Below, piece by piece: positions 1 to 64,000 of a stretch of 64,000 nt of DNA. The translations under genes and the position numbers were made by a program. How positions within the stretch are numbered: position 1 is the first letter of the stretch; every line of letters starts with the position of its first letter. Origin of the DNA: a virus. Under the pieces are notes generated by a model that saw only the letters and a program-made list of their open reading frames with translations, did no database searches and was not told the DNA's origin. Where the stretch lies: the IMG/VR virus record IMGVR_UViG_3300027759_000051; one strand, written 5' to 3'.

Positions 1-1495
1 TGATTGGGTCAATTGCCTGCTTCATCTCAAATGCATCTTTTTTAGTTACTGGCAAGTAATAAATTTCATTGCTTGCAGACTTTACGGAGTATTCGCCTAT
101 GCGTGTCAACTTGACTGAAGGCACAAGCGCATCACGCTTGCTCTTGACTGCATGCCTTAGGTCGCCTTTTACAAATACTTCTAGGTACTTGTCTTCAACC
201 TCTTTGAGCCACTTGACTTCTTCTTCTTGCATTTCTTCTAAGACTTCTTGCTTCTTGATAGGGCTTACCTTCACTACGCCCTCTGGGATAACGGCGAAGC
301 GACACTTGCCACCATCTTCCACTTTCAATGCAATTATCTTGCAAACACCATTGCCTTCATACATGACGCAGTTTGAGCATTTGACGCCAATTTTTGCGAC
401 CATGTTCTCCGCTGCAGGCTTATATCCAGCCCAAACGCCGTTCGCATCTTCGTTGAACTTGCCGTGTCTTTTGGTTATCTTTATAAGGGCTTCAGCAAGA
501 TCTGCTTCTTCCTGAACCAACTTTGGCTTTCCTGCTGGCTTGCTTGATGAATCTTCACCAGCGTAGTCAATTTGAACAAGTGGCATCTGGTTAGGCATGC
601 CACCTGGCAAGACCTGTGGAACAATAACTGTCTGATTTGGATTCTGTGGAACCATTGGACGCGAAGGCATTCCCATTGGCATCATTGGTTGTGGTTGTTG
701 TGGCATCTGGCCTGGCATTTGCATTGGCTTATTTATGCGCTGTGGAGCAGAGAACATATAGGTACCGTTGTCATTATGAAAACGACACTTGTATGACTCT
801 TCTTCGTCTTCTTCGCCAGTGGTAAATGTGACAGAGCCATCCTCAATGGACGAGATCTTTACTTTTGATCCAGTTTGCAAAGAAAGTTCTTCCTGCAGCT
901 TCCTCTGAACTTCATCTTCTGGGATGTTTGGCATTCCCTGCATCATTGGCATCATCATTGGTTTTACGCCATCTGCGTTTTTTACAGAAATTGTGCCAGT
1001 CAGCTGATTAGCACCGTGCAAAACTGGAGAAACTTCATAGAGTTCAACTTCGTACAAGATGTTTGCTTGTGATCCTTGGTCAAACTGTGCACGGAGAGTT
1101 TTGTATCCGATAGACCACTCTTGCTCTTCACCAAAAAATGCAACATTGGCGAATGCTTCTTTGCCTTTTTCTGAGTTTAAGTTGAATTGGACTTTCGCAT
1201 AAAGTCCACCGATTCCGGCTGATCTCATTTTTGGTGGGAGGCGAGGATCGTTTGGCGGAACCTCATACATTTCAAGGACTTTACCTATTGGATCGTTCCA
1301 GTTATGACCCCATACAACACGTGGCTTACGGCGCAGAAGGCTCTTAGCAAATGCTCCAGTTGCGCATACGTCACCAACGGAATCCTTGTTACCTATACCA
1401 GCAACAAAACACTCAACTATTCCCTGTGCTTGGTCTAGATTTACCTGACCAGTGCTTGCTTTGTATTGAATATTTTGTGAGTATGTATAGGACAT
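1..1495 (-). CDS. HK97-type prohead protease with long C-terminal extension (Pro/Met/Gln-rich linker, 4-Cys HiPIP-like domain); 3' end beyond the window edge
   Basis: Not in ORF track. Manual translation from ATG at 1495 (SD AAAGGAG upstream) stays open to base 1: MSYTYSQNIQYKAST...GNKDSVGD...GAFAKSL...WGHNWNDPIGKV...EWSIGY...LYEVSPVLHGAN. These are typical caudoviral prohead peptidase motifs, and the gene lies directly after the portal. Confidence 0.92.
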   Translation of the reverse strand, partial: MSYTYSQNIQYKASTGQVNLDQAQGIVECFVAGIGNKDSVGDVCATGAFAKSLLRRKPRVVWGHNWNDPIGKVLEMYEVPPNDPRLPPKMRSAGIGGLYAKVQFNLNSEKGKEAFANVAFFGEEQEWSIGYKTLRAQFDQGSQANILYEVELYEVSPVLHGANQLTGTISVKNADGVKPMMMPMMQGMPNIPEDEVQRKLQEELSLQTGSKVKISSIEDGSVTFTTGEEDEEESYKCRFHNDNGTYMFSAPQRINKPMQMPGQMPQQPQPMMPMGMPSRPMVPQNPNQTVIVPQVLPGGMPNQMPLVQIDYAGEDSSSKPAGKPKLVQEEADLAEALIKITKRHGKFNEDANGVWAGYKPAAENMVAKIGVKCSNCVMYEGNGVCKIIALKVEDGGKCRFAVIPEGVVKVSPIKKQEVLEEMQEEEVKWLKEVEDKYLEVFVKGDLRHAVKSKRDALVPSVKLTRIGEYSVKSASNEIYYLPVTKKDAFEMKQAIDPI

Positions 1496-1590
1496 GCGAA
1501 TAACTCCTTTGGTTATGAAACGATAATAAACGAGGAAATGGTCGTTACAAAGGAAGTATTAGCAATTTATTGATGTTTTACAGAAATGGT

Positions 1591-3678
1591 TTACTGAAAC
1601 ATTCTTCCAAATGTCCACGCTCTGCGTGATTCGTCTTCGGCAACTTCAAATCTCTTCCGCGCCATGACGTTTGCATAGTGAGAAACTACTAATTCCCTAA
1701 ATGCTGATGATCTTTGCTCTTCTCCTGCAACATTTAAGGATGTGAACATTGATTCTGAGATTTTGTCTCTTGTTTCTTTATTTATTTCTTTTATTCTGAT
1801 CATCTGGGAACTTACTTGAGCCTGAATATCTTGACTAGAAGCCCACGCTTTAGCGCTCTTGGTGTCTTTGTTTGTGACTTCTTTGTGCGCATCTTGAATA
1901 ATTGCCGCAATGACTGGCTTTATGTCTTCATCCATCTGGCGATCCCATGTTTCTGACTGAAATATGGAGTCAATGTCTAGAGTTCCAGCAAAGAGTGATT
2001 TTTTAGCCTTTGCTCCTGAGATTTTTTCCAGAACAACACGCTGTTGTCTCTCTACAACTCTTTCAATGCTTCTGTTCAGAATCTCTTCCCACCTGTCAAG
2101 ATCCAACTGCTCTAGCGATTTCGTGCCAGGGACTAGTGGTATTGGGGAAAACTGTTCTTCTTCTTCTTCTTCTTCTGGCGGAGCTGTCGCTAAGGTTGTT
2201 TCTGGTGGTGACTGCTCTGGCGGAACTCCCAATGGTGGGGCAACTGCATCTTGAGGCATTGTTGTTTGAGCAAGTGCTCCAGCCATTGTGTTTGGATCAA
2301 TCGGCTGCTCTCCGCCTGGCATGCCAGGAGGCATTCCCATTACTGGAGGCATTCCCGGCATTCCGGGAGCACCTGGTGGCATTCCTGGGGCACCTGGAGG
2401 CATTCCTGGAACTCCGCCTTGCTCCGCAGCAGGTGGTTCCATCTTCTTCTTTGTATTTGCAATCGGAATGAGGTTTGGATTCATCAATAGCGAGTCCGAC
2501 AAATCGCTTTCTGTCTCTTTGCGCCCAGAACCATATCTGTATTCGTTGTTTGATATGAGTCCAGCTTGGAACTCATCCATCAAGTATCTTCTCTGCTCTT
2601 GCTTGTAAAGCATGATGATTGGGACGTTTGATGTGTCAAAGTCTAGGTAGTAGTCATCGTCAAGTTCATCAAGCCCCCGCTCAAGGATCTCAAGATGAGG
2701 AAGCATTGTTTCCATCCAGAAAACACGAATCTCTTCGGCTGCATTGCTGAAGGTTCTGCCAGCAGCGTTTCCTATTACGGATTCTGGTACACCGAATGAT
2801 GCAAGTATTTCTTCTTTTGTTATCTGCCTCATCTGCATGTATGCAGCATCTCGTGGGCTGGCAGATGTGTCAACGTAGTCAACGCCATCATCAGATGCGA
2901 TCACAGAGGTGTACCCAGTTCTAGACAGGTTTCCCCTGAAGCGACTCTTGAGTTCTTCCTTGTCATCGTCGTCAATTTCGCCACGGAGAACTAAAAGTCC
3001 ACCTGGTCTTCCGTCGTTGAGCAAGTAGTTTCTATTGTAGAGCTTTGCTAAGTTTTCTATTTCAATCGCTACTCCACATGCTTCTAGCGGAGTCAACGAA
3101 AGGTAAGGATCGAGCGGGTGAGGTCTGCGAATCCACAGAACATCCTCAGGTTTTAGAGTAACTTTTTGTCCATGAGGCATTTGAACCTCAAATCCAGAAA
3201 CGAACTTTTTTGCATCTGGAATTGGAGCCGTAGATTGAGGCGGAAGAAGGTTCAGGCCGACAATGCCGCCATCACGTCCCCGCACCTTCTCTATAAAGAC
3301 ACCACGGGTACCAAGCAACAATTGAGCAGAAACTCTATATCTAAAGATAAAAGAGTTTTCACCGATATTTGATTTATTGTTCAGAACTTCAAGAAGCCTT
3401 GAGTTTTTTGCGCCCTTACCAGAGAGTATTTCCCCGTCTGGCGAGTTATCTTTTCTCAGTTGTATTGGAAGTCTTGCTTGGTTTCCTGCAATAGCGTCAA
3501 TACACCTAGCAACCCAAGTGACCTTCTGCATGCCCTCTTTGTATGCTCGCTCAATATCCCATGAGTCCCTATATGGTCTTCCTGAATAGCCGGGGTTGTG
3601 AGATATTGGAGCACCAGGCCCAAGATCTTTTGATTCCGCCCCATTTATAGATTTATCACTACGGGAGTTCCATGCCAT
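1591..3678 (-). CDS. Phage portal protein (HK97-like) with low-complexity linker and C-terminal extension
   Basis: WVARCIDAIA, LLEVLNNKSN, GLNLLPP, LTPLEA, NDGRPGGLL, EEILASFGVPESVIG, TFSNA portal motifs. Confidence 0.95.
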   Translation of the reverse strand: MAWNSRSDKSINGAESKDLGPGAPISHNPGYSGRPYRDSWDIERAYKEGMQKVTWVARCIDAIAGNQARLPIQLRKDNSPDGEILSGKGAKNSRLLEVLNNKSNIGENSFIFRYRVSAQLLLGTRGVFIEKVRGRDGGIVGLNLLPPQSTAPIPDAKKFVSGFEVQMPHGQKVTLKPEDVLWIRRPHPLDPYLSLTPLEACGVAIEIENLAKLYNRNYLLNDGRPGGLLVLRGEIDDDDKEELKSRFRGNLSRTGYTSVIASDDGVDYVDTSASPRDAAYMQMRQITKEEILASFGVPESVIGNAAGRTFSNAAEEIRVFWMETMLPHLEILERGLDELDDDYYLDFDTSNVPIIMLYKQEQRRYLMDEFQAGLISNNEYRYGSGRKETESDLSDSLLMNPNLIPIANTKKKMEPPAAEQGGVPGMPPGAPGMPPGAPGMPGMPPVMGMPPGMPGGEQPIDPNTMAGALAQTTMPQDAVAPPLGVPPEQSPPETTLATAPPEEEEEEEQFSPIPLVPGTKSLEQLDLDRWEEILNRSIERVVERQQRVVLEKISGAKAKKSLFAGTLDIDSIFQSETWDRQMDEDIKPVIAAIIQDAHKEVTNKDTKSAKAWASSQDIQAQVSSQMIRIKEINKETRDKISESMFTSLNVAGEEQRSSAFRELVVSHYANVMARKRFEVAEDESRRAWTFGRMFQ
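2315..2416 (-). repeat. Imperfect tandem repeat encoding (GMPPGAP/GMP)n in the portal linker
   Basis: Recurrent GGCATTCC units on the + strand; protein GVPGMPPGAPGMPPGAPGMPGMPPVMGMPPGMP. Confidence 0.8.
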
Positions 3679-3683
3679 ACTTT

Positions 3684-3863
3684 TTACTCACGACCCAAGA
3701 TATAACCGAATAGGCCGCAGGAGATACCCGCGGTTATTAAACCAGCTGGCGCATAGATTAACCCAGCGCCAATTCCACTCAACAGTATAAATGAACTCAT
3801 TAGCAAATAAGCGAAGGTTGACCGATTAAACTTGATTAGCAGTGACTGCAGGATTTTTCGCAT
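3684..3863 (-). CDS. Small 59-aa membrane protein upstream of portal
   Basis: Not in ORF track. MRKILQSLLIKFNRSTFAYLLMSSFILLSGIGAGLIYAPAGLITAGISCGLFGYILGRE; two hydrophobic segments; stop lies 5 nt before the portal ATG. Confidence 0.8.
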   Translation of the reverse strand: MRKILQSLLIKFNRSTFAYLLMSSFILLSGIGAGLIYAPAGLITAGISCGLFGYILGRE

Positions 3864-3914
3864 ATGCTACACAGTAGCCTAATGCAGTGGCTTGTGGCGT
3901 AGGAGATAAAAATA

Positions 3915-5222
3915 ATGACAACCGATTGGAATAAGGTTCTTGAATATCTTCAGCCAAGAATGCCACCGTTTTGCCCAGAGGAACCATCAATAAACCAAAA
4001 AGTTTTTTTACGCACAAATTCAATTGAGGGATTATTTGGCGGAGCAGCAGGTGGTGGAAAGAGTTCAGCATTATTGATGTCTGCTCTGCAGTATGTTGAC
4101 GTTCCTAGCTATTCAGCGATCCTTTTTAGACGTACCTTTGCCGACCTCTCGCTTCCCGGCGCACTCATGGACAGATTTAAGAGCTGGATAAATCTTTACG
4201 ACGATGTCCACTGGAATAACAACAGTTTCGTGGCGACTTTCCCATCTGGGGCAAGAGTATCCTTTGGGTACCTAAATAACGCTGGGGACTATCTTCGTTA
4301 CAAAGGTTCAGAGTTTCAGTTCATAGGAATGGACGAGGTTACGGAAATACGAGAATCGGACTATAGGTACATGTTCTCCCGTCTACGTCGTCCATCATCT
4401 GGTCCGCTTGCCAAGGTTCCACTCAGAATGAGGGCAGCATCCAACCCTGCCCCAAACTGGGTTAGGCAAAGGTTTATTGTTGAAGGGTTGGCAGAGGGAA
4501 GGATATTTGTCCCCTCAAAGTTGACCGACAACCCCGGAATTGACGCAGCATCATACCGTCAAGCACTTTCCGCCCTTGACCCGATAGAGCGAAGAAGGCT
4601 CGAAGAGGGAGACTGGTGGTCAACTACTCTCGGATCGTTGTTTGATAGGACTGCTTTCGTTATTATTGATAACAATGAGATTCCTCAAATAACAAGTTCC
4701 GCAAAAGCAGTTAGATTTTGGGACTTAGCGGCAACTGAGCCGTCCCATTCAAACCAAAACCCAGACTACACGGTTGGGACTTTAATGCTATTTGACCAAG
4801 GCATTGCTTATGTTCTTGACGTAAAGAGATTCAGGCTAAAAGGCGATAAGGTTGAGCACATGATTGCTCAAACCGCTTATGAAGACGGGCATGGAGTTCC
4901 AATAAGAATTGAACAAGAACCAGGGTCGAGCGGAAAAGCGTTGATGGATCAATATGCTCGCTATGTTGTCCCTGGATACGACTTTGGTTCAACTAGGCCT
5001 ACTGGAGACAAGACAACAAGGGCTAGACCTTTCGCTGCAGCAACCGCCAATGGAAACGTAAGAGTTGTTCGTGGGCCGTGGCTCACTGACTGGCTAGATG
5101 AGTTCTCAAGCTTTCCAGAAGCATGTGATCACGACGACCAAGTTGACTCCGCCGTTGGTGCATTTACTCATCTTGCAGGGTTGGGGTTGCCACAAAGAAG
5201 ATCAATCGCTATAGTGGTCTAA
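3915..5222 (+). CDS. terL: Terminase large subunit
   Basis: Walker A GGAAGGGKS, Walker B FIGMDE, ASNP coupling motif, nuclease FWDLAA and HDDQVDS; SD AGGAG. Confidence 0.96.
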   Translation: MTTDWNKVLEYLQPRMPPFCPEEPSINQKVFLRTNSIEGLFGGAAGGGKSSALLMSALQYVDVPSYSAILFRRTFADLSLPGALMDRFKSWINLYDDVHWNNNSFVATFPSGARVSFGYLNNAGDYLRYKGSEFQFIGMDEVTEIRESDYRYMFSRLRRPSSGPLAKVPLRMRAASNPAPNWVRQRFIVEGLAEGRIFVPSKLTDNPGIDAASYRQALSALDPIERRRLEEGDWWSTTLGSLFDRTAFVIIDNNEIPQITSSAKAVRFWDLAATEPSHSNQNPDYTVGTLMLFDQGIAYVLDVKRFRLKGDKVEHMIAQTAYEDGHGVPIRIEQEPGSSGKALMDQYARYVVPGYDFGSTRPTGDKTTRARPFAAATANGNVRVVRGPWLTDWLDEFSSFPEACDHDDQVDSAVGAFTHLAGLGLPQRRSIAIVV

Positions 5223-5251
5223 GTATAAGTAATTAGCAAAAAGGAAATATT

Positions 5252-5794
5252 ATGGACACGGAAGATTTTATTAGTAACTCTATTATTGAAAATCCAGTAG
5301 AAGCAGTAAATGCTCTACGGAAAGCAATAGTTAAAATTGACTCAACATTTACCGCTTTTACAGAAACAAACCCTAGCGTTTCTGAAACTGCAGGAATTTT
5401 GCTTGAGTTGAACCTTGCCAAGAGAGATCTCGCAATGGTTTACGACTCACTGAGTGCGTCTTTCTCGCGACTCATGGAAATTGAAAACAGCACAGAGGTT
5501 GAACTTGATGGCGGTGCGACTATTGAGAAAAAGAGTTCTTATGATCGCAAGGGATGGCAACATAAAGAACTTGCCTCTGCTGTCGTTGATCGCATTATTC
5601 AGTATTCGGTTGATATGGACACTGGAGAAAACTTAAAGAGCTCGAGAGAAGTGGCACTCGAACTTCTCAACTATTGCGCACCTTCGTATTGGAGAGTAAA
5701 AGAACTTTCCTCAATAGGGATCAATGCTGATACTTATTGCGAAACAGGAGATCTCAAAACATCAATTATAGTTAGGAAAGGTAATAACCAATGA
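5252..5794 (+). CDS. Hypothetical protein in recombination block
   Basis: 180-aa ORF with SD AAGGA; overlaps the next gene (ATGA). Confidence 0.7.
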   Translation: MDTEDFISNSIIENPVEAVNALRKAIVKIDSTFTAFTETNPSVSETAGILLELNLAKRDLAMVYDSLSASFSRLMEIENSTEVELDGGATIEKKSSYDRKGWQHKELASAVVDRIIQYSVDMDTGENLKSSREVALELLNYCAPSYWRVKELSSIGINADTYCETGDLKTSIIVRKGNNQ

Positions 5795-6474
5795 GTAATG
5801 AAATTATGAAGCAATTAGCGGAACCGTTTGCTCCAGAGATGGAAAAAACAATGTCAAAGGGTGGGACACGACTCACCTATATCCCCGTAAGTGAAGTTAT
5901 CAACAGGCTGAATAAGGTTCTTGGTATTGATAAGTGGTCTTTTGAGGTCATCTCGTGCAGTAGGGACGCTATGGATCCAGAGTACATCGTTGCTCACATC
6001 CGCCTTTCGTGGATGACTAGCGACAAGTACACAGAAAATTACGGCCCAGTAATCACAAGGGACGGTATTGGTGGTCAAAAGATCAAGCGCACAAAAGCTG
6101 GAGACATTGTTGACCTTGGCGATGAGATGAAGGGTGCTATGTCTGATGCACTCAAGAAGGCAGCACAGACTCTGGGCGTTGGTCTTTACCTTGCTCGTTC
6201 TGACGATGCTATGGATGCAGAAGATATTGCAGAATCACCCGCTCCCGTTGTTGTTCAAGACAAAGAACTTGCTGAGAAGTGGGATCGGTTTACTTCCATT
6301 GTTAAGGATTTCAGCAGTGAGCAAAAGGCTGAACTAAATAACTACTGGATTGCAAATGGTGAGGGAAATCCAAAGCCAACAAAATCAACAGCAACACACC
6401 AAAGCCTAGATTTGCTTGTCGCAGAGTCGGTTCGCATCTCTTTTGGCGGTGAGTATGCAAATAGAGCAGATTAA
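5791..6474 (+). CDS. Rad52/22-family single-strand annealing protein (Sak-like)
   Basis: LAEPF...LTYIPVSEVINRLNKVLGIDKWSF...KGAMSDALKKAAQTLGVGLYL. Confidence 0.9.
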   Translation: MSNEIMKQLAEPFAPEMEKTMSKGGTRLTYIPVSEVINRLNKVLGIDKWSFEVISCSRDAMDPEYIVAHIRLSWMTSDKYTENYGPVITRDGIGGQKIKRTKAGDIVDLGDEMKGAMSDALKKAAQTLGVGLYLARSDDAMDAEDIAESPAPVVVQDKELAEKWDRFTSIVKDFSSEQKAELNNYWIANGEGNPKPTKSTATHQSLDLLVAESVRISFGGEYANRAD

Positions 6475-7237
6475 TCTAACTCCCCCACCTCATCTTTCGG
6501 TTTCTTCAATACAGACATATCAACAGTGTCCATTAAAGTTTAAGTTCAGTAAAATAGACTTGATCAAAGACGCACCAAATGAATCGTCAATGCTTGGAAA
6601 CTTCGTTCATGATGTTCTCGAAATGCTTTATAAGCAAGAAAAAAATTCACGAACATTAAATTTGGCGAAGTTTTACGCAAGGCAACTATGGGATGAGGTT
6701 TGGTTTCCAAACGTGCAAACCCTGATGCTCAGCGAAGAGAAAATTCGCCTATTCAGGTGGAATGCTTGGTGGTGCATTGAGAATCTTTGGAGACTAGAGA
6801 ATCCAGAATTAATAGTTCCGCTAGGTATTGAACATGAAGTAAATGTTGATATTGGCGGAGTAAAAATAAAGGGATTCATAGATAGATATTCACAAAGTGA
6901 AGACTCTTTGATGCTTACTGTAAGTGATTACAAGACTGGCAAGACTCCTAGAAAAGAATTCCAAGATGATAAATTTTTTCAACTTAACGTATACGCAAAA
7001 GCGCTGTCCGTTTCAGGGGTTGGATACGCAGATCACTTAGAACTTCTATACCTAAAAGATGGTGTCAGACTGAAGCGAGACATAAGCGAAAAGGGAATAG
7101 AAGAAGCTGTAGAAACAATACAGCAAGTTAAAAGTGATATAGATAACAGTTGTTCAACTGGAAATTTCCCAGCAGTAAAGTCAGTCCTTTGTGGCTGGTG
7201 TAGTTATAAACCTATTTGTCCGAAATGGAAAAAGTAA
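6455..7237 (+). CDS. PD-(D/E)XK RecB/Cas4-like exonuclease
   Basis: HLSVSSIQTYQQCP, GNFVHDVLE, GFIDR, DYKTGK, QLNVYA, CGWCSYKPIC (1+3 Cys, Fe-S type). Start moved to ATG 6455. Confidence 0.9.
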   Translation: MQIEQINLTPPPHLSVSSIQTYQQCPLKFKFSKIDLIKDAPNESSMLGNFVHDVLEMLYKQEKNSRTLNLAKFYARQLWDEVWFPNVQTLMLSEEKIRLFRWNAWWCIENLWRLENPELIVPLGIEHEVNVDIGGVKIKGFIDRYSQSEDSLMLTVSDYKTGKTPRKEFQDDKFFQLNVYAKALSVSGVGYADHLELLYLKDGVRLKRDISEKGIEEAVETIQQVKSDIDNSCSTGNFPAVKSVLCGWCSYKPICPKWKK

Positions 7238-7743
7238 TGATAAATGATGATGCATTCGCAGAAATGGTTGCAGAAGAAGTTAAGAATAAACTCCACTCTT
7301 CTGAGAAGAAAATTCTTCTTCAAGAAGAGAACTGGGATAGATGGAAGCAGTGCTTGCTTGCGCTGGTTGACAATCTAGAAGAGCAGATTTACAACATTGA
7401 GAACGACGCTGCTCATGACAAAATTAGATATGAGGCAATGGGTGCTGATGGGCGAAGATTAGCCAAGGAAGCAGCACAAGCTTACAATGGTCGTAAATCA
7501 AAGATCGGCAGATTTCTATTCCACGTAAATAAAAGACTTGACCAAGTAACAGGAATGATGGAAACCGGGAAAGTTATTGAGTCTGACGGATGGATAGAAG
7601 CAGAGTTGCTGAAGAAGGCAATTATTCGTCACCGCTCAATGCTGCGTGATTACGATCTTGAAGAGACAGCAATTGACAGGGCTCTATGGAGTACACTTGA
7701 CGGTAGTTGGAAATTTGACGAGATAGATCCGTCATCACTATAG
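7237..7743 (+). CDS. Hypothetical helical protein
   Basis: ORF translationally coupled (TAATG) to the nuclease; no motif recognised. Confidence 0.65.
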   Translation: MINDDAFAEMVAEEVKNKLHSSEKKILLQEENWDRWKQCLLALVDNLEEQIYNIENDAAHDKIRYEAMGADGRRLAKEAAQAYNGRKSKIGRFLFHVNKRLDQVTGMMETGKVIESDGWIEAELLKKAIIRHRSMLRDYDLEETAIDRALWSTLDGSWKFDEIDPSSL

Positions 7744-7751
7744 ATCCCAAC

Positions 7752-8108
7752 ATGGAGGCATCCATGCTGAACAGGAAAAAACCCCTCAAGCAAAAAAGTC
7801 AAATTAAAAAAAGATCTAAAAAAACAGAAGAACTGTACAAACAGCGTCGTCCCTTTGTTGAAAAGATACTGAGAGAGCGACCACTTTGTGAAGCATGCAA
7901 AGTTTTTGCGATACATGATGAAAAAGTAACATTTAATCAACATATGAGCAGAGATGTTCATGAGATCATCCGCAGATCACAGGGCGGATCAATCCTTGAT
8001 GAAAATAATGTTCTTGCTGTTTGCAGGCCGTGCCATGTGCGAATTGGTAATTATCCACAATTAGCATTTGATCTTGGACTAGCCAAGCACGGATGGGAAA
8101 ATAATTAA
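7752..8108 (+). CDS. Small HNH endonuclease-like protein
   Basis: Basic N-terminus, CEAC...DVHEIIRRSQGG...NVLAVCRPCH. Confidence 0.85.
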   Translation: MEASMLNRKKPLKQKSQIKKRSKKTEELYKQRRPFVEKILRERPLCEACKVFAIHDEKVTFNQHMSRDVHEIIRRSQGGSILDENNVLAVCRPCHVRIGNYPQLAFDLGLAKHGWENN

Positions 8109-8140
8109 TACAACTATTACTCCTTTCTGTAAAATGAATA

Positions 8141-8330
8141 AGTCTAAACTTTTTTACTAGGTACCTAAAGCAACGCTAACTTTCGAGAACAGAAAGGCAA
8201 GGTGGTCCAATGTCTAGTGGATTTCTCCACGGCAAGGAAGCTCGGGTCTCATAGGCATATTGAACCTATAACCAAAAGCCACAACCGCTGGTTTGCTCTG
8301 CAGGCACCGGCGGTTGTTTGCTGTTTTGGG
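8141..8330 (+). ncRNA. Candidate structured RNA or micro-ORF transcript ending in a long hairpin
   Basis: -10-like TAAAAT at 8130-8135; hairpins GTGGA-tttc-TCCAC and ATAGG-n9-CCTAT; 12-bp stem 8281-8292/8306-8317 with outer CCAAAA/TTTTGG. Confidence 0.45.
8210..8254 (+). CDS. Candidate 14-aa micropeptide MSSGFLHGKEARVS
   Basis: SD-like AAGGTGGT just before the ATG; followed by a terminator-like hairpin. Confidence 0.35.
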   Translation: MSSGFLHGKEARVS

Positions 8331-8354
8331 ACGAAAATTGATATAAAATGTTTA

Positions 8355-8431
8355 TCTGGGCGCGCCCAAACCCTTAGGACCGTTACAGATGCAGAAGCCG
8401 GGAGATTAAATTCTTCCGGCTTCTGCATGTA
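8355..8431 (+). ncRNA. Candidate ~75-nt small RNA with a perfect 13-bp terminal stem
   Basis: -10-like TAAAAT at 8344-8349; GGGCGCGCCC palindrome; CCCTTAGGACCGTTA; stem ATGCAGAAGCCGG (8389-8401) / CCGGCTTCTGCAT (8416-8428). Confidence 0.45.
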
Positions 8432-8444
8432 GTAGGTTTGTTTC

Positions 8445-8975
8445 ATGAACCTCATGGGGCTAGACCTCTCATTAACGTCTACTGGTTATTGCATCAATGA
8501 GGAACCTTCTGTCATAAAAACAAAATTTAAAGGGGCGGAAAGACTTTCAGTTATCTCTAACTTGATACTTGAAGCCGCCATTGGAAAAAATGTTAATTTA
8601 GTGCTAATTGAAGGTTATGCATTTGGGGCTAGGAATAGTCAGTCGCACAGCATTGGCGAACTTGGAGGGGCGGTGAGGATGAAACTCTGGGAATCCAAGA
8701 TCCCATTTGTTGATATCCCACCAACGTGCAGAGCAAAGTTTGCAACAGGAAAAGGTAATGCAAGCAAGAACGAAGTCATCTCTTCAATATCTGCAAAAAC
8801 TGGAATTGTTTGGGCTGGATCTGGAGCAGATGATATGTGTGATGCTTGGATTCTTGAGCAAATGGCTATAGCGAAACTTGGTATTTCAAGATATGATTGG
8901 ACGCAATTACAACTATCTGCCCTAGACAGTATTGAATGGGGACTACTGAAGGAGATTGATATTGAACAGATCTAA
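8445..8975 (+). CDS. ruvC: RuvC-like Holliday junction resolvase
   Basis: GLDLSLTSTG, VLIEGY, GELGG, KFATGKGNASK, DDMCDA. Confidence 0.92.
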   Translation: MNLMGLDLSLTSTGYCINEEPSVIKTKFKGAERLSVISNLILEAAIGKNVNLVLIEGYAFGARNSQSHSIGELGGAVRMKLWESKIPFVDIPPTCRAKFATGKGNASKNEVISSISAKTGIVWAGSGADDMCDAWILEQMAIAKLGISRYDWTQLQLSALDSIEWGLLKEIDIEQI

Positions 8976-9300
8976 TCCTATTAGCCAAGTTGACGTAGAG
9001 TCGGAAATTCTCCGTCTTTTGGATGATCTAGAGAGGGAAACTGAGGCATTTGAAACCCTCGCAGTTGATTCCTCAAAAAAAGAAGCTCTTTACAAATCAA
9101 ACTGGGCTAAAGAATATCTTTCGGCAAAAGGATCAATCAAGGAAAGAGAGGCATGGGCAGACTACAAGATGGACACCATTGCCTATGACCTAAAAATAGC
9201 TGAAGCGCTAACCAAGTCAAAGCGCGAGAAGCTGCTAAGTCTCAGAACGGCGATTGACGCCATGAGAACACTAAACGCTAACGTAAGGGCTCAGGTATGA
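8956..9300 (+). CDS. Coiled-coil hypothetical protein (possible recombination mediator)
   Basis: Charged, helical-looking 114-aa ORF overlapping ruvC. Confidence 0.6.
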   Translation: MILNRSNPISQVDVESEILRLLDDLERETEAFETLAVDSSKKEALYKSNWAKEYLSAKGSIKEREAWADYKMDTIAYDLKIAEALTKSKREKLLSLRTAIDAMRTLNANVRAQV

Positions 9301-9590
9301 AATTTATAAAAAAGAATAAATCACTATTCCCAGAGAACTTAACAAAACATTGGGAATCGGCAGCGCACAGAAGATACTCAAGTATGAACGACGACGATGT
9401 TTGTCCATGGAATCTAAGTCCAAAGACAATTGATGAATTCGTACTAGCATGCGATAAGCGCAATGAGTGGCACAAGAGTAATGCCGGAGACCATCGCTAT
9501 TCTTGGTGGTCATGCCTATTGACGCACGACTTAATGGAAGACATCGCAAGAACATTAAAGGAAGTTAAAGATGCCCAACGGAATACATGA
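9297..9590 (+). CDS. Hypothetical protein
   Basis: 97-aa ORF overlapping both neighbours in the operon. Confidence 0.55.
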   Translation: MKFIKKNKSLFPENLTKHWESAAHRRYSSMNDDDVCPWNLSPKTIDEFVLACDKRNEWHKSNAGDHRYSWWSCLLTHDLMEDIARTLKEVKDAQRNT

Positions 9591-10350
9591 GTCGTTAAAA
9601 AACTTATCAGTTGAAGTTAATACGCTTTCTCCGCTCGATGGTAATCCAAGAATTGGAGACGTTGATGCGATCATGGCTTCATATAAAGAATTTGGTCAAT
9701 TAAAGCCGATAGTTGCCAAAAAAAACGACGACGGAACAGCAACAGTAATTGCCGGAAACCATCAATTAGCTGCCGCAATACAACTTGGGTGGGACAAGAT
9801 TGCAGTTGTTTTCATTGAGGCTGACGACAAGAGGGCGATTGCTTACGCTATTGCTGACAACAGAACCATGGAACTCGGGTATACCGAGCCAGAGTTGCTT
9901 GAGAACATGTTAAATGAAATATCTGATTACTACCCAGAGTTACTGGACGGTCTTGGCTGGGACGAGTTTGACATGGCAGAGATTGAGCAATCTTCACTGC
10001 GTGAAGGTTCTGAACTTTCCACCAGTGGAGTCTACTCAACTCCAGTAATGGTTGACCAAAAACCAAAGTTTGACGATCCCGTAAGACTTCACGTAGAAGA
10101 AGACGAGGATGGCGATAGGAAAATAGTTGCTTCGCCCGGAATGGATCACAACGATATAGCAATCAGGGGTTCAACGATAAACTCACCTTCGCCACAGGCT
10201 GTCGTTCAGTACACATTAGTGTTTGATAACACGGATCAGCAAGCAATTTGGTATGACTTCATAAGGTGGCTAAGGAATGATCCAGCAATTGTTGGGTCAA
10301 CAACCGCAGAACGCTTAGTTGATTTCATACAGGCACGCACAGAGGTATGA
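9571..10350 (+). CDS. ParB/Sulfiredoxin N-terminal domain protein
   Basis: GNPRIGDVDAIMASYKEFGQLKPIV...VIAGNHQL...AIADNR. Confidence 0.85.
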   Translation: MPNGIHESLKNLSVEVNTLSPLDGNPRIGDVDAIMASYKEFGQLKPIVAKKNDDGTATVIAGNHQLAAAIQLGWDKIAVVFIEADDKRAIAYAIADNRTMELGYTEPELLENMLNEISDYYPELLDGLGWDEFDMAEIEQSSLREGSELSTSGVYSTPVMVDQKPKFDDPVRLHVEEDEDGDRKIVASPGMDHNDIAIRGSTINSPSPQAVVQYTLVFDNTDQQAIWYDFIRWLRNDPAIVGSTTAERLVDFIQARTEV

Positions 10351-11489
10351 CAAGACAGAGAATGTTCCTTGACATGACATGTGTTGAGGCTGCTAGGCAG
10401 AGAATAAGACACGTATACGATACTTTTGACACCGTATGCGTTCAGTTCTCTGGAGGCAAGGACTCAACAGCAGTTATGTACCTCGCAAAAGAGATACACG
10501 AAGAGCGTGGACTCGGCCCGGTGAAAGTTATCTTCAGAGATGAAGAAATGGTTAGTCCAGCGACAATCAAGTATGTTGAGAAGGTTCGCAATTACGACTG
10601 GGTTGACATGGAATGGTATTGCCTTCCATACCCAGCGGAGATATGGATACTTGGAACCAGAGTAACAACACTGCTATGGAGTAATGCCAGAAAAGAACAG
10701 GGAAGGCTTGTCAGAGATATTCCTGAATGGGCAATTACTGGAGAAAACTTCGGGCTGACTCATGATGTCTCTCTTCCAGAACAGACTGATTACTACACCA
10801 TGCAGGGAAAGACTGGAAACGTAGCTTTCATCACTGGAGTTAGAGCCAGTGAGTCAATGGTTCGCTACAGGTCATGCGTACAGAAGTTACACGAAAGCTA
10901 CATAGTTACTCCGTACAAGTTGAAGCGCAGTATTCCAATGAAGTTCGCAAAGATCATTTACGACTGGAATACGAATGATGTATTCAAGTATATAATTGAT
11001 GAGCATGACGCTGACTTTTGTGAGTACTACGAACTGGCTGCAATGACGGGAAGTAATACAAGAATTGGCATTCCTCTTCACAGCGTGGCGATTAGGAGAA
11101 TAGGTGACGTTGTGGCAACTGAGCCAGAATTCTATGATCGCCTCTTCGAGTGCTTCCCTGACATTGATGCTCAAAAAAGATGGTGGCCTGATTTTGATAT
11201 TGAAAAACTTATTTTAAAGTATTCGGAAAAAGGATTTGACGGAGCATCTGCGTTCATCAACGATTACTTAATTGGTGACAGGAGAAAAATGGAGGCCAAG
11301 GCTTATGTCGCCAAGTTTAGGAAAAAACACTTTGAGAGTCCTTCCTCTTACCCGATAAGTTGGCTAATAAGAAACCTCGCCTTAAATGATATAGATGTAA
11401 ATTCACCAAGCCCAGTCGGACCTGGAACTAGGGCTTATACCGTTCGTGAAATGGAAACAGAGAAAAGTAATGAACATCCCGAAGATTGA
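10347..11489 (+). CDS. PAPS-reductase-like PP-loop protein (IbrA/YbdN-like)
   Basis: AARQRIRHVYDTFD, PP-loop FSGGKDS, FRDEE, GVRASESMVR, IYDWNTNDVF. Confidence 0.88.
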   Translation: MTRQRMFLDMTCVEAARQRIRHVYDTFDTVCVQFSGGKDSTAVMYLAKEIHEERGLGPVKVIFRDEEMVSPATIKYVEKVRNYDWVDMEWYCLPYPAEIWILGTRVTTLLWSNARKEQGRLVRDIPEWAITGENFGLTHDVSLPEQTDYYTMQGKTGNVAFITGVRASESMVRYRSCVQKLHESYIVTPYKLKRSIPMKFAKIIYDWNTNDVFKYIIDEHDADFCEYYELAAMTGSNTRIGIPLHSVAIRRIGDVVATEPEFYDRLFECFPDIDAQKRWWPDFDIEKLILKYSEKGFDGASAFINDYLIGDRRKMEAKAYVAKFRKKHFESPSSYPISWLIRNLALNDIDVNSPSPVGPGTRAYTVREMETEKSNEHPED

Positions 11490-12027
11490 GATTGTGCCCA
11501 TTGATGAATTAGTCGTCCCTAGTTGGAGAGCAACTCACACGCTGAGACCAAACTTGCTGACAGTTTCAGCCTCCTTGGTAAAGTACGGGTTCATACAACC
11601 GATCCACGTTATGAGCCGTAAAAACATAATTATTGACGGCACGGAAAGGGTGAACCTATGCATGTCGGTAAAGAAACTATCTGAAATAAAAAGCAGTGGT
11701 ATACCAGTCATTTTTCATGACATATCTGAACAAGAAGCAATGATGATGCACCTTCAGTTCAATAGGGGAAATGGAAACATCGTTGCGAAGAGAATGTCTT
11801 CAATAGTAAGGAAGCTGTACGTTTCTAGTGCATATACAGAAAAAGACTTCAATGAAATGCTTTGCATGAAGAATTCAGAGTTTAGTTTAATGCTTGACGG
11901 ATCTATTTTTAAGAATAGAAAGATACAGGAACACAACTACTCAAGGGCGTGGGTTCCAGTAGAGGCTCCACCTGGCACGATTGACAATGGACCCTTCATA
12001 GAGAAACCGCCAAATGACGATAGGTGA
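11470..12027 (+). CDS. ParB-like protein (IbrB/YbdM-like)
   Basis: SLVKYGFIQPI...IIDGTER...FNRGNG...YSRAWVP; overlaps the IbrA-like gene. Confidence 0.8.
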   Translation: MNIPKIEIVPIDELVVPSWRATHTLRPNLLTVSASLVKYGFIQPIHVMSRKNIIIDGTERVNLCMSVKKLSEIKSSGIPVIFHDISEQEAMMMHLQFNRGNGNIVAKRMSSIVRKLYVSSAYTEKDFNEMLCMKNSEFSLMLDGSIFKNRKIQEHNYSRAWVPVEAPPGTIDNGPFIEKPPNDDR

Positions 12028-12089
12028 AAGTTAAAAAAATTGAAAATGCTATAATCTTCTCTACCGACTATCATTAGAGGAGCAAATTT

Positions 12090-12593
12090 ATGCCTGGATT
12101 GCGCTATGGCCCAGACATTACGGATGATGCGGCATCGTTGATGATTTCCGAAAACAAGATGAAAGCAAGGCTTCGTGCTGCGCAGAATCCAAGAACTCAG
12201 CAAACCATTAAAGCAAGACTTGCAAGACTCAATCAAACTACTCAGGATGTTTTCGGCAGTAGGGAAAACAGAAACAGACTTGCGCAGTATTCAATTGGAA
12301 ATGCTGGCTATGCAAGGGGAAACAGGACTAGCGGAACAAGAAAAGCAATTAGGAGTCCATTGGGCGGACCTGCGCAGAAAGCTGGGAAAACAGGGTTTAG
12401 AGCTCGTCCCGGCATAAAGAGATCGGATGGATCACTTTATAGGCAGGCAACCGCAAGGGCTAAAGAAAACGCAGCAGAATTCAAGAAGTCAGTTAGCGCA
12501 TCAAGCAGGCAGCCATCAACAACTAGGGCCAAGGCAAAACAATCAGTTGCTAAAAAAGCTCAGGCTGCCCGCAAAACTCCAAGAAAAAAATAA
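12090..12593 (+). CDS. Highly basic Arg/Lys/Ala-rich protein (possible DNA-condensing or core protein)
   Basis: Composition; own -10 (TGCTATAAT near 12047) and SD GAGGAG. Confidence 0.7.
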   Translation: MPGLRYGPDITDDAASLMISENKMKARLRAAQNPRTQQTIKARLARLNQTTQDVFGSRENRNRLAQYSIGNAGYARGNRTSGTRKAIRSPLGGPAQKAGKTGFRARPGIKRSDGSLYRQATARAKENAAEFKKSVSASSRQPSTTRAKAKQSVAKKAQAARKTPRKK

Positions 12594-12609
12594 ATAGGCG
12601 GATGCAAGA

Positions 12610-13257
12610 ATGATAGTGACAAAAGCTGAATTAACCAATTACATGGACATCAAGCTTAGTTTGCGTCAACAGGACGCTGCTGACCTTATTCTTGCAGGTC
12701 TCCAAGGCGAATTGGAAGCATATCTTCGCAGACCAATAGAGCCGCTTGAATTTGAAGAGGAATATAGACTCCCCTCAAATCAACACGGAGTTCCGATGGG
12801 GACCTTCTTGAGTACAAATACCTCAAACCAATACTCTGACTCATTTTCAACAAACCCTGTTGACTCAATGATTTACGCAGAACCACCAAAAATGATTTAT
12901 TTGAGAAACTCTCCAGTCATTGAAGTAATTTCGGTTACCGTAAAACCAGTACACGGCACACTTAGAACGTTAGTTGTTGATGACGACTACGTCGCTCATA
13001 GGTTTGGCCTTGAATATTTCTATGGTTTTGAGAATGACTTGGTCACCGTAAACTACACCGCTGGGCTTGATGGAGGTACGCTTCCTTTCCTCAAATTACT
13101 TATACTGCGCGCGGCATCACGGGAAATGCAAAACCTGCATGATGACGTAGTTGGCGTAAAGGATCTCGAAACACGTAACGTTGGTCCGCTTGTAACTGGA
13201 TTCCTTGACACGGAACTTGCATCTGTAAGCAGGTATAGGAGAAGGCGAATAGCATAA
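12610..13257 (+). CDS. Head-tail connector/adaptor
   Basis: ELTNYM...ELEAYLRRPI...SPVIEVISV...VTVNYTAG...RYRRRR; position before tail genes. Confidence 0.8.
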   Translation: MIVTKAELTNYMDIKLSLRQQDAADLILAGLQGELEAYLRRPIEPLEFEEEYRLPSNQHGVPMGTFLSTNTSNQYSDSFSTNPVDSMIYAEPPKMIYLRNSPVIEVISVTVKPVHGTLRTLVVDDDYVAHRFGLEYFYGFENDLVTVNYTAGLDGGTLPFLKLLILRAASREMQNLHDDVVGVKDLETRNVGPLVTGFLDTELASVSRYRRRRIA

Positions 13258-13730
13258 TGGCTCCCCCCATTCTAATAACTCTCACCATTGACATTGATGA
13301 GACGATGGACAATATAAAAGACATTGAGAAAAGAAGTAGAAACTTCTCTCCCGTATGGAGATGGGCAAAGAGAAGCCTAGAAAGGTCTTTTTCTGAGAAC
13401 TTCCGTGCTGGCGGTTCCTTAGTTGGTGGATGGGATCCGCTTGACGTTGGTTATTCATCGTGGAAGACTGAACATTTTCCCGGTAGAGGCAAATTGCGCG
13501 TCAGTGGCAAACTTTTCCGTAGCATATCAAGCCTTGATGGTGGAGTAAATAAAATTGAAAAGTTAAGCGCTACATTTGGAACAGATGTAGAATATGCAAA
13601 ATTCCACCAGTATGGGACGACGAAAATGCCATCAAGAAAAATAGTATTTGAGCCTGCTGGATTTAAGCGTGAACTCAATAAAAAAATGGTTGACTATGTT
13701 GTCAATGGTAAAAAAAGCATGGTTGACTGA
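13257..13730 (+). CDS. Virion morphogenesis (neck/tail completion) protein
   Basis: GGWDPL, LRVSGKLFRSI, GTDVEYAKFHQYGTTKMPSR. Confidence 0.85.
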   Translation: MAPPILITLTIDIDETMDNIKDIEKRSRNFSPVWRWAKRSLERSFSENFRAGGSLVGGWDPLDVGYSSWKTEHFPGRGKLRVSGKLFRSISSLDGGVNKIEKLSATFGTDVEYAKFHQYGTTKMPSRKIVFEPAGFKRELNKKMVDYVVNGKKSMVD

Positions 13731-14377
13731 TGCCGCTTTCTTCGTATCCGCTGATGCATGGTGCTCAGTTTGCTAAATCATATGTTAACAATTATTTTAA
13801 ACAGGACATACCGGTCCGCATTGTTGATTACAGAAATGGTTGGCAGGTTGACGACATAAACCTACCCACCCCAGAGGAATTCTTGGTTTACGAGCCGATA
13901 GCAATTGACTCTTGGCCGACCGTAATAACCGTTGCAATATCAACAAGCCAGCTAGCAAGGCTTGGATTTTCTGGCCCAGATCCCCTCTACAGGGTTGCCT
14001 ATCAAATGAGAACATATGTTTGGGTTAGGTGTGAAGGATCTGAAGAAGTGACGATTATGAGAGACAGGCTCACAACTGTATTGAGAGCAGCCCTTCTTGA
14101 TTATCCGTGTCTCAAAGCTTACGACGAGCGTGAGTCGTTCAGGGTAAGCATAGATGAAGGAAGCCTAAGGGAAGAGTTCTCAGACATCACGCTACTCAAG
14201 GGAGACAGGATGATGGCTGGGGCATATCTTGGCTACACTCTTGAAATTGATGAGATTGTATCACGTAAGCCAATTGGCACACTTTCCGAGATACAGGTTG
14301 ATATCGTTCCTCACTCCATGAGCGCATCCATCAACGTTTCTGGCAGTGTTTCAAGCCCTGAAGTAGTCGTAAATTGA
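13730..14377 (+). CDS. Tail completion/terminator protein
   Basis: Position between neck gene and sheath; translationally coupled. Confidence 0.6.
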   Translation: MPLSSYPLMHGAQFAKSYVNNYFKQDIPVRIVDYRNGWQVDDINLPTPEEFLVYEPIAIDSWPTVITVAISTSQLARLGFSGPDPLYRVAYQMRTYVWVRCEGSEEVTIMRDRLTTVLRAALLDYPCLKAYDERESFRVSIDEGSLREEFSDITLLKGDRMMAGAYLGYTLEIDEIVSRKPIGTLSEIQVDIVPHSMSASINVSGSVSSPEVVVN

Positions 14378-14420
14378 CAATATATTTACAGGAACCCTTT
14401 TATTATATTCTTTTTGATAC

Positions 14421-14455
14421 AGTTGCATCAGATAAACCTCTATCATCTGTACAAT
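14421..14455 (+). promoter_or_regulatory. Putative promoter of tail sheath operon
   Basis: AGTTGCA...TACAAT in AT-rich intergenic DNA; similar elements at 16510-16543 and 32823-32860. Confidence 0.5.
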
Positions 14456-14507
14456 ATAATTCGTTAGGCGGGGTCAATCCCCAAGACAAGATTTATAGGA
14501 AGGTCTC

Positions 14508-15998
14508 ATGCCAGGCGTAGTTATCTCCACAGCAGTAAGAACGGGTCCTTCATCGGCAACGGTTCGCGAGTCATCACAGCTTTTCGTTGTTGGACTGGCA
14601 GAGCGCGGTCCATCCGATGAAGCTGTCCTAGTACAAAGCCTTGCCGAATTTGAAAACATATTTGGCGGTTTTTTTCTTTCAACATCGTACCTTCACCCAA
14701 CGGTAGAAACCTTCTTTGAAGAAGGTGGAACTCAGGCTTACGTAGCACGCGTTGTTGGCTCATCCGCAACGACTGGCACAAGAGTATTGCTTGGAACTGC
14801 CTCAGCATCGGCTACCACCGTAATGACGATTGATGCAACTGGCCCGGGCTCTTGGAGTTCTAACGTGTCGGTTACCGTTGAGCATGTTGGTGCATCTTCC
14901 TTCAAGGTAAAGATTCTTTACTCTTCTGTTGAGGTTTACAGCACCGGAACAGTCACTAGCCTTACTCAAGCAGCTGGAAGAATCAATAGCAGCACAATTG
15001 CTTCACGTTACGTAGTGGCAAGTGTTGCTAGCGGTCAGACTGCTCGCCCTGCCTCTGGAACACTTGCCCTTTCTGCTGGTGATTCAAACCTTGGAACAGT
15101 TGCTAACTCAACCTATATAACTGCTCTTGATCTTTTCAATGATGCTCTTGGTACTGGTGCTGTATGTATTCCAGAAGTTGAGAATGCAACAAACAACACG
15201 ACATACACTGTTTCTGAAGCATTGGTAACTCATGCAAACGCAAACAGCAGAATTGCAATCCTGCATGGAGCGATAGACGATACGTCTGCTGAAGTCATTG
15301 CAAAAGCTGCATCAATCCAGGCTGACGATAATGCTGAGCATGCAGCAATCTACTACCCATGGGTTGATGTTCCAACAACAACTGCTGGCGTTACTCGTAG
15401 AATTCCACCAGATGGCTATGTTGCTGCTAAGAGGGCACTTGCCCACAACCAGTCCGGCCCACAAGTGGCTGCAGCTGGCTTGATCTCTGCATCAAGATTT
15501 GTTTCTGGTATTGCTACGGAGATCAACAAGACCACTGGCGATGCTCTCGATGACGCATCTGTCAACGCAATAAGAATCATCCAGAACTCTGTAAGAATCT
15601 ATGGTGCTCGTTCGCTTTCATCAGACACAGATAACTTCAGATACATAACTACTCAGGACATCGTCAATCATGTTGTCGTTGAGGCACAGAGATCACTGGA
15701 AGACCTTGTGTTCGGTGTGATTGACGGCAGAGACACAATCTTTGCTGCAATAACTTCAAGGCTCATATCAATTCTTGCCCCAATGCGCGATATTGGTGCA
15801 TTGTTCCAAGCATTTGATGCTAATGGTAAAAAAATTGACTCTGGGTTCACGGTTAGGTGCGATGCTGCTCTTAACCCTGTCTCTCAGCTTGCGGGTGGAA
15901 CCGTGAAAGCAAAGGTTGGCCTTCGCACAAGTAGCGTAGGCGATAAAATAGAGGTTGAGATTACCAAGTCTAACCTCACGGCAACTGTCGTTCAATAA
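14508..15998 (+). CDS. Contractile tail sheath protein
   Basis: MPGVVI, GLAERGP, FFEEGG..AYVARV, AAIYYPWV, PPDGYVAA, VNAIR...RIYGARSL. Confidence 0.95.
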   Translation: MPGVVISTAVRTGPSSATVRESSQLFVVGLAERGPSDEAVLVQSLAEFENIFGGFFLSTSYLHPTVETFFEEGGTQAYVARVVGSSATTGTRVLLGTASASATTVMTIDATGPGSWSSNVSVTVEHVGASSFKVKILYSSVEVYSTGTVTSLTQAAGRINSSTIASRYVVASVASGQTARPASGTLALSAGDSNLGTVANSTYITALDLFNDALGTGAVCIPEVENATNNTTYTVSEALVTHANANSRIAILHGAIDDTSAEVIAKAASIQADDNAEHAAIYYPWVDVPTTTAGVTRRIPPDGYVAAKRALAHNQSGPQVAAAGLISASRFVSGIATEINKTTGDALDDASVNAIRIIQNSVRIYGARSLSSDTDNFRYITTQDIVNHVVVEAQRSLEDLVFGVIDGRDTIFAAITSRLISILAPMRDIGALFQAFDANGKKIDSGFTVRCDAALNPVSQLAGGTVKAKVGLRTSSVGDKIEVEITKSNLTATVVQ

Positions 15999-16012
15999 CG
16001 GAGGAATGACTA

Positions 16013-16480
16013 ATGGCAAAAGTATCTCAAAGGCAAGTTCTCGGGAGCATAGTTCCAGTTGACACACTAAAACACCCAAAGTGGACTGGATTTAAGTTCG
16101 CTCAAGTTTCTGGTGGCGAAATAACTGCTTCAGTAGAAAAAATCTATGAAGGCGGAAAGTTGCGCCCAACAGTAATCTGTGCACCATCAGAAATAGGTGA
16201 CATCACGCTTACTGCACACTATGACGATGAAAGAATTGGTTCTGACACAGCAAGCGGAATAGCAGCAAAAATAGCTGACTTGCGCCCACTTGTTGGAAGA
16301 GCGAAGTACAACGTCACGGTAGAAACTTTTGACTGCGACCTCGCTGTTCCTGGTACCGACAGAGTTTATGCAAATGCTCTCTTGGTTGGCATAACTGAGC
16401 CAGACGGCGACTCTTCATCTGGTGCTCCAGCAACCTTCGCTTTGACCTTTGCGGTCGAGGACGTTGAATCAGGCGCTTAA
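16013..16480 (+). CDS. Tail tube protein
   Basis: 155 aa directly after the sheath; FAQVSGGEIT, GDITLT, FALTF. Confidence 0.85.
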   Translation: MAKVSQRQVLGSIVPVDTLKHPKWTGFKFAQVSGGEITASVEKIYEGGKLRPTVICAPSEIGDITLTAHYDDERIGSDTASGIAAKIADLRPLVGRAKYNVTVETFDCDLAVPGTDRVYANALLVGITEPDGDSSSGAPATFALTFAVEDVESGA

Positions 16481-16550
16481 TACTTTCTGCGCTTTAAAAA
16501 TCTGCTCGTAGTTCCACTAAGCGCAATTTTGCTGTGCTAAGTTTCCGACT

Positions 16551-17090
16551 ATGACAACAGAAAATAACTCACTCTATACTCCAGAAGAGCCAGCAAAAAC
16601 ACCAAAACAACCTGTTTTGGCAAAGGCTCCTGCTGATGAAACATTGTTGCAGAAACTGACCAGTACGATCAATAAAAAAGTTGAACGTCAGGCTGTCCAC
16701 ATAGATGTTCCAGAACGTCCCGGTGTAAGCATCAAGATTAGCCCTAACATTACTCAGAATCAGATGCGCCAGTGGAGAAAGAATGCTGGTGAGGATTCAA
16801 GAAACGGTATGGACGCAACAAAGTTTGCCTGTTCCGTTATTGGTCATACAACCGTTGGTATCTACATGAATGGCGAAGAAGTATTTGACGAAGATGGCAA
16901 TGAATTGACATTTGCTTCTCCGTTAGTTCTCAAGATGACCGAAACGACACGACCACTTCCAGACTGTGTTCGTGAATTCTTTGGGGTTGACCCTCATATT
17001 GAGGCTGCCGCTCTTGCAATCCTTGATGCTTCTGGCTACTCAGACACGGTGGAAACTGTGGACCCTACGAAGGAGTCTTCAGCGATCTAG
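16551..17090 (+). CDS. Tail assembly chaperone (G-like)
   Basis: Lies between tube and tape measure; overlapped by a startless -1 frame ORF. Confidence 0.8.
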   Translation: MTTENNSLYTPEEPAKTPKQPVLAKAPADETLLQKLTSTINKKVERQAVHIDVPERPGVSIKISPNITQNQMRQWRKNAGEDSRNGMDATKFACSVIGHTTVGIYMNGEEVFDEDGNELTFASPLVLKMTETTRPLPDCVREFFGVDPHIEAAALAILDASGYSDTVETVDPTKESSAI

Positions 17091-17260
17091 TTGAGGACTC
17101 ATCCGTAATTACGGCAGCTCGTCTTGGAGAATTATTTGGAACAGATCCAATAAGGCTATTAGATTGTAGCGAAAATGAATGGTTAATACGTCTAGCTTGT
17201 GCTACAGTAATAAGTAACGACCGCGAAGAGCAAGAACGTAAGGCAAAAGCCAAGGGGTAG
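17027..17260 (+). CDS. Tail assembly chaperone extension (T-like), probably reached by -1 frameshift
   Basis: -1 frame open from 17027 to 17260 with no ATG/GTG/TTG: ...PYEGVFSDLVEDSSVITAARLGELFGTDPIRLLDCSENEWLIRLACATVISNDREEQERKAKAKG*. Confidence 0.75.
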   Translation, partial: CFWLLRHGGNCGPYEGVFSDLVEDSSVITAARLGELFGTDPIRLLDCSENEWLIRLACATVISNDREEQERKAKAKG

Positions 17261-17311
17261 AAACCCCATTCTTACACTCACGTGATTTTCATAAAATCGT
17301 GGAGCTCGCAA

Positions 17312-20300
17312 ATGTCAGATTCGCATGTAGAAGTAAAACTTGATGCTGATATAGCTGGCTTTATAGCCAACATGAAGCGCGCTGAGCGCGTAATGAAGAG
17401 CTTTAACCGCCAAGAGAATAAGATGCTTGCTGGTGGCGGTATGAATTCATACCTATCCCAGATGGACAAGAAGAATGTAAGCGTTAAGAAGTCTTTTGAC
17501 TCACTTGACCAAGGCGTAAAAATGCTTGGAACCGGACTTACTAAGTTCCTCGGCGTTGCGTTAAAAGGGACAATACTGCAAATGGCCGCAATGGGTGCTG
17601 CAATGCTTGCAATTCACGCTTCATTTGTCGTCGGGCAGGGACTGGCTAAGCTCTATGCGGGAGCAATGAAACTTATTTCCGGTGGAGCCGCTGGTCTAGT
17701 AGTGATTCTTGGGACAGTTGCTGCAGCAATGCGTGAACAGCAGGCAGCAATGTTTTCATTCTCTGGAGGCGGAGCAAAGCAATTCGGATCTGGAACAAAC
17801 CAAGCAAGAGTAGCAATGCGTGCCCTTGCCACTGATGCTGATCTTGCTGGTCTTGGAATGAAGAACATTAACAAGACATACGCCGCAATGGCCAAAAGCA
17901 TGAACTCAACGCAGATTCTTGGTTCAAAGAACTCAATTAAGGCATTGTTTGACTTTGGAGCAGCTGGTCAAGATCCAGCAGCTGCAGCAGAAAAAATTGG
18001 TGTTGTTGTTGAAGCATTGAATAACTCAAAGAAGAGTTTTGGAGATGTTCAAACAGCAGCAAAGGCTCTTGGTCCGCAAATGGAAAAAGCCATGAAGGAT
18101 CTTGGAATAAAAAGCAAAAAACAATTCCAAGAAGCATTGCTATCTGGAGAACTTGCCAAGAGTGGTGGAGTTTTTGGTCAGTTTGCTGAAGTAAACAATA
18201 CCTTGATAGGGAGAGTTAAAACATTTTTTAATCTTGTAAAAGAAGAATTTGCTGATTTTGGTCAAAAGTTTTTGGAACCAGCAAAAGTAGCAATGCAGAA
18301 AGTATTTAGAATAATACAAACAAGCATAATGAAACTTACTGGCGAACTTGATTCTTTTGGAACAGGTCAATTCTTTGATGGTCTAGTTAGTGTAGTTGAA
18401 AAAGTGTCAAACTTTTTTGTTAATGTTGTAAGAAAATACCTTCCAGACGCAAAAACAACAGTTTCTGGAATGAGTGGAAATTTTGAGAGAATGGCTAAAG
18501 GTTGGCAATTCATTGTTGACAAACTTCGTCCGTTTATTGAGGGTGCAAAGGTTCTAGAGCAAGTATTTGTTCCAATTTTTGAAGTAATAAAAGAACAAGG
18601 TGCAAAAAGTTTTGGAAAGTTTAACGAAGAACTTGTAGCAAACTCAGCAGCATTTGCCGACATTGGAGAAAGATTTGCTGGATTGATAGAGGCTGCTTTT
18701 GAAGTTGGCAGAACTTTCAGAGCGATGATAATAGACTCTTTGCCATTCCTGAGTGACGTTGTTGCTGGGTTAACAACTTTGCTAAATCAGTTAAATGGCG
18801 TAAAACAAATATTTGGAAATATGTTTGGATCAACTGGTGGTCTGATGGCATTCTCCGTTATGGCTAGACAGATGAAACAAACGCAGGGTGGGATTATGGG
18901 AACGGTTAAGGGGACAATGACCCTTACTCCGCATACTGTTGTCATAAATGCTCCAGGCGCCCCACCAACAACGCTAACCGCAACCCCGGGTGGTGCTCCG
19001 AATAGATATGGAGGCGCAGGTACGGCCCCTGCTGGAACTGGTACTCCACCACCTGGTGGGCTAAGCTCCGGCAAGGCTCCAGTGTTTGCTCCACCCATTG
19101 CTTCACAGGCACAGCCAGCACCAACAAAGCAGTTAATTGCTGGAAAATCAAGATCTAGTTCTTTACGTTTTTCTTTTGGTGGAAGACAGCAGTATCAACT
19201 TCCAGAAAATCAACTCTACAGCCAGACAACCGGACGAACACTAAGGGGTGAAACCAGAGGAATGAAACTACGCGCCTTGCGCGGAACAGCTGGTGGTACA
19301 GCACTTCTTGGTAATAAACAACTTGGAATAAGTGGTGCCGCAAATGGCATGGGTGCAAAACTTGGCGTTGGCATGGGTCTTTCAATGCTCTCTCAACGTG
19401 CTCCAAAAGAGATGCAAGGCTCGCTCGCTCTTGGTGGAATGGTTGGAATGTACAACCCTATGGCTGGATTGGCTATAGCCGGTCTTGGTGGTGCTGCTAG
19501 CGCTAGGAACCCAGCTACCGGAGCGCTGGCTGGTGGTGTTGGTGGTGCTGCTGCTGGAGCAATGGTCGCAGGTCCAGTTGGAGCAGCAATAGGCGGCGCC
19601 CTCGGTGCTCTAGGTGGTGCACTTATGGGTGCTGCAAATAAATTTAAAATGGAAGCAAAAGAAGCAAAAGAAGCAATAGATACATCAATTGAAAGACTCA
19701 ATCTTGAAGCGATAAGGGACGTTGGCAATAGGCTGTATGCAAATATTCAGGCAGTTAAAGAAGGGCAACTAACTGGAAATTCACAAAGCGCAATGGGTGG
19801 TTTTAATAAACAGATAAATAGGCAGTCAAACACTGTCCTGAAAGCAGCAAGAGCCATTCAGGAAAATTATAAATTATTTACTGATGAAGAGATAAAGGCT
19901 GGAACTGGTGCTGGAAGTGCTTCTGATGCAAGAACATTGATGAAACTTAAAGACAATCCAATTCTTGCACAAAAATTTAAAATGAGATATAAAATTGGCG
20001 ATGAGAATATTGGTAACAAAACAATAGGCGAGGTTGAAAATTTAGTAAAGACAAATGCTGGCCATGAGTATAAAACTCTTTTGAAAGATGTTGAAATAAA
20101 TAATAATACAAATAAATATGGTGGTTATAAAATATCCAAAAATGAAAGTAAAAAAATAGACAAGAATGCAACAGTAGCTGCCGAAAATCTTATTAAATTA
20201 ACAGCAGATCAATTTAAAGCAAGTGATTTGTCAGAAAAGCAATCAAAGTTAAGAATTAGTAATCTTCAAGCGATGACTGGCAAAACAATCGCAGAAATTG

Positions 20301-21733
20301 AAGCGTTGGCTTACGAAACAGGAACGCCACTTTATAGCGCAACAGTAAAATATAAAGACATTGTTGAACAACTTGGACTAACAACAGTAAAGACTGCAGC
20401 ACAAATGAGGCAGTCTAATACCGACATTTTATTAACTGCTGGACAAATATTTAAAGACATAATAAGCCAAAAAGAAGGCGTTAGCATCACTAACGAAAAA
20501 GCAGAGGCAATGCGCGTTCAGCTTGCAAACGGAACAGCAGAATCAACAGATGTTATTAAATTTCTTGACGACATGCAGGCACCACTTCTTTCAAAATTTG
20601 GTGGTGATCCAATAAAAGTTGTTGAATCAATGATGACCGGACTGGGAACAATTGCTGAACCAGGTAAGCAATTCCAAAAAGGTGGAGTTTTTGAAAATAT
20701 AGATCCAAAACTATTCTTCACGCCAGAAGTTCAGAAAGCTCTTCCCGACTTTTACAAAGAAGCATTGAGTGGCTTAACAGATGGATCAGCAAGTCAGATA
20801 ATGACAATTCTTGCTGATCAGAATAAAACCACAGATAAAAATTTACTGATGGATAAAATAAAAAATCTACCAATAGATCAGCAATTGGCATTTTTCCGTG
20901 GAGTTCAGGGCACTACAACATCTCTGGAGGATACAGCAAATGGGCCAGTTAGAAATATAGCAGTACCTGGGTTTGGTGGAATTTCGGGAGGAGAGGGTCA
21001 GGATACATCAACTGCATTCCTCAAGATGCTTGGCCTTCCTTCAATGACTACTGGAACATTATTCAAAGATGGAACAGCAATTGATAATGTAGTAACCAAC
21101 CTAGACACATACTCAGCAGAAGTGCAAGCATTAATAACAGCCAATGATGAAAAATTTGGAAAACTATTTGCTGGGATAAATGCTAGACCAGACTGGATGG
21201 GTCCAGATGCTCTTAAGAAAGTATTCATAGAGGCTGGAATCATAAAAAATGACACCAATACACCGCGTGGTCAAATGGTTGGCGACACGACATCGAGCAG
21301 ATTGAGTCAGACAATGGCTCGTCATTCCTCAATTGACGGAATGCTGACAGGAAAGAGATCAGTTACTTCCGCATACAGAACAACTGGTCTTGGATCAATA
21401 AATTCAGACCACGTTACAGGTAGGGCACTAGACCTAGTAGGTCCGAACCTCGGTCAATATAAAACGCTCACTGATCAGGCTGGTGGTTTTGCTGAGTTCC
21501 ATGGACGCGGAGGAAGCAGACATCTGCATGTGGTTCCAGGACCTGGAGCAATGGGTGATACAACTGTTCCATCATTAACGCAGAGGCCAATGGCAATGAC
21601 TCAATCTGGCGGTGGTGGTTCAACAAACTATTACACATTCCAGATAACGGGCGGTAATGCTTCTCCAGAAGAGATAGCAAACAGAGTTATGGCAAAGATA
21701 AAAGATAATGCAAGAGCCGAGATGGAGCGCTAA
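17312..21733 (+). CDS. Tape measure protein with C-terminal M15-like peptidase domain
   Basis: ~1470 aa, Ala/Gly-rich and helical, with hydrophobic segments; TSAYR...SDHVTGRALDL...HLHV. Start probably ATG 17312 (SD GGAG). Confidence 0.9.
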   Translation: MSDSHVEVKLDADIAGFIANMKRAERVMKSFNRQENKMLAGGGMNSYLSQMDKKNVSVKKSFDSLDQGVKMLGTGLTKFLGVALKGTILQMAAMGAAMLAIHASFVVGQGLAKLYAGAMKLISGGAAGLVVILGTVAAAMREQQAAMFSFSGGGAKQFGSGTNQARVAMRALATDADLAGLGMKNINKTYAAMAKSMNSTQILGSKNSIKALFDFGAAGQDPAAAAEKIGVVVEALNNSKKSFGDVQTAAKALGPQMEKAMKDLGIKSKKQFQEALLSGELAKSGGVFGQFAEVNNTLIGRVKTFFNLVKEEFADFGQKFLEPAKVAMQKVFRIIQTSIMKLTGELDSFGTGQFFDGLVSVVEKVSNFFVNVVRKYLPDAKTTVSGMSGNFERMAKGWQFIVDKLRPFIEGAKVLEQVFVPIFEVIKEQGAKSFGKFNEELVANSAAFADIGERFAGLIEAAFEVGRTFRAMIIDSLPFLSDVVAGLTTLLNQLNGVKQIFGNMFGSTGGLMAFSVMARQMKQTQGGIMGTVKGTMTLTPHTVVINAPGAPPTTLTATPGGAPNRYGGAGTAPAGTGTPPPGGLSSGKAPVFAPPIASQAQPAPTKQLIAGKSRSSSLRFSFGGRQQYQLPENQLYSQTTGRTLRGETRGMKLRALRGTAGGTALLGNKQLGISGAANGMGAKLGVGMGLSMLSQRAPKEMQGSLALGGMVGMYNPMAGLAIAGLGGAASARNPATGALAGGVGGAAAGAMVAGPVGAAIGGALGALGGALMGAANKFKMEAKEAKEAIDTSIERLNLEAIRDVGNRLYANIQAVKEGQLTGNSQSAMGGFNKQINRQSNTVLKAARAIQENYKLFTDEEIKAGTGAGSASDARTLMKLKDNPILAQKFKMRYKIGDENIGNKTIGEVENLVKTNAGHEYKTLLKDVEINNNTNKYGGYKISKNESKKIDKNATVAAENLIKLTADQFKASDLSEKQSKLRISNLQAMTGKTIAEIEALAYETGTPLYSATVKYKDIVEQLGLTTVKTAAQMRQSNTDILLTAGQIFKDIISQKEGVSITNEKAEAMRVQLANGTAESTDVIKFLDDMQAPLLSKFGGDPIKVVESMMTGLGTIAEPGKQFQKGGVFENIDPKLFFTPEVQKALPDFYKEALSGLTDGSASQIMTILADQNKTTDKNLLMDKIKNLPIDQQLAFFRGVQGTTTSLEDTANGPVRNIAVPGFGGISGGEGQDTSTAFLKMLGLPSMTTGTLFKDGTAIDNVVTNLDTYSAEVQALITANDEKFGKLFAGINARPDWMGPDALKKVFIEAGIIKNDTNTPRGQMVGDTTSSRLSQTMARHSSIDGMLTGKRSVTSAYRTTGLGSINSDHVTGRALDLVGPNLGQYKTLTDQAGGFAEFHGRGGSRHLHVVPGPGAMGDTTVPSLTQRPMAMTQSGGGGSTNYYTFQITGGNASPEEIANRVMAKIKDNARAEMER

Positions 21734-23304
21734 TGCCTCATAACTACGCAAACAACAGGCTTCCCGATTACCTTGAAACCCCAAACTTAATCACCCCTCC
21801 TGGTACGTATTTTTTTAAAGAAGTCAGAAGACTTCAATCAACAGCAACGCAACCACTATCTCGGTATCCCGGATACCCAATATTCCATTTCTATAAGCAG
21901 ATCAGAGAAGGTGGATCAACCGTAGAGCAGAGAGTTGATGACCTTGAGTTCTGGCAACCAGTATCTACTCTTCCTTACGTCCGTTACGATATAGATGACG
22001 AATATACAATATCAAATGCAAGAGATATAGAAACTCCGTTAGCGTCGGATGGCAATACTGGAAGAAGACTCTGGACGGAAGATTGGTTGCCTTTTACGCA
22101 TAGGTTTGCTGGTGGCAAAATTTTTATTGCTACAAACAAATTTGCTGATATTTTTGGATCTAATCAAAAGAAAAATCCTTATGGATATAATTTAATACGT
22201 CTATGGGTTCTACACCCAGATTATAGTAATTTTTCTTTTATTGACGACGAGGGACAAAGAAGAATTTCTTACTTCTACTTACACCCTTCGTACAGTCAAA
22301 CAGGAACAAATATTTTTTGGAATTTTTCTTTTTATGCGATACCCAAAAACTTAACATATTCACTATCCACACTAGAAGAAGTAAAAACTGCACAAGAGGA
22401 TATTGTTTCTGAAAACTCAATATCAAATTATGTTGTTACGTCTGACTCGGTAAGAAGATCAGTTGTTGAAAGTATTGCAGAGTATGCATATAAATTTCTT
22501 GGAAAGACTCAAGAACAATCAGTAAAGTACGCAAACACGGTTGTTAAAAAACTCACGAATAACAACGGTGACGATATTATCCGTCGCCCATACGATAACG
22601 GACTTGCAAAGAAGACCGTAACGGTGACAAGAAGCACTTTTGGCGGAAGATCTGGGTACGTATCACCAGGGGTATCCGCAAATTCTAGTTCGCAGCCACA
22701 GATAGTTCAGCAGTATCGCGTTGAAGGAACCGGATCACCAGTTACAAATAGACACATATTTCAGTTTAAGCCAAACCAGGTAAGTTACTCGGGAATGGGT
22801 TCAGAGTGGACGGAAATACCAAGAACTGGAAATGTTCCTTTAGTTGACTGGAAGAGCTACAAATTGCTCCAAGTAACTTTTCAATTTCTTGTTGCTCCTG
22901 ATGATAATGGAAGCCTTGATGACACAACGGATGGGAAAAAAATAACACTATCTATTGATGACAAGATAAGAACATTAAGGAAAATGGCAGTTACGCCTTA
23001 TCCTGTTTATGTTCTAGGCTTTGACGAGATACTTGCACAGCAGATGCGCTTTCCATTTAATGCTGGTCGTGGAGTTGAGTTTATAATTGCAGAATTTAAC
23101 GTAACTTCACTAATGAGGACCGACTCTGGTGAAATAAATAGGGCACAGTGCGACATGACGCTAAGAGAAATACCTATTGACAGCGTGAAGCTTATTGACT
23201 TTCCAAAAATATCATTCCAAGGAATTAAAGTTGAAAAAAAGAAGAAAAAAGGTGAAGAAGATACTGGTAATAACCTCTGGGACACTAACGACGTAAAACC
23301 ATAA
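21733..23304 (+). CDS. Tube initiator/baseplate-associated protein
   Basis: Follows tape measure; C-terminal FQFKPNQVSY...EIPR...RAQCDMTLRE resembles tube-initiator folds. Confidence 0.65.
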   Translation: MPHNYANNRLPDYLETPNLITPPGTYFFKEVRRLQSTATQPLSRYPGYPIFHFYKQIREGGSTVEQRVDDLEFWQPVSTLPYVRYDIDDEYTISNARDIETPLASDGNTGRRLWTEDWLPFTHRFAGGKIFIATNKFADIFGSNQKKNPYGYNLIRLWVLHPDYSNFSFIDDEGQRRISYFYLHPSYSQTGTNIFWNFSFYAIPKNLTYSLSTLEEVKTAQEDIVSENSISNYVVTSDSVRRSVVESIAEYAYKFLGKTQEQSVKYANTVVKKLTNNNGDDIIRRPYDNGLAKKTVTVTRSTFGGRSGYVSPGVSANSSSQPQIVQQYRVEGTGSPVTNRHIFQFKPNQVSYSGMGSEWTEIPRTGNVPLVDWKSYKLLQVTFQFLVAPDDNGSLDDTTDGKKITLSIDDKIRTLRKMAVTPYPVYVLGFDEILAQQMRFPFNAGRGVEFIIAEFNVTSLMRTDSGEINRAQCDMTLREIPIDSVKLIDFPKISFQGIKVEKKKKKGEEDTGNNLWDTNDVKP

Positions 23305-23305
23305 T

Positions 23306-25663
23306 ATGGAAATTAAATCTTTTCAAGACAGAAATAAAGCCGGGAATATATCAATTGCTGATATAGGTTCTGCTTCTTTGACTGAAATTAATAAACTAGT
23401 TGTTTCTATCCGTATTAGCTACTCAATGTCAATGGCCTCTGAACTCCAATTCACAGTTATTGATCCAGACTTTACGATGTTAGCCAAGAACTACTTCCTA
23501 ATTGGAAGAAGTGTTATATACACATCTCAAACGCTTGGGACGATTGACTCTTTTGAATATTCAAAGAAAAATCAAAGAAATGTATCAAACATTGATCAAC
23601 TTTTTGAAATAGCAAGAATAGATATTTCCGAAAGCCCTGGATCCTCTCCTCAAATCAGGATTACTTGCTATCCACAAGCCATACAGCAAATGAAAAGAGA
23701 CAAGAAACCAAGCCAGATAACTGCGAGCGGAAGCAATTTTGTTGTTCAGGCAGCAAAAAAGTACGGACTCCAAAGCGCTGTGCAAAAAACTTCAAAAAAA
23801 CAAACAATAAATAAGGCTTCTGGAACAAAGCAGGCTGAGTCATTATGGGATGTTCTATCTCGTCTTGCTACTGACTCCAAGTTCGTCGTTTTTGAAGTAA
23901 ATGGAACTCTTGTTTTTGCAGCTCAAGAATATATATTGAATAAATGGGGCACAAGTTCTGAAGAAGTTTTTGAATGGGATAAGAAAAAGAAACAAGCAGT
24001 ACCTAAAATAAAAAAATACGTGCCGCTACGGTACCCAAGCGTTTCAAGATACGGAACAAACGGGGAAATAATTGCTCCAGACTTTGAAATACTAAGCTTA
24101 CCAAACTTGGAGTTTTCAGATAACGATCCATATGAAGGGCGTGGGTCTTTGAACCTCGCTAGAAGAAATGCAACGCAACTAAGACCTGGTATGACGATAG
24201 ACATAACTGGAATCCCGCAGTTTGAGGGGAAGTACTTAATAGAAAGCGTTTCTTTTGATGACCTTTCGCCAGATCCAGTAAATATAACCTTCAGAAAGCC
24301 AGAAAAAGATCCAACGAAGATAAAAAATCTTAGAATTGGTGTAAGGACAAATCAAACTAATGAATTCCTTGGTAATGACAAGACTCAAACAGGCCCATAT
24401 GGAAAGCTATCAAATAAAAGCAGAAAAATAATTCCAGATGCAGCTCGTTTACTTAACTTAACAACTGGGACTACCGAGATTGACCAAAAACTTCCTTCAA
24501 AAATATACCCTCTCCCATCCCCATTTAAGCAAACACTGTACCCAGTTGTCCCAAAAAATTTATCAGCATTTGTTATTGAGTATGGAAATACGGAACTATG
24601 GGGACGCCCAATATTTAAAGATGAGTCAGGAATATATCCACTTGACACAAGAATAGTAAGAGTTAATAGTACGGAAACAACAATATCACCAGCACCAACT
24701 ATCTCTTTTAATTATTCTGGAAATATTGACTTATTTACTAGACCGGGAGTTCAGAACGGAGATTCAGTATCTACTGTATACAGTTACGGTTTTTACGATA
24801 GTCAAATTAAAAAAGAAGTTTTAATACCTACGGTCATATGGCTCAACGGAGAAGGTGTGCTAGTCAGCAACGAAAAAGCAGTTGCGCACTATTACAAGTA
24901 TGGCGAACATCTAGGAATATTTAATACTGCTGCTGAATCTACTGCCATGGCTCTCCTGATACACACACAACAGGAAGAATATTATGGTGGAACCATTGGT
25001 ACGTATAACGCTGCCGTAGCTGCATCTGGAAAATATATACTCCTTCCAGGCATCTACCTTGATGAATCATCACAGATAAAAAGACAGACTACGGATGAAG
25101 AAGCCTTTTCTCTTTATCAAGAAAATGAAAAGCACCTTGGAAAGTTTAAAACACCAAGTCTTGCCAGCAATTATAAAGATTTTCTTGATATTCAGCAAAT
25201 ACAAATACTTAAAAATAGATTCCCACCTCCGTTCATGGACTTCCCAGAGAGTTCCCTATATCCACTGCCAAGTGCAGGAGAACAACTTAACTACCCTTTC
25301 ATGGGGAGTGGATTAATCACTGAAGGCAACATAAACCTATACACAGTTGCTACAAAGGAATTCCTCACAGCAGGAAAAACATACCTGCATTTACTTAATC
25401 CAGTAGTCAAGTATCCAGTAATCGAGGAGGGTGTAAATGGTGGAAATCCATTTGCCTTAGTCTTGTCAACAATATGGAACATAGATGGATTAAGCACCTC
25501 TTTGAATACAGAAAAGGCATATAGGAAATACCTCGCTGATGGACTTTTTCTAGCAAAATGTGAATCTGTATTTGATGCAAACATTTATAGAAGATTAATA
25601 CTTCATCAGCAGTTGATTACGTTTAATGAGCGTTTTCCGGGATTGGGCATAAATGTCACGTGA
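23306..25663 (+). CDS. Baseplate hub (late control D-like) with three C-terminal repeat domains
   Basis: ELQFTVIDPD, ESLWDVLSRLA, LRPGMTIDITGIPQFEGKYLIESV; repeats GNI(D/N)L...HLG.F.T...HQQ. Confidence 0.8.
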   Translation: MEIKSFQDRNKAGNISIADIGSASLTEINKLVVSIRISYSMSMASELQFTVIDPDFTMLAKNYFLIGRSVIYTSQTLGTIDSFEYSKKNQRNVSNIDQLFEIARIDISESPGSSPQIRITCYPQAIQQMKRDKKPSQITASGSNFVVQAAKKYGLQSAVQKTSKKQTINKASGTKQAESLWDVLSRLATDSKFVVFEVNGTLVFAAQEYILNKWGTSSEEVFEWDKKKKQAVPKIKKYVPLRYPSVSRYGTNGEIIAPDFEILSLPNLEFSDNDPYEGRGSLNLARRNATQLRPGMTIDITGIPQFEGKYLIESVSFDDLSPDPVNITFRKPEKDPTKIKNLRIGVRTNQTNEFLGNDKTQTGPYGKLSNKSRKIIPDAARLLNLTTGTTEIDQKLPSKIYPLPSPFKQTLYPVVPKNLSAFVIEYGNTELWGRPIFKDESGIYPLDTRIVRVNSTETTISPAPTISFNYSGNIDLFTRPGVQNGDSVSTVYSYGFYDSQIKKEVLIPTVIWLNGEGVLVSNEKAVAHYYKYGEHLGIFNTAAESTAMALLIHTQQEEYYGGTIGTYNAAVAASGKYILLPGIYLDESSQIKRQTTDEEAFSLYQENEKHLGKFKTPSLASNYKDFLDIQQIQILKNRFPPPFMDFPESSLYPLPSAGEQLNYPFMGSGLITEGNINLYTVATKEFLTAGKTYLHLLNPVVKYPVIEEGVNGGNPFALVLSTIWNIDGLSTSLNTEKAYRKYLADGLFLAKCESVFDANIYRRLILHQQLITFNERFPGLGINVT

Positions 25664-25979
25664 ACCACAGATAATCAGACGCGATAAACCGACAAGGAAC
25701 CAAAGAGAATATGGTTCTTTTTATAACGGGGTAGTTTCTTCCGTGAGGGACGATGGGCGAATTAGCGTAAAGATACAGGAACTAGGGGTGACTATTGGGC
25801 CGGTGATGCCTCTAAATACTGGCGATAGTAACCATATGACAAAAGGAGACACTGTAATATGCACATTCTCCGACCAGTCAAGTTCGAGTCTTATCGTATT
25901 CGGCTCGGTGTCAAAGATAATTGATCCATTTTCGGTAATTCGGGATGAAAAAATAAGACTATTAATGGAGGTGTGGTAA
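25653..25979 (+). CDS. Baseplate spike (gpV-like OB domain)
   Basis: YNGVVSSV.DDGRISVKI...KGDTVICTF...IVFG. Confidence 0.75.
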   Translation: MSREPQIIRRDKPTRNQREYGSFYNGVVSSVRDDGRISVKIQELGVTIGPVMPLNTGDSNHMTKGDTVICTFSDQSSSSLIVFGSVSKIIDPFSVIRDEKIRLLMEVW

Positions 25980-26047
25980 TGGAGTTGTCATTTCCTAGTA
26001 TTGTTATAAATAGCAAAAAAAATACATTCAGCAAAGTAGTTTCATAA

Positions 26048-26350
26048 ATGGACACAATAAAATTTCCAATAGAATTTGACTCTTCTGGTTTAAAGAAACT
26101 AGAAGATGGCGGAGCCGACTATTACTCCCAGATGCTCACAATTGCCCTACTTACTGAACCACATACATTGCCATTTTCGCCAAAATTTGGTGTTTATTCT
26201 CCAGAGTTTTCAGAATTTGACAAGAATCTGTTTGTTCTCAATGCTGCAAGGTTTGTTCCAGAAATTGAAATAACTTCGCTATTAACAAATTCTGAAGAAA
26301 ATGGAACCGTAAAAACTACATTCTCATTCGTGATTAAGGAACAACAATAA
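26048..26350 (+). CDS. Baseplate wedge gp25-like protein
   Basis: IKFP...TEPHTLPFSPKFG...RFVPEIEI; position. Confidence 0.75.
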   Translation: MDTIKFPIEFDSSGLKKLEDGGADYYSQMLTIALLTEPHTLPFSPKFGVYSPEFSEFDKNLFVLNAARFVPEIEITSLLTNSEENGTVKTTFSFVIKEQQ

Positions 26351-27813
26351 TGCCTGCTGACTTCTCTGAATATATAGATCTCACTCCATTTGACGTTCAA
26401 CCGGGAGAGATGTACTTAAACGCAATCAACACTGCTCAACTTGCTCTTCCTGAATTCAACCTAAGGGTAGGTTCTCCAGAAGATGCCATATTCCAAGCCA
26501 TGGCATATTTGAGTGCGGTTAACGTAGCCTCAATAAACCGCCTTCCAGCACGTCTCATGGCTGGAATACTTTCAATGATGGGTGTACAGAGATCAGAGGG
26601 GATCCCAGCCGAACTAAACTTAACCGTTACTGCCGACTCGTATGATGGAACAACCGTCCCACTTGGCACACTTTTTAGCTTTGAAGCAATATTTGAAGAT
26701 GAAGTACAGGAATATGTATTTGAGTCTACGGAAGCAGTTTCAATACCGGCAGATGAATCACCAGGAGCTGGCGATCCATACCCAAGCGCCACTGTTCCAA
26801 CGCAGTGCGTAAATTCTGGGTTCATAGCAATAGTCAATGAGGGTACCGAATTAAACATTCTAAGTTCTGGTGTTTCAGTAATAAGCGCAATCGCTACCAA
26901 TTCTTTCTCTAACGGAATTGATGCTGATTCGGACTCAGACTATCTAGCCAGATCAGTTTCTTTCCTTTCTTCTTTGACTCAAGCAAACTGTAAAGCTAAC
27001 CAAGTTGAGTCATATATAGCCAGCAATTACCCATCTATCGTAGGAAGGGTAAAGGCTTACGACCTGACATATGGGGACGAAAACTTAGGAAACATAAGTA
27101 CTTATAGAATCGGCTACCCTTTAGCAAGTCAATCGTCTTCAATAGAATGCACATTAAGTTTTAGTTCACCTCACTCGTTTAATATTGGTGAAAAAATACA
27201 TGTTGGTGGTATAAGTAATAGGTTCAACTCAGTTGGAACAAATCTTTATGAAATTACAGATTCTGACGAGTCAACCATAACTTATTTGCTTGGTGGTTCA
27301 TCTACGGCTTCAACTGCTGTACCAAGCGGAGCATCAGTGACAGTTGGTGAAGATGTTCCTGGATATGTGACTGTATTTGTCTACGGGTATAACGAGTTTG
27401 TTTCATCTTCAGACAAGAACTTGATTATTGCAGATGTTGCAAATAGATCTGTTGCTGGGCTAACTTTTGAAATACTTGATCCAGATATCTTATCTCTATA
27501 TGTAGAGGCTGACGTTGTTGTGAACTCAGCATATGACCAGACTCCGTTGCAGGAAGCAATAAATAATGCGGTAATTGACTATCTGAGTCCATTGAAGTTT
27601 TCCTACAATGAAGACAGGGTCAGAAAAAATCAACTGATAGCACTGATAAGTCAAATTCCTGGTGTTATCTATGTTGAGTCATTGCAGATTTCCCCAAATG
27701 GAAGCGGATGGCTTCCACAAAATGATGAAGATCTTATTTTCCAGAATAAAGGTGCCCTGCCTTTAATTGATGACGAAGATATATCAATATCGTTTACAGC
27801 AATAGTGGTTTAA
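26350..27813 (+). CDS. Baseplate J-like protein
   Basis: GSPEDAI, GVQRSEG, VPLGT, GIDADSDSDYLAR, PGYVTVFV, SQIPGVIYV. Confidence 0.88.
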   Translation: MPADFSEYIDLTPFDVQPGEMYLNAINTAQLALPEFNLRVGSPEDAIFQAMAYLSAVNVASINRLPARLMAGILSMMGVQRSEGIPAELNLTVTADSYDGTTVPLGTLFSFEAIFEDEVQEYVFESTEAVSIPADESPGAGDPYPSATVPTQCVNSGFIAIVNEGTELNILSSGVSVISAIATNSFSNGIDADSDSDYLARSVSFLSSLTQANCKANQVESYIASNYPSIVGRVKAYDLTYGDENLGNISTYRIGYPLASQSSSIECTLSFSSPHSFNIGEKIHVGGISNRFNSVGTNLYEITDSDESTITYLLGGSSTASTAVPSGASVTVGEDVPGYVTVFVYGYNEFVSSSDKNLIIADVANRSVAGLTFEILDPDILSLYVEADVVVNSAYDQTPLQEAINNAVIDYLSPLKFSYNEDRVRKNQLIALISQIPGVIYVESLQISPNGSGWLPQNDEDLIFQNKGALPLIDDEDISISFTAIVV

Positions 27814-27814
27814 C

Positions 27815-29320
27815 GTGGCACGTGTAATAAACCGTCTCTCAACATACGACGCGCTTCTCTCTGTTGACCCATCTTCTAGAGTTGCAATTCCCCTATCTGG
27901 TCAGAATGTTTACCAGTCTTCGAGCGCAAACTTCATAAACGGATCAGCATCACTCTTTTTAACTGCCCCCGCCTCTGGTTCTGTTGCTATATCTGCTGGT
28001 GATCGCATATCAATTGTCGGAAATTCAAATTCATTTGAGAGCTACGGATCATTAACTGGCGAGAGGCTGGTGCAGGCTGTTGGGACAATTAGTTCACTGA
28101 AATTTGTTGTGATAGATGCTGACGCTTACGCAATCTCAAGACCCACGGCTGTCGGCGCCTCGGCTGACGCTCAGGTTAGAAAAGTATATTCACATTCTTG
28201 GGATGTGAATGCCACAACCCAGACAGTATCAAGCAACTTTGAAAATCTAAGTCGTTATGTTTTAAGAATTATTCCAGAAGACACAACTACCGACATAGTT
28301 ATGACACTTAGTAACGTTCAGTTATTAGCAAGCGATACTGGAAGATTGTTTCAGTTTAACGCCAAATTAAAATCGGAATCAAAAATAGACGTTACTAGCA
28401 AGCTTGCAGAATCTGGTGAACTAGCAGGTCAGGTTGGGGTTTCAAAAACACTGTTTGGCGGAAGGTACGCAGCAATAAGAACAAATCAGCTGACACCATT
28501 GATTGGCAACTCTGACTATATATATGTTGATATTCAACTGACGATAAGTGGTCATTCCGGTGAAGATATCTACTTCACGCTTCCAAACTTGGTAGATGAA
28601 GAAGTTTTTTACGAAAATTGGTTTGTTCAAAAATCAAGAAGTATTATGCCAGACTTCTATTGGGACTATGATTACGATCAAGAAAATCCTAAGAATCCAT
28701 TTTTTAAACTAATAGACGCAATGATGGTTGTGGCTAACCAAACAAGAGAAGAATATTTTAATAATATTCCTTACGAGAAAAACGAAATTGATTTACTTTC
28801 TGAACAAATTAATCCAGAATTTAGATCAAATTTAGTTGATCCTTTCTATGTCAAAAACGAATACATTCCTTGGCTGTCGCAGTTTAATGGGGCAAAGATA
28901 AAAAGAAACATAACGCTTGCAGACGGAAGTAGACTTTTCCCAAATACTGCAACAGAAAACGAGTACGCAAGGTGGCAGTTAAATACTGGCTTCTACGGAT
29001 TGAATGCAGGGACAAGAGAAGCTATAATAGAATCGGCACGTCAGGCTCTTATCTTCACAAAAGATGGGACTCAGCCGACTAGGGCTGTTGCGCTGTCAAC
29101 TGGATATGGCGGAAACGTATTCTCCATACGCATACAGACACTCGTCAACGAGACGCCAGACGTAACTTCTGACGGTGAGAGTAGTTACGCAATCTTGGAC
29201 GCTATTGAGCAGGCTCGCCCACTTGGGTACAAGATCATTCATACCGCCGCTGACGTCTTTGAATTTACGCTTGGCGACTTTACTTTAGGGGTACTCGGCT
29301 CAGTCGGGCTTGGTTCTTGA
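27815..29320 (+). CDS. Baseplate wedge/tail protein I-like
   Basis: MPDFY..YD, YIPWLSQFNG, GTREAI, EQARPLG; follows J. Confidence 0.75.
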   Translation: MARVINRLSTYDALLSVDPSSRVAIPLSGQNVYQSSSANFINGSASLFLTAPASGSVAISAGDRISIVGNSNSFESYGSLTGERLVQAVGTISSLKFVVIDADAYAISRPTAVGASADAQVRKVYSHSWDVNATTQTVSSNFENLSRYVLRIIPEDTTTDIVMTLSNVQLLASDTGRLFQFNAKLKSESKIDVTSKLAESGELAGQVGVSKTLFGGRYAAIRTNQLTPLIGNSDYIYVDIQLTISGHSGEDIYFTLPNLVDEEVFYENWFVQKSRSIMPDFYWDYDYDQENPKNPFFKLIDAMMVVANQTREEYFNNIPYEKNEIDLLSEQINPEFRSNLVDPFYVKNEYIPWLSQFNGAKIKRNITLADGSRLFPNTATENEYARWQLNTGFYGLNAGTREAIIESARQALIFTKDGTQPTRAVALSTGYGGNVFSIRIQTLVNETPDVTSDGESSYAILDAIEQARPLGYKIIHTAADVFEFTLGDFTLGVLGSVGLGS

Positions 29321-29391
29321 TGATGTCAATATTTAATGTATTTTTTAACAATATTTCAATGATAAACTGTTTTTATATGGGAGTATAAATT

Positions 29392-30318
29392 ATGCCGATT
29401 AAAAAATTTGTAGATGCGGAAATCCTGACCGCAGATGAAGTAAATACATATTTGATGGATCAGACCGTTGTTGTCTTTGAAAACGCCGCGGCGAGAGATG
29501 CCGCATTTTCCACAGTAAACGCAGCCCTCCCAACCCGCGGTGACGGTGGCAGACTTTGCTATCTGAAAAACACTGCTGTAATCCAGTACTGGAACGGAAC
29601 CACTTGGGTTGACTCGTCTTCGTTTACCACGCCAGATGACTCAATAACTAATGCAAAAGTAAATACAAGCGCTGCAATAGCACTCTCAAAACTCGCATCT
29701 GGCACATCTGGTCAGATAATCGTTGCAAACTCTTCTGGAGTGCCTACATACGTAACCCTCAGTGGTGATGCAACAATCTCCAATGCGGGCGTTGTCTCAA
29801 TTGGGGCAAATAATGTTGCTCTAGGAACCGATACAACCGGAGACTATGTTGCTTCACTTGTTCAGGGGACGGGCTTAACAATAACCAATAACTCCGGCGA
29901 GGGAGCAACTCCAACTATCTCAATCGGTCAGGCAGTGGGAACCGCAAGCAATGTTCAGTTTGCAGCCATCACAGGTTCTTCAGCGTCAGTCACGGGAAAC
30001 GTGGTTTATCACATAGGAACAGCATCGGTAGCCTCTGGTGGGTCGCTTTCCTTATCCGAAAACGGTAAGTTTGTTGAACTCACTGGCAATAGTGCCACGC
30101 TGACGGTTCCCAACATAAGTTGGACGCCTGGCTCTCAAATAACCGTTATGCAAATGGGGACAGGTTCTGCAACCATAACCTTCACGGGAGCAACCGACAT
30201 AAAAGCCGAACCGCGAACTTCAGCCAGTGTTATCACCTTTAGGACGCAATATTCAAGCGCTACGCTGATAAACCGCGGTTCAGCCGACTGGTACGCCATA
30301 GGCGATTTGAAGGCCTAA
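29392..30318 (+). CDS. Tail fibre protein
   Basis: N-terminal EILTADEVNTYLM anchor; C-terminal RTQYSSATL...IGDL domain shared with 32868..33668. Confidence 0.8.
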   Translation: MPIKKFVDAEILTADEVNTYLMDQTVVVFENAAARDAAFSTVNAALPTRGDGGRLCYLKNTAVIQYWNGTTWVDSSSFTTPDDSITNAKVNTSAAIALSKLASGTSGQIIVANSSGVPTYVTLSGDATISNAGVVSIGANNVALGTDTTGDYVASLVQGTGLTITNNSGEGATPTISIGQAVGTASNVQFAAITGSSASVTGNVVYHIGTASVASGGSLSLSENGKFVELTGNSATLTVPNISWTPGSQITVMQMGTGSATITFTGATDIKAEPRTSASVITFRTQYSSATLINRGSADWYAIGDLKA

Positions 30319-30320
30319 TC

Positions 30321-31769
30321 GTGGCATTAGGACCGCTATCTCAGCCAGGCGCTAGCGCAAGGCTTCCAACAGCCCCAACGAGCATTTCTGCCACGGCGGT
30401 CTCGGGTGGGCAAGCAACTGTATCCTTCGTGGCGTCAACCAACCCAGGCAAGGGTTCCGGGAACTACGTAGTTACTTCATCTCCTAGTTCATTTACCGCA
30501 AATGGTGCTAGTTCTCCCATAACGGTAACTGGATTGGCTACTGGTACTGCATACACATTTACGGTAGTGAAGCAATCTGGGTCGGGAATAAGTTCTGCAA
30601 CTTCTGGTGCTTCTGGCTCGATTACCGCCTTTGTTCCACCAACTTTTGGCACTCAAACAGGGACATCAACTGCTACTGCCCCAAGCACCTCAACTACGGG
30701 TATTTCCAACGTATACACAACAACCGGAACTCTCAGTTATTCTCTTGGCGCTGGTGCTGCATTTTATGACTATTCAAGGATTTCTGGAACTGCGGTTACG
30801 CCGTCTGGAGACTCGCTAAGTGGTCTTGCTGAAAATACATCACACGAATGGCGTGTCAGAACAACAAATACTTCATCAACTTTTGCCTTAACCACAAGAG
30901 TCACCCCAAACGGAAGTACGACAACAGTTGCAGTTGAGTACGGAACCTCCGGGAGTTACGGTTCTAGCGCTGGTTCAGTAAGCATAGGCGCAGGGATATC
31001 TGAAGTCACATCGTCGTGGAACCTTGGGTCCAGTACTTCAGCGACCATATACTGGCGCGCTACGGCAACTTATGCTGGTGGAGCTTCAGTGCAAACAACT
31101 GGGACAATAAGTAGAGAAGTTTCTGTTTATAACGGTAACTCTACTGGTGCATTCATTACCTACACCAGTCGCACATACACCAACGATGCTACTTCAATGA
31201 GCATTACAAAACCATCCTACGGAGCAAATATCCCTCTTGAATTCTGGCTTACGGGTGGCGGTGGTGGTGGTGGAAATACTTCTAGCGCCCTTGGCTATGG
31301 AGGTGGGGGTGGTGGAGCAATAACTACAGCGAGTGCACTGACACATACATCTGGAAATATAACAATATCGCGCGGTGCCGGAGTGGCGGCTGGCGGAACC
31401 GGTGGAACTACTTCGTTATCGTACTCTGGTGGAACATACACCGCTGCTGGAGGAAATCCAGGAACTGGAAACTTCCAAGGCGGAAGCAGTGGAAATGGCA
31501 ATGCTGGGCATCTAGGCAGTGGAATTACTGGAGGCGGTGGTGGCGGTGTAGCGGGTGCTGCTACGAATCTTAACGGCGGCTCTGGAAATACGTTTGTTCA
31601 GCACTCAGGAGGCGGTCCCGGATTCTACGATAATGGATTTGGCTCATTCGGCTATGGTGTCTACATATACAGCGCCGAAGGAAACTCTGGCGCTGGTGGC
31701 AAGGGCGCTGGCGGCTCTGGCGCTACAGGGTATTTCAACATAACATATGTCGGTCCAGCAAGAAACTAG
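30321..31769 (+). CDS. FN3 + glycine-rich adhesin/tail tip protein
   Basis: N-terminal FN3 (PTAPTSISA...TGLATGTAYTFTV); C-terminal poly-Gly motifs. Confidence 0.8.
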   Translation: MALGPLSQPGASARLPTAPTSISATAVSGGQATVSFVASTNPGKGSGNYVVTSSPSSFTANGASSPITVTGLATGTAYTFTVVKQSGSGISSATSGASGSITAFVPPTFGTQTGTSTATAPSTSTTGISNVYTTTGTLSYSLGAGAAFYDYSRISGTAVTPSGDSLSGLAENTSHEWRVRTTNTSSTFALTTRVTPNGSTTTVAVEYGTSGSYGSSAGSVSIGAGISEVTSSWNLGSSTSATIYWRATATYAGGASVQTTGTISREVSVYNGNSTGAFITYTSRTYTNDATSMSITKPSYGANIPLEFWLTGGGGGGGNTSSALGYGGGGGGAITTASALTHTSGNITISRGAGVAAGGTGGTTSLSYSGGTYTAAGGNPGTGNFQGGSSGNGNAGHLGSGITGGGGGGVAGAATNLNGGSGNTFVQHSGGGPGFYDNGFGSFGYGVYIYSAEGNSGAGGKGAGGSGATGYFNITYVGPARN

Positions 31770-31780
31770 CGAGGGATATA

Positions 31781-32191
31781 GTGCCATCATTTTATTTTGC
31801 ACAAATTGACAGTGAGGATAACGTCATAAATATCCTTGCCTCAAATGAAGACTGCGAAGATGCGGAAGTAGATTTAAATTCTTTAAAAACAATTTTCCCT
31901 ACAGATATATGGGTTCAAACATATCGGGAAGTAGAAGGCGTTCGCTTTGCATCAATTGGTGGAAAATACGACAGTGAAACAAACTCTTTTATTGATAAAA
32001 AACCCGAAGAATACCCTTCTTTTGTATTGAATAACGGTGGATGGTATCCACCCATCCCTAAGCCAGATAAATATACGGCAGACAATTGGCCACTTGAAAA
32101 TGGGGAATATACTGACGCTCATGCATTTTACTGGGATGAGGAATCGCTATCTTGGAAAATTATGATTTTCAGGCCAGATAATGATATTTAA
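31781..32191 (+). CDS. Fibre-associated (assembly/chaperone-like) protein
   Basis: YFAQID..NVINI...WVQT...ASIGGKYD....FI...WYPPIPKP...WDEESLSW, a family usually found after Gly-rich fibre genes. Confidence 0.7.
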   Translation: MPSFYFAQIDSEDNVINILASNEDCEDAEVDLNSLKTIFPTDIWVQTYREVEGVRFASIGGKYDSETNSFIDKKPEEYPSFVLNNGGWYPPIPKPDKYTADNWPLENGEYTDAHAFYWDEESLSWKIMIFRPDNDI

Positions 32192-32405
32192 GCGTACAAC
32201 CGGGAAGAACCATAAAGTATCGCCGCTTGACCTCGTTAAGAAAGATACCGACTTTGCTCCAGTTGAGATTCAAGAATCACGCTACTCAGTATGCACTGAT
32301 TGTGACCGCTTGACCAAGACAACCAAACAGTGCAAAGAATGCGGTTGCTTCATGAAACTCAAGGTGAAGCTAGCTGAGGCAGTTTGCCCACTTAATAAGT
32401 GGTAA
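32181..32405 (+). CDS. Small 6-Cys protein (DUF6171-like)
   Basis: RYSVCTDC...CKECGCFMKLKVKL..AVCPLNKW. Confidence 0.8.
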   Translation: MIFKRTTGKNHKVSPLDLVKKDTDFAPVEIQESRYSVCTDCDRLTKTTKQCKECGCFMKLKVKLAEAVCPLNKW

Positions 32406-32744
32406 CTAGCTCTCTTCAATCCCGTTAAAAGTAACGGATACAGACGCTCCACCGGAATTAGAGAAAACAACAAGTTTCTCAGAAGCGGTTAAGACCAAGG
32501 AAGTATTGAGAAGAATCGTTTCTTTTGCAGATATTGGGGCATCAAATACGAAGCAATCTGCCTCATTTAGTGTTGAGTCACTCGACCCAAGAACGCCAAT
32601 CCTGAAAGACGCAGGCGATACGGTTGAGGTGTTGCAAGCCATCACCTGTTTAACTATGGCGGTTGTAGCTAATGGAACGGTATAGGCAATAGACGCAGAA
32701 GAAATCATTGCTGGCCCATATAGGCGTTTTGGCGTTATTGTCAC
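32406..32744 (-). CDS. Small beta-rich putative virion protein
   Basis: TPKRLYGP...YTVP..TTAIVKQVMACN...LVLTASEKL...FNGIE; SD GGAGG. Confidence 0.7.
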   Translation of the reverse strand: MTITPKRLYGPAMISSASIAYTVPLATTAIVKQVMACNTSTVSPASFRIGVLGSSDSTLNEADCFVFDAPISAKETILLNTSLVLTASEKLVVFSNSGGASVSVTFNGIEES

Positions 32745-32852
32745 TGGAAAACCTCCATTAAGAACTTTATTTTACTATTTAAATACCTTCAAAAGCATCA
32801 TTTCTTAGTCTTTGTTTTTAATAGTTGCAACATTTTACCCATGCCTAGTTGA

Positions 32853-33667
<815 letters not shown>

Positions 33668-33668
<1 letters not shown>

Positions 33669-34510
33669 TGCGAGGGCGAATAGGGATATTTGCAATCAAA
33701 ATTTCGGCTACGGTGCCTAACGCGCCTGCTGCTCCTACGGTTTCTCAGGGTACTGGCGCAAATACAACGGACACTTTTACCTGGGTAGCCCCAGCAGCCA
33801 ATGGTGCAGCAATTACTCAGTACGGCTACCAGACAAGCACCAACAATGGCGCTAGTTACAATGCCGAGGTTACGACAGCAAACCTCACCTTAGGGATAGA
33901 AACTGCCTATTCAGCGATTTCCTACAAACTAAGAGTCAGGGCTTATAACTCTGTTGGTGCGGGTCCTTACAGTACAATTTCTACTAACGGTACTGGTGCT
34001 TGGGCGTTGGGTGCTGTTTCTCAATCACAGAGTTGTTCACAAAGTTGTTCACAAGGTTGTTCTTGTGGTGCTTGTGATTGTGGTTCAAACAATGGTACAC
34101 AAACAGGGACACAAACAGGTACACAAAGCAGGACATGCTATACTTGGACTAGGTCAGGTAGCACAACTTCAATAGCCTATAACTCTAACGGAACCACTGC
34201 TTGTAATGCTACTTACGGTGCATGTGGTTCATTTGGTGCTTGTGGTTCATTTGGTGGATGTACGGCTTGTTCGGGTTGTGGTACATGGTCTGATGTTTCA
34301 CAAGATTATGGTGCTGGAACAATTTGCGACACAAATGGTGGTGGTTGTGTGGCAATGTATTGGAATGGAAGCGTATTTGCCTACTCTGCTTATTCAAACG
34401 ATGCTGTTTGTGGTCCAGGTAATTGGGAAAATAACTTTTACATTGTTCAAAGATGTTCTGCAACTGGCGCATTGCGCTACAGGGCTGGACCTTTCTGCAT
34501 AGAGTCATAA
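33668..34510 (+). CDS. FN3 + cysteine-rich adhesin/tip protein
   Basis: FN3 (VPNAPAAP..WVAPAANGAAITQY...RVRAYNSVGAGPYS) followed by 18 Cys in ~160 aa. Confidence 0.82.
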
Positions 34511-34521
34511 AAGGAGGGAAA

Positions 34522-34779
34522 ATGCAAATTATAAGCAAAGATGCTTGGCTTGAATGGAGAAAGAAAAACATTGAACGTCAAGAAACTGGTGTAGTGCGAC
34601 CTTGGGATTTTATAAACCCAGATACCCAATTTGCGCCAGAAGAAGAACAAGACCGTAGATACTCAATATGTTCTGACTGCACCCATTTAACAGCATTAAA
34701 AACTTGTACGCATTGCGGATGTTTTATGCCAAACAAAACAAAGTTGTTACATGCTAAATGTCCAATAGGAAAATGGTAA
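34522..34779 (+). CDS. Small 6-Cys protein (DUF6171-like), paralogue of 32181..32405
   Basis: RYSICSDC...CTHCGCFMPNKTKL..AKCPIGKW; start ATG 34522 after SD AGGAGG. Confidence 0.8.
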   Translation: MQIISKDAWLEWRKKNIERQETGVVRPWDFINPDTQFAPEEEQDRRYSICSDCTHLTALKTCTHCGCFMPNKTKLLHAKCPIGKW

Positions 34780-34901
34780 ACGTGATTAGCGTTATCACTT
34801 GCACGTACAACACACCACCCGATGTACTAGCCCGAACATGGGCATCCCTTAAAGCACAGACCTTCACCGATTGGGAATGGGTGGTCAATCCTGTTTTTTA
34901 A
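34773..34901 (+). pseudogene. Truncated GT2 glycosyltransferase N-terminus
   Basis: MVNVISVITCTYNTPPDVLARTWASLKAQTFTDWEWVV then NPVF*; breaks off where the opposite-strand gene ends. Confidence 0.75.
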
Positions 34902-35952
34902 TTTCATACCATCCAGCACCCCAAAGTGTCTGTAGACGGTAGAAATACTTTTGATACATTAAGCCAACAGCTTCTAATCCGTAGCGTCCCTTGGAGTACT
35001 CGCTAATTGCTTTACGGTCAAGAGTTTTGACGTTCTCGGCGGCATCTATAAACTCTTGCAAAGTGTGACACCTAAACCCTGTCATGCCGTCAATAACTGT
35101 TTCCGTGAATGCGCCCCAGTCAGTAGAGATAACTGGTGAACCACAGGCCATCGCCTCAACAGCTACCGTGCCAAAAGGCTCCACGTAAAGAGTGGGGGTG
35201 AATGTAGCGATAGCCCCACCCATTAGTTTGGCGCGTTCTTCTGTACCCACTACTCCGACGTATTCACCGTATTCGGGTGGAGTTCCCTGCCCGGCGATGA
35301 GCAGGCGCTTCCCGAGCAATTTACACACATCTACGGCGATCTGATACCCCTTGCGGTCAATCAGACGACCAATGTACAGATAGTAATCTTCTGGCGTTTC
35401 TTGTAGCGGAAAGTCTTTAACGTCAATGTAGCTCGGTATTACCGTGTCATAGAACTTACCATCGAGTGCGTGAGGGTCGGTTACCTTAGACCCGTAGCAA
35501 GAGTGCATCCATGCGTAGGACTCAAATACTTTGTAGTCCGCAAATGACCCGCCGTACCCAATGCCAAACTCTACGCTAATCGCTTGTGGAAATGCGTCGG
35601 CAATTGGCTTAGAGGCATAGCCAGCGATTAAGCAAATAAAGTCTTTTTTTTCAAATCTGTTGCCAATTTCTCTAATGGCATTTCCGTTAAAAGTCCTCCA
35701 ATGGGGAAGGTTCCAGTCAAAAGAAGCTGCTGAGTAGTGATTGTTGCCTACAGCGCCTAAGCGCTGTTCTTCAGTAATGCATGTAATGTGCTCGTCACAT
35801 GGTGCCTCATTGAACTCACCTCCATAGAGGAATACGGCATGCCCGAGATCCTTCATCATGATGCAGAACTTGCGGACTTTCTCCGTGTAGGCACAAGCCG
35901 TGAAGTCTTCAGTCGTGTTTGTGTGCGGGAGGGAGACTACATGAAAACGCAT
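34885..35952 (-). CDS. GT4-family glycosyltransferase
   Basis: YLYIGRLIDRKG, EPFGTVAVEAMACGSPVISTDWG. Confidence 0.92.
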   Translation of the reverse strand: MRFHVVSLPHTNTTEDFTACAYTEKVRKFCIMMKDLGHAVFLYGGEFNEAPCDEHITCITEEQRLGAVGNNHYSAASFDWNLPHWRTFNGNAIREIGNRFEKKDFICLIAGYASKPIADAFPQAISVEFGIGYGGSFADYKVFESYAWMHSCYGSKVTDPHALDGKFYDTVIPSYIDVKDFPLQETPEDYYLYIGRLIDRKGYQIAVDVCKLLGKRLLIAGQGTPPEYGEYVGVVGTEERAKLMGGAIATFTPTLYVEPFGTVAVEAMACGSPVISTDWGAFTETVIDGMTGFRCHTLQEFIDAAENVKTLDRKAISEYSKGRYGLEAVGLMYQKYFYRLQTLWGAGWYEIKKQD

Positions 35953-35954
35953 AT

Positions 35955-36563
35955 TTATTTCTCCACGGCAAGAACTATGCTGTCAACGCAGGAATGGACT
36001 TTTGATGTTGCGTACATCTCGTACTTTAGCCCTGTTTTATCAAAGTAGTCTTTTAATTCAGAAGAACGTTGCTCGTAGCTGTCCATGTTGTAGTTATCAA
36101 AAAGAATATCTTCAATCATATAAATTCCGCCATCTTCAACAATGTCAAACATATTTTCAAACGTCTTGATTGTCAGTTCAACGATATGCGAAGCGTCGTC
36201 AAGAACAATGTCAACTTTTTTTCCAATTAGCTTCTTTAGATGCTGCAGAGTATTTGGATTTTTTTGATCAATGAAATACGTTTTGATTTTGCCGCGCTCA
36301 AAGAGAAGGTGCTCTTTTATATCTGCTCCATAGATATCAGCGTCCGGAAACGTCTCCGCCCAGGCAAATAAGTCAGTGTGCTGATTGTCGCCTAAGAACA
36401 AACCTATTTCCAGAAATGATTTTGGAGATCTATGCGCAAGAAGGTGCGAATACACTTCCTCATAGCCGTGGTGAGAAGACTTGTCTGAACCAGCAGCAGT
36501 AAACTCTAAAGAAAGTTTTTTAGCAAAGTTTTCGTCGTATGAGTATTCTTTATGTAGTTTCAC
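35955..36563 (-). CDS. SAM-dependent methyltransferase (sugar O-methyltransferase-like)
   Basis: GSDK..HHGY..VY, FLEIG, YGADI, DIVLDDASH, GGIYMIED. Start probably GTG 36563. Confidence 0.8.
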   Translation of the reverse strand: MKLHKEYSYDENFAKKLSLEFTAAGSDKSSHHGYEEVYSHLLAHRSPKSFLEIGLFLGDNQHTDLFAWAETFPDADIYGADIKEHLLFERGKIKTYFIDQKNPNTLQHLKKLIGKKVDIVLDDASHIVELTIKTFENMFDIVEDGGIYMIEDILFDNYNMDSYEQRSSELKDYFDKTGLKYEMYATSKVHSCVDSIVLAVEK

Positions 36564-36564
36564 T

Positions 36565-36951
36565 TTAGAACCACCAGAAGTGTTTAAGGATTGAAAGTGA
36601 TGCAAGAACAACCCAAGCGCAGTTAAACAAAATAATTGTTGGGAGCGTTTTACGAGTTGAAGTCCAAATAAGAGCGACGCTCGAGATAATGGCAAAGATA
36701 TAGAGCCACCAGAACTGCTTGCCGAGAAGTAGGCCGGGAAAAATAATTGCAATCTTGGTAGTAAATCCCCATGCTTCTACTGTATTGACACGGTTCCAAT
36801 ACTTCTTGGAACTCATTGTTTTGACGGCGTTGAATACCTTGTTGTTAATTTTTCGTTTCTTCATGTTGGCCGTTTTGTAAGTTTCCCCAAGCAAGTATGA
36901 CAAGTCTTCAGCTGCAACATTTTTATTAGTTTTCGCCATCCGCTTCATCAT
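36565..36951 (-). CDS. Small membrane protein
   Basis: About three hydrophobic segments in the C-terminal half. Confidence 0.7.
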   Translation of the reverse strand: MMKRMAKTNKNVAAEDLSYLLGETYKTANMKKRKINNKVFNAVKTMSSKKYWNRVNTVEAWGFTTKIAIIFPGLLLGKQFWWLYIFAIISSVALIWTSTRKTLPTIILFNCAWVVLASLSILKHFWWF

Positions 36952-37702
36952 TTTCCCTTCGTTTCTGTCTGTAGAACAACGTGGGATCTTTTGCTTTCAT
37001 CAAAAGTTTTCCTGTTCCGCCGTTTTTGACTAAATTAAAAAGAGATTTATTACCCCAAACCAGTGTTTCAATTTCTGCGTCTCTTCTTATTGGAAGCATG
37101 TGCTGGAGCGGTGTTCCTTCCGGAATCATGAACTCTTCTCTGGATCTAATATTTAGCACAATATGAATTTGATGATAATAGTCTGAATGTACAATTCCGG
37201 GAACAACCGTGTATCGAGGGTCTGGCTCGCTAAGAACTGGCAGTGCAAGCAAAGATGTACCCTTTTCCGTTACGTACCTCCACGGGGATACGAGTTTTGG
37301 AAAATGAGATTCTGGAAGTTCTCTATCTTTCGTAAAAGGACACTCCCCTGTCATTTGAAAAGGAAATCCTTCAACTTGAAATCTAACTTCTTCGTCAAAC
37401 TGATCCATTTTGAGGTCAAAAGTTTTACCATCCACAGACGGTCTGACATAGATATTTGACCATGCAGGGATAGTAAAACCGCTTGTCATGTAGTCGTAGT
37501 TTCCTTGGCATCTCCTAAAAGAATCTTTACCTTTGGGAAGTTTATGAAACCAAGATGGAAGGTTGCTTTTATTAAGGTATGGAGGGTTTTTTAATAAGCG
37601 ATTATCCATCGGAATGATAATCACTTCACCTTTTTTAGCCTTTGGAATGTCAGAATGAAATAAAAATTGTTTATATTTGTATTTGTCGGAGCGCTTCCGC
37701 AT
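36926..37702 (-). CDS. DUF6065-like protein
   Basis: PSWF...RRC...YMTSGFTIP, KLVSPW..VTEKGTSLL, PGIVHSD, IPEGTPL. Confidence 0.6.
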   Translation of the reverse strand: MRKRSDKYKYKQFLFHSDIPKAKKGEVIIIPMDNRLLKNPPYLNKSNLPSWFHKLPKGKDSFRRCQGNYDYMTSGFTIPAWSNIYVRPSVDGKTFDLKMDQFDEEVRFQVEGFPFQMTGECPFTKDRELPESHFPKLVSPWRYVTEKGTSLLALPVLSEPDPRYTVVPGIVHSDYYHQIHIVLNIRSREEFMIPEGTPLQHMLPIRRDAEIETLVWGNKSLFNLVKNGGTGKLLMKAKDPTLFYRQKRRENDEADGEN

Positions 37703-39134
37703 GATCTACCTTTGTGTGGCTTGATTGAAACAATTTTGCTTTGAAAACTTCTTGTTTTGTTTCTTCTTTTATGTTGTACATAGAAATCATGCGTTCTGCT
37801 GCGTCTCTAGATAAAAGCTTTTGACCTTGAGCAACATGGTAAAGATGCGGCATTATGAACATTTCGTAGTTATTGGTCTCCACATCGTAATATGAGGGAG
37901 ATCTTTCTTGCCACAAGTCCAACAATTCTTGAAGATAATCTGGCACCTTCATCTCCTTTTGAGCAAGCCACATAGGAGAGTCTGTTCTGTCAGAAATATA
38001 GTGAAGAGATATCATTGCGAGAATATTCTCCATCATTGTGTTCATTTTTTTATTAAAATTCTTTTGAATAGAAACACAGCCTGGTTTATAGCTTTGCAAG
38101 TTTTGCACTAAGCACCTTACTTGCTGAATTGTTCCGCCAATAGATGTTGCCTCAATAGGTTCTACGAACGCAGAAGCCAGACCAATAGCAACGCAGTTTT
38201 TGATCCACATTTCTTTTAAGTGACCTGGATCAAATTTAATTGACTTAGCAGGCTCTACTTGAAAGCCAAGAAGCTTTGAAACCTCGTCAATTGCTTGCGT
38301 CTCAGTGCAGTGGCGAGAAGAGTACACGTAACCGTTTCCACGTCGCTCTTGGGTGGGTATTTCCCAGACCCAACCACTAGACATGGCTCTTGCTCGAGTG
38401 TACGGTCTTATTTCCCCTGATGGATCCGATTCTGTAGGGAAAGCTATTGCTGAATCCATCTGTAGGTACTCAGAAAAACTATTCCATTCCTGATGCTTCA
38501 TTCTAGATATCAGCACTCTCTTCATTCCCGAAGCATCTATCCAAAAATCTGAAGCAATCTTTGTTTTGTCATCTAGGAGTACCGACTCAATGTCACCAGT
38601 TGCGTTGTTGCAAGACACGTCTATTACGTCTTTATCAATAAAAACAACGCCTCTTTCGGCTGCAATACGAGTAAGGTAATTGTTCAACTTAAACGTATCA
38701 AAATGAAATTGATTCACCAATCCATGAGGATTCGCTGAACTCACTTTGTTTTCAATCATTGACCTTGGGCCAATATTTTCTGTAAGAGTTTTCCCTTGGG
38801 CAACAAGACCGTTGTAAAGAGAATACGTTTCAAAATAAGTTAATCTTTCAGCAGAACTTACGCTGTGGAAGTAGTCGGGGGTGTGGTTTGTCCAGTTTTC
38901 AAACCTGATTCCGTTTTTGTGAGTACCAGCCGTTTCGTTTAGAACCTCAACAACAGGAAGTTCACACATCTCCATAAAAGTTCGCCAATGCTCAGTTGAG
39001 CCCTCTCCAACGCCAATAATCCCAATTTTGGAAGAGTAGATGATATTTATCTCAATCAAGGGAAAGGCTTTTTTCAAGATTAAAGAAGCAATGAGTCCAG
39101 CGGTTCCGCTGCCAACAATTGTTATTTTCTTCAT
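37671..39134 (-). CDS. Flavin-dependent tryptophan-halogenase-family protein (PrnA-like)
   Basis: GSGTAG, IGVGEGST, Lys in GTHKNGIRFENW, WIDASG, WVWEIP (WxWxIP), FVEPIEATSI. Confidence 0.92.
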   Translation of the reverse strand: MKKITIVGSGTAGLIASLILKKAFPLIEINIIYSSKIGIIGVGEGSTEHWRTFMEMCELPVVEVLNETAGTHKNGIRFENWTNHTPDYFHSVSSAERLTYFETYSLYNGLVAQGKTLTENIGPRSMIENKVSSANPHGLVNQFHFDTFKLNNYLTRIAAERGVVFIDKDVIDVSCNNATGDIESVLLDDKTKIASDFWIDASGMKRVLISRMKHQEWNSFSEYLQMDSAIAFPTESDPSGEIRPYTRARAMSSGWVWEIPTQERRGNGYVYSSRHCTETQAIDEVSKLLGFQVEPAKSIKFDPGHLKEMWIKNCVAIGLASAFVEPIEATSIGGTIQQVRCLVQNLQSYKPGCVSIQKNFNKKMNTMMENILAMISLHYISDRTDSPMWLAQKEMKVPDYLQELLDLWQERSPSYYDVETNNYEMFIMPHLYHVAQGQKLLSRDAAERMISMYNIKEETKQEVFKAKLFQSSHTKVDHAEALRQIQI

Positions 39135-40234
39135 TCTGTGCAGAATTTCTTTCTTATGGTGTTTACGATGCTCACGTTACCAAAGTTCACCATCGCGGGT
39201 GAGTCCATTCCAACATTTTTTCCTGAGATAGCTTCTTCAAAAGCTTCTGTTCCTAAAACCAAAGATGCTTGGTACATTTCTTCATCAATAGTTTTCAGCT
39301 CTTCTTCTAGGATGGAACTGTTTATTGTGAATTTAGTAGGGCTATGCAGCAATAGTGAATTAAGAGTTCTGTACCTAAGCCTGCTTTTGATCCACTTTTT
39401 TACCTTTTCTGGAAGAACAACATTTTCTCTATTGTAAATTCTGCAATCTTCTGGGTTGGTGAGATAGCTGTACACCGACATGTTGATCTGATTGTTCCTG
39501 ATTTCATCAAGAACATCCTCTGTCATACCTGTCTTTTCAATGAAGATATTTGCCTTAACTGCCTGCGGTTCTGTGTTCAAGAATGGTTCCTTTGAAACAC
39601 CGCTCCACTCCTCGATCATCTTGAGGCATCCGAATAAAGAACTTGACCATGAAGTAACCACTGGGTAGTCACCAAAACCTAAACCATTCTTGCTCGTGAC
39701 CACGACTAAATGGCAATCACCAAGCACAGAAAGGATTGTGGTAAAACTTGTAACATTTCTGTCATTGACTTTCTCTTTATCAAAAGCATAAGAATGAACG
39801 CCATCTGCTGAGTTTACAAAACCTCTTGGACCGGTGGCATCTTTGTCGCAGCGCCTTTTCATGTCCATTCCTATTTTATTTTTATCTGACACCTCTAGGC
39901 TAGGGAAGTGGACTGAGTTGAAGAAAGCGATAGTTCCGTTGTGGACGTAGTCAGTCGCCTCTATATACTCGTAGATGTTCTCATAGCATTGGTAGTCAAT
40001 CAATTCTTCTTTTGTTTCATTCTTTGCAATGTAGTTAAAATCTGTCCCTACTTCATTCATGCTTTTGAACGCAACAAGGATGCCAGAATCTGTAGTGTAT
40101 TTATCGTAATCAAGATACTCAATTAGGCCACCACTTGTGTACTGGTAGAGTTTGAAATCTTCAACAAATGTTGTCAAATAAAAAGATTTATAGTTAGACG
40201 GATCTATGTTATTGATATCTATCATGAGTACCAC
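39131..40234 (-). CDS. Hypothetical protein
   Basis: 367-aa ORF overlapping both neighbours; no family recognised. Confidence 0.7.
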   Translation of the reverse strand: MVLMIDINNIDPSNYKSFYLTTFVEDFKLYQYTSGGLIEYLDYDKYTTDSGILVAFKSMNEVGTDFNYIAKNETKEELIDYQCYENIYEYIEATDYVHNGTIAFFNSVHFPSLEVSDKNKIGMDMKRRCDKDATGPRGFVNSADGVHSYAFDKEKVNDRNVTSFTTILSVLGDCHLVVVTSKNGLGFGDYPVVTSWSSSLFGCLKMIEEWSGVSKEPFLNTEPQAVKANIFIEKTGMTEDVLDEIRNNQINMSVYSYLTNPEDCRIYNRENVVLPEKVKKWIKSRLRYRTLNSLLLHSPTKFTINSSILEEELKTIDEEMYQASLVLGTEAFEEAISGKNVGMDSPAMVNFGNVSIVNTIRKKFCTE

Positions 40235-40824
40235 GTAACTAAACTGTATTTAGTCCCATTCACTACTGGGTGAGCGATATGCGAGTAAGGGAAATTTGAT
40301 GGAAATAAGACAACAGAGTTTTTTTCTAGTTTAATGGTTGTATTGAAATAAGGGAACTCAAGTTCTCCACCTGAAAACCCGTCAGACAGGCTGGCAACCA
40401 TACTTAGGACTCTTTGATTCTCTGGAGCGTGGTCGTGGTGCATGTGATACTCCGCACCGTCTTCATATTTCAACAAAGAGTAGCCAGAGTCAGAATTGAG
40501 AACAAGACTCCATGAATTACGATAGTCCCAAATGCATTCATCAATTGGCTTTATAATGTCATTCACGAGTTTCTCATGCAGGTTTTTTATGTCTACGTTT
40601 TCTGTTTCTGCCAGAAAAATGTTCACGTCTAGCCCCAAAGAACTTCTGTACTCGTTTCCGTACTCACTTCCCTCGGTTGTTGATGGCTGCCACTCTACGT
40701 AAGGCCATTCTTTTTTTGTTTCATCCTCAATCAGACCAATAACGTCGCCTACATCAATTGCGTCTTTGTATATCCAAAGGCATGGAACTTTTTCATTTTT
40801 TTCAATAAGCATAAAAATCTCCAA
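40222..40824 (-). CDS. 2OG-Fe(II) oxygenase (prolyl-4-hydroxylase-like)
   Basis: LLKY....Y..HHD, GGELEF, VLFPSNFPYSH..HPV..GTKYSLVTW. Confidence 0.9.
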   Translation of the reverse strand: MEIFMLIEKNEKVPCLWIYKDAIDVGDVIGLIEDETKKEWPYVEWQPSTTEGSEYGNEYRSSLGLDVNIFLAETENVDIKNLHEKLVNDIIKPIDECIWDYRNSWSLVLNSDSGYSLLKYEDGAEYHMHHDHAPENQRVLSMVASLSDGFSGGELEFPYFNTTIKLEKNSVVLFPSNFPYSHIAHPVVNGTKYSLVTWYS

Positions 40825-41215
40825 TCTGCTCTACGCACTCATTAACACGAATTTCAAAAATATTTTTCCCAATTTTATACTCATTGAATGAAAATCTAAT
40901 TTTATGGTTTTCTTCGTAAATGCTTTTTATTAGAATGCCATTTACGAAAAGTTTTGTATTGTTTTTTAGGATAAAAAATTCATTTTCGTAGACCATTCCC
41001 TGATGAGCTCCAAAAACAATCCTCTCATGCAATATGGAAAAATGAATAACTCTTGGAATGTTCAGTAGCTGAACCTTACTCCTATTGAATTCTAATTTTT
41101 CTGTATTAGAATTGTCACCTATAAGAATATTTCTCTTATATTTAACAGACAATTCTTTAGCTTCTTGAATCATTGAATCATTTGGGCAATAGATAATTCT
41201 ATCCAAACTAGCCAA
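40802..41215 (-). CDS. Hypothetical protein
   Basis: 137-aa ORF overlapping neighbours. Confidence 0.6.
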   Translation of the reverse strand: MASLDRIIYCPNDSMIQEAKELSVKYKRNILIGDNSNTEKLEFNRSKVQLLNIPRVIHFSILHERIVFGAHQGMVYENEFFILKNNTKLFVNGILIKSIYEENHKIRFSFNEYKIGKNIFEIRVNECVEQIGDFYAY

Positions 41216-41441
41216 GGCTCTCTATTTTTGTATTTATGAAGTTAATTTTATTAACGAGATTGGTTACACTTCTGTAGTTAGCCTGAAGAGAAGCGTCTTC
41301 TGGCTCCTCATATGTGTCAAGAGAAAAAGTTTCGGGGTCAATACCCAGGTAAGACAACATGGCGTACAGCTCCGACAAGAATCCAGTCAGTGTTTGATTA
41401 CAAATCTCTTTTTTTCTTTCATTGGTTATTTGAAATTCCAT
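41208..41441 (-). CDS. Small hypothetical protein
   Basis: 77 aa, SD AGGAG, directly after the His-rich fibre gene. Confidence 0.7.
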   Translation of the reverse strand: MEFQITNERKKEICNQTLTGFLSELYAMLSYLGIDPETFSLDTYEEPEDASLQANYRSVTNLVNKINFINTKIESLG

Positions 41442-41448
41442 AATTCTC

Positions 41449-42993
41449 CTATTGATTTAAGACTAAAGCCAACAACCCAGATGAGGCACTCGTTCCGCCT
41501 GTTACGCTTGTTGTTGGCAAACCAGTGCTTGTTTCCGTTACGATTACTATACCGCCTCCGCCGCCTGACTTCCCAGCAGTTCCAGCAGTTGTTGATCCCG
41601 CAGCACCTGCAGTTCCTGCAGCACCTCCAATACCTCCAGCGCCCGCAGTTCCTCCAGCACCCCCAGGGTACGAAGCATGACCAACGTGACTTACCGTTCC
41701 AGCAGGTCTAACCCAGTATTGCTGATGGTCGTTGTCGTGGTGAGTTCTTGTATAATAGTCGTGAACTGTACCTTTTGAGTAGTGGGAATAGTGGGGGTAA
41801 TGTAGCACGGTATTGTAATTTCCTCCGTGGTGACTTCCTGTATGTGCTTGAGCAGTGCCACTATGATTGCGATGATTTGGCGATGTGTGAGGTATTGAGT
41901 TTTGGAGACTATAACTAGCAGTAGGTTCAGCATTATGATGGTCGCCATAGTGGTGGGGATAGTGGCCAGCAGCGTGAGACGGGTGGGCAGTATTCCCGTG
42001 AGTGGCGGTAGCACTATTATGCACGTGCCTGTACGTATGGCCGTGCAGGGGATGATACGCGTATGGAGTATGACTACCATGCGGTAAGTTCGGTGATGCT
42101 ACTGATCTATGATGCCCTGTGCCGTCGTAATGAGCGGCGCCATCGGCGTAATGAGCAAGCGATGCTGTTCCGCCAGAAGTTCCAGCAGATCCGTTTGCTC
42201 CAGGGGTTCCAGCAGAACCAGCAGAACCAGCGGATCCAGTTGCTGACGCACCACCCGCTGTGCCTGTTTCTCCATTTGCAACAATGCTTCCTGTTCCTGT
42301 TATCGCTCTGGCCACAACAACAACAACTCCGCCTCCCCTACCACCAACACCTGCAGCAGCAGCGGGGGGAGTTGTTCCAGGGGTTCCAGGAGTTCCGCTT
42401 GTTCCAGAAGATCCATCGGTTCCAGCGGTTCCTGGTGCTCCACTAGTTCCTGGTGTTTTAACCAAGTGACCAGCACCTCCAGCACCTCCAAGGGTTCTAG
42501 GAGTTGCTGCTCCGCCTGCTCCGCCAGATGTTGCGGGAGTGACTGTTCCCGCAGCGCCAGAAACACCTCCTGCTCCACCAGTAAGTGGTCGCACCGCTCC
42601 AGCATTAGAAACATCTGCAGCCCTGATTACGCTTTCTATGCTATTTAAGATATAGCTGTTTGCAAGAGTAAGGCTTGATGAGTTTTGAGCATTTCCGCCT
42701 ATTGAGAAAGTTGGAACTACTCCTACGCCAGAAGTACCGGGTACCGTTCCTGGAGACACTGTTACACCGGAACCAATACCTAGTGTTCCATTAACGGTCA
42801 ATGTGCCTTTTACAAAAACTCTAAACCCATTAGGATTCAAGGTTATTCCCGAGTCAATGGTTAAGTTGTTGTAGTACATATCTTCTGACAAAGATGTGTT
42901 CACAGATATGATGATGTTGCCGTCTAGTCCTGATCCATAGACTGCGTCATTACCAAGACTTGAGACACTTTGTTCGTATCTAGATATAGCCAT
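41449..42993 (-). CDS. Gly-rich virion/fibre protein with His/Tyr-rich insert
   Basis: N-domain paralogous to 42996..43787; GxxG repeats flank a ~165-aa segment with ~34 His. Confidence 0.85.
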   Translation of the reverse strand: MAISRYEQSVSSLGNDAVYGSGLDGNIIISVNTSLSEDMYYNNLTIDSGITLNPNGFRVFVKGTLTVNGTLGIGSGVTVSPGTVPGTSGVGVVPTFSIGGNAQNSSSLTLANSYILNSIESVIRAADVSNAGAVRPLTGGAGGVSGAAGTVTPATSGGAGGAATPRTLGGAGGAGHLVKTPGTSGAPGTAGTDGSSGTSGTPGTPGTTPPAAAAGVGGRGGGVVVVVARAITGTGSIVANGETGTAGGASATGSAGSAGSAGTPGANGSAGTSGGTASLAHYADGAAHYDGTGHHRSVASPNLPHGSHTPYAYHPLHGHTYRHVHNSATATHGNTAHPSHAAGHYPHHYGDHHNAEPTASYSLQNSIPHTSPNHRNHSGTAQAHTGSHHGGNYNTVLHYPHYSHYSKGTVHDYYTRTHHDNDHQQYWVRPAGTVSHVGHASYPGGAGGTAGAGGIGGAAGTAGAAGSTTAGTAGKSGGGGGIVIVTETSTGLPTTSVTGGTSASSGLLALVLNQ

Positions 42994-42995
42994 TT

Positions 42996-43787
42996 TTACA
43001 CCTGTTGAATATAAATTGAGGTTCCTGCGTTTGCGCCTGTTACATCAGTAGAGATGGATGCAGGAAGTGCAGAAGCAGACGATACAACGATAATGACACC
43101 GCCTCCACCGGGGGATGTTGCAGGGGCTTTGATATAACCAGTTCCAGAAGATGGTCCAGAAATGTAACGAGCAGCAAGGATTACTACTCCTCCACCAGCC
43201 TGAGTAGTTCCTCCAGCGCCTCCACGCAGGAATGTGGGACCACCAGAAGCAGTAACTGAGTAACCAGTAACTGCTTGCTGTGCAACTCTAAAGTACTTGG
43301 TTCCGCCCTGAGCGGCGGTTGGGGCTGTTGCCGTGTATGTGGCTGCTGCGTTTCCACCAAGACTGCATGTAACAGATGTTCCTACGCTTCCCGTAGTAGA
43401 ACCGCCTTGGGCAATAGACCCAGCAGTAGAAAATCCAGCAGTGTACCCAATAACTGAGTTGTTGTTTAACTTTAAAATACCTTTTACAAAAACACGGTAA
43501 CCATTAGGTTCTAAGCGCACGCCTGCGTTAATGGTTAGATCATTAAAGTAAACATCTTGTGTTAGGGAGTAAACGCTTGATGAGGGAACAATAGTTGTGG
43601 AGTCACCCAATGTAAGAGTGGTGGTTCCATCTAATGTCTTATCACCGTCGTAACCGTTTCCGTAAACAATGTCTGGGCTTTCGTTGTAGTAGGAAACCCA
43701 GTATGAGCCGTCCCATTGCCAACTTTTAGAGCCAACAGTATAAACCTGATATTGATAAGGAGAAGCAGGAAAAGTAATTGCTGGCAT
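42996..43787 (-). CDS. Gly-rich virion/fibre protein
   Basis: AITFPASP...WQWDGSYW N-module; VYGNGYDG...NDLTINAGVRLEPNGYRVFVKG; GGGVVIL. Confidence 0.8.
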   Translation of the reverse strand: MPAITFPASPYQYQVYTVGSKSWQWDGSYWVSYYNESPDIVYGNGYDGDKTLDGTTTLTLGDSTTIVPSSSVYSLTQDVYFNDLTINAGVRLEPNGYRVFVKGILKLNNNSVIGYTAGFSTAGSIAQGGSTTGSVGTSVTCSLGGNAAATYTATAPTAAQGGTKYFRVAQQAVTGYSVTASGGPTFLRGGAGGTTQAGGGVVILAARYISGPSSGTGYIKAPATSPGGGGVIIVVSSASALPASISTDVTGANAGTSIYIQQV

Positions 43788-43789
43788 GA

Positions 43790-46321
<2,532 letters not shown>

Positions 46322-46334
46322 TCAGGGCTAATTG

Positions 46335-48233
46335 TTAGCCGGTTACTACGATTGCGTATTCACCTGCGGTAATTGTACCAAGAAGTGTAACCGTTACGGT
46401 GTCGGCGTTCGTACGAACAACATCACCAACTACTGTAGCTCCACTTGATACCTCATAAATCTGAACAATGACGTCAGACGAGTTGAATAAGTGAGTGACC
46501 GTAGTTGTGGAAGTGCTACCAATGCTTGCAGCACAAGTCTGTTTTGCAATACGAGCAAGGGTTGAGGCAGTTGTAGTTGCCGTTCCAACTGAGGTTTTGA
46601 TACCAAGGTTCGTGCGAGCACTTGCTGCAGTTGTAGCACCAGTACCACCATTTGCGACGGCAATGCTTGTAGCGTTCCAAGTACCACTGGTAAGCGTTCC
46701 AACCGATGTAAGGCTTGAGGTGGTTACTCCTGAGCCAAGAACAGAGGCGCTGAGAACATCAGTTCCACCAATCTTGAAAGTCTTGCCATTGGCAATATCA
46801 AAATTTTCTGATGCAGTCCAAGAGTCTGTTGCATCAACCCAGTTGAGCGTTTTGTCCGTAGCGCCCTTAAGCGTAATACCGCCGCCATCTGCACCTGCAT
46901 CTGTTGGACTTGTAACTGCACCAAGAACAAGGTTTTTGTCGTCAATCGTTATTTCTGTTGAGTTAATTGTGGTTGTTGTACCATTAACCGTCAGGTCGCC
47001 CGAGAGCACAAGGGATGTACCCGTAGCAGCACCAATGTTTGGCGTTACGAGTGTTGGGGTATTGGCAAATACGAGTGCACCAGTACCGGTTTCGTCTGAA
47101 ATTACTCCAGCAAGTTCCGATGAAGAGGTTGCTGCAAAAGCTGAAAGCTTATTATTGGTAAGCGCTACAGTACCAGTTGCGTCCGGAAGAGTGACTGTAC
47201 GGTCAGCAGTTGGGTCGGTGACTGCAAGGGTTGTCTCAAAAGAGTCAGCGGTTGCGCCTTCAAAAATTACTCCAGAACCATCAACTATGGGAGAAGTAAG
47301 CGTCTTGTTTATGAGAGTCTGAGTGTTTGTAGTTCCAACTACCGCGCCCGTTGCACCGTGAGCTTCCGTTGCACCCGTGTGAGTTGTAAGGTTTCCTGCA
47401 ACAACAGATGCTGAACCGTAGGCATCAAAAGTGTTTGCCGTTACTGAGATTGCGCCAGTTCCGTCGTTATATGTAAGACCTGTTCCAACTGCATTTCCAA
47501 CAGCATCCTGCGCTGCTTCATTAAAGTCTGTGACCGCACTCGCTGTGATAGCAATTGTTGCATTACTCGCTGCGGTTAAACGACCTTGAGCATCAACCGT
47601 AAATGTTCCAGCTACTGAAGCAGAGCCATACGAACCCGCTGTAACTGCGGTATTGTCAAGGTTGATTGTGAGAGTATCTGTTGCACTAGCAACAGACGAG
47701 AGACCTGTTCCACCAGAAATCGTAAGCGTATCGTTTAAGCTAACTGTCTGGCTTGACCCACTATCTCCAGCAACAGTTATTGAACCCGATACTGCGCTGA
47801 CTGCGCCGTCAACATAGGATTTAGTTGCGGCATGAGCATTTTCGGTCGGAGTGGCTACCTTGATATTGCCTGCGCCGTCTCTAATTACGAGCTTACTAGC
47901 TGTAGCCTCTGAAGTGGCATCATCAAGTTTCGTCTTGTCCGTAGAGGACATAACACCGTCTGCGCTCGTAGTGGCGCGGTTTGGCGTTACTGTTACCTGT
48001 CCGTCAGACTCACTTATTGAGAGTGCTACGGATGAAGAACCACCAGTTGCGACGCCATTTAAGAATGTTTTCCAGGCTCCACCATTGTATACCCGCAATG
48101 TATGGGTTGTTGTATTGTAGTATACCCAACCCTCAAATAAACCAGTAGAAGGGTCTGCTGACAACTTCTCAAAAGTAGATTTAATTAACTGATTTTGGTT
48201 TAAATCAATGTTTGTTAGAAATTTTTGCGCCAT
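46335..48233 (-). CDS. Tail fibre/virion structural protein
   Basis: Thr/Ala/Ser/Gly-rich; DGVMSSTDKTKLD, AATKSYVD, GDLTVNGTTTTINS, NGGTGATTAASARTNLG fibre motifs. Confidence 0.82.
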   Translation of the reverse strand: MAQKFLTNIDLNQNQLIKSTFEKLSADPSTGLFEGWVYYNTTTHTLRVYNGGAWKTFLNGVATGGSSSVALSISESDGQVTVTPNRATTSADGVMSSTDKTKLDDATSEATASKLVIRDGAGNIKVATPTENAHAATKSYVDGAVSAVSGSITVAGDSGSSQTVSLNDTLTISGGTGLSSVASATDTLTINLDNTAVTAGSYGSASVAGTFTVDAQGRLTAASNATIAITASAVTDFNEAAQDAVGNAVGTGLTYNDGTGAISVTANTFDAYGSASVVAGNLTTHTGATEAHGATGAVVGTTNTQTLINKTLTSPIVDGSGVIFEGATADSFETTLAVTDPTADRTVTLPDATGTVALTNNKLSAFAATSSSELAGVISDETGTGALVFANTPTLVTPNIGAATGTSLVLSGDLTVNGTTTTINSTEITIDDKNLVLGAVTSPTDAGADGGGITLKGATDKTLNWVDATDSWTASENFDIANGKTFKIGGTDVLSASVLGSGVTTSSLTSVGTLTSGTWNATSIAVANGGTGATTAASARTNLGIKTSVGTATTTASTLARIAKQTCAASIGSTSTTTVTHLFNSSDVIVQIYEVSSGATVVGDVVRTNADTVTVTLLGTITAGEYAIVVTG

Positions 48234-48245
48234 TGGCCCTCGTCC

Positions 48246-48554
48246 TTACGTGAGATATGCGTACCCTGAAAACGCCGAAGTAAAAAAAACTCTTATCTGC
48301 GTGTTGCTATCATATTTTACCTCACCGATTACGACCGTATCTGCACTATCCACAACAACTATGGATGGTTTCCCCCCCAACGAGTGGGTTATTGTCCAAG
48401 TCGCCGAGGCGGCCCCCTGCGAATGAACGTGCCTTCTGGTATTTCCAGCTGACCCCCCAAGCCTTACTACAACCTGATTTGCTGCATCTTGGTTAATTAT
48501 TATCGTGTTTGGGGTATCTTCGTTTACTACTACGTTGTTAGGGACATTGCTCAT
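48246..48554 (-). CDS. Small virion structural protein
   Basis: HSQGAASATWTITHSLG..PSIVVVDS...FSGYAYL. Confidence 0.7.
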   Translation of the reverse strand: MSNVPNNVVVNEDTPNTIIINQDAANQVVVRLGGSAGNTRRHVHSQGAASATWTITHSLGGKPSIVVVDSADTVVIGEVKYDSNTQIRVFFTSAFSGYAYLT

Positions 48555-48922
48555 CTTGTCACCTGACGCGAAAGTGTCACGGTGCCCTTGAGTATCCTAG
48601 AAATTACCCCAGAATTATCTTCTATTTCAATGTCGTAGACGCCATCTGTCTCGACGGTGGCAGTATCTGCTGGCAGAAGATTAAGCCTAATCGCATTTGA
48701 TACTGATGCTGATTGAATTTCTATCCTGCCATTTGATGTAGTAAGCGTAATCTGGGGGGTTGCGGAGTCAATTGTCCTTCTTATCTGCATACTCGCACTG
48801 TACCCAGTTAAGTCAAAAGGCAGGAAAACCGTCAAATCATCTGGGTCGGGATACTCAATCTCAATTAGCCTACTGAAAGTTGCACCCTGTTCTAGTGTAA
48901 AGTTGTAAACTCCAGCAATCAT
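48551..48922 (-). CDS. Virion structural protein (Ig/BppU-like)
   Basis: YNFTLEQGATF...DLTGYSASMQIR...GVYDIEI...RILKGTVTLS..VTR. Confidence 0.7.
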   Translation of the reverse strand: MIAGVYNFTLEQGATFSRLIEIEYPDPDDLTVFLPFDLTGYSASMQIRRTIDSATPQITLTTSNGRIEIQSASVSNAIRLNLLPADTATVETDGVYDIEIEDNSGVISRILKGTVTLSRQVTR

Positions 48923-49102
48923 TTAGGTAATCTCCCAACGCATATTAACCGATTTTAGATGATACAAGACAAATAAATTGACAGTTTTAAAAATTGCCAA
49001 CATTAAAATCCAAGTATTCAAAAAGTGTCAGCATAGAATGCTTTGTTTATGTAGAATAACACAGTGCCACTACGTTTCTTTAAACTACGAGTATAAAAAT
49101 TT

Positions 49103-50260
49103 ATGCATAAAATTGAAACCATAAAAAATGGTTACACCCCAAAAAAATCAGACCTTCCCACTATTGGGTATCTAACTACAGACTGGGCGTGGGGAACCGA
49201 CCCGCTGCAGCCAAATGGATGTGCTTGGTATAGATGCGTACTTCCGGGGATGGAACTAGAAAAAAGGGGATGGAGAGCTGGTGTCGGCGTTCCTGGTTTT
49301 AGTGAAAAAGATGGATTCGGGATGGTTGCCGAAGCGGGCAAGGCAATACATGGCTGGGACATAATTGTTTTTAAATTGATAATGCAAAAAGACGCACTTA
49401 ACGGACTGACGAGGGCGCAGGATCTAGGGCAAAAGATAGTTGTGGATGTTGACGACTTCTTTGATGGTTTATCACCATCAAACAGGGCATACGAAGCTAC
49501 TGACCCTGAAAAAAATTTAGAAAACAATAGAGAAATATACGCAGAAATAATAAGAAGATCATTTGCTGTAATATGTTCAACTCAATTCCTTTTTGATTAC
49601 TACTCAAAGATACATAAAAATGTGTTCCTAGTAAGAAACGGAATAGATTTACACAGATATAAGTCTCTCCATTACCTGAATAAGAAAAGGCAGACGGCAA
49701 GGCCGAATAGAGCAACCATAGGATGGGTTGGGGCAACTCCATGGAGGTCTGGAGACCTTGAGTTACTTTCTGGATTCATGGGTAACTATATATTGGCTAA
49801 TAATAAAAATGTTAGATTTCACCATTCTGGACACTTGCCTAATTCACCTTCCGCTGCTGATCAACTGGGAATAGATCAAAAATTTGTAACGACAAGTTAC
49901 CTTGTTCCCATTGGCGAGTACCCTAATTTATTTAATGGTATTGACATAGGAATAGTTCCATTGACCGACATACCATTCAATGATGCTAAGTCGTTCATAA
50001 AAGGACTTGAATATGCTGCGTCCGGGATACCTTTCATTTCTTCTCCGTCTGCAGAATACAAGTTTCTGTATGACGCAGGGGTGGGAAGAATTGCATCAAC
50101 CCAAGAAGAGTGGATTTACCATTTTAACGAACTTAGGGATTTGGCGATTCGCAAAGATGAAGCACAAATAAATATTGAGAAACTAGAAGATTTTTCAATT
50201 CAAAAACGCGGTGACGACTGGGATGCAACAATGCGTTTTATACTTGAGCAAAGCATGTAG
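49103..50260 (+). CDS. GT-B fold glycosyltransferase
   Basis: GCAWYRC..P, VVDVDD, IGWVG, DIGIVPL...FNDAKSFIKGLEYAASGIP. Confidence 0.88.
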   Translation: MHKIETIKNGYTPKKSDLPTIGYLTTDWAWGTDPLQPNGCAWYRCVLPGMELEKRGWRAGVGVPGFSEKDGFGMVAEAGKAIHGWDIIVFKLIMQKDALNGLTRAQDLGQKIVVDVDDFFDGLSPSNRAYEATDPEKNLENNREIYAEIIRRSFAVICSTQFLFDYYSKIHKNVFLVRNGIDLHRYKSLHYLNKKRQTARPNRATIGWVGATPWRSGDLELLSGFMGNYILANNKNVRFHHSGHLPNSPSAADQLGIDQKFVTTSYLVPIGEYPNLFNGIDIGIVPLTDIPFNDAKSFIKGLEYAASGIPFISSPSAEYKFLYDAGVGRIASTQEEWIYHFNELRDLAIRKDEAQINIEKLEDFSIQKRGDDWDATMRFILEQSM

Positions 50261-50309
50261 CAGAGTCTGTGGATAAGGATATAACCACTTATTTTATGAA
50301 AGAAAAAAT

Positions 50310-50891
50310 ATGATTTCAGACACTGTTTCCGTTTGTATACCCTCTATCCCAAAACGCTCTAATTTACTTACATCTCGTGTGCTACCAAGTGTTTTTTCGC
50401 AAACATACCCCGTATCTGAAATTTGCATTTCACTCGACTTTAAAAAAGAGGGTGCATGGGAAAATCGTAATAATGCTATAAAGATGGCAAATAGTGAGTG
50501 GATTGCTTTTTTGGACGATGATGACGAGTTTCAACCTCATCATGTTGAAACCTTGCTTGCTGCGGCACGTGAAAATCAATCGGATATTACTTGGGGCTGG
50601 TTTGATGTCATCGGAGGTTCTGACCCATTCCCTATGAATAGGGGTCGTCAATGGGACATAAACGACCCCCACATCTTTCCCATTACTTGTATTGTTCGCC
50701 GTTCATTAATTTTAGATTCAAAGGCTGTGTTTATGCCAGAAAAAAGCAATATAGGTGCGTGGGGAATTCAAGATTTTCCATTTTGGAAAAGCATTTATGA
50801 TGCAGGGGGAAAGTTCTTTGGAATTCCAGATATCACATGGAATTGGCATCACCACGGCGCAAACACTTCTGGATTGCCAAATCGTTGGTAG
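50310..50891 (+). CDS. GT2 glycosyltransferase
   Basis: VSVCIPS, RNNAI, WIAFLDDDD. Confidence 0.88.
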   Translation: MISDTVSVCIPSIPKRSNLLTSRVLPSVFSQTYPVSEICISLDFKKEGAWENRNNAIKMANSEWIAFLDDDDEFQPHHVETLLAAARENQSDITWGWFDVIGGSDPFPMNRGRQWDINDPHIFPITCIVRRSLILDSKAVFMPEKSNIGAWGIQDFPFWKSIYDAGGKFFGIPDITWNWHHHGANTSGLPNRW

Positions 50892-50931
50892 TCTGTCAGC
50901 AAATTAATTAGAGTTTAGAGTAAGGAAAAAA

Positions 50932-51600
50932 ATGTCGGAAATGACCATACTCGTTCCATCTCGTGGACGACCCGAAAATATAATTCGCCTAATGGACGCA
51001 TGGGGTGCGACAACTGTGCGCGACACACGTCTGCTCGTGCTCGTTGACGATGACGACTCAAAACTTGACGACTACCTTGCTATTCCCAATATTGACATAC
51101 AGGTTGGGCCACGCCTACGGATTGGCGGAACCCTTAATGTTGTTGCTCCAGAAATAGCAAAAATCTCACGAAACATTGGGTTTATGGGGGACGACCACTT
51201 GCCTCGCACCAAAGGGTGGGATGAGGCGTTTATTAACGAACTAGACAAACTTGAAGTAGGGGTGGTTTACGGAAACGACCTTGCTCATGGCGTTGGATTA
51301 GCCACATCGGTTGCAATGACATCCAATATTGTCAACACCCTGGGGTACATATGTGTCCCAGGAAGCATTCACCTATTCTTGGACAACTTTTGGATGGAAC
51401 TTGGGCGTGGAACAAACATCACATATTTTAATGATGTGATTATTGAACACGTGCATCCTCATTTTCAAAAAGCACTTTCAGACAACACTTATACCGAAGC
51501 AAACAGCCCAGAGGTATGGGGTGCCGATGAAATAACATTCAATAATTATGTCGCTACTCAATTACAAGATGACCTACAGAAACTGAGAACCCTAAAATGA
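50932..51600 (+). CDS. GT2-like glycosyltransferase
   Basis: ILVPSRGRP, VDDDD, FMGDDH, HLFLDN, IEHVHP. Confidence 0.8.
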   Translation: MSEMTILVPSRGRPENIIRLMDAWGATTVRDTRLLVLVDDDDSKLDDYLAIPNIDIQVGPRLRIGGTLNVVAPEIAKISRNIGFMGDDHLPRTKGWDEAFINELDKLEVGVVYGNDLAHGVGLATSVAMTSNIVNTLGYICVPGSIHLFLDNFWMELGRGTNITYFNDVIIEHVHPHFQKALSDNTYTEANSPEVWGADEITFNNYVATQLQDDLQKLRTLK

Positions 51601-52184
51601 GAGAAGATAGACTTTTCCCAATAGACACTATTCCAGAGTATTGCACTGCCGAATGGTATCTAGACCGCGATATTGCACCTCATGTTGATGAAGAAATGCA
51701 CCGTCCTCGCTTAGACACCGCAGCAAGATTTGCTATGTCTGTCTGGTCGCCAGAGTTAACAGTTGTTGACTTGGGTGCTGGTGACGGTGGCCTTTTGTCG
51801 CTACTAACAGAAATACCCAAAGACCAAAAATGGGGTTACGATTTGCAACCATCAAACGTTGCCGGAGCAGTAAATAGAAATCAAGACGTTCGTTACGGAA
51901 ACGTATTTGACTCAATTGACTGGGCGGATATTGCCATTGCTACAGAAATGATTGAGCATTTAGTAGGACCACACCATTTTGTTAACATGGTTAGTCAAAA
52001 AAGCAAGTATTTGATTGCTAGTTCTCCGTGGACAGAAACTATTGATGGCCACTACGGATATCACACTTGGGCATGGGACGTCGAGGGATACGCTCGAATG
52101 CTCGAATTGAATGGATGGAAAGTTATTAGCCACGAAACGACTGGCATGTTCCAAGTAGCGCTATGTGAATCTTTAAACGCATGA
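51597..52184 (+). CDS. Class I SAM-dependent methyltransferase
   Basis: VVDLGAGDGGL, GYDL, TEMIEHL. Confidence 0.85.
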   Translation: MREDRLFPIDTIPEYCTAEWYLDRDIAPHVDEEMHRPRLDTAARFAMSVWSPELTVVDLGAGDGGLLSLLTEIPKDQKWGYDLQPSNVAGAVNRNQDVRYGNVFDSIDWADIAIATEMIEHLVGPHHFVNMVSQKSKYLIASSPWTETIDGHYGYHTWAWDVEGYARMLELNGWKVISHETTGMFQVALCESLNA

Positions 52185-53059
52185 AAATTCTAATTACAGG
52201 AGATGCTGGTTTTGTTGGACGCGAATTTCACCGTCAACTAGAAGGCCACGATATTACTGGCGTTGATATCGTTAATGGTATTGACGCAAGAGACTTTTTT
52301 GCAAAGGACGATACCAAGTTTGACCTAGTAGTTCACCTAGCAGCAATAGTGGGCGGGAGAGCAACAATTGAAGGTCAGCCACTCAAGGTGGCAACAGACT
52401 TAGCAATAGATTCCGATATGTTTCAGTGGGCACTTAGGACAAAGCCAAAGAATGTTGTTTACTATTCATCGTCAGCGGCTTACCCAATACACCTACAAGA
52501 ATATGGAAGCACTCATAAATTAAAAGAATCAGATATTAATCTAGACGACGTCCGTCTCCCTGATTACACGTATGGTTGGGCAAAGTTAACTGGCGAAATC
52601 CTTGCTAAATATGCTCAAGAAGCTGGCTTAAGAGTTCATGTCTTCAGACCGTTCTCCGGATATGGAGAAACACAAGATATGACATATCCTTTCCCGTCAT
52701 TTATTCATAGGGCTGTAAATAAGTACAATCCATTTCAAATATGGGGAACAGGGAATCAAGTAAGAGATTTTATACACATAAGCGATGTCGTGTCTGGAAC
52801 GTTAGAGGCTGTTAAAAACGATATACAAGGTCCAGTCAATCTTGGTATAGGCAGACCGATATCATTCATAGAGTTTGCAAAAATTGCTTCATCTATTACT
52901 GGATACGAGCCAGACATCCAAACTGATTCATCAGCCCCAGAAGGAGTTGCGTACAGGGTTTGTGACCCAGAGAAATTTCTATCCTTTTACCAGCCAAAAG
53001 TTTCATTTGAAGATGGAATTGAGATGGCGATAAAACATAAATTTAAACATGATTTTTAA
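52181..53059 (+). CDS. NAD-dependent epimerase/dehydratase
   Basis: ITGDAGFVG, VHLAA, SSSAAY, YGWAK (YxxxK), RDFIH. Confidence 0.92.
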   Translation: MKILITGDAGFVGREFHRQLEGHDITGVDIVNGIDARDFFAKDDTKFDLVVHLAAIVGGRATIEGQPLKVATDLAIDSDMFQWALRTKPKNVVYYSSSAAYPIHLQEYGSTHKLKESDINLDDVRLPDYTYGWAKLTGEILAKYAQEAGLRVHVFRPFSGYGETQDMTYPFPSFIHRAVNKYNPFQIWGTGNQVRDFIHISDVVSGTLEAVKNDIQGPVNLGIGRPISFIEFAKIASSITGYEPDIQTDSSAPEGVAYRVCDPEKFLSFYQPKVSFEDGIEMAIKHKFKHDF

Positions 53060-53112
53060 GTATGTAAAGAATTTTATGTTTCCTAAAAACTAGTGCAGAA
53101 CAAGAGGCTGAG

Positions 53113-53694
53113 TTGCAATTTTTAAATGTTGGATGCGGTCCCCATTATGCAGAGCAATGGGTAAATACTGACCTATTTCAAGACGAGATAACAAAGCCTG
53201 ATATTGTTGTTTCTCCAGATAACCCATACCCATTCAGTGATAATTATTTTGACGCTATATATATGGGTCACATTCTTGAGCACATGCCGTGGAATGATGT
53301 TGATAAATTCATCAAAGATATGATGCGCATAGCTGCCCCAGGAGCGCCAATATTGATAGTAGGACCAGACACGAAGAGCGCAATTGACCTCTACGCTGAT
53401 GGGGGTATGACATGGGAAATACTTGAGTCAATCATTGAGCATCAACATTTCAACTTTCAAGATGGAAGACAAAACCAGCACTGGGATGGAGCATCTCATT
53501 TTTGGAATTGTTCTGGAGAAAGAATTTGTATGCTTTTGGAAGACATTGGCATAAAAGAATACAAACCCGCAACACAGGAAATGCTTAAATATCCACATGT
53601 TGATGGGTGGTACGACTTTGACAACTATATATTTTGGCCGGTTGTAGCAAAAGTCAATTGGCAATTTGGCATATTATTTAAAAATAATAAATAA
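53113..53694 (+). CDS. Methyltransferase (type 11-like)
   Basis: LNVGCG, WVNTD, YPFSDNYFDAIY.GHILEH. Confidence 0.8.
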   Translation: MQFLNVGCGPHYAEQWVNTDLFQDEITKPDIVVSPDNPYPFSDNYFDAIYMGHILEHMPWNDVDKFIKDMMRIAAPGAPILIVGPDTKSAIDLYADGGMTWEILESIIEHQHFNFQDGRQNQHWDGASHFWNCSGERICMLLEDIGIKEYKPATQEMLKYPHVDGWYDFDNYIFWPVVAKVNWQFGILFKNNK

Positions 53695-53730
53695 TATTGG
53701 TGTAAAATTGTTTCTGTCGGAGGACAGAGA

Positions 53731-55791
53731 TTGAAAATTGGTGGGAAAGAAATAAAATTGCGCCCTGGCGCATGGATACTTCTGCCTGCACTTATCTTTG
53801 CGTGGATTAACCCACATAACGTTAGGGCGGATGCCCAGTCTGGACTCGCAGTAACTGTCTACAATAACTACAGCTACAACGGGTCTCCGCCACTTCCATC
53901 CGTATCTGGCAGGCCAGTTCAGTGCACTACAACGTACTTAATTATTGACCAGAACTTCGGCAATAATATTTGTGGACTCTACGATGATTTTATAGTTAAG
54001 TACGAAGGGTATATAACTTCACCAACAACGGGAACAATTACTTTTTATCCCACCGCAGATGATGGAACAAAACTTTACATTGACGATGTTCTGATTGATA
54101 ATAACTGGAGAGACAAGGGTGGCGGAGGAAATCCCAGTACGCCAGTTGAGTTTATTGCTGGAGTCCCAAAACCAATAACTCTATGGTTTTATGAAAATGG
54201 TGGAGGAAACTGGGTTGAACTTGCATGGAATCAAGGTGGAGTATATTCAACTGTTCCTGCAGAAGCATTCACTCAGAACAATGAGTCTCAATACACAACC
54301 ACAACAACTGCTGCTCCATATTTAAATTCTGTTACAAACCTTGTAGCAACAGCAAAAATAGACGGAAGCGTTGACCTTAACTGGGATGCGCCAGCATCAA
54401 GCAATGTTGACATCTACGCTTATGGAGTCATGTTCTATGGACTTGATGAAATTGACGGAACTACGTCAGGCGGTTGGGGAGTTTGGACTAACCAAGGAAC
54501 TACCTACTCGCTTGCTGAATATATGTTCTCTGGGACTACTGGATTTGGGCCTGTTCGCTTCGGTATCAAAGCAGGAAATGAAAGTTGCTTCTCCAGCGAC
54601 GGCGTTGGTCCATGTATCTATGGGCCTGAAACAAATGTTGATACAGTCGTTATTAACCCAACTCCACCAACAACTACAACAACAGAACCTGAAACCACAA
54701 CAACAGAGCCTGAAACCGCAAGCAGTGAAAATACAACCACTACTACTGAAGTAATCCAGGAGCCGGAAATAACTACAACAATTCCTTTACCAGACACTGG
54801 AACTACAAGCAGTACAGTAGAAGAAACAAATATAACGATGGAGATAGTTCCAGAGACCGTCCCCATAATTGAGGAGGAAAATGTCGGACAAGGAGACTTC
54901 ACAGAACCTACAGTTCAAGACTCGATACCTGAACCAGAAGCAGTCACCCAAGATGAAACGCCGACACAAGAAACTACGCCAGAACTTCCGCTAGATATAA
55001 GCGAAGAGATTGATCAAATAAACACATCTTCACTAAGCAATGAAGAGCTTGCGGATGCTGTTGATTTAGTCCTTCAAGACGCATCTTCACCAGAAGAACT
55101 TGGTTTCGCAATATCAGAAATACTAGACAAACCACTTACTGACGAACAGTTTGCTGCTGTTCTTGAAACAATATTTGATAAACAATTGAGCGATGAGCAA
55201 TTTGACGCAGCTATTAGCTCAATTATTGACTCGGATCTATCGGCTGAGCAATTCACAGAAGTTATTGGAATCCTTGAAGGAGACTCCGTAACTGAAGAGC
55301 AGGTTTCTTCCGCTGTTGATGACATGGTTGAAAACGGTATTACTGAAGACCAAGCAACCGAACTTGCAACTATCGAGAAAGTACTTGAAAGTATCTCCGC
55401 AGATGTAGCTGCCGAGATATTCAACGAAATACCAGTAGATGAACTATCTGACGAACAGGGACAACAAATTGTTGACGCAGTGCAAAATGCCCCAACTGAA
55501 ATCAAAGAAGCATTTGAAGAGGAGATAAATGTCTTTGATGGTGCCTTTGATACCTATGTCCCAACAGGCTCAAACATAAGTGTTGGCGAACGTAGAACGA
55601 TAGTTGCTGTAACTGTTGTATCATCTGTAATAGCAATCTCTGCAGCTTCCACCCCATCAGCCCCAAGCGGACCCTCTGGCGGTAGCTCAGGGCCTTCAGG
55701 TGGCGGTTCTGGTGGAAGTGACCCAAGTGAAGGGTCCGAACCAAAAGAAGGTAAAAGTAAAAATAAATCTCGTGGGAGAAGAAGAAAATGA
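53731..55791 (+). CDS. Membrane-anchored surface protein: PA14 domain, FN3-like domain, Thr/Glu-rich stalk, acidic helical repeats
   Basis: Signal peptide; TADDGTKLYID..LIDNNW, WFYENGGG (PA14); xTDEQF repeats; hydrophobic segment and basic tail. Confidence 0.82.
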   Translation: MKIGGKEIKLRPGAWILLPALIFAWINPHNVRADAQSGLAVTVYNNYSYNGSPPLPSVSGRPVQCTTTYLIIDQNFGNNICGLYDDFIVKYEGYITSPTTGTITFYPTADDGTKLYIDDVLIDNNWRDKGGGGNPSTPVEFIAGVPKPITLWFYENGGGNWVELAWNQGGVYSTVPAEAFTQNNESQYTTTTTAAPYLNSVTNLVATAKIDGSVDLNWDAPASSNVDIYAYGVMFYGLDEIDGTTSGGWGVWTNQGTTYSLAEYMFSGTTGFGPVRFGIKAGNESCFSSDGVGPCIYGPETNVDTVVINPTPPTTTTTEPETTTTEPETASSENTTTTTEVIQEPEITTTIPLPDTGTTSSTVEETNITMEIVPETVPIIEEENVGQGDFTEPTVQDSIPEPEAVTQDETPTQETTPELPLDISEEIDQINTSSLSNEELADAVDLVLQDASSPEELGFAISEILDKPLTDEQFAAVLETIFDKQLSDEQFDAAISSIIDSDLSAEQFTEVIGILEGDSVTEEQVSSAVDDMVENGITEDQATELATIEKVLESISADVAAEIFNEIPVDELSDEQGQQIVDAVQNAPTEIKEAFEEEINVFDGAFDTYVPTGSNISVGERRTIVAVTVVSSVIAISAASTPSAPSGPSGGSSGPSGGGSGGSDPSEGSEPKEGKSKNKSRGRRRK

Positions 55792-55964
55792 AATTTTTGA
55801 AGAAAATATGGACCATAACCGGTGACTTGATATGGACGATAGTCGGAAGCGTAATTGTAATAATAACGCTTTCCGGTGATACGCAAAAAATTGCTCTCTA
55901 CTTGACGATTGCTGGTGGCGTAATTCACTATATTTACAAAATTCTTGATGGTAGTGAAGACTAA
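55788..55964 (+). CDS. 58-aa two-TM membrane protein
   Basis: Not in ORF track. MKFLKKIWTITGDLIWTIVGSVIVIITLSGDTQKIALYLTIAGGVIHYIYKILDGSED; ATGA-coupled to the PA14 gene. Confidence 0.75.
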   Translation: MKFLKKIWTITGDLIWTIVGSVIVIITLSGDTQKIALYLTIAGGVIHYIYKILDGSED

Positions 55965-56044
55965 TTATAATTTCTAAATTTTAGTGTCTTATTTTTGTTG
56001 TACAATATTTAAAGTTGTGCAACAAATTGCAGAAAAGAGCTAAA

Positions 56045-56623
56045 ATGGCCCCCAAGTACCCTTACAAAAAAATGGTTCTTCCAAAAGAACTTGCTGGGAT
56101 GAAGGAAGAAACTGGCAAATTAACGCCGGAAATGCTAACAACCTCCGTAAATGGGGCAAAGTTTTGGCGTTGGGCTGGAATCGCATTCAACCAAATGTTT
56201 AATGATGCTGAAAAAGCTGGCTTTAAATTGCAGAATATTGGCGACTACCGTTCGTACGAACAACAACTCGCCATGTTTAAAGAGCGCTACTCAACCACTG
56301 ACGGCGGCAGGAAGCCACAAGTAACGAGAACTTGGGATGGAAAGACTTGGTACCTTAAGCCAAAGATGAGTCCAAGCTCGTCTCCCGGTAAATCAAACCA
56401 CGGTCTTGGTCTGGCTATTGACCTAAATGTCACAAATCCTAAAATACTTGACTGGCTTTGTGATAACGCCCCAAAGTACGGATACTACCTACAGAGCGAC
56501 AACCCAGCATCTCCCGAATTTGAAGCATGGCACTGGCAGTATGTTTGTGGCGATGCAACTCCAGAAGCAGTAGAAACTCGCTTCGAGGCTAACGAAGCCA
56601 AAAAAGCCGCAAAAGGAAAATAA
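56045..56623 (+). CDS. Endolysin, M15 (VanY-like) peptidase
   Basis: YRSYEQQ, PGKSNHGLGLAIDL, EAWHWQY. Confidence 0.88.
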   Translation: MAPKYPYKKMVLPKELAGMKEETGKLTPEMLTTSVNGAKFWRWAGIAFNQMFNDAEKAGFKLQNIGDYRSYEQQLAMFKERYSTTDGGRKPQVTRTWDGKTWYLKPKMSPSSSPGKSNHGLGLAIDLNVTNPKILDWLCDNAPKYGYYLQSDNPASPEFEAWHWQYVCGDATPEAVETRFEANEAKKAAKGK

Positions 56624-56627
56624 TCCA

Positions 56628-56876
56628 ATGGAGGCAATAATTGTTGCTTTGATTGGCATATTTGGTGGTGTTTCTATCGCCTTAATTGAGAGAGATAGAC
56701 GCTCCAGCAAGGGTAGGTGGGAAGAGAATAAAGCTGACCACAACTTTGTTGTTGACAAGATTGAGAACCTAGGTAAAACACTCGGGATATCTATTGACAG
56801 AGTGGAAAAAGGCGTTGAACGTACGGAAGCAAAAGTTGATGAACATATTCGAGACCACGCAAAAGGTGATGTCTAA
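56628..56876 (+). CDS. Single-TM lysis-cassette protein (holin/accessory-like)
   Basis: N-terminal TM plus coiled coil ending KVDEHIRDHA; follows the endolysin. Confidence 0.65.
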   Translation: MEAIIVALIGIFGGVSIALIERDRRSSKGRWEENKADHNFVVDKIENLGKTLGISIDRVEKGVERTEAKVDEHIRDHAKGDV

Positions 56877-57106
56877 TGGCAAATAAACCAGCAAAGAAAA
56901 ATATAACCAATTCCAGCGCCTCAGTTAAGAAAAAGAACGAAGGCGACATCGTCATGTATATAGGTATGACAAAAGGAATAATGAATAATTGTCCAGTCTG
57001 CGGTGGGAAAACGAGCAAGGGCATTCTTAGGCAGTATAAAAACGAACTTTACTGCTCAAAGAGATGCGCTGTTTCGGTTATTGAAAAAGATGAAGGAAAT
57101 GACTAA
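56876..57106 (+). CDS. Small zinc-finger protein
   Basis: CPVC...YCSKRC. Confidence 0.65.
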   Translation: MANKPAKKNITNSSASVKKKNEGDIVMYIGMTKGIMNNCPVCGGKTSKGILRQYKNELYCSKRCAVSVIEKDEGND

Positions 57107-58577
57107 AAAAACAAAAAACAATATATTTAAATATTTTTCAATATCATTAATATTATTAGGATTATTTTTAGTTTCAAAATCTTCTATACCAAAAAACCTC
57201 TCTATAACTAGTGTTGCTAATGCTTCCGGAACTGGTGGCCCAATAGTTCTTGACGGAATGGATCCAGTCTGTCACTCTGGCGGAGAAGGAACTTGGGGAT
57301 ACATTGCACAAGTTCTAAAGAAAACACACGAAGGCGCAACAAACCAGAACAGTGGTGCAATTGCTGTTCTTGGTGCAAACGGAACAAGCAACTCGTGTGG
57401 CGGTAACTGGAATACTCTTCTTGCTACAAAGTATTTAGGTCAGTTCACCACTGCTCCAACTGTAAACTTTTATAACTCCGCATCGGAAGTAACTACGTTC
57501 TTCTCTACTATAAATACATTGAAGCCTGCTGTCATATGGATTCCAGATAACTGGGGTAGATCTGCCACAGTTGAGTCGGTATTCACATCAAATGCTGAGG
57601 TCATTGCCGACTTCGTCAACTCTGGTGGTGGACTATTTGCGAACATGGGAACGTATGGTTGGTTAACAGCACTACTGCCAAGTGCTGCTTACAACAATGG
57701 TGGATGCAACGGTGGTCCAGACGCCACAGCTGATGGTATTACTGACTTCGGACTCACGAATGCAAAAGTAGCCGCATGTTGGCATGGTTACTTTACAGGA
57801 AACGTTGGAACACTCAAGACGCTTGTTGACTATCCATACCCATCTGCTTCATCAACAAGAAAAGCAGTGTCAATAGGTGGTGGTTCTGTTTCACTTCCAA
57901 GTTCATTTACTCTAGCCATTAGTCCCACAAGTCCAAATGCGGGTGAAGACTTAACAATAACCGCTACGGCTCAGACGATATCTGGAATACCCCAGGCTGG
58001 AGTAACGGTAACCATAACCGTAAGTAGTGGCGCTGACGCTGGAAGCACTCTGACTGCTACAACAAACTCTTTTGGAGTAGCAACAATAACTGTAAGAACA
58101 AACTCACAAGGAACTGCTGTCTATACGGCTACGGCAACAGTCAATGGTGTGGCAAAGACCGTTTCGGCAACCGTGAGCTGGAATCCCCCAGTAACTACTG
58201 TACCACCTCCAGTAACCACTGTTTTGCCCCTAGTAACTACAACATCAACCAGTAGTACAACAACCTCCGTGCTGCAACAAACAACAACACTGCCAGAAGT
58301 TGTTCAAACAACGACAACGGCATATTCAATTTTGCCATTGCCACAAGAAGTGACAACCACCACAGAATTATCTCCAGTGCCAGACCTCGGAATATCTTCA
58401 TCCCCGAAGACTACCGTCCACGACCACTCAACACACTCGCATGGGATTCTTCCAGAAACCGGTAGCAACTCCTCGAACGGAATCAAACTTGCTCTTTTTA
58501 TCATTTTGCTTGGCTGGATAATCATGTCAATCCGTGGAATATTTTTAGATTCTAAGGGAAGAAAAAAAGGAGCCTGA
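57099..58577 (+). CDS. LPxTG-type cell-wall-anchored protein with Ig-like (Big-1) domain and Thr-rich stalk
   Basis: Signal peptide from ATG 57099; PQAGVTVT...ATTNSFGVAT; LPETG followed by hydrophobic stretch and KGRKK. Confidence 0.82.
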   Translation: MTKKTKNNIFKYFSISLILLGLFLVSKSSIPKNLSITSVANASGTGGPIVLDGMDPVCHSGGEGTWGYIAQVLKKTHEGATNQNSGAIAVLGANGTSNSCGGNWNTLLATKYLGQFTTAPTVNFYNSASEVTTFFSTINTLKPAVIWIPDNWGRSATVESVFTSNAEVIADFVNSGGGLFANMGTYGWLTALLPSAAYNNGGCNGGPDATADGITDFGLTNAKVAACWHGYFTGNVGTLKTLVDYPYPSASSTRKAVSIGGGSVSLPSSFTLAISPTSPNAGEDLTITATAQTISGIPQAGVTVTITVSSGADAGSTLTATTNSFGVATITVRTNSQGTAVYTATATVNGVAKTVSATVSWNPPVTTVPPPVTTVLPLVTTTSTSSTTTSVLQQTTTLPEVVQTTTTAYSILPLPQEVTTTTELSPVPDLGISSSPKTTVHDHSTHSHGILPETGSNSSNGIKLALFIILLGWIIMSIRGIFLDSKGRKKGA

Positions 58578-58578
58578 T

Positions 58579-58875
58579 ATGGCCATGAAAAAAGAACTAG
58601 TCACAAATATACTCATGCGGATACTCGCTACTTTCGCCGCTTCTGGCTTAGGAGTGATTGGCGCTGGTGCGATAGCTGGAGTTTCATTGTGGAAAGCAAT
58701 GTTCATGGCGGGAATAGCTGGCGTTGCTACGGTGATTGAAGGATTGTCCAGAGCTTTCCTTGATGATGGAAAACTTTCAATATCTGAGATTAATAACGTA
58801 TTTAATAAATTTGATAAAACAGGAGATGTTGAAGATTCAAAAATAACTAAGAAGGTGACCAGTCCCTCTTCCTAG
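58579..58875 (+). CDS. Holin-like membrane protein
   Basis: Two hydrophobic helices, charged C-terminus. Confidence 0.65.
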   Translation: MAMKKELVTNILMRILATFAASGLGVIGAGAIAGVSLWKAMFMAGIAGVATVIEGLSRAFLDDGKLSISEINNVFNKFDKTGDVEDSKITKKVTSPSS

Positions 58876-59083
58876 GGGTTGTATTTTCTATCTGTTTTTT
58901 TGCATCTTCCATGCATGAATTTACAGCGTTGAGTAGATTCTCGGTCATGCTCCCGCTCGCTCCTCCCCATTTATGTCTAAACCAAGCGCTGCAGTACCAC
59001 TTGCCGTCCATGCACTCAATACTGAAATCCATATTATTTGAATCAAACCATTTTTTACAGTTATTCAAGTAAGCTTCAGACAT
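58847..59083 (-). CDS. Hypothetical protein
   Basis: 78-aa ORF filling an otherwise empty gap. Confidence 0.45.
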   Translation of the reverse strand: MSEAYLNNCKKWFDSNNMDFSIECMDGKWYCSAWFRHKWGGASGSMTENLLNAVNSCMEDAKKQIENTTPRKRDWSPS

Positions 59084-59200
59084 ATTTATATCCTATATTA
59101 TGATTCATGCACTGACTCTCCATTAGTTAGTGATATTTTATTAATAACTCATGCTTGATGACGGGGATTGTTTTTCTAATTTATCCAAAGGTCTTACTAA

Positions 59201-59518
59201 ATGTCTGAACAATTCTGGCACAATGATGGTCACAAAATAACCCTACAGATAAATAGGTCAGAACTGGACGTTTTGCACACAGAATGCCCCGGAGGCGACG
59301 CTGAGTGCATGTCCGAAGAATACGGCTGCGTTGTTCGCTGGTTCATTGAAAGGTTTGGCATGGAGTGCAATGCTGGCTCATGTGCTCCAGATGAGGTTAT
59401 AGAAATCTGCTGGACCCTTGTTGGCGACAAAAGAAACATTGACTCTAGTCAAGTCTGGTTTATGCCAGTAAAAGACGACATCTTTTTGGCTTGGCTTACG
59501 ACCCAAAACCACGGATAA
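59201..59518 (+). CDS. Cys-rich hypothetical protein
   Basis: 105 aa, 6 Cys. Confidence 0.65.
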   Translation: MSEQFWHNDGHKITLQINRSELDVLHTECPGGDAECMSEEYGCVVRWFIERFGMECNAGSCAPDEVIEICWTLVGDKRNIDSSQVWFMPVKDDIFLAWLTTQNHG

Positions 59519-59804
59519 AAAGCGGAGACTTCCTGCATCTACCTACGTGGTAAACAACTTCTCTCCCAGTTGGGGTAATGATCCACTTCCCAGGAACTAC
59601 TTGCTTAACGCAACCATTCTTTTCAAGCGTCATAAGTGATCTCTTCGCTTGACTTTCTTCTTCAAATTTTCCGGTTAGACAACTTTTTAACTGATATGCA
59701 GAAATAGGAAGTGATTTCATTTTCACATAAAGAAGAGAATTGTATGTTGTCCCACCTATTTTGAAACTTACTTTTGGGCCTTCATACTTTCGGTCAAATT
59801 CCAT
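59496..59804 (-). CDS. Winged-helix-like protein
   Basis: RSLMTLEKNGCV...WIITPTGRE. Confidence 0.65.
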   Translation of the reverse strand: MEFDRKYEGPKVSFKIGGTTYNSLLYVKMKSLPISAYQLKSCLTGKFEEESQAKRSLMTLEKNGCVKQVVPGKWIITPTGREVVYHVGRCRKSPLFIRGFGS

Positions 59805-59819
59805 ATGTCGCGCATTGTA

Positions 59820-60269
59820 TTAAAACAACACATCTTCAACAACCTCGTTCTTGATTTTGTTTGCGCTTGATTCCTTGACAATGCTTATTACTGAACTTGC
59901 AAAGTGCTGTATATCAGGGTGTTTTTTTACTTGATTAATATCTACTTTGTAAATATTTTGTCTGTTGAGTTTTGTCTTTGTAATCAAGCCCCTAGAAATA
60001 AGGCTTTTAATTGTCTTGTCAATCATTGTCTCCGACAAATTGAGATAAACAGACAATGCTCTCTGAGTTGTTGTCGGATCCTCGATTAAAGCTATTAGGA
60101 CTCTCCCAGCCGTAGATATGAGGCTTATCTCGCCATCTGCGTGATACCTAAATAGTTTCTGTTTGTCAAGCGTTGACATCACCACATCAACCAAATCCTC
60201 AGAATTTGATGACGATAGCAATGCCTGCTGCAGTGCTTTCTTTATTTCCGCAGTTTTGCTTTCTTTCAT
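59820..60269 (-). CDS. MarR-like winged-helix DNA-binding protein
   Basis: RVLIAL...TQRALSVYLNLSETMIDKTIKSLISRGLITK...NIYKV. Confidence 0.8.
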   Translation of the reverse strand: MKESKTAEIKKALQQALLSSSNSEDLVDVVMSTLDKQKLFRYHADGEISLISTAGRVLIALIEDPTTTQRALSVYLNLSETMIDKTIKSLISRGLITKTKLNRQNIYKVDINQVKKHPDIQHFASSVISIVKESSANKIKNEVVEDVLF

Positions 60270-60378
60270 GTAGACATACTACATCTGGTGTCGCCTTTGG
60301 TGTAGTATCTCTGTGTAATACATGAGGCAATATTTGTCGTTAATTGTGCGTTTTCATCAGACTTCTAAAGGGGCTTAA

Positions 60379-60645
60379 ATGCTAAAAGATGTTTTAAAAA
60401 CTATTTCAGTTGGACGTTCTCCAAAATTGTGCAAATTAGGAGAAATATATAAATCAATGGATGAGGAAACACAAGAAGCTTTAAGCGATGCTCTCAAGAG
60501 TGAAGCAACAACAATGGATATATGTAGAGCATTAAAGGGCGAAGGGATATCTCTTGGAAGAGAGTTCCTCGGATCTAAAAGGCTTTGCTTTAAAAACGCA
60601 GACCCTACGTGCTGCCTATCTTCAACCCAGGAGGAAGTAAAATGA
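60379..60645 (+). CDS. Small HTH-like protein preceding the phosphoesterase
   Basis: C.LG...ALSDAL...ICRALKGEGI; ATGA-coupled to the next gene. Confidence 0.6.
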   Translation: MLKDVLKTISVGRSPKLCKLGEIYKSMDEETQEALSDALKSEATTMDICRALKGEGISLGREFLGSKRLCFKNADPTCCLSSTQEEVK

Positions 60646-61820
60646 CAAAGCCCAATCTTAAGGACAATTTAAAGAAGATTGTCACTAACGAAGCAAATGT
60701 TGAACAAAAACAAAAAATGCTTGGAGCGATAGCAGACCTCCTTGAGAGAAAGAATATTGATGTTGCCGACATAGGCGATATCAAAAGAGTCTCGATCTAC
60801 CAGTCTTTAATCAAGGACGAGAACGGCGATGCACAGGTTCATGACCTTGCAGCCATACAATTTGCACCTTCATGGGACGAGGGTCCAAAGTGGCCAGTAG
60901 TACAACAAGGTCCACAAATACAGTTACAAAAGACAACGACAAAACCACAGAAGCCAACTACCTTCAAAACCGCAGTTATTCCCCCTGATATACAAATTGG
61001 GTATTTCAGAAATAGAGAAGGAAATCTAGAAGCTACGCACGATGAAAAAGCTTTAGACATCTGTCTTGCCATGATAAAAGATATACAGCCAGAAATCGTA
61101 GTTCTGGTTGGTGACAACTTAGATCTCCCAGAGATGGGTAAATACGTAACCTATCCTGCTTATGCCCAAACAACTCAAGCTTCCATAGATAGGGCAACCA
61201 TGTTCTGCGCTCAGTTGAGAGCCGCTGCTCCTCATGCAAAGATCATCTGGCTTGCTGGAAACCACGAAGAAAGAATGCCTAAGTACCTAGTTCAGAATGC
61301 TGGAGCGGCATACGGACTCAGGAAAGGTAACACTCCAGAATCATGGCCAGTTCTTTCTGTCCCATATTTGTGCCGAATGAACGAATACGGCATTGAATAC
61401 AAGCCGGGGTATCCAGCCGCCGACTTCTGGATTAATAAAAAATTGCGAATTATTCACGGTGACCGTGTTAAATCCGGTGGATCAACTGCTCACGTTTATT
61501 TGAATAATGAAAAAACGTCAGTGATATACGGACATATCCACAGGATAGAGACGGCATTCAAGACTAGGGAAGACTTTGATGGCCCAAGAACCATTATGGC
61601 TGCTTCGCCGGGCTGTCTTGCTCGCATTGATGGAGCCATTCCAAGTACGAGAGGTGGTGTTGACCTAGACGGGCGCCCATTAACTCGCCACGAAAACTGG
61701 CAGCAAGGCGTCGGTGTGGTTATGTATGAGGATGACAACGAGCACAAGTTCTCCTATGAAGTCGCTCCGATATATGACGGTTGGTCAATGTTCAGAGGAA
61801 AAGAGTACAAGGCTAAGTAA
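60642..61820 (+). CDS. Calcineurin-like metallophosphoesterase
   Basis: PDIQ, GDNLD, GNHE, IHG, GHIHR; start ATG 60642 after GGAGG. Confidence 0.88.
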   Translation: MTKPNLKDNLKKIVTNEANVEQKQKMLGAIADLLERKNIDVADIGDIKRVSIYQSLIKDENGDAQVHDLAAIQFAPSWDEGPKWPVVQQGPQIQLQKTTTKPQKPTTFKTAVIPPDIQIGYFRNREGNLEATHDEKALDICLAMIKDIQPEIVVLVGDNLDLPEMGKYVTYPAYAQTTQASIDRATMFCAQLRAAAPHAKIIWLAGNHEERMPKYLVQNAGAAYGLRKGNTPESWPVLSVPYLCRMNEYGIEYKPGYPAADFWINKKLRIIHGDRVKSGGSTAHVYLNNEKTSVIYGHIHRIETAFKTREDFDGPRTIMAASPGCLARIDGAIPSTRGGVDLDGRPLTRHENWQQGVGVVMYEDDNEHKFSYEVAPIYDGWSMFRGKEYKAK

Positions 61821-62455
61821 TGACTACCATTGTTGGCTATCAGGGCGATGATTTTGCTGTCATATCTGTTGACACTAGAATCTCCTCTATAGACGACAGT
61901 GGAAGCACGTACCAGATATCCACTCTTGGGCCTGGGTGTACGAAAGTATCCCAGAACGGCAAGTATCTACTGGGTGCTGCTGGAGATATGCGGGCGATAA
62001 ATATCCTGCATCACGTATTTCAGCCCCCCAGTCCACCCCCTTCCCTAAGAGGAAGGAAGCTGGATGCCTTCATAACCCAGAAGTTCATACCATCTCTCAT
62101 CGAGTGCTTTGATTCAACGGGGTATTCTCCTCCTGAAAAAGACTCAAGCGAACACAAGTCCGAACAAGGTTCAACGATTCTGGCGGTAATAAATGCGACG
62201 ATATACATTATTGAGAACGACTACGCGTGGATGTCGGAAGCTTCTGGCTTATATGCAACGGGCACTGGTTCGGCTTATGCTTTGGGAGCCCTCCAAACAA
62301 TAACGGGCGGTAAGCAGACACTTACGGCTCAACAGGCCAAAAGAGCATGCCTCAAGGCGTTGGGGATTGCATCTAAGTACGACTCCTACACTGGAGCTCC
62401 ATTCCAGACATTCATTCAAGAGACAGAGAAGACTTCCCCTATACCTAAGAAGTAG
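61820..62455 (+). CDS. HslV/proteasome-beta-like Ntn protease
   Basis: MTTIVG (Thr nucleophile), DTR, KV, GAAGD, ATGTGSAYALGAL, D.YTG. Confidence 0.85.
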   Translation: MTTIVGYQGDDFAVISVDTRISSIDDSGSTYQISTLGPGCTKVSQNGKYLLGAAGDMRAINILHHVFQPPSPPPSLRGRKLDAFITQKFIPSLIECFDSTGYSPPEKDSSEHKSEQGSTILAVINATIYIIENDYAWMSEASGLYATGTGSAYALGALQTITGGKQTLTAQQAKRACLKALGIASKYDSYTGAPFQTFIQETEKTSPIPKK

Positions 62456-62504
62456 TCCTGGTCTCTATTGTTTAGATAGATTTATCCGAAATGGAAAGAC
62501 TTAA

Positions 62505-62744
62505 ATGAGTGACTCAGCATGGACATGGCTGCTATTCCTTATGGAGATCATCGGTGTTACTGGGATGTTCTTTATTGGGAGAATGAAGTGGTGGGGGTGG
62601 GGAATAGTCCTAGCTCACAGCATTCCATGGTTCGTCTACAGCATTACCCACAATAAGCCTGGATTCATAGCGATGTCCCTTATGTGGTGGTGTACCAATT
62701 TCTACAATATGCAGAAGTGGCGTAAGGCTAATAACCCTAAATAG
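62505..62744 (+). CDS. PnuC-like small membrane protein
   Basis: Three TM-like segments, KWWGW, WFVYS, NMQKW. Confidence 0.6.
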   Translation: MSDSAWTWLLFLMEIIGVTGMFFIGRMKWWGWGIVLAHSIPWFVYSITHNKPGFIAMSLMWWCTNFYNMQKWRKANNPK

Positions 62745-62929
62745 AGGGATAAAGGAATAAGCGTTATGGAAAAGCGCCCATTAATTTGCGACCACGCTTC
62801 CGAATAGATAGTAATCACAGAGGAGTACTTAGAGGTAATAGTAAGAGTAATCCATTAGAGAGACTACCTGATGTGTTTAGATTAAACCACCTACAAAAAA
62901 TTGTTTTAAAGTAGGAAGCAGGCACAATA

Positions 62930-63262
62930 ATGGGTAAACAAAATAGTCAAAATAAAATACCCCAATTACCAGATAATTTGTATATTGGCAAAAAGGACTG
63001 GTTTGAACATGCTTCCTGTAAAAATCTTACCCATCTAATGTTCCCCAAAGAACATAAGGATATTACTTATATTGCAGAAGCCAGAAGGATCTGTTCGCGT
63101 TGTCCTGTTAAGGCACAGTGTTTAGAGTATGCCCTTGAGTTTCCACCTGCAGATATGCATGGTGTGTGGGCTGGTTTAACAAGCAGGCAGTTAGCAGCAG
63201 AGCAGAGAAAACGGGGAGTTAAGCCTATTAGACCGACACTTGCTCAGATGTGGGGAAGCTAG
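62930..63262 (+). CDS. whiB: WhiB-family transcription factor
   Basis: ASC...FP...ARRICSRCPVKAQCLEYAL...GVWAGLT. Confidence 0.93.
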   Translation: MGKQNSQNKIPQLPDNLYIGKKDWFEHASCKNLTHLMFPKEHKDITYIAEARRICSRCPVKAQCLEYALEFPPADMHGVWAGLTSRQLAAEQRKRGVKPIRPTLAQMWGS

Positions 63263-63603
63263 TTAACACGAAGGTTGCAGGTCTTACAGATACTAATGTC
63301 AGAGATGTCCTCGAGATTCATATCGCATGACATCTGACCGCATGGAGTAAGGATTTTCTCACCTCTCATGTAGGCGGCTATCGTCTCTTCCATCGTAGGG
63401 AGAGAGAACTGAGAAGGCCCTGGAGACGGTAAGCCCTTCTGATTCCTGATGAAATCAAGGATCGCATATATCGCCAACTGATTAACGGATAACCCTTGCG
63501 CTTTCGCATAATCAATTATCTCATTCTTTTGACTACCCAAAAGACGCAAGTGTATTTCCGAATACCTATTAGGGAACCTTGACTTCTCATACTTTCTTAC
63601 CAT
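63259..63603 (-). CDS. Ribbon-helix-helix protein with C-terminal Cys cluster
   Basis: IHLRL...KNEIIDYAKAQGLSVNQL; PCG..SC...CKTC. Confidence 0.7.
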   Translation of the reverse strand: MVRKYEKSRFPNRYSEIHLRLLGSQKNEIIDYAKAQGLSVNQLAIYAILDFIRNQKGLPSPGPSQFSLPTMEETIAAYMRGEKILTPCGQMSCDMNLEDISDISICKTCNLRVN

Positions 63604-63606
63604 TAA

Positions 63607-63777
63607 TTAGTCAACAGTATCCCGCTCAACTAAAGCAATCAGGTAGTCGGTGAGGGTGAGATCTACAGCCTCGGACTGAGTGATTAACTTCTGCTTGAAC
63701 TCACGAGATACTCGTAGGGTGAGGGTAGAGAAAGGCTTATCAGAAAGACTTACTGGGCGACCTGGATTTCGTTTCAT
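63607..63777 (-). CDS. Small ribbon-helix-helix protein
   Basis: Not in ORF track. MKRNPGRPVSLSDKPFSTLTLRVSREFKQKLITQSEAVDLTLTDYLIALVERDTVD; SD AAGGAG. Confidence 0.75.
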   Translation of the reverse strand: MKRNPGRPVSLSDKPFSTLTLRVSREFKQKLITQSEAVDLTLTDYLIALVERDTVD

Positions 63778-64000
63778 ATTTACTCCTTGTGTTGGTTTAC
63801 TTATACTAGTTGATTGATGTGGGTTGATTGCTGTTTGCTGACATAGATATTGCTGTTTGTGAACATAGATAGGGAAAAAGGCTAGAAAGCTTGTCCTTGT
63901 CCGTCTTTTTTCAAAATCTTGTACTTTTGTTTTTGTAATTCATTGACGACATCGTTGTAAACGCGCACGAATACTTCTCTATCCCCATTAGTGTGCATCT

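Follow-up and report, generated by a model that had tools for sequence, protein, structure and literature searches.

A candidate protein-tailoring module in the tail-fibre operon of an uncultured phage

A fibre operon that continues into enzyme genes

The window analysed here, 64,000 nucleotides of IMG/VR virus record IMGVR_UViG_3300027759_000051, derives from an uncultured, non-T4-like myovirus. Its open reading frames (ORFs) include a minus-strand run from 48922 down to 34885, in which tail-fibre genes are followed by the gene for a 514-amino-acid His-rich protein and then by enzyme genes. Every ORF lies where the initial annotation had placed it, all on the minus strand. From 42996 to 34885 the genes abut or overlap, with gaps of at most 7 nt, and no convincing terminator was found on the minus strand across the run. 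Because these overlapping genes run on from late structural genes without a terminator, a late expression context is supported.

The first gene of the operon encodes a 123-amino-acid protein (48551–48922; phrog_1084) that weakly resembles L-shaped tail fibre assembly proteins, followed by a small 102-amino-acid protein (48246–48554), a 632-amino-acid fibre or virion structural protein, f632 (46335–48233; phrog_6002 virion structural protein, E = 8e-28; tail fibre phrog_38058), and an 833-amino-acid collagen-like tail fibre protein (43790–46291; PF01391 Collagen, 8e-37; tail fibre PHROGs down to 3e-73). In related loci the first three genes travel together with the collagen-like fibre. The window holds several collagen-like fibres, and a second sugar island at 49103–53694 encodes GT-B and GT2 enzymes, an epimerase and methyltransferases.

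Next come two genes whose products align as paralogues. The short one (42996–43787, 263 amino acids) has a Gly-rich scaffold with GGGVV-type strands and no His; its domain occurs in 646 clusters with 1947 representatives, often at the C terminus of longer proteins. The long one (41449–42993), the 514-amino-acid protein, is rich in Gly, His and Tyr (35 His, 21 Tyr, 1 Trp). In order, it has a conserved N-domain, a G-X-Y arm, a GGGVVVVVA strand and a G-X-Y arm, after which come a hypervariable His/Tyr-rich insert (35 His, 21 Tyr), a further G-X-Y arm and a GGGGGIVIV strand. It contains eight Pro-Gly and four G-x-P-G sites; the 833-amino-acid fibre has 50 Pro yet only two Pro-Gly sites. Across relatives, short paralogues carry 0–5 His (n = 88) and long ones 10–62 (median 38, n = 86). 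We treat the long paralogue as a candidate fibre protein from its position, its collagen-like G-X-Y arms and its paralogy with 42996–43787.

The remainder of the run encodes two small uncharacterised proteins that occur in part of the related loci, u77 (41208–41441, 77 amino acids) and u137 (40802–41215, 137 amino acids); a prolyl-4-hydroxylase (P4H)-type 2OG-Fe(II) oxygenase (40222–40824; PF13640, E = 4.9e-14); a 367-amino-acid protein, u367 (39131–40234); a flavin-dependent halogenase (37671–39134; PF04820, E = 3e-104); a 258-amino-acid protein of the Syn9 gp43 family with a modelled dUTPase fold (36926–37702; phrog_7084); a 128-amino-acid hydrophobic, membrane-type protein (36565–36951); a methyltransferase-like protein (35955–36563; phrog_21658, 3e-14; PF13847, 7e-4, under the cut-off); and, last, a GT4 glycosyltransferase (34885–35952; PF00534, 3e-16; phrog_3408, 2e-89). 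The reported absence of prnB/C/D, NRPS/PKS and flavin reductase genes holds within a scan of about 35 larger ORFs of the window; the same set contains no ATP-grasp or other scaffold-forming enzyme and no kinase or thymidylate-synthase-like partner.

Oxygenase, halogenase and dUTPase-fold partner

The oxygenase has the residues H129, D131, H182 and K192, and its HxD...H triad is invariant in 78 homologues. Its family profile matches protein-proline hydroxylases only (Bacillus anthracis collagen-type 3itq, 3e-13; PBCV-1 5c5t, 3e-11; human C-P4H, 4e-8), which places it by sequence in the prolyl-4-hydroxylase family, in keeping with the earlier idea of a protein-hydroxylating enzyme; by the same profile it is not of TET/JBP or AlkB type. 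With the P4Hs of PBCV-1 (5c5t) and B. anthracis (3itq/5hv0) it shares the triad and the 2OG-binding Lys, and viral and bacterial protein P4Hs likewise adjoin genes for collagen-like or Pro-rich proteins, although single-sequence similarity is weak (E = 0.003) and the substrate here is only predicted. Named protein targets of P4H-type enzymes among the profile matches are diverse (EF-Tu, Skp1, HIF). In the literature searched, fibre hydroxylation has not been demonstrated for any phage enzyme; a P4H-like oxygenase is present in a cyanomyovirus virion proteome (PMC12801897).

The halogenase carries all catalytic motifs (GxGxxG, Lys73, GWVWEIP, FVEPIE), invariant in 91 homologues. Indoles, phenols and pyrroles are the substrates of known flavin halogenases, and we know of no report of one that acts on histidine. 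The closest solved structures are 6y1w, 6frl, RebH and PrnA, with VirX1 at 6e-45; the PDB names of 6y1w and 6frl are generic family names only, and we take these two and VirX1 to use free small aromatic compounds as substrates in vitro. The Syn10 enzyme VirX1 forms trimers, has a wide, open active site and has no known natural substrate (PMC8407142). Both VirX1 (PDB 6qgm) and the window halogenase are viral members of one Pfam family, and both genes are followed by the same partner family, but identity is about 28%, the window enzyme is shorter, and its residues 417–487 have no counterpart in any solved Trp halogenase.

That partner is the 258-amino-acid protein, whose gene begins 32 nt before the halogenase gene ends. 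Its AF2 model (pLDDT 89) matches dUTPases at Z 9.8 (VIA), and it aligns with Syn9 gp43 at 97.7% in hhalign. Cys65 and Cys121 are invariant in the family, and the family profile has His at the dUTPase catalytic Asp position (motif III as read here) and at the motif IV Gln. The model and profile thus indicate a dUTPase fold with an altered active site. The earlier label 'DUF6065-like' fits relatives and not the window protein, which has no DUF6065 match at all: one relative passes the cut-off (28 versus 26.6 bits) and 8 of 37 family members match weakly, while Pfam dUTPase matches occur in 10 of 37. The family is also found without a halogenase, in S-RIM4 and at one related locus (L181).

The enzyme block is conserved with the His-rich gene

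The His-rich protein has 83 distinct relatives with sufficient flanking sequence. In all of them a halogenase lies 0.3–3.9 kb from the long paralogue, an adjacency that exceeds chance; the partner lies within 4 kb in 81 and the oxygenase in 77 of the same 83. A search seeded by the short paralogue alone, without the halogenase, gave the same picture. The halogenase is downstream on the same strand in 79 cases, upstream in three and inverted in one; the whole block is shifted ahead of other fibre genes in L176 and L177, where it moves with the paralogue pair and without the collagen-like fibre, and L055 has a second paralogue pair behind GT4. The linkage holds down to 43% halogenase identity and through five arrangements in all. 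The short paralogue, long His-rich paralogue, oxygenase, halogenase and partner thus stay together as a block that survives inversion and relocation, which supports the proposed unit of enzymes and His-rich fibre-type gene. Constant linkage within one phage lineage may, however, stem from descent alone.

Co-occurrence of the enzymes with such fibre genes, as initially suggested, is supported; exchange of the enzymes together with them is not seen for the N-terminal domain. Identity to the window co-varies between halogenase and partner (Spearman 0.63) but not between the His-fibre N-domain and halogenase (0.05). L081 and L020 have short paralogues 95–97% identical to the window with a halogenase at only 53%, and in L001 the His-rich part and enzymes are 68–94% identical with a short paralogue at 56%.

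Four relatives (L168, L171, L172 and L184) have His-poor, Tyr- or Cys-rich long paralogues; they keep the oxygenase and lack the halogenase, so that halogenase loss and a His-poor insert coincide in 4/4 cases. The first three retain 2–3 partner copies together with glycosyltransferases: L168 and L172 encode members of PF11397, a hydroxyproline-GlcNAc-transferase family in which Pfam places the enzyme that modifies hydroxylated Skp1, and L171 encodes a GT61. Tyr-rich paralogues with 36–38 Tyr are without a halogenase. These four relatives support the supposed dependence on fibre type for the halogenase, but the rule is not strict, because the low-His protein of L177 (8 His) adjoins a halogenase; L184, also with 8 His, has none.

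Parallels in cyanophages

The window enzyme set is the Syn9-type cluster of Iyer et al. 2010, described there as two halogenases, a dUTPase-fold Cys protein and tandem dioxygenases and read as secondary metabolism (PMC2938197). As in Syn9 gp41–gp54, a halogenase immediately precedes the dUTPase-fold conserved-Cys protein, a 2OG dioxygenase is present, and Gly-rich, His-containing proteins lie directly upstream. Syn9 differs in having two halogenases and ten oxygenases, where the window has one of each, the oxygenase being of P4H type, and in its lineage. In both marine cyanophages Syn9 and P-TIM40, every Gly_rich_2 gene in the genome is found 0.5–2.4 kb upstream of the halogenases, and behind the halogenases comes a homologue of the window's partner, but the Gly/His-rich proteins of these phages belong to families unrelated to the window's His-rich protein. 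Neither Gly/His-rich nor fibre-type genes adjoin the halogenases in P-SSM2, S-PM2 and HTVC008M.

A possible fibre-tailoring module

We tentatively propose, from gene context, that the run is a late protein-tailoring module within the fibre operon, its likeliest target being the neighbouring fibre-type proteins and above all the 514-amino-acid His/Tyr-rich paralogue. The P4H-type enzyme would hydroxylate prolines of the fibre protein, either in its X-Pro-Gly and collagen-like arms or in its Pro-rich insert; GT4 and the glycosyltransferases that flank the operon on its opposite side would add sugars, possibly on the new hydroxyls; and the halogenase, with its partner and host-supplied reduced flavin, might halogenate an electron-rich residue of the hypervariable insert, be it Tyr, Trp or His. 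In bacterial operons, collagen-like and tail-collar proteins were put forward as targets of dioxygenases by Iyer et al. (PMC2938197). Fibre tailoring is plausible, most strongly for proline hydroxylation, the best supported step, and glycosylation, and less so for halogenation, the weakest. The self-tailoring first suggested for this phage is partly supported: it gains from the conserved block and the P4H type, but not from exchange or a strict halogenase rule.

In the Skp1 pathway a prolyl hydroxylase acts before the PF11397 GlcNAc transferase, and in L168 and L172 PF11397 enzymes accompany the same oxygenase as in the window. The window has a similar hydroxylase-then-glycosyltransferase logic, its glycosyltransferase being a GT4 and PF11397 being absent; extending the Skp1 case to a phage fibre, with the glycan this would predict, is an analogy. 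Freeman et al., in 2023, reportedly described virion glycosylation in mycobacteriophages, where, as here, glycosyltransferases adjoin structural genes. MibH, a flavin halogenase that acts on a ribosomally made polypeptide in a RiPP pathway, is encoded beside its substrate gene, as the window halogenase is beside its candidate. The RiPP-cluster likeness drawn initially is nevertheless loose: the candidate is a 514-amino-acid structural-type protein rather than a leader-bearing precursor, and neither a leader peptide nor a recognition element came to light, nor did a protease or an exporter. The enzyme block lies beside a His-rich, collagen-like gene, which makes the product of that gene a concrete but putative candidate for the natural target of viral halogenases.

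It is less likely, though a serious alternative, that the enzymes of the run (halogenase, oxygenase, methyltransferase and glycosyltransferase) and the dUTPase-fold protein synthesise or modify a small molecule inside the infected cell, one that derives from an amino acid and is both halogenated and hydroxylated, with fibre proximity incidental. The like enzyme trio of Syn9 was so interpreted, and bacterial relatives lie in TonB-receptor/SapC loci (PMC2938197); several cyanophage halogenases have no fibre-type neighbour. The in vitro activities presumed above for 6y1w, 6frl and VirX1 also fit. Against this, scaffold-forming enzymes, NRPS, PKS and ATP-grasp included, are missing from the scanned ORFs, the oxygenase profile points to protein substrates, the block stays with the paralogue pair despite inversion and relocation, and PF11397 appears in two halogenase-less relatives.

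Late modification of another macromolecule, be it other virion proteins, host envelope proteins or glycans (for superinfection exclusion or lysis timing) or the 833-amino-acid fibre, we consider unlikely. The breadth of P4H targets, the second sugar island, the several collagen-like fibres and the strongly conserved membrane protein within the cassette would suit it. The 833-amino-acid fibre, however, is poor in Pro-Gly sites; the block follows the paralogue pair and not that fibre in L176 and L177; and in L001 the His-rich part is as close to the window as the enzymes are, unlike the short paralogue.

Less probable still is that the genes are functionally unconnected: accessory genes would tend to insert where the fibre module ends, and the His-rich insert would simply be a metal- or receptor-binding tip. 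The T4 gp37 needle has HxH iron sites, and such His-rich fibre tips bind metals; mosaic inheritance (L081, L020) and the optional genes point the same way. Only about three HxH motifs (counted by eye) occur among the 35 His here, however, and the 83/83 linkage across five arrangements, the 4/4 halogenase losses with a His-poor insert and the non-homologous parallel in Syn9 and P-TIM40 argue for a link.

Very improbable is nucleotide or DNA modification, in which the halogenase and dUTPase-fold protein would make or handle a halogenated pyrimidine nucleotide and the oxygenase, methyltransferase and GT4 would decorate DNA bases: DNA-hypermodifying phages do employ dNTPases, oxygenases and glycosyltransferases, and the fold and Pfam dUTPase matches agree, but the catalytic positions are altered, the oxygenase is of P4H type, the genes sit within a late structural operon, and no kinase or thymidylate-synthase-like partner is among the scanned ORFs.

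Other genes of the cassette

The genes for u77, u137, u367, the methyltransferase and GT4 are optional and vary among relatives. The 367-amino-acid protein has no match in Pfam, PHROG or NCBIfam; its AF2 model (pLDDT 77) has an N-terminal beta-sandwich and a helical C terminus, with a best fold match at Z 4.9. Full-length homologues (alignment of at least 250 amino acids) occur in 31 of 160 fetched loci, and shorter matches in a few more. The methyltransferase-like gene is present in few relatives; although its ORF extends to 36752, it most likely starts at GTG 36563, one base past the stop of the membrane gene (36565–36567), rather than at TTG 36752. That membrane-type gene is among the two best-conserved of the run, with 70–93% identity where the halogenase has about 50%.

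Organization of the gene run

The window is a contig of an uncultured myovirus, with genes for the portal (1591-3678), large terminase (3915-5222) and tail sheath (14508-15998). Among GenBank phages, megablast of the region returned no close DNA relative, and tblastn with the short paralogue (the 263-aa Gly-rich protein described below) returned no match. The genes considered here form a single minus-strand array from 48922 to 34885, within which open reading frames overlap or abut. It begins with two small proteins, one weakly similar to fibre-assembly proteins, followed by a 632-aa virion or fibre protein, an 833-aa collagen-like fibre (PF01391, 8e-37), the 263-aa Gly-rich protein (42996-43787), its 514-aa paralogue (41449-42993) and then the enzymes.

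The order of the reading frames and their family matches confirm the gene list of the initial annotation; for the methyltransferase-like gene the most likely start is GTG 36563, one base past the stop of the membrane gene. Scans for promoters and terminators detected fewer sites than shuffled sequence gives and revealed no sub-operon structure, and the single terminator-like site on the minus strand within the run is weak and lies inside the 263-aa gene.

A fibre-type paralogue pair with a variable insert

Alignments A1 and A3 show that the short (263-aa) and long (514-aa) paralogues are built on a common scaffold, in which two strands of GGGVV type accompany a conserved N-domain. Three G-X-Y arms are additional in the long paralogue, as is a hypervariable insert that holds the majority of the protein's 35 His and 21 Tyr residues. 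Distinct long paralogues from related viral contigs have 10-62 His (median 38, n=86) and distinct short paralogues 0-5 (median 1, n=88). The insert is not alignable across lineages, and in some it contains repeats such as HNPxGH or HPGNPF. Eight PG sites and four GxPG sites occur in the 514-aa protein.

In metal-binding fibre needles of the T4 gp37 type, a trimeric beta-helix displays HxH motifs at regular intervals; a count by eye among the 35 His of the 514-aa protein gave only about three such motifs. The family to which the domain belongs is large, with 646 clusters at 90% identity and 1947 representatives at 50%. Its members frequently carry the domain at the C-terminal end of a longer protein, as would suit a fibre-tip module. 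We infer the 514-aa protein to be a component of the virion. One giant relative of 1764 aa (P0128) has five separate matches to the short-paralogue domain.

Linkage and mosaic inheritance of the cassette

Related loci were collected from IMG/VR by a search seeded with the halogenase (80 loci) and by a second search seeded with the short paralogue only (284 relatives, 80 of them fetched). In all 83 distinct cases with enough flank, a halogenase lies 0.3-3.9 kb from the long paralogue, and the same 83 long paralogues are accompanied by the dUTPase-fold partner in 81 cases and by the oxygenase in 77. Short-paralogue-seeded loci with at least 5 kb downstream all show this linkage. The co-occurrence of halogenase, oxygenase and partner beside His-rich fibre-type genes, which the initial annotation had proposed as a check, therefore holds in 83, 77 and 81 of the 83 cases.

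The halogenase is downstream on the same strand in 79 of these loci, upstream in three and inverted in one. In contigs L176 and L177 the whole block (paralogue pair, oxygenase, halogenase and partner) is placed ahead of the other fibre genes, not behind them. Locus L055, on the same contig as L142, has a second short/long pair (19307-21011) behind its GT4 gene, so that a duplication has placed the pair on both sides of the cassette. The block survives rearrangement, and its inheritance is mosaic. One related locus (L001) is 68-94% identical to the window from the His-rich protein through the partner, including 72% in the insert, with only 56% in the short paralogue; in two others (L081 and L020) the short paralogue is 95-97% and the collagen-like fibre 86-94% identical, with only 53% in the halogenase. 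The N-domain of the His-rich gene is thus inherited with the upstream fibre genes (L020 and L081) and the His-rich part with the enzymes (L001), and a recombination boundary seems to lie inside this gene (41449-42993 in the window).

Across loci, identities to the window co-vary for halogenase and partner (rho 0.63). The expectation that the enzymes are exchanged together with the fibre did not hold for its N-domain: here fibre identity shows no such relation to halogenase identity (rho 0.05). This comparison covers the N-domain, the His-rich part not being alignable across lineages.

A prolyl-hydroxylase-like oxygenase

The oxygenase (40222-40824, minus strand) belongs to PF13640. Its HxD...H iron triad (H129, D131 and H182) is invariant in 78 homologues, and the 2OG-binding base K192 is Lys in 72 of them and Arg in six. 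We searched a profile of 32 homologues (A5) against solved proteins, accepting E values up to 0.01. The best of the 15 matches were the collagen-type prolyl 4-hydroxylase (P4H) of B. anthracis (3itq, 3e-13), PBCV-1 P4H (5c5t, 3e-11), human collagen P4H (7zsc, 4e-8) and 2jig (2e-7); Chlamydomonas P4H, P4H-TM, PHD2 and P3H1 are also among the proteins matched. Because 13 of the 15 are named prolyl hydroxylases or EGLN1, the remaining two being an uncharacterised protein and a PKHD-type hydroxylase, the profile points to a protein as the predicted substrate.

The halogenase and its dUTPase-fold partner

Aquatic phages commonly encode flavin halogenases, one of which, VirX1 of cyanophage Syn10, is a studied biocatalyst; the locus described here bears on the natural substrates of such enzymes and on the benefit that the virus draws from them. 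The halogenase of the window (37671-39134, minus strand) matches PF04820 (E 3e-104). The glycines of its flavin motif GSGTAG (GxGxxG; G8, G10 and G13) are present in 91 of 91 homologues, as is W255 of its WxWxIP motif (GWVWEIP). K73, E325 and E328 are likewise invariant among the 91; in alignments, K73 corresponds to the Lys of 6y1w and 6nsd, and we take it to be the catalytic Lys equivalent to PrnA K79. The closest solved halogenases are 6y1w and 6frl, which carry generic PDB names ('putative tryptophan halogenase / superfamily'), then RebH and PrnA; VirX1 matches at 6e-45. Alignments to solved Trp halogenases stop near residue 409-418 and leave the later residues unmatched, so that these alignments do not reveal a Trp-binding C-terminal part.

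The 258-aa partner (36926-37702, minus strand) is predicted to fold as a dUTPase-type beta barrel (AF2 pLDDT 89). In fold searches it reached Z 9.8 (VIA; rmsd 2.9 over 127 residues) and 3e-4 (Foldseek), and rows 1-22 of the VIA result are all dUTPases, dCTP deaminases or herpesvirus proteins. Aligned to dUTPase, the partner profile places 'vvHtDfY' on 'vIDsDY' of motif III and 'plaHli' on 'riAQli' of motif IV. Taking the catalytic Asp of motif III to be that of E. coli dUTPase, both it and the motif IV Gln are replaced by His, and a canonical dUTPase is therefore ruled out.

C65 is invariant and C121 nearly invariant among 37 family sequences, ten of which match the Pfam dUTPase family and eight, weakly, DUF6065 (PF19541). 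The relative in contig L171 reaches 28 bits against DUF6065, for which the cut-off is 26.6; the window partner itself gave no match to that family at E up to 10, and a literature search found no paper mentioning DUF6065. The partner is homologous to gp43 of cyanophage Syn9 (hhalign probability 97.7%, E 1e-12), which was described as a novel dUTPase-fold protein with a conserved cysteine (Iyer et al. 2010, PMC2938197).

His-poor relatives

As controls, we used family representatives that have a long paralogue with few His residues; P0232 and P0165 were left out, their contigs being too short to judge. The long paralogues of contigs L168 (1 His, 38 Tyr), L171 (2 His, 36 Tyr) and L172 (2 His) are accompanied by a short paralogue, a P4H-type oxygenase and two to three tandem copies of the partner family (15367-17416, 12276-13489 and 16515-18405, respectively), with no halogenase within 10 kb. 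Their retention of the partner indicates that it goes with the oxygenase and fibre module and not only with the halogenase. The partner copies adjoin a GT61 enzyme in L171 and PF11397 enzymes in L168 and L172; Pfam assigns to PF11397 the GlcNAc transferase whose substrate is hydroxylated Skp1.

A fourth contig, L184 (8 His and 27 Cys), has the layout of L176 and L177 without halogenase or partner, and a halogenase is present with the His-rich representatives P0160 and P0264. The association of a His-rich paralogue with a halogenase is not strict, as L177 has a halogenase beside a long paralogue with only 8 His. The His-poor and halogenase-less states may trace to very few evolutionary events.

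A parallel arrangement in cyanophages

Among GenBank phages, the partner family occurs in only four lineages, those of Syn9, Syn10, P-TIM40 and S-RIM4. It lies directly behind the halogenase genes in the first three, and alone, with no halogenase or Gly-rich neighbour, in S-RIM4 (L167, 7800-8594) and in locus L181 (4394-5089). In Syn9 and P-TIM40 every Gly_rich_2 (PF21722) gene of the genome is 0.5-2.4 kb upstream of the halogenases, a layout also seen in two marine viral contigs, and these cyanophage proteins have His-rich stretches near the C-terminus. Homology between the Gly-rich family of the window and Gly_rich_2 was ruled out by two hhalign comparisons (probabilities 0.8% and 2%); judged from these alignments, the two arrangements resemble each other in composition and position and do not share descent. 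Both Gly_rich_2 genes of P-SSM2 are located far from its halogenase, and PF21722 gave no match in S-H38 or S-PM2. About 4.6 kb upstream of the S-H38 halogenase there is, however, an unrelated ORF with 37% Gly. No ORF rich in Gly lies within 8 kb of the HTVC008M halogenase.

Candidate modifications of the fibre-type protein

The best-supported step is that the oxygenase would hydroxylate protein-bound proline in the neighbouring fibre-type protein, which would then be glycosylated. It is favoured by the P4H family assignment, the Pro-Gly sites of the 514-aa protein, the PF11397 enzymes of relatives, the glycosyltransferases on both sides of the operon, including GT4 (34885-35952, minus strand), and the late-operon context. 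For halogenation of the insert, the only indications are the pattern of linkage and the fact that this halogenase clade is an open, substrate-orphan one. The whole scheme, in which halogenase and partner would halogenate the His- or aromatic-rich insert of the virus's own fibre-type protein, itself proline-hydroxylated and glycosylated, we consider improbable. If true, this would be the first halogenated virion protein, and it would provide a natural substrate class for VirX1-type viral halogenases.

The enzyme trio is the known Syn9-type cluster, which likewise brings together a halogenase, a dUTPase-fold Cys protein and a classical 2OG dioxygenase (Iyer et al. 2010). Unlike the tandem array of many distinct dioxygenases in that cluster, the run in the window has only one oxygenase; some related loci carry a second. 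The Syn9-type cluster was read as secondary metabolism (PMC2938197), and this published alternative is a possible, if rather unlikely, account of the enzyme set beside a fibre-type gene to which it is so regularly linked. A DNA or nucleotide role of the enzymes, which the fold of the partner might invite and the protein-directed relatives of the oxygenase do not, is unlikely.

The initial annotation had also likened the layout to a RiPP cluster with a structural protein as precursor. The 514-aa protein is a candidate substrate, but Pfam, PHROG and NCBIfam searches of the cassette genes found no leader, recognition element, leader protease or exporter, and the resemblance is functional only. 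Modification of co-encoded collagen-like or tail-collar proteins by dioxygenases was proposed in 2010 for bacterial operons (PMC2938197); in searches of the literature on viral halogenases and phage prolyl hydroxylases, we found no proposal of a fibre-type target for viral halogenases. New here are a minimal one-of-each cassette from a non-cyanophage lineage, and the His-poor, halogenase-less relatives as controls. With a single fibre-type protein, P4H-type oxygenase, halogenase and partner, the set is minimal and easily cloned and offers a testable candidate. Should the fibre be the target, these phages would hydroxylate, glycosylate and halogenate their own receptor-binding apparatus, and host range and stability would vary at an additional, new level; should it not be, an explanation for the strict linkage would still be needed.

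Additional observations

The partner-family search of cellular genomes found only three contigs, all phage-like, MAG-binned and bearing the same cassette. These are L175 (RHAS01000028.1) and L176/L177 (PBNR01000003.1 and PBNR01000075.1), from an Actinomycetota MAG and a Gammaproteobacteria MAG; as a hint of the host, this binning is weak and conflicting. The 367-aa protein of the run gave no family match, no usable Atlas match and, in a fold search, nothing exceeding Z 4.9. A PAPS-reductase-like gene (10347-11489, plus strand; phrog_2302, 3e-74) is located after the packaging genes and before that for the tail sheath. A sugar island transcribed divergently (49103-53694, plus strand) encodes GT-B-like and GT2 enzymes, two methyltransferases and an NAD-dependent epimerase/dehydratase, and is followed by a PA14-domain protein (53731-55791). 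Within the run, the 128-aa hydrophobic protein (36565-36951, minus strand) is among the two best-conserved genes: it keeps 70-93% identity in related loci in which identity is down to about 50% for the halogenase and about 38% for the partner.
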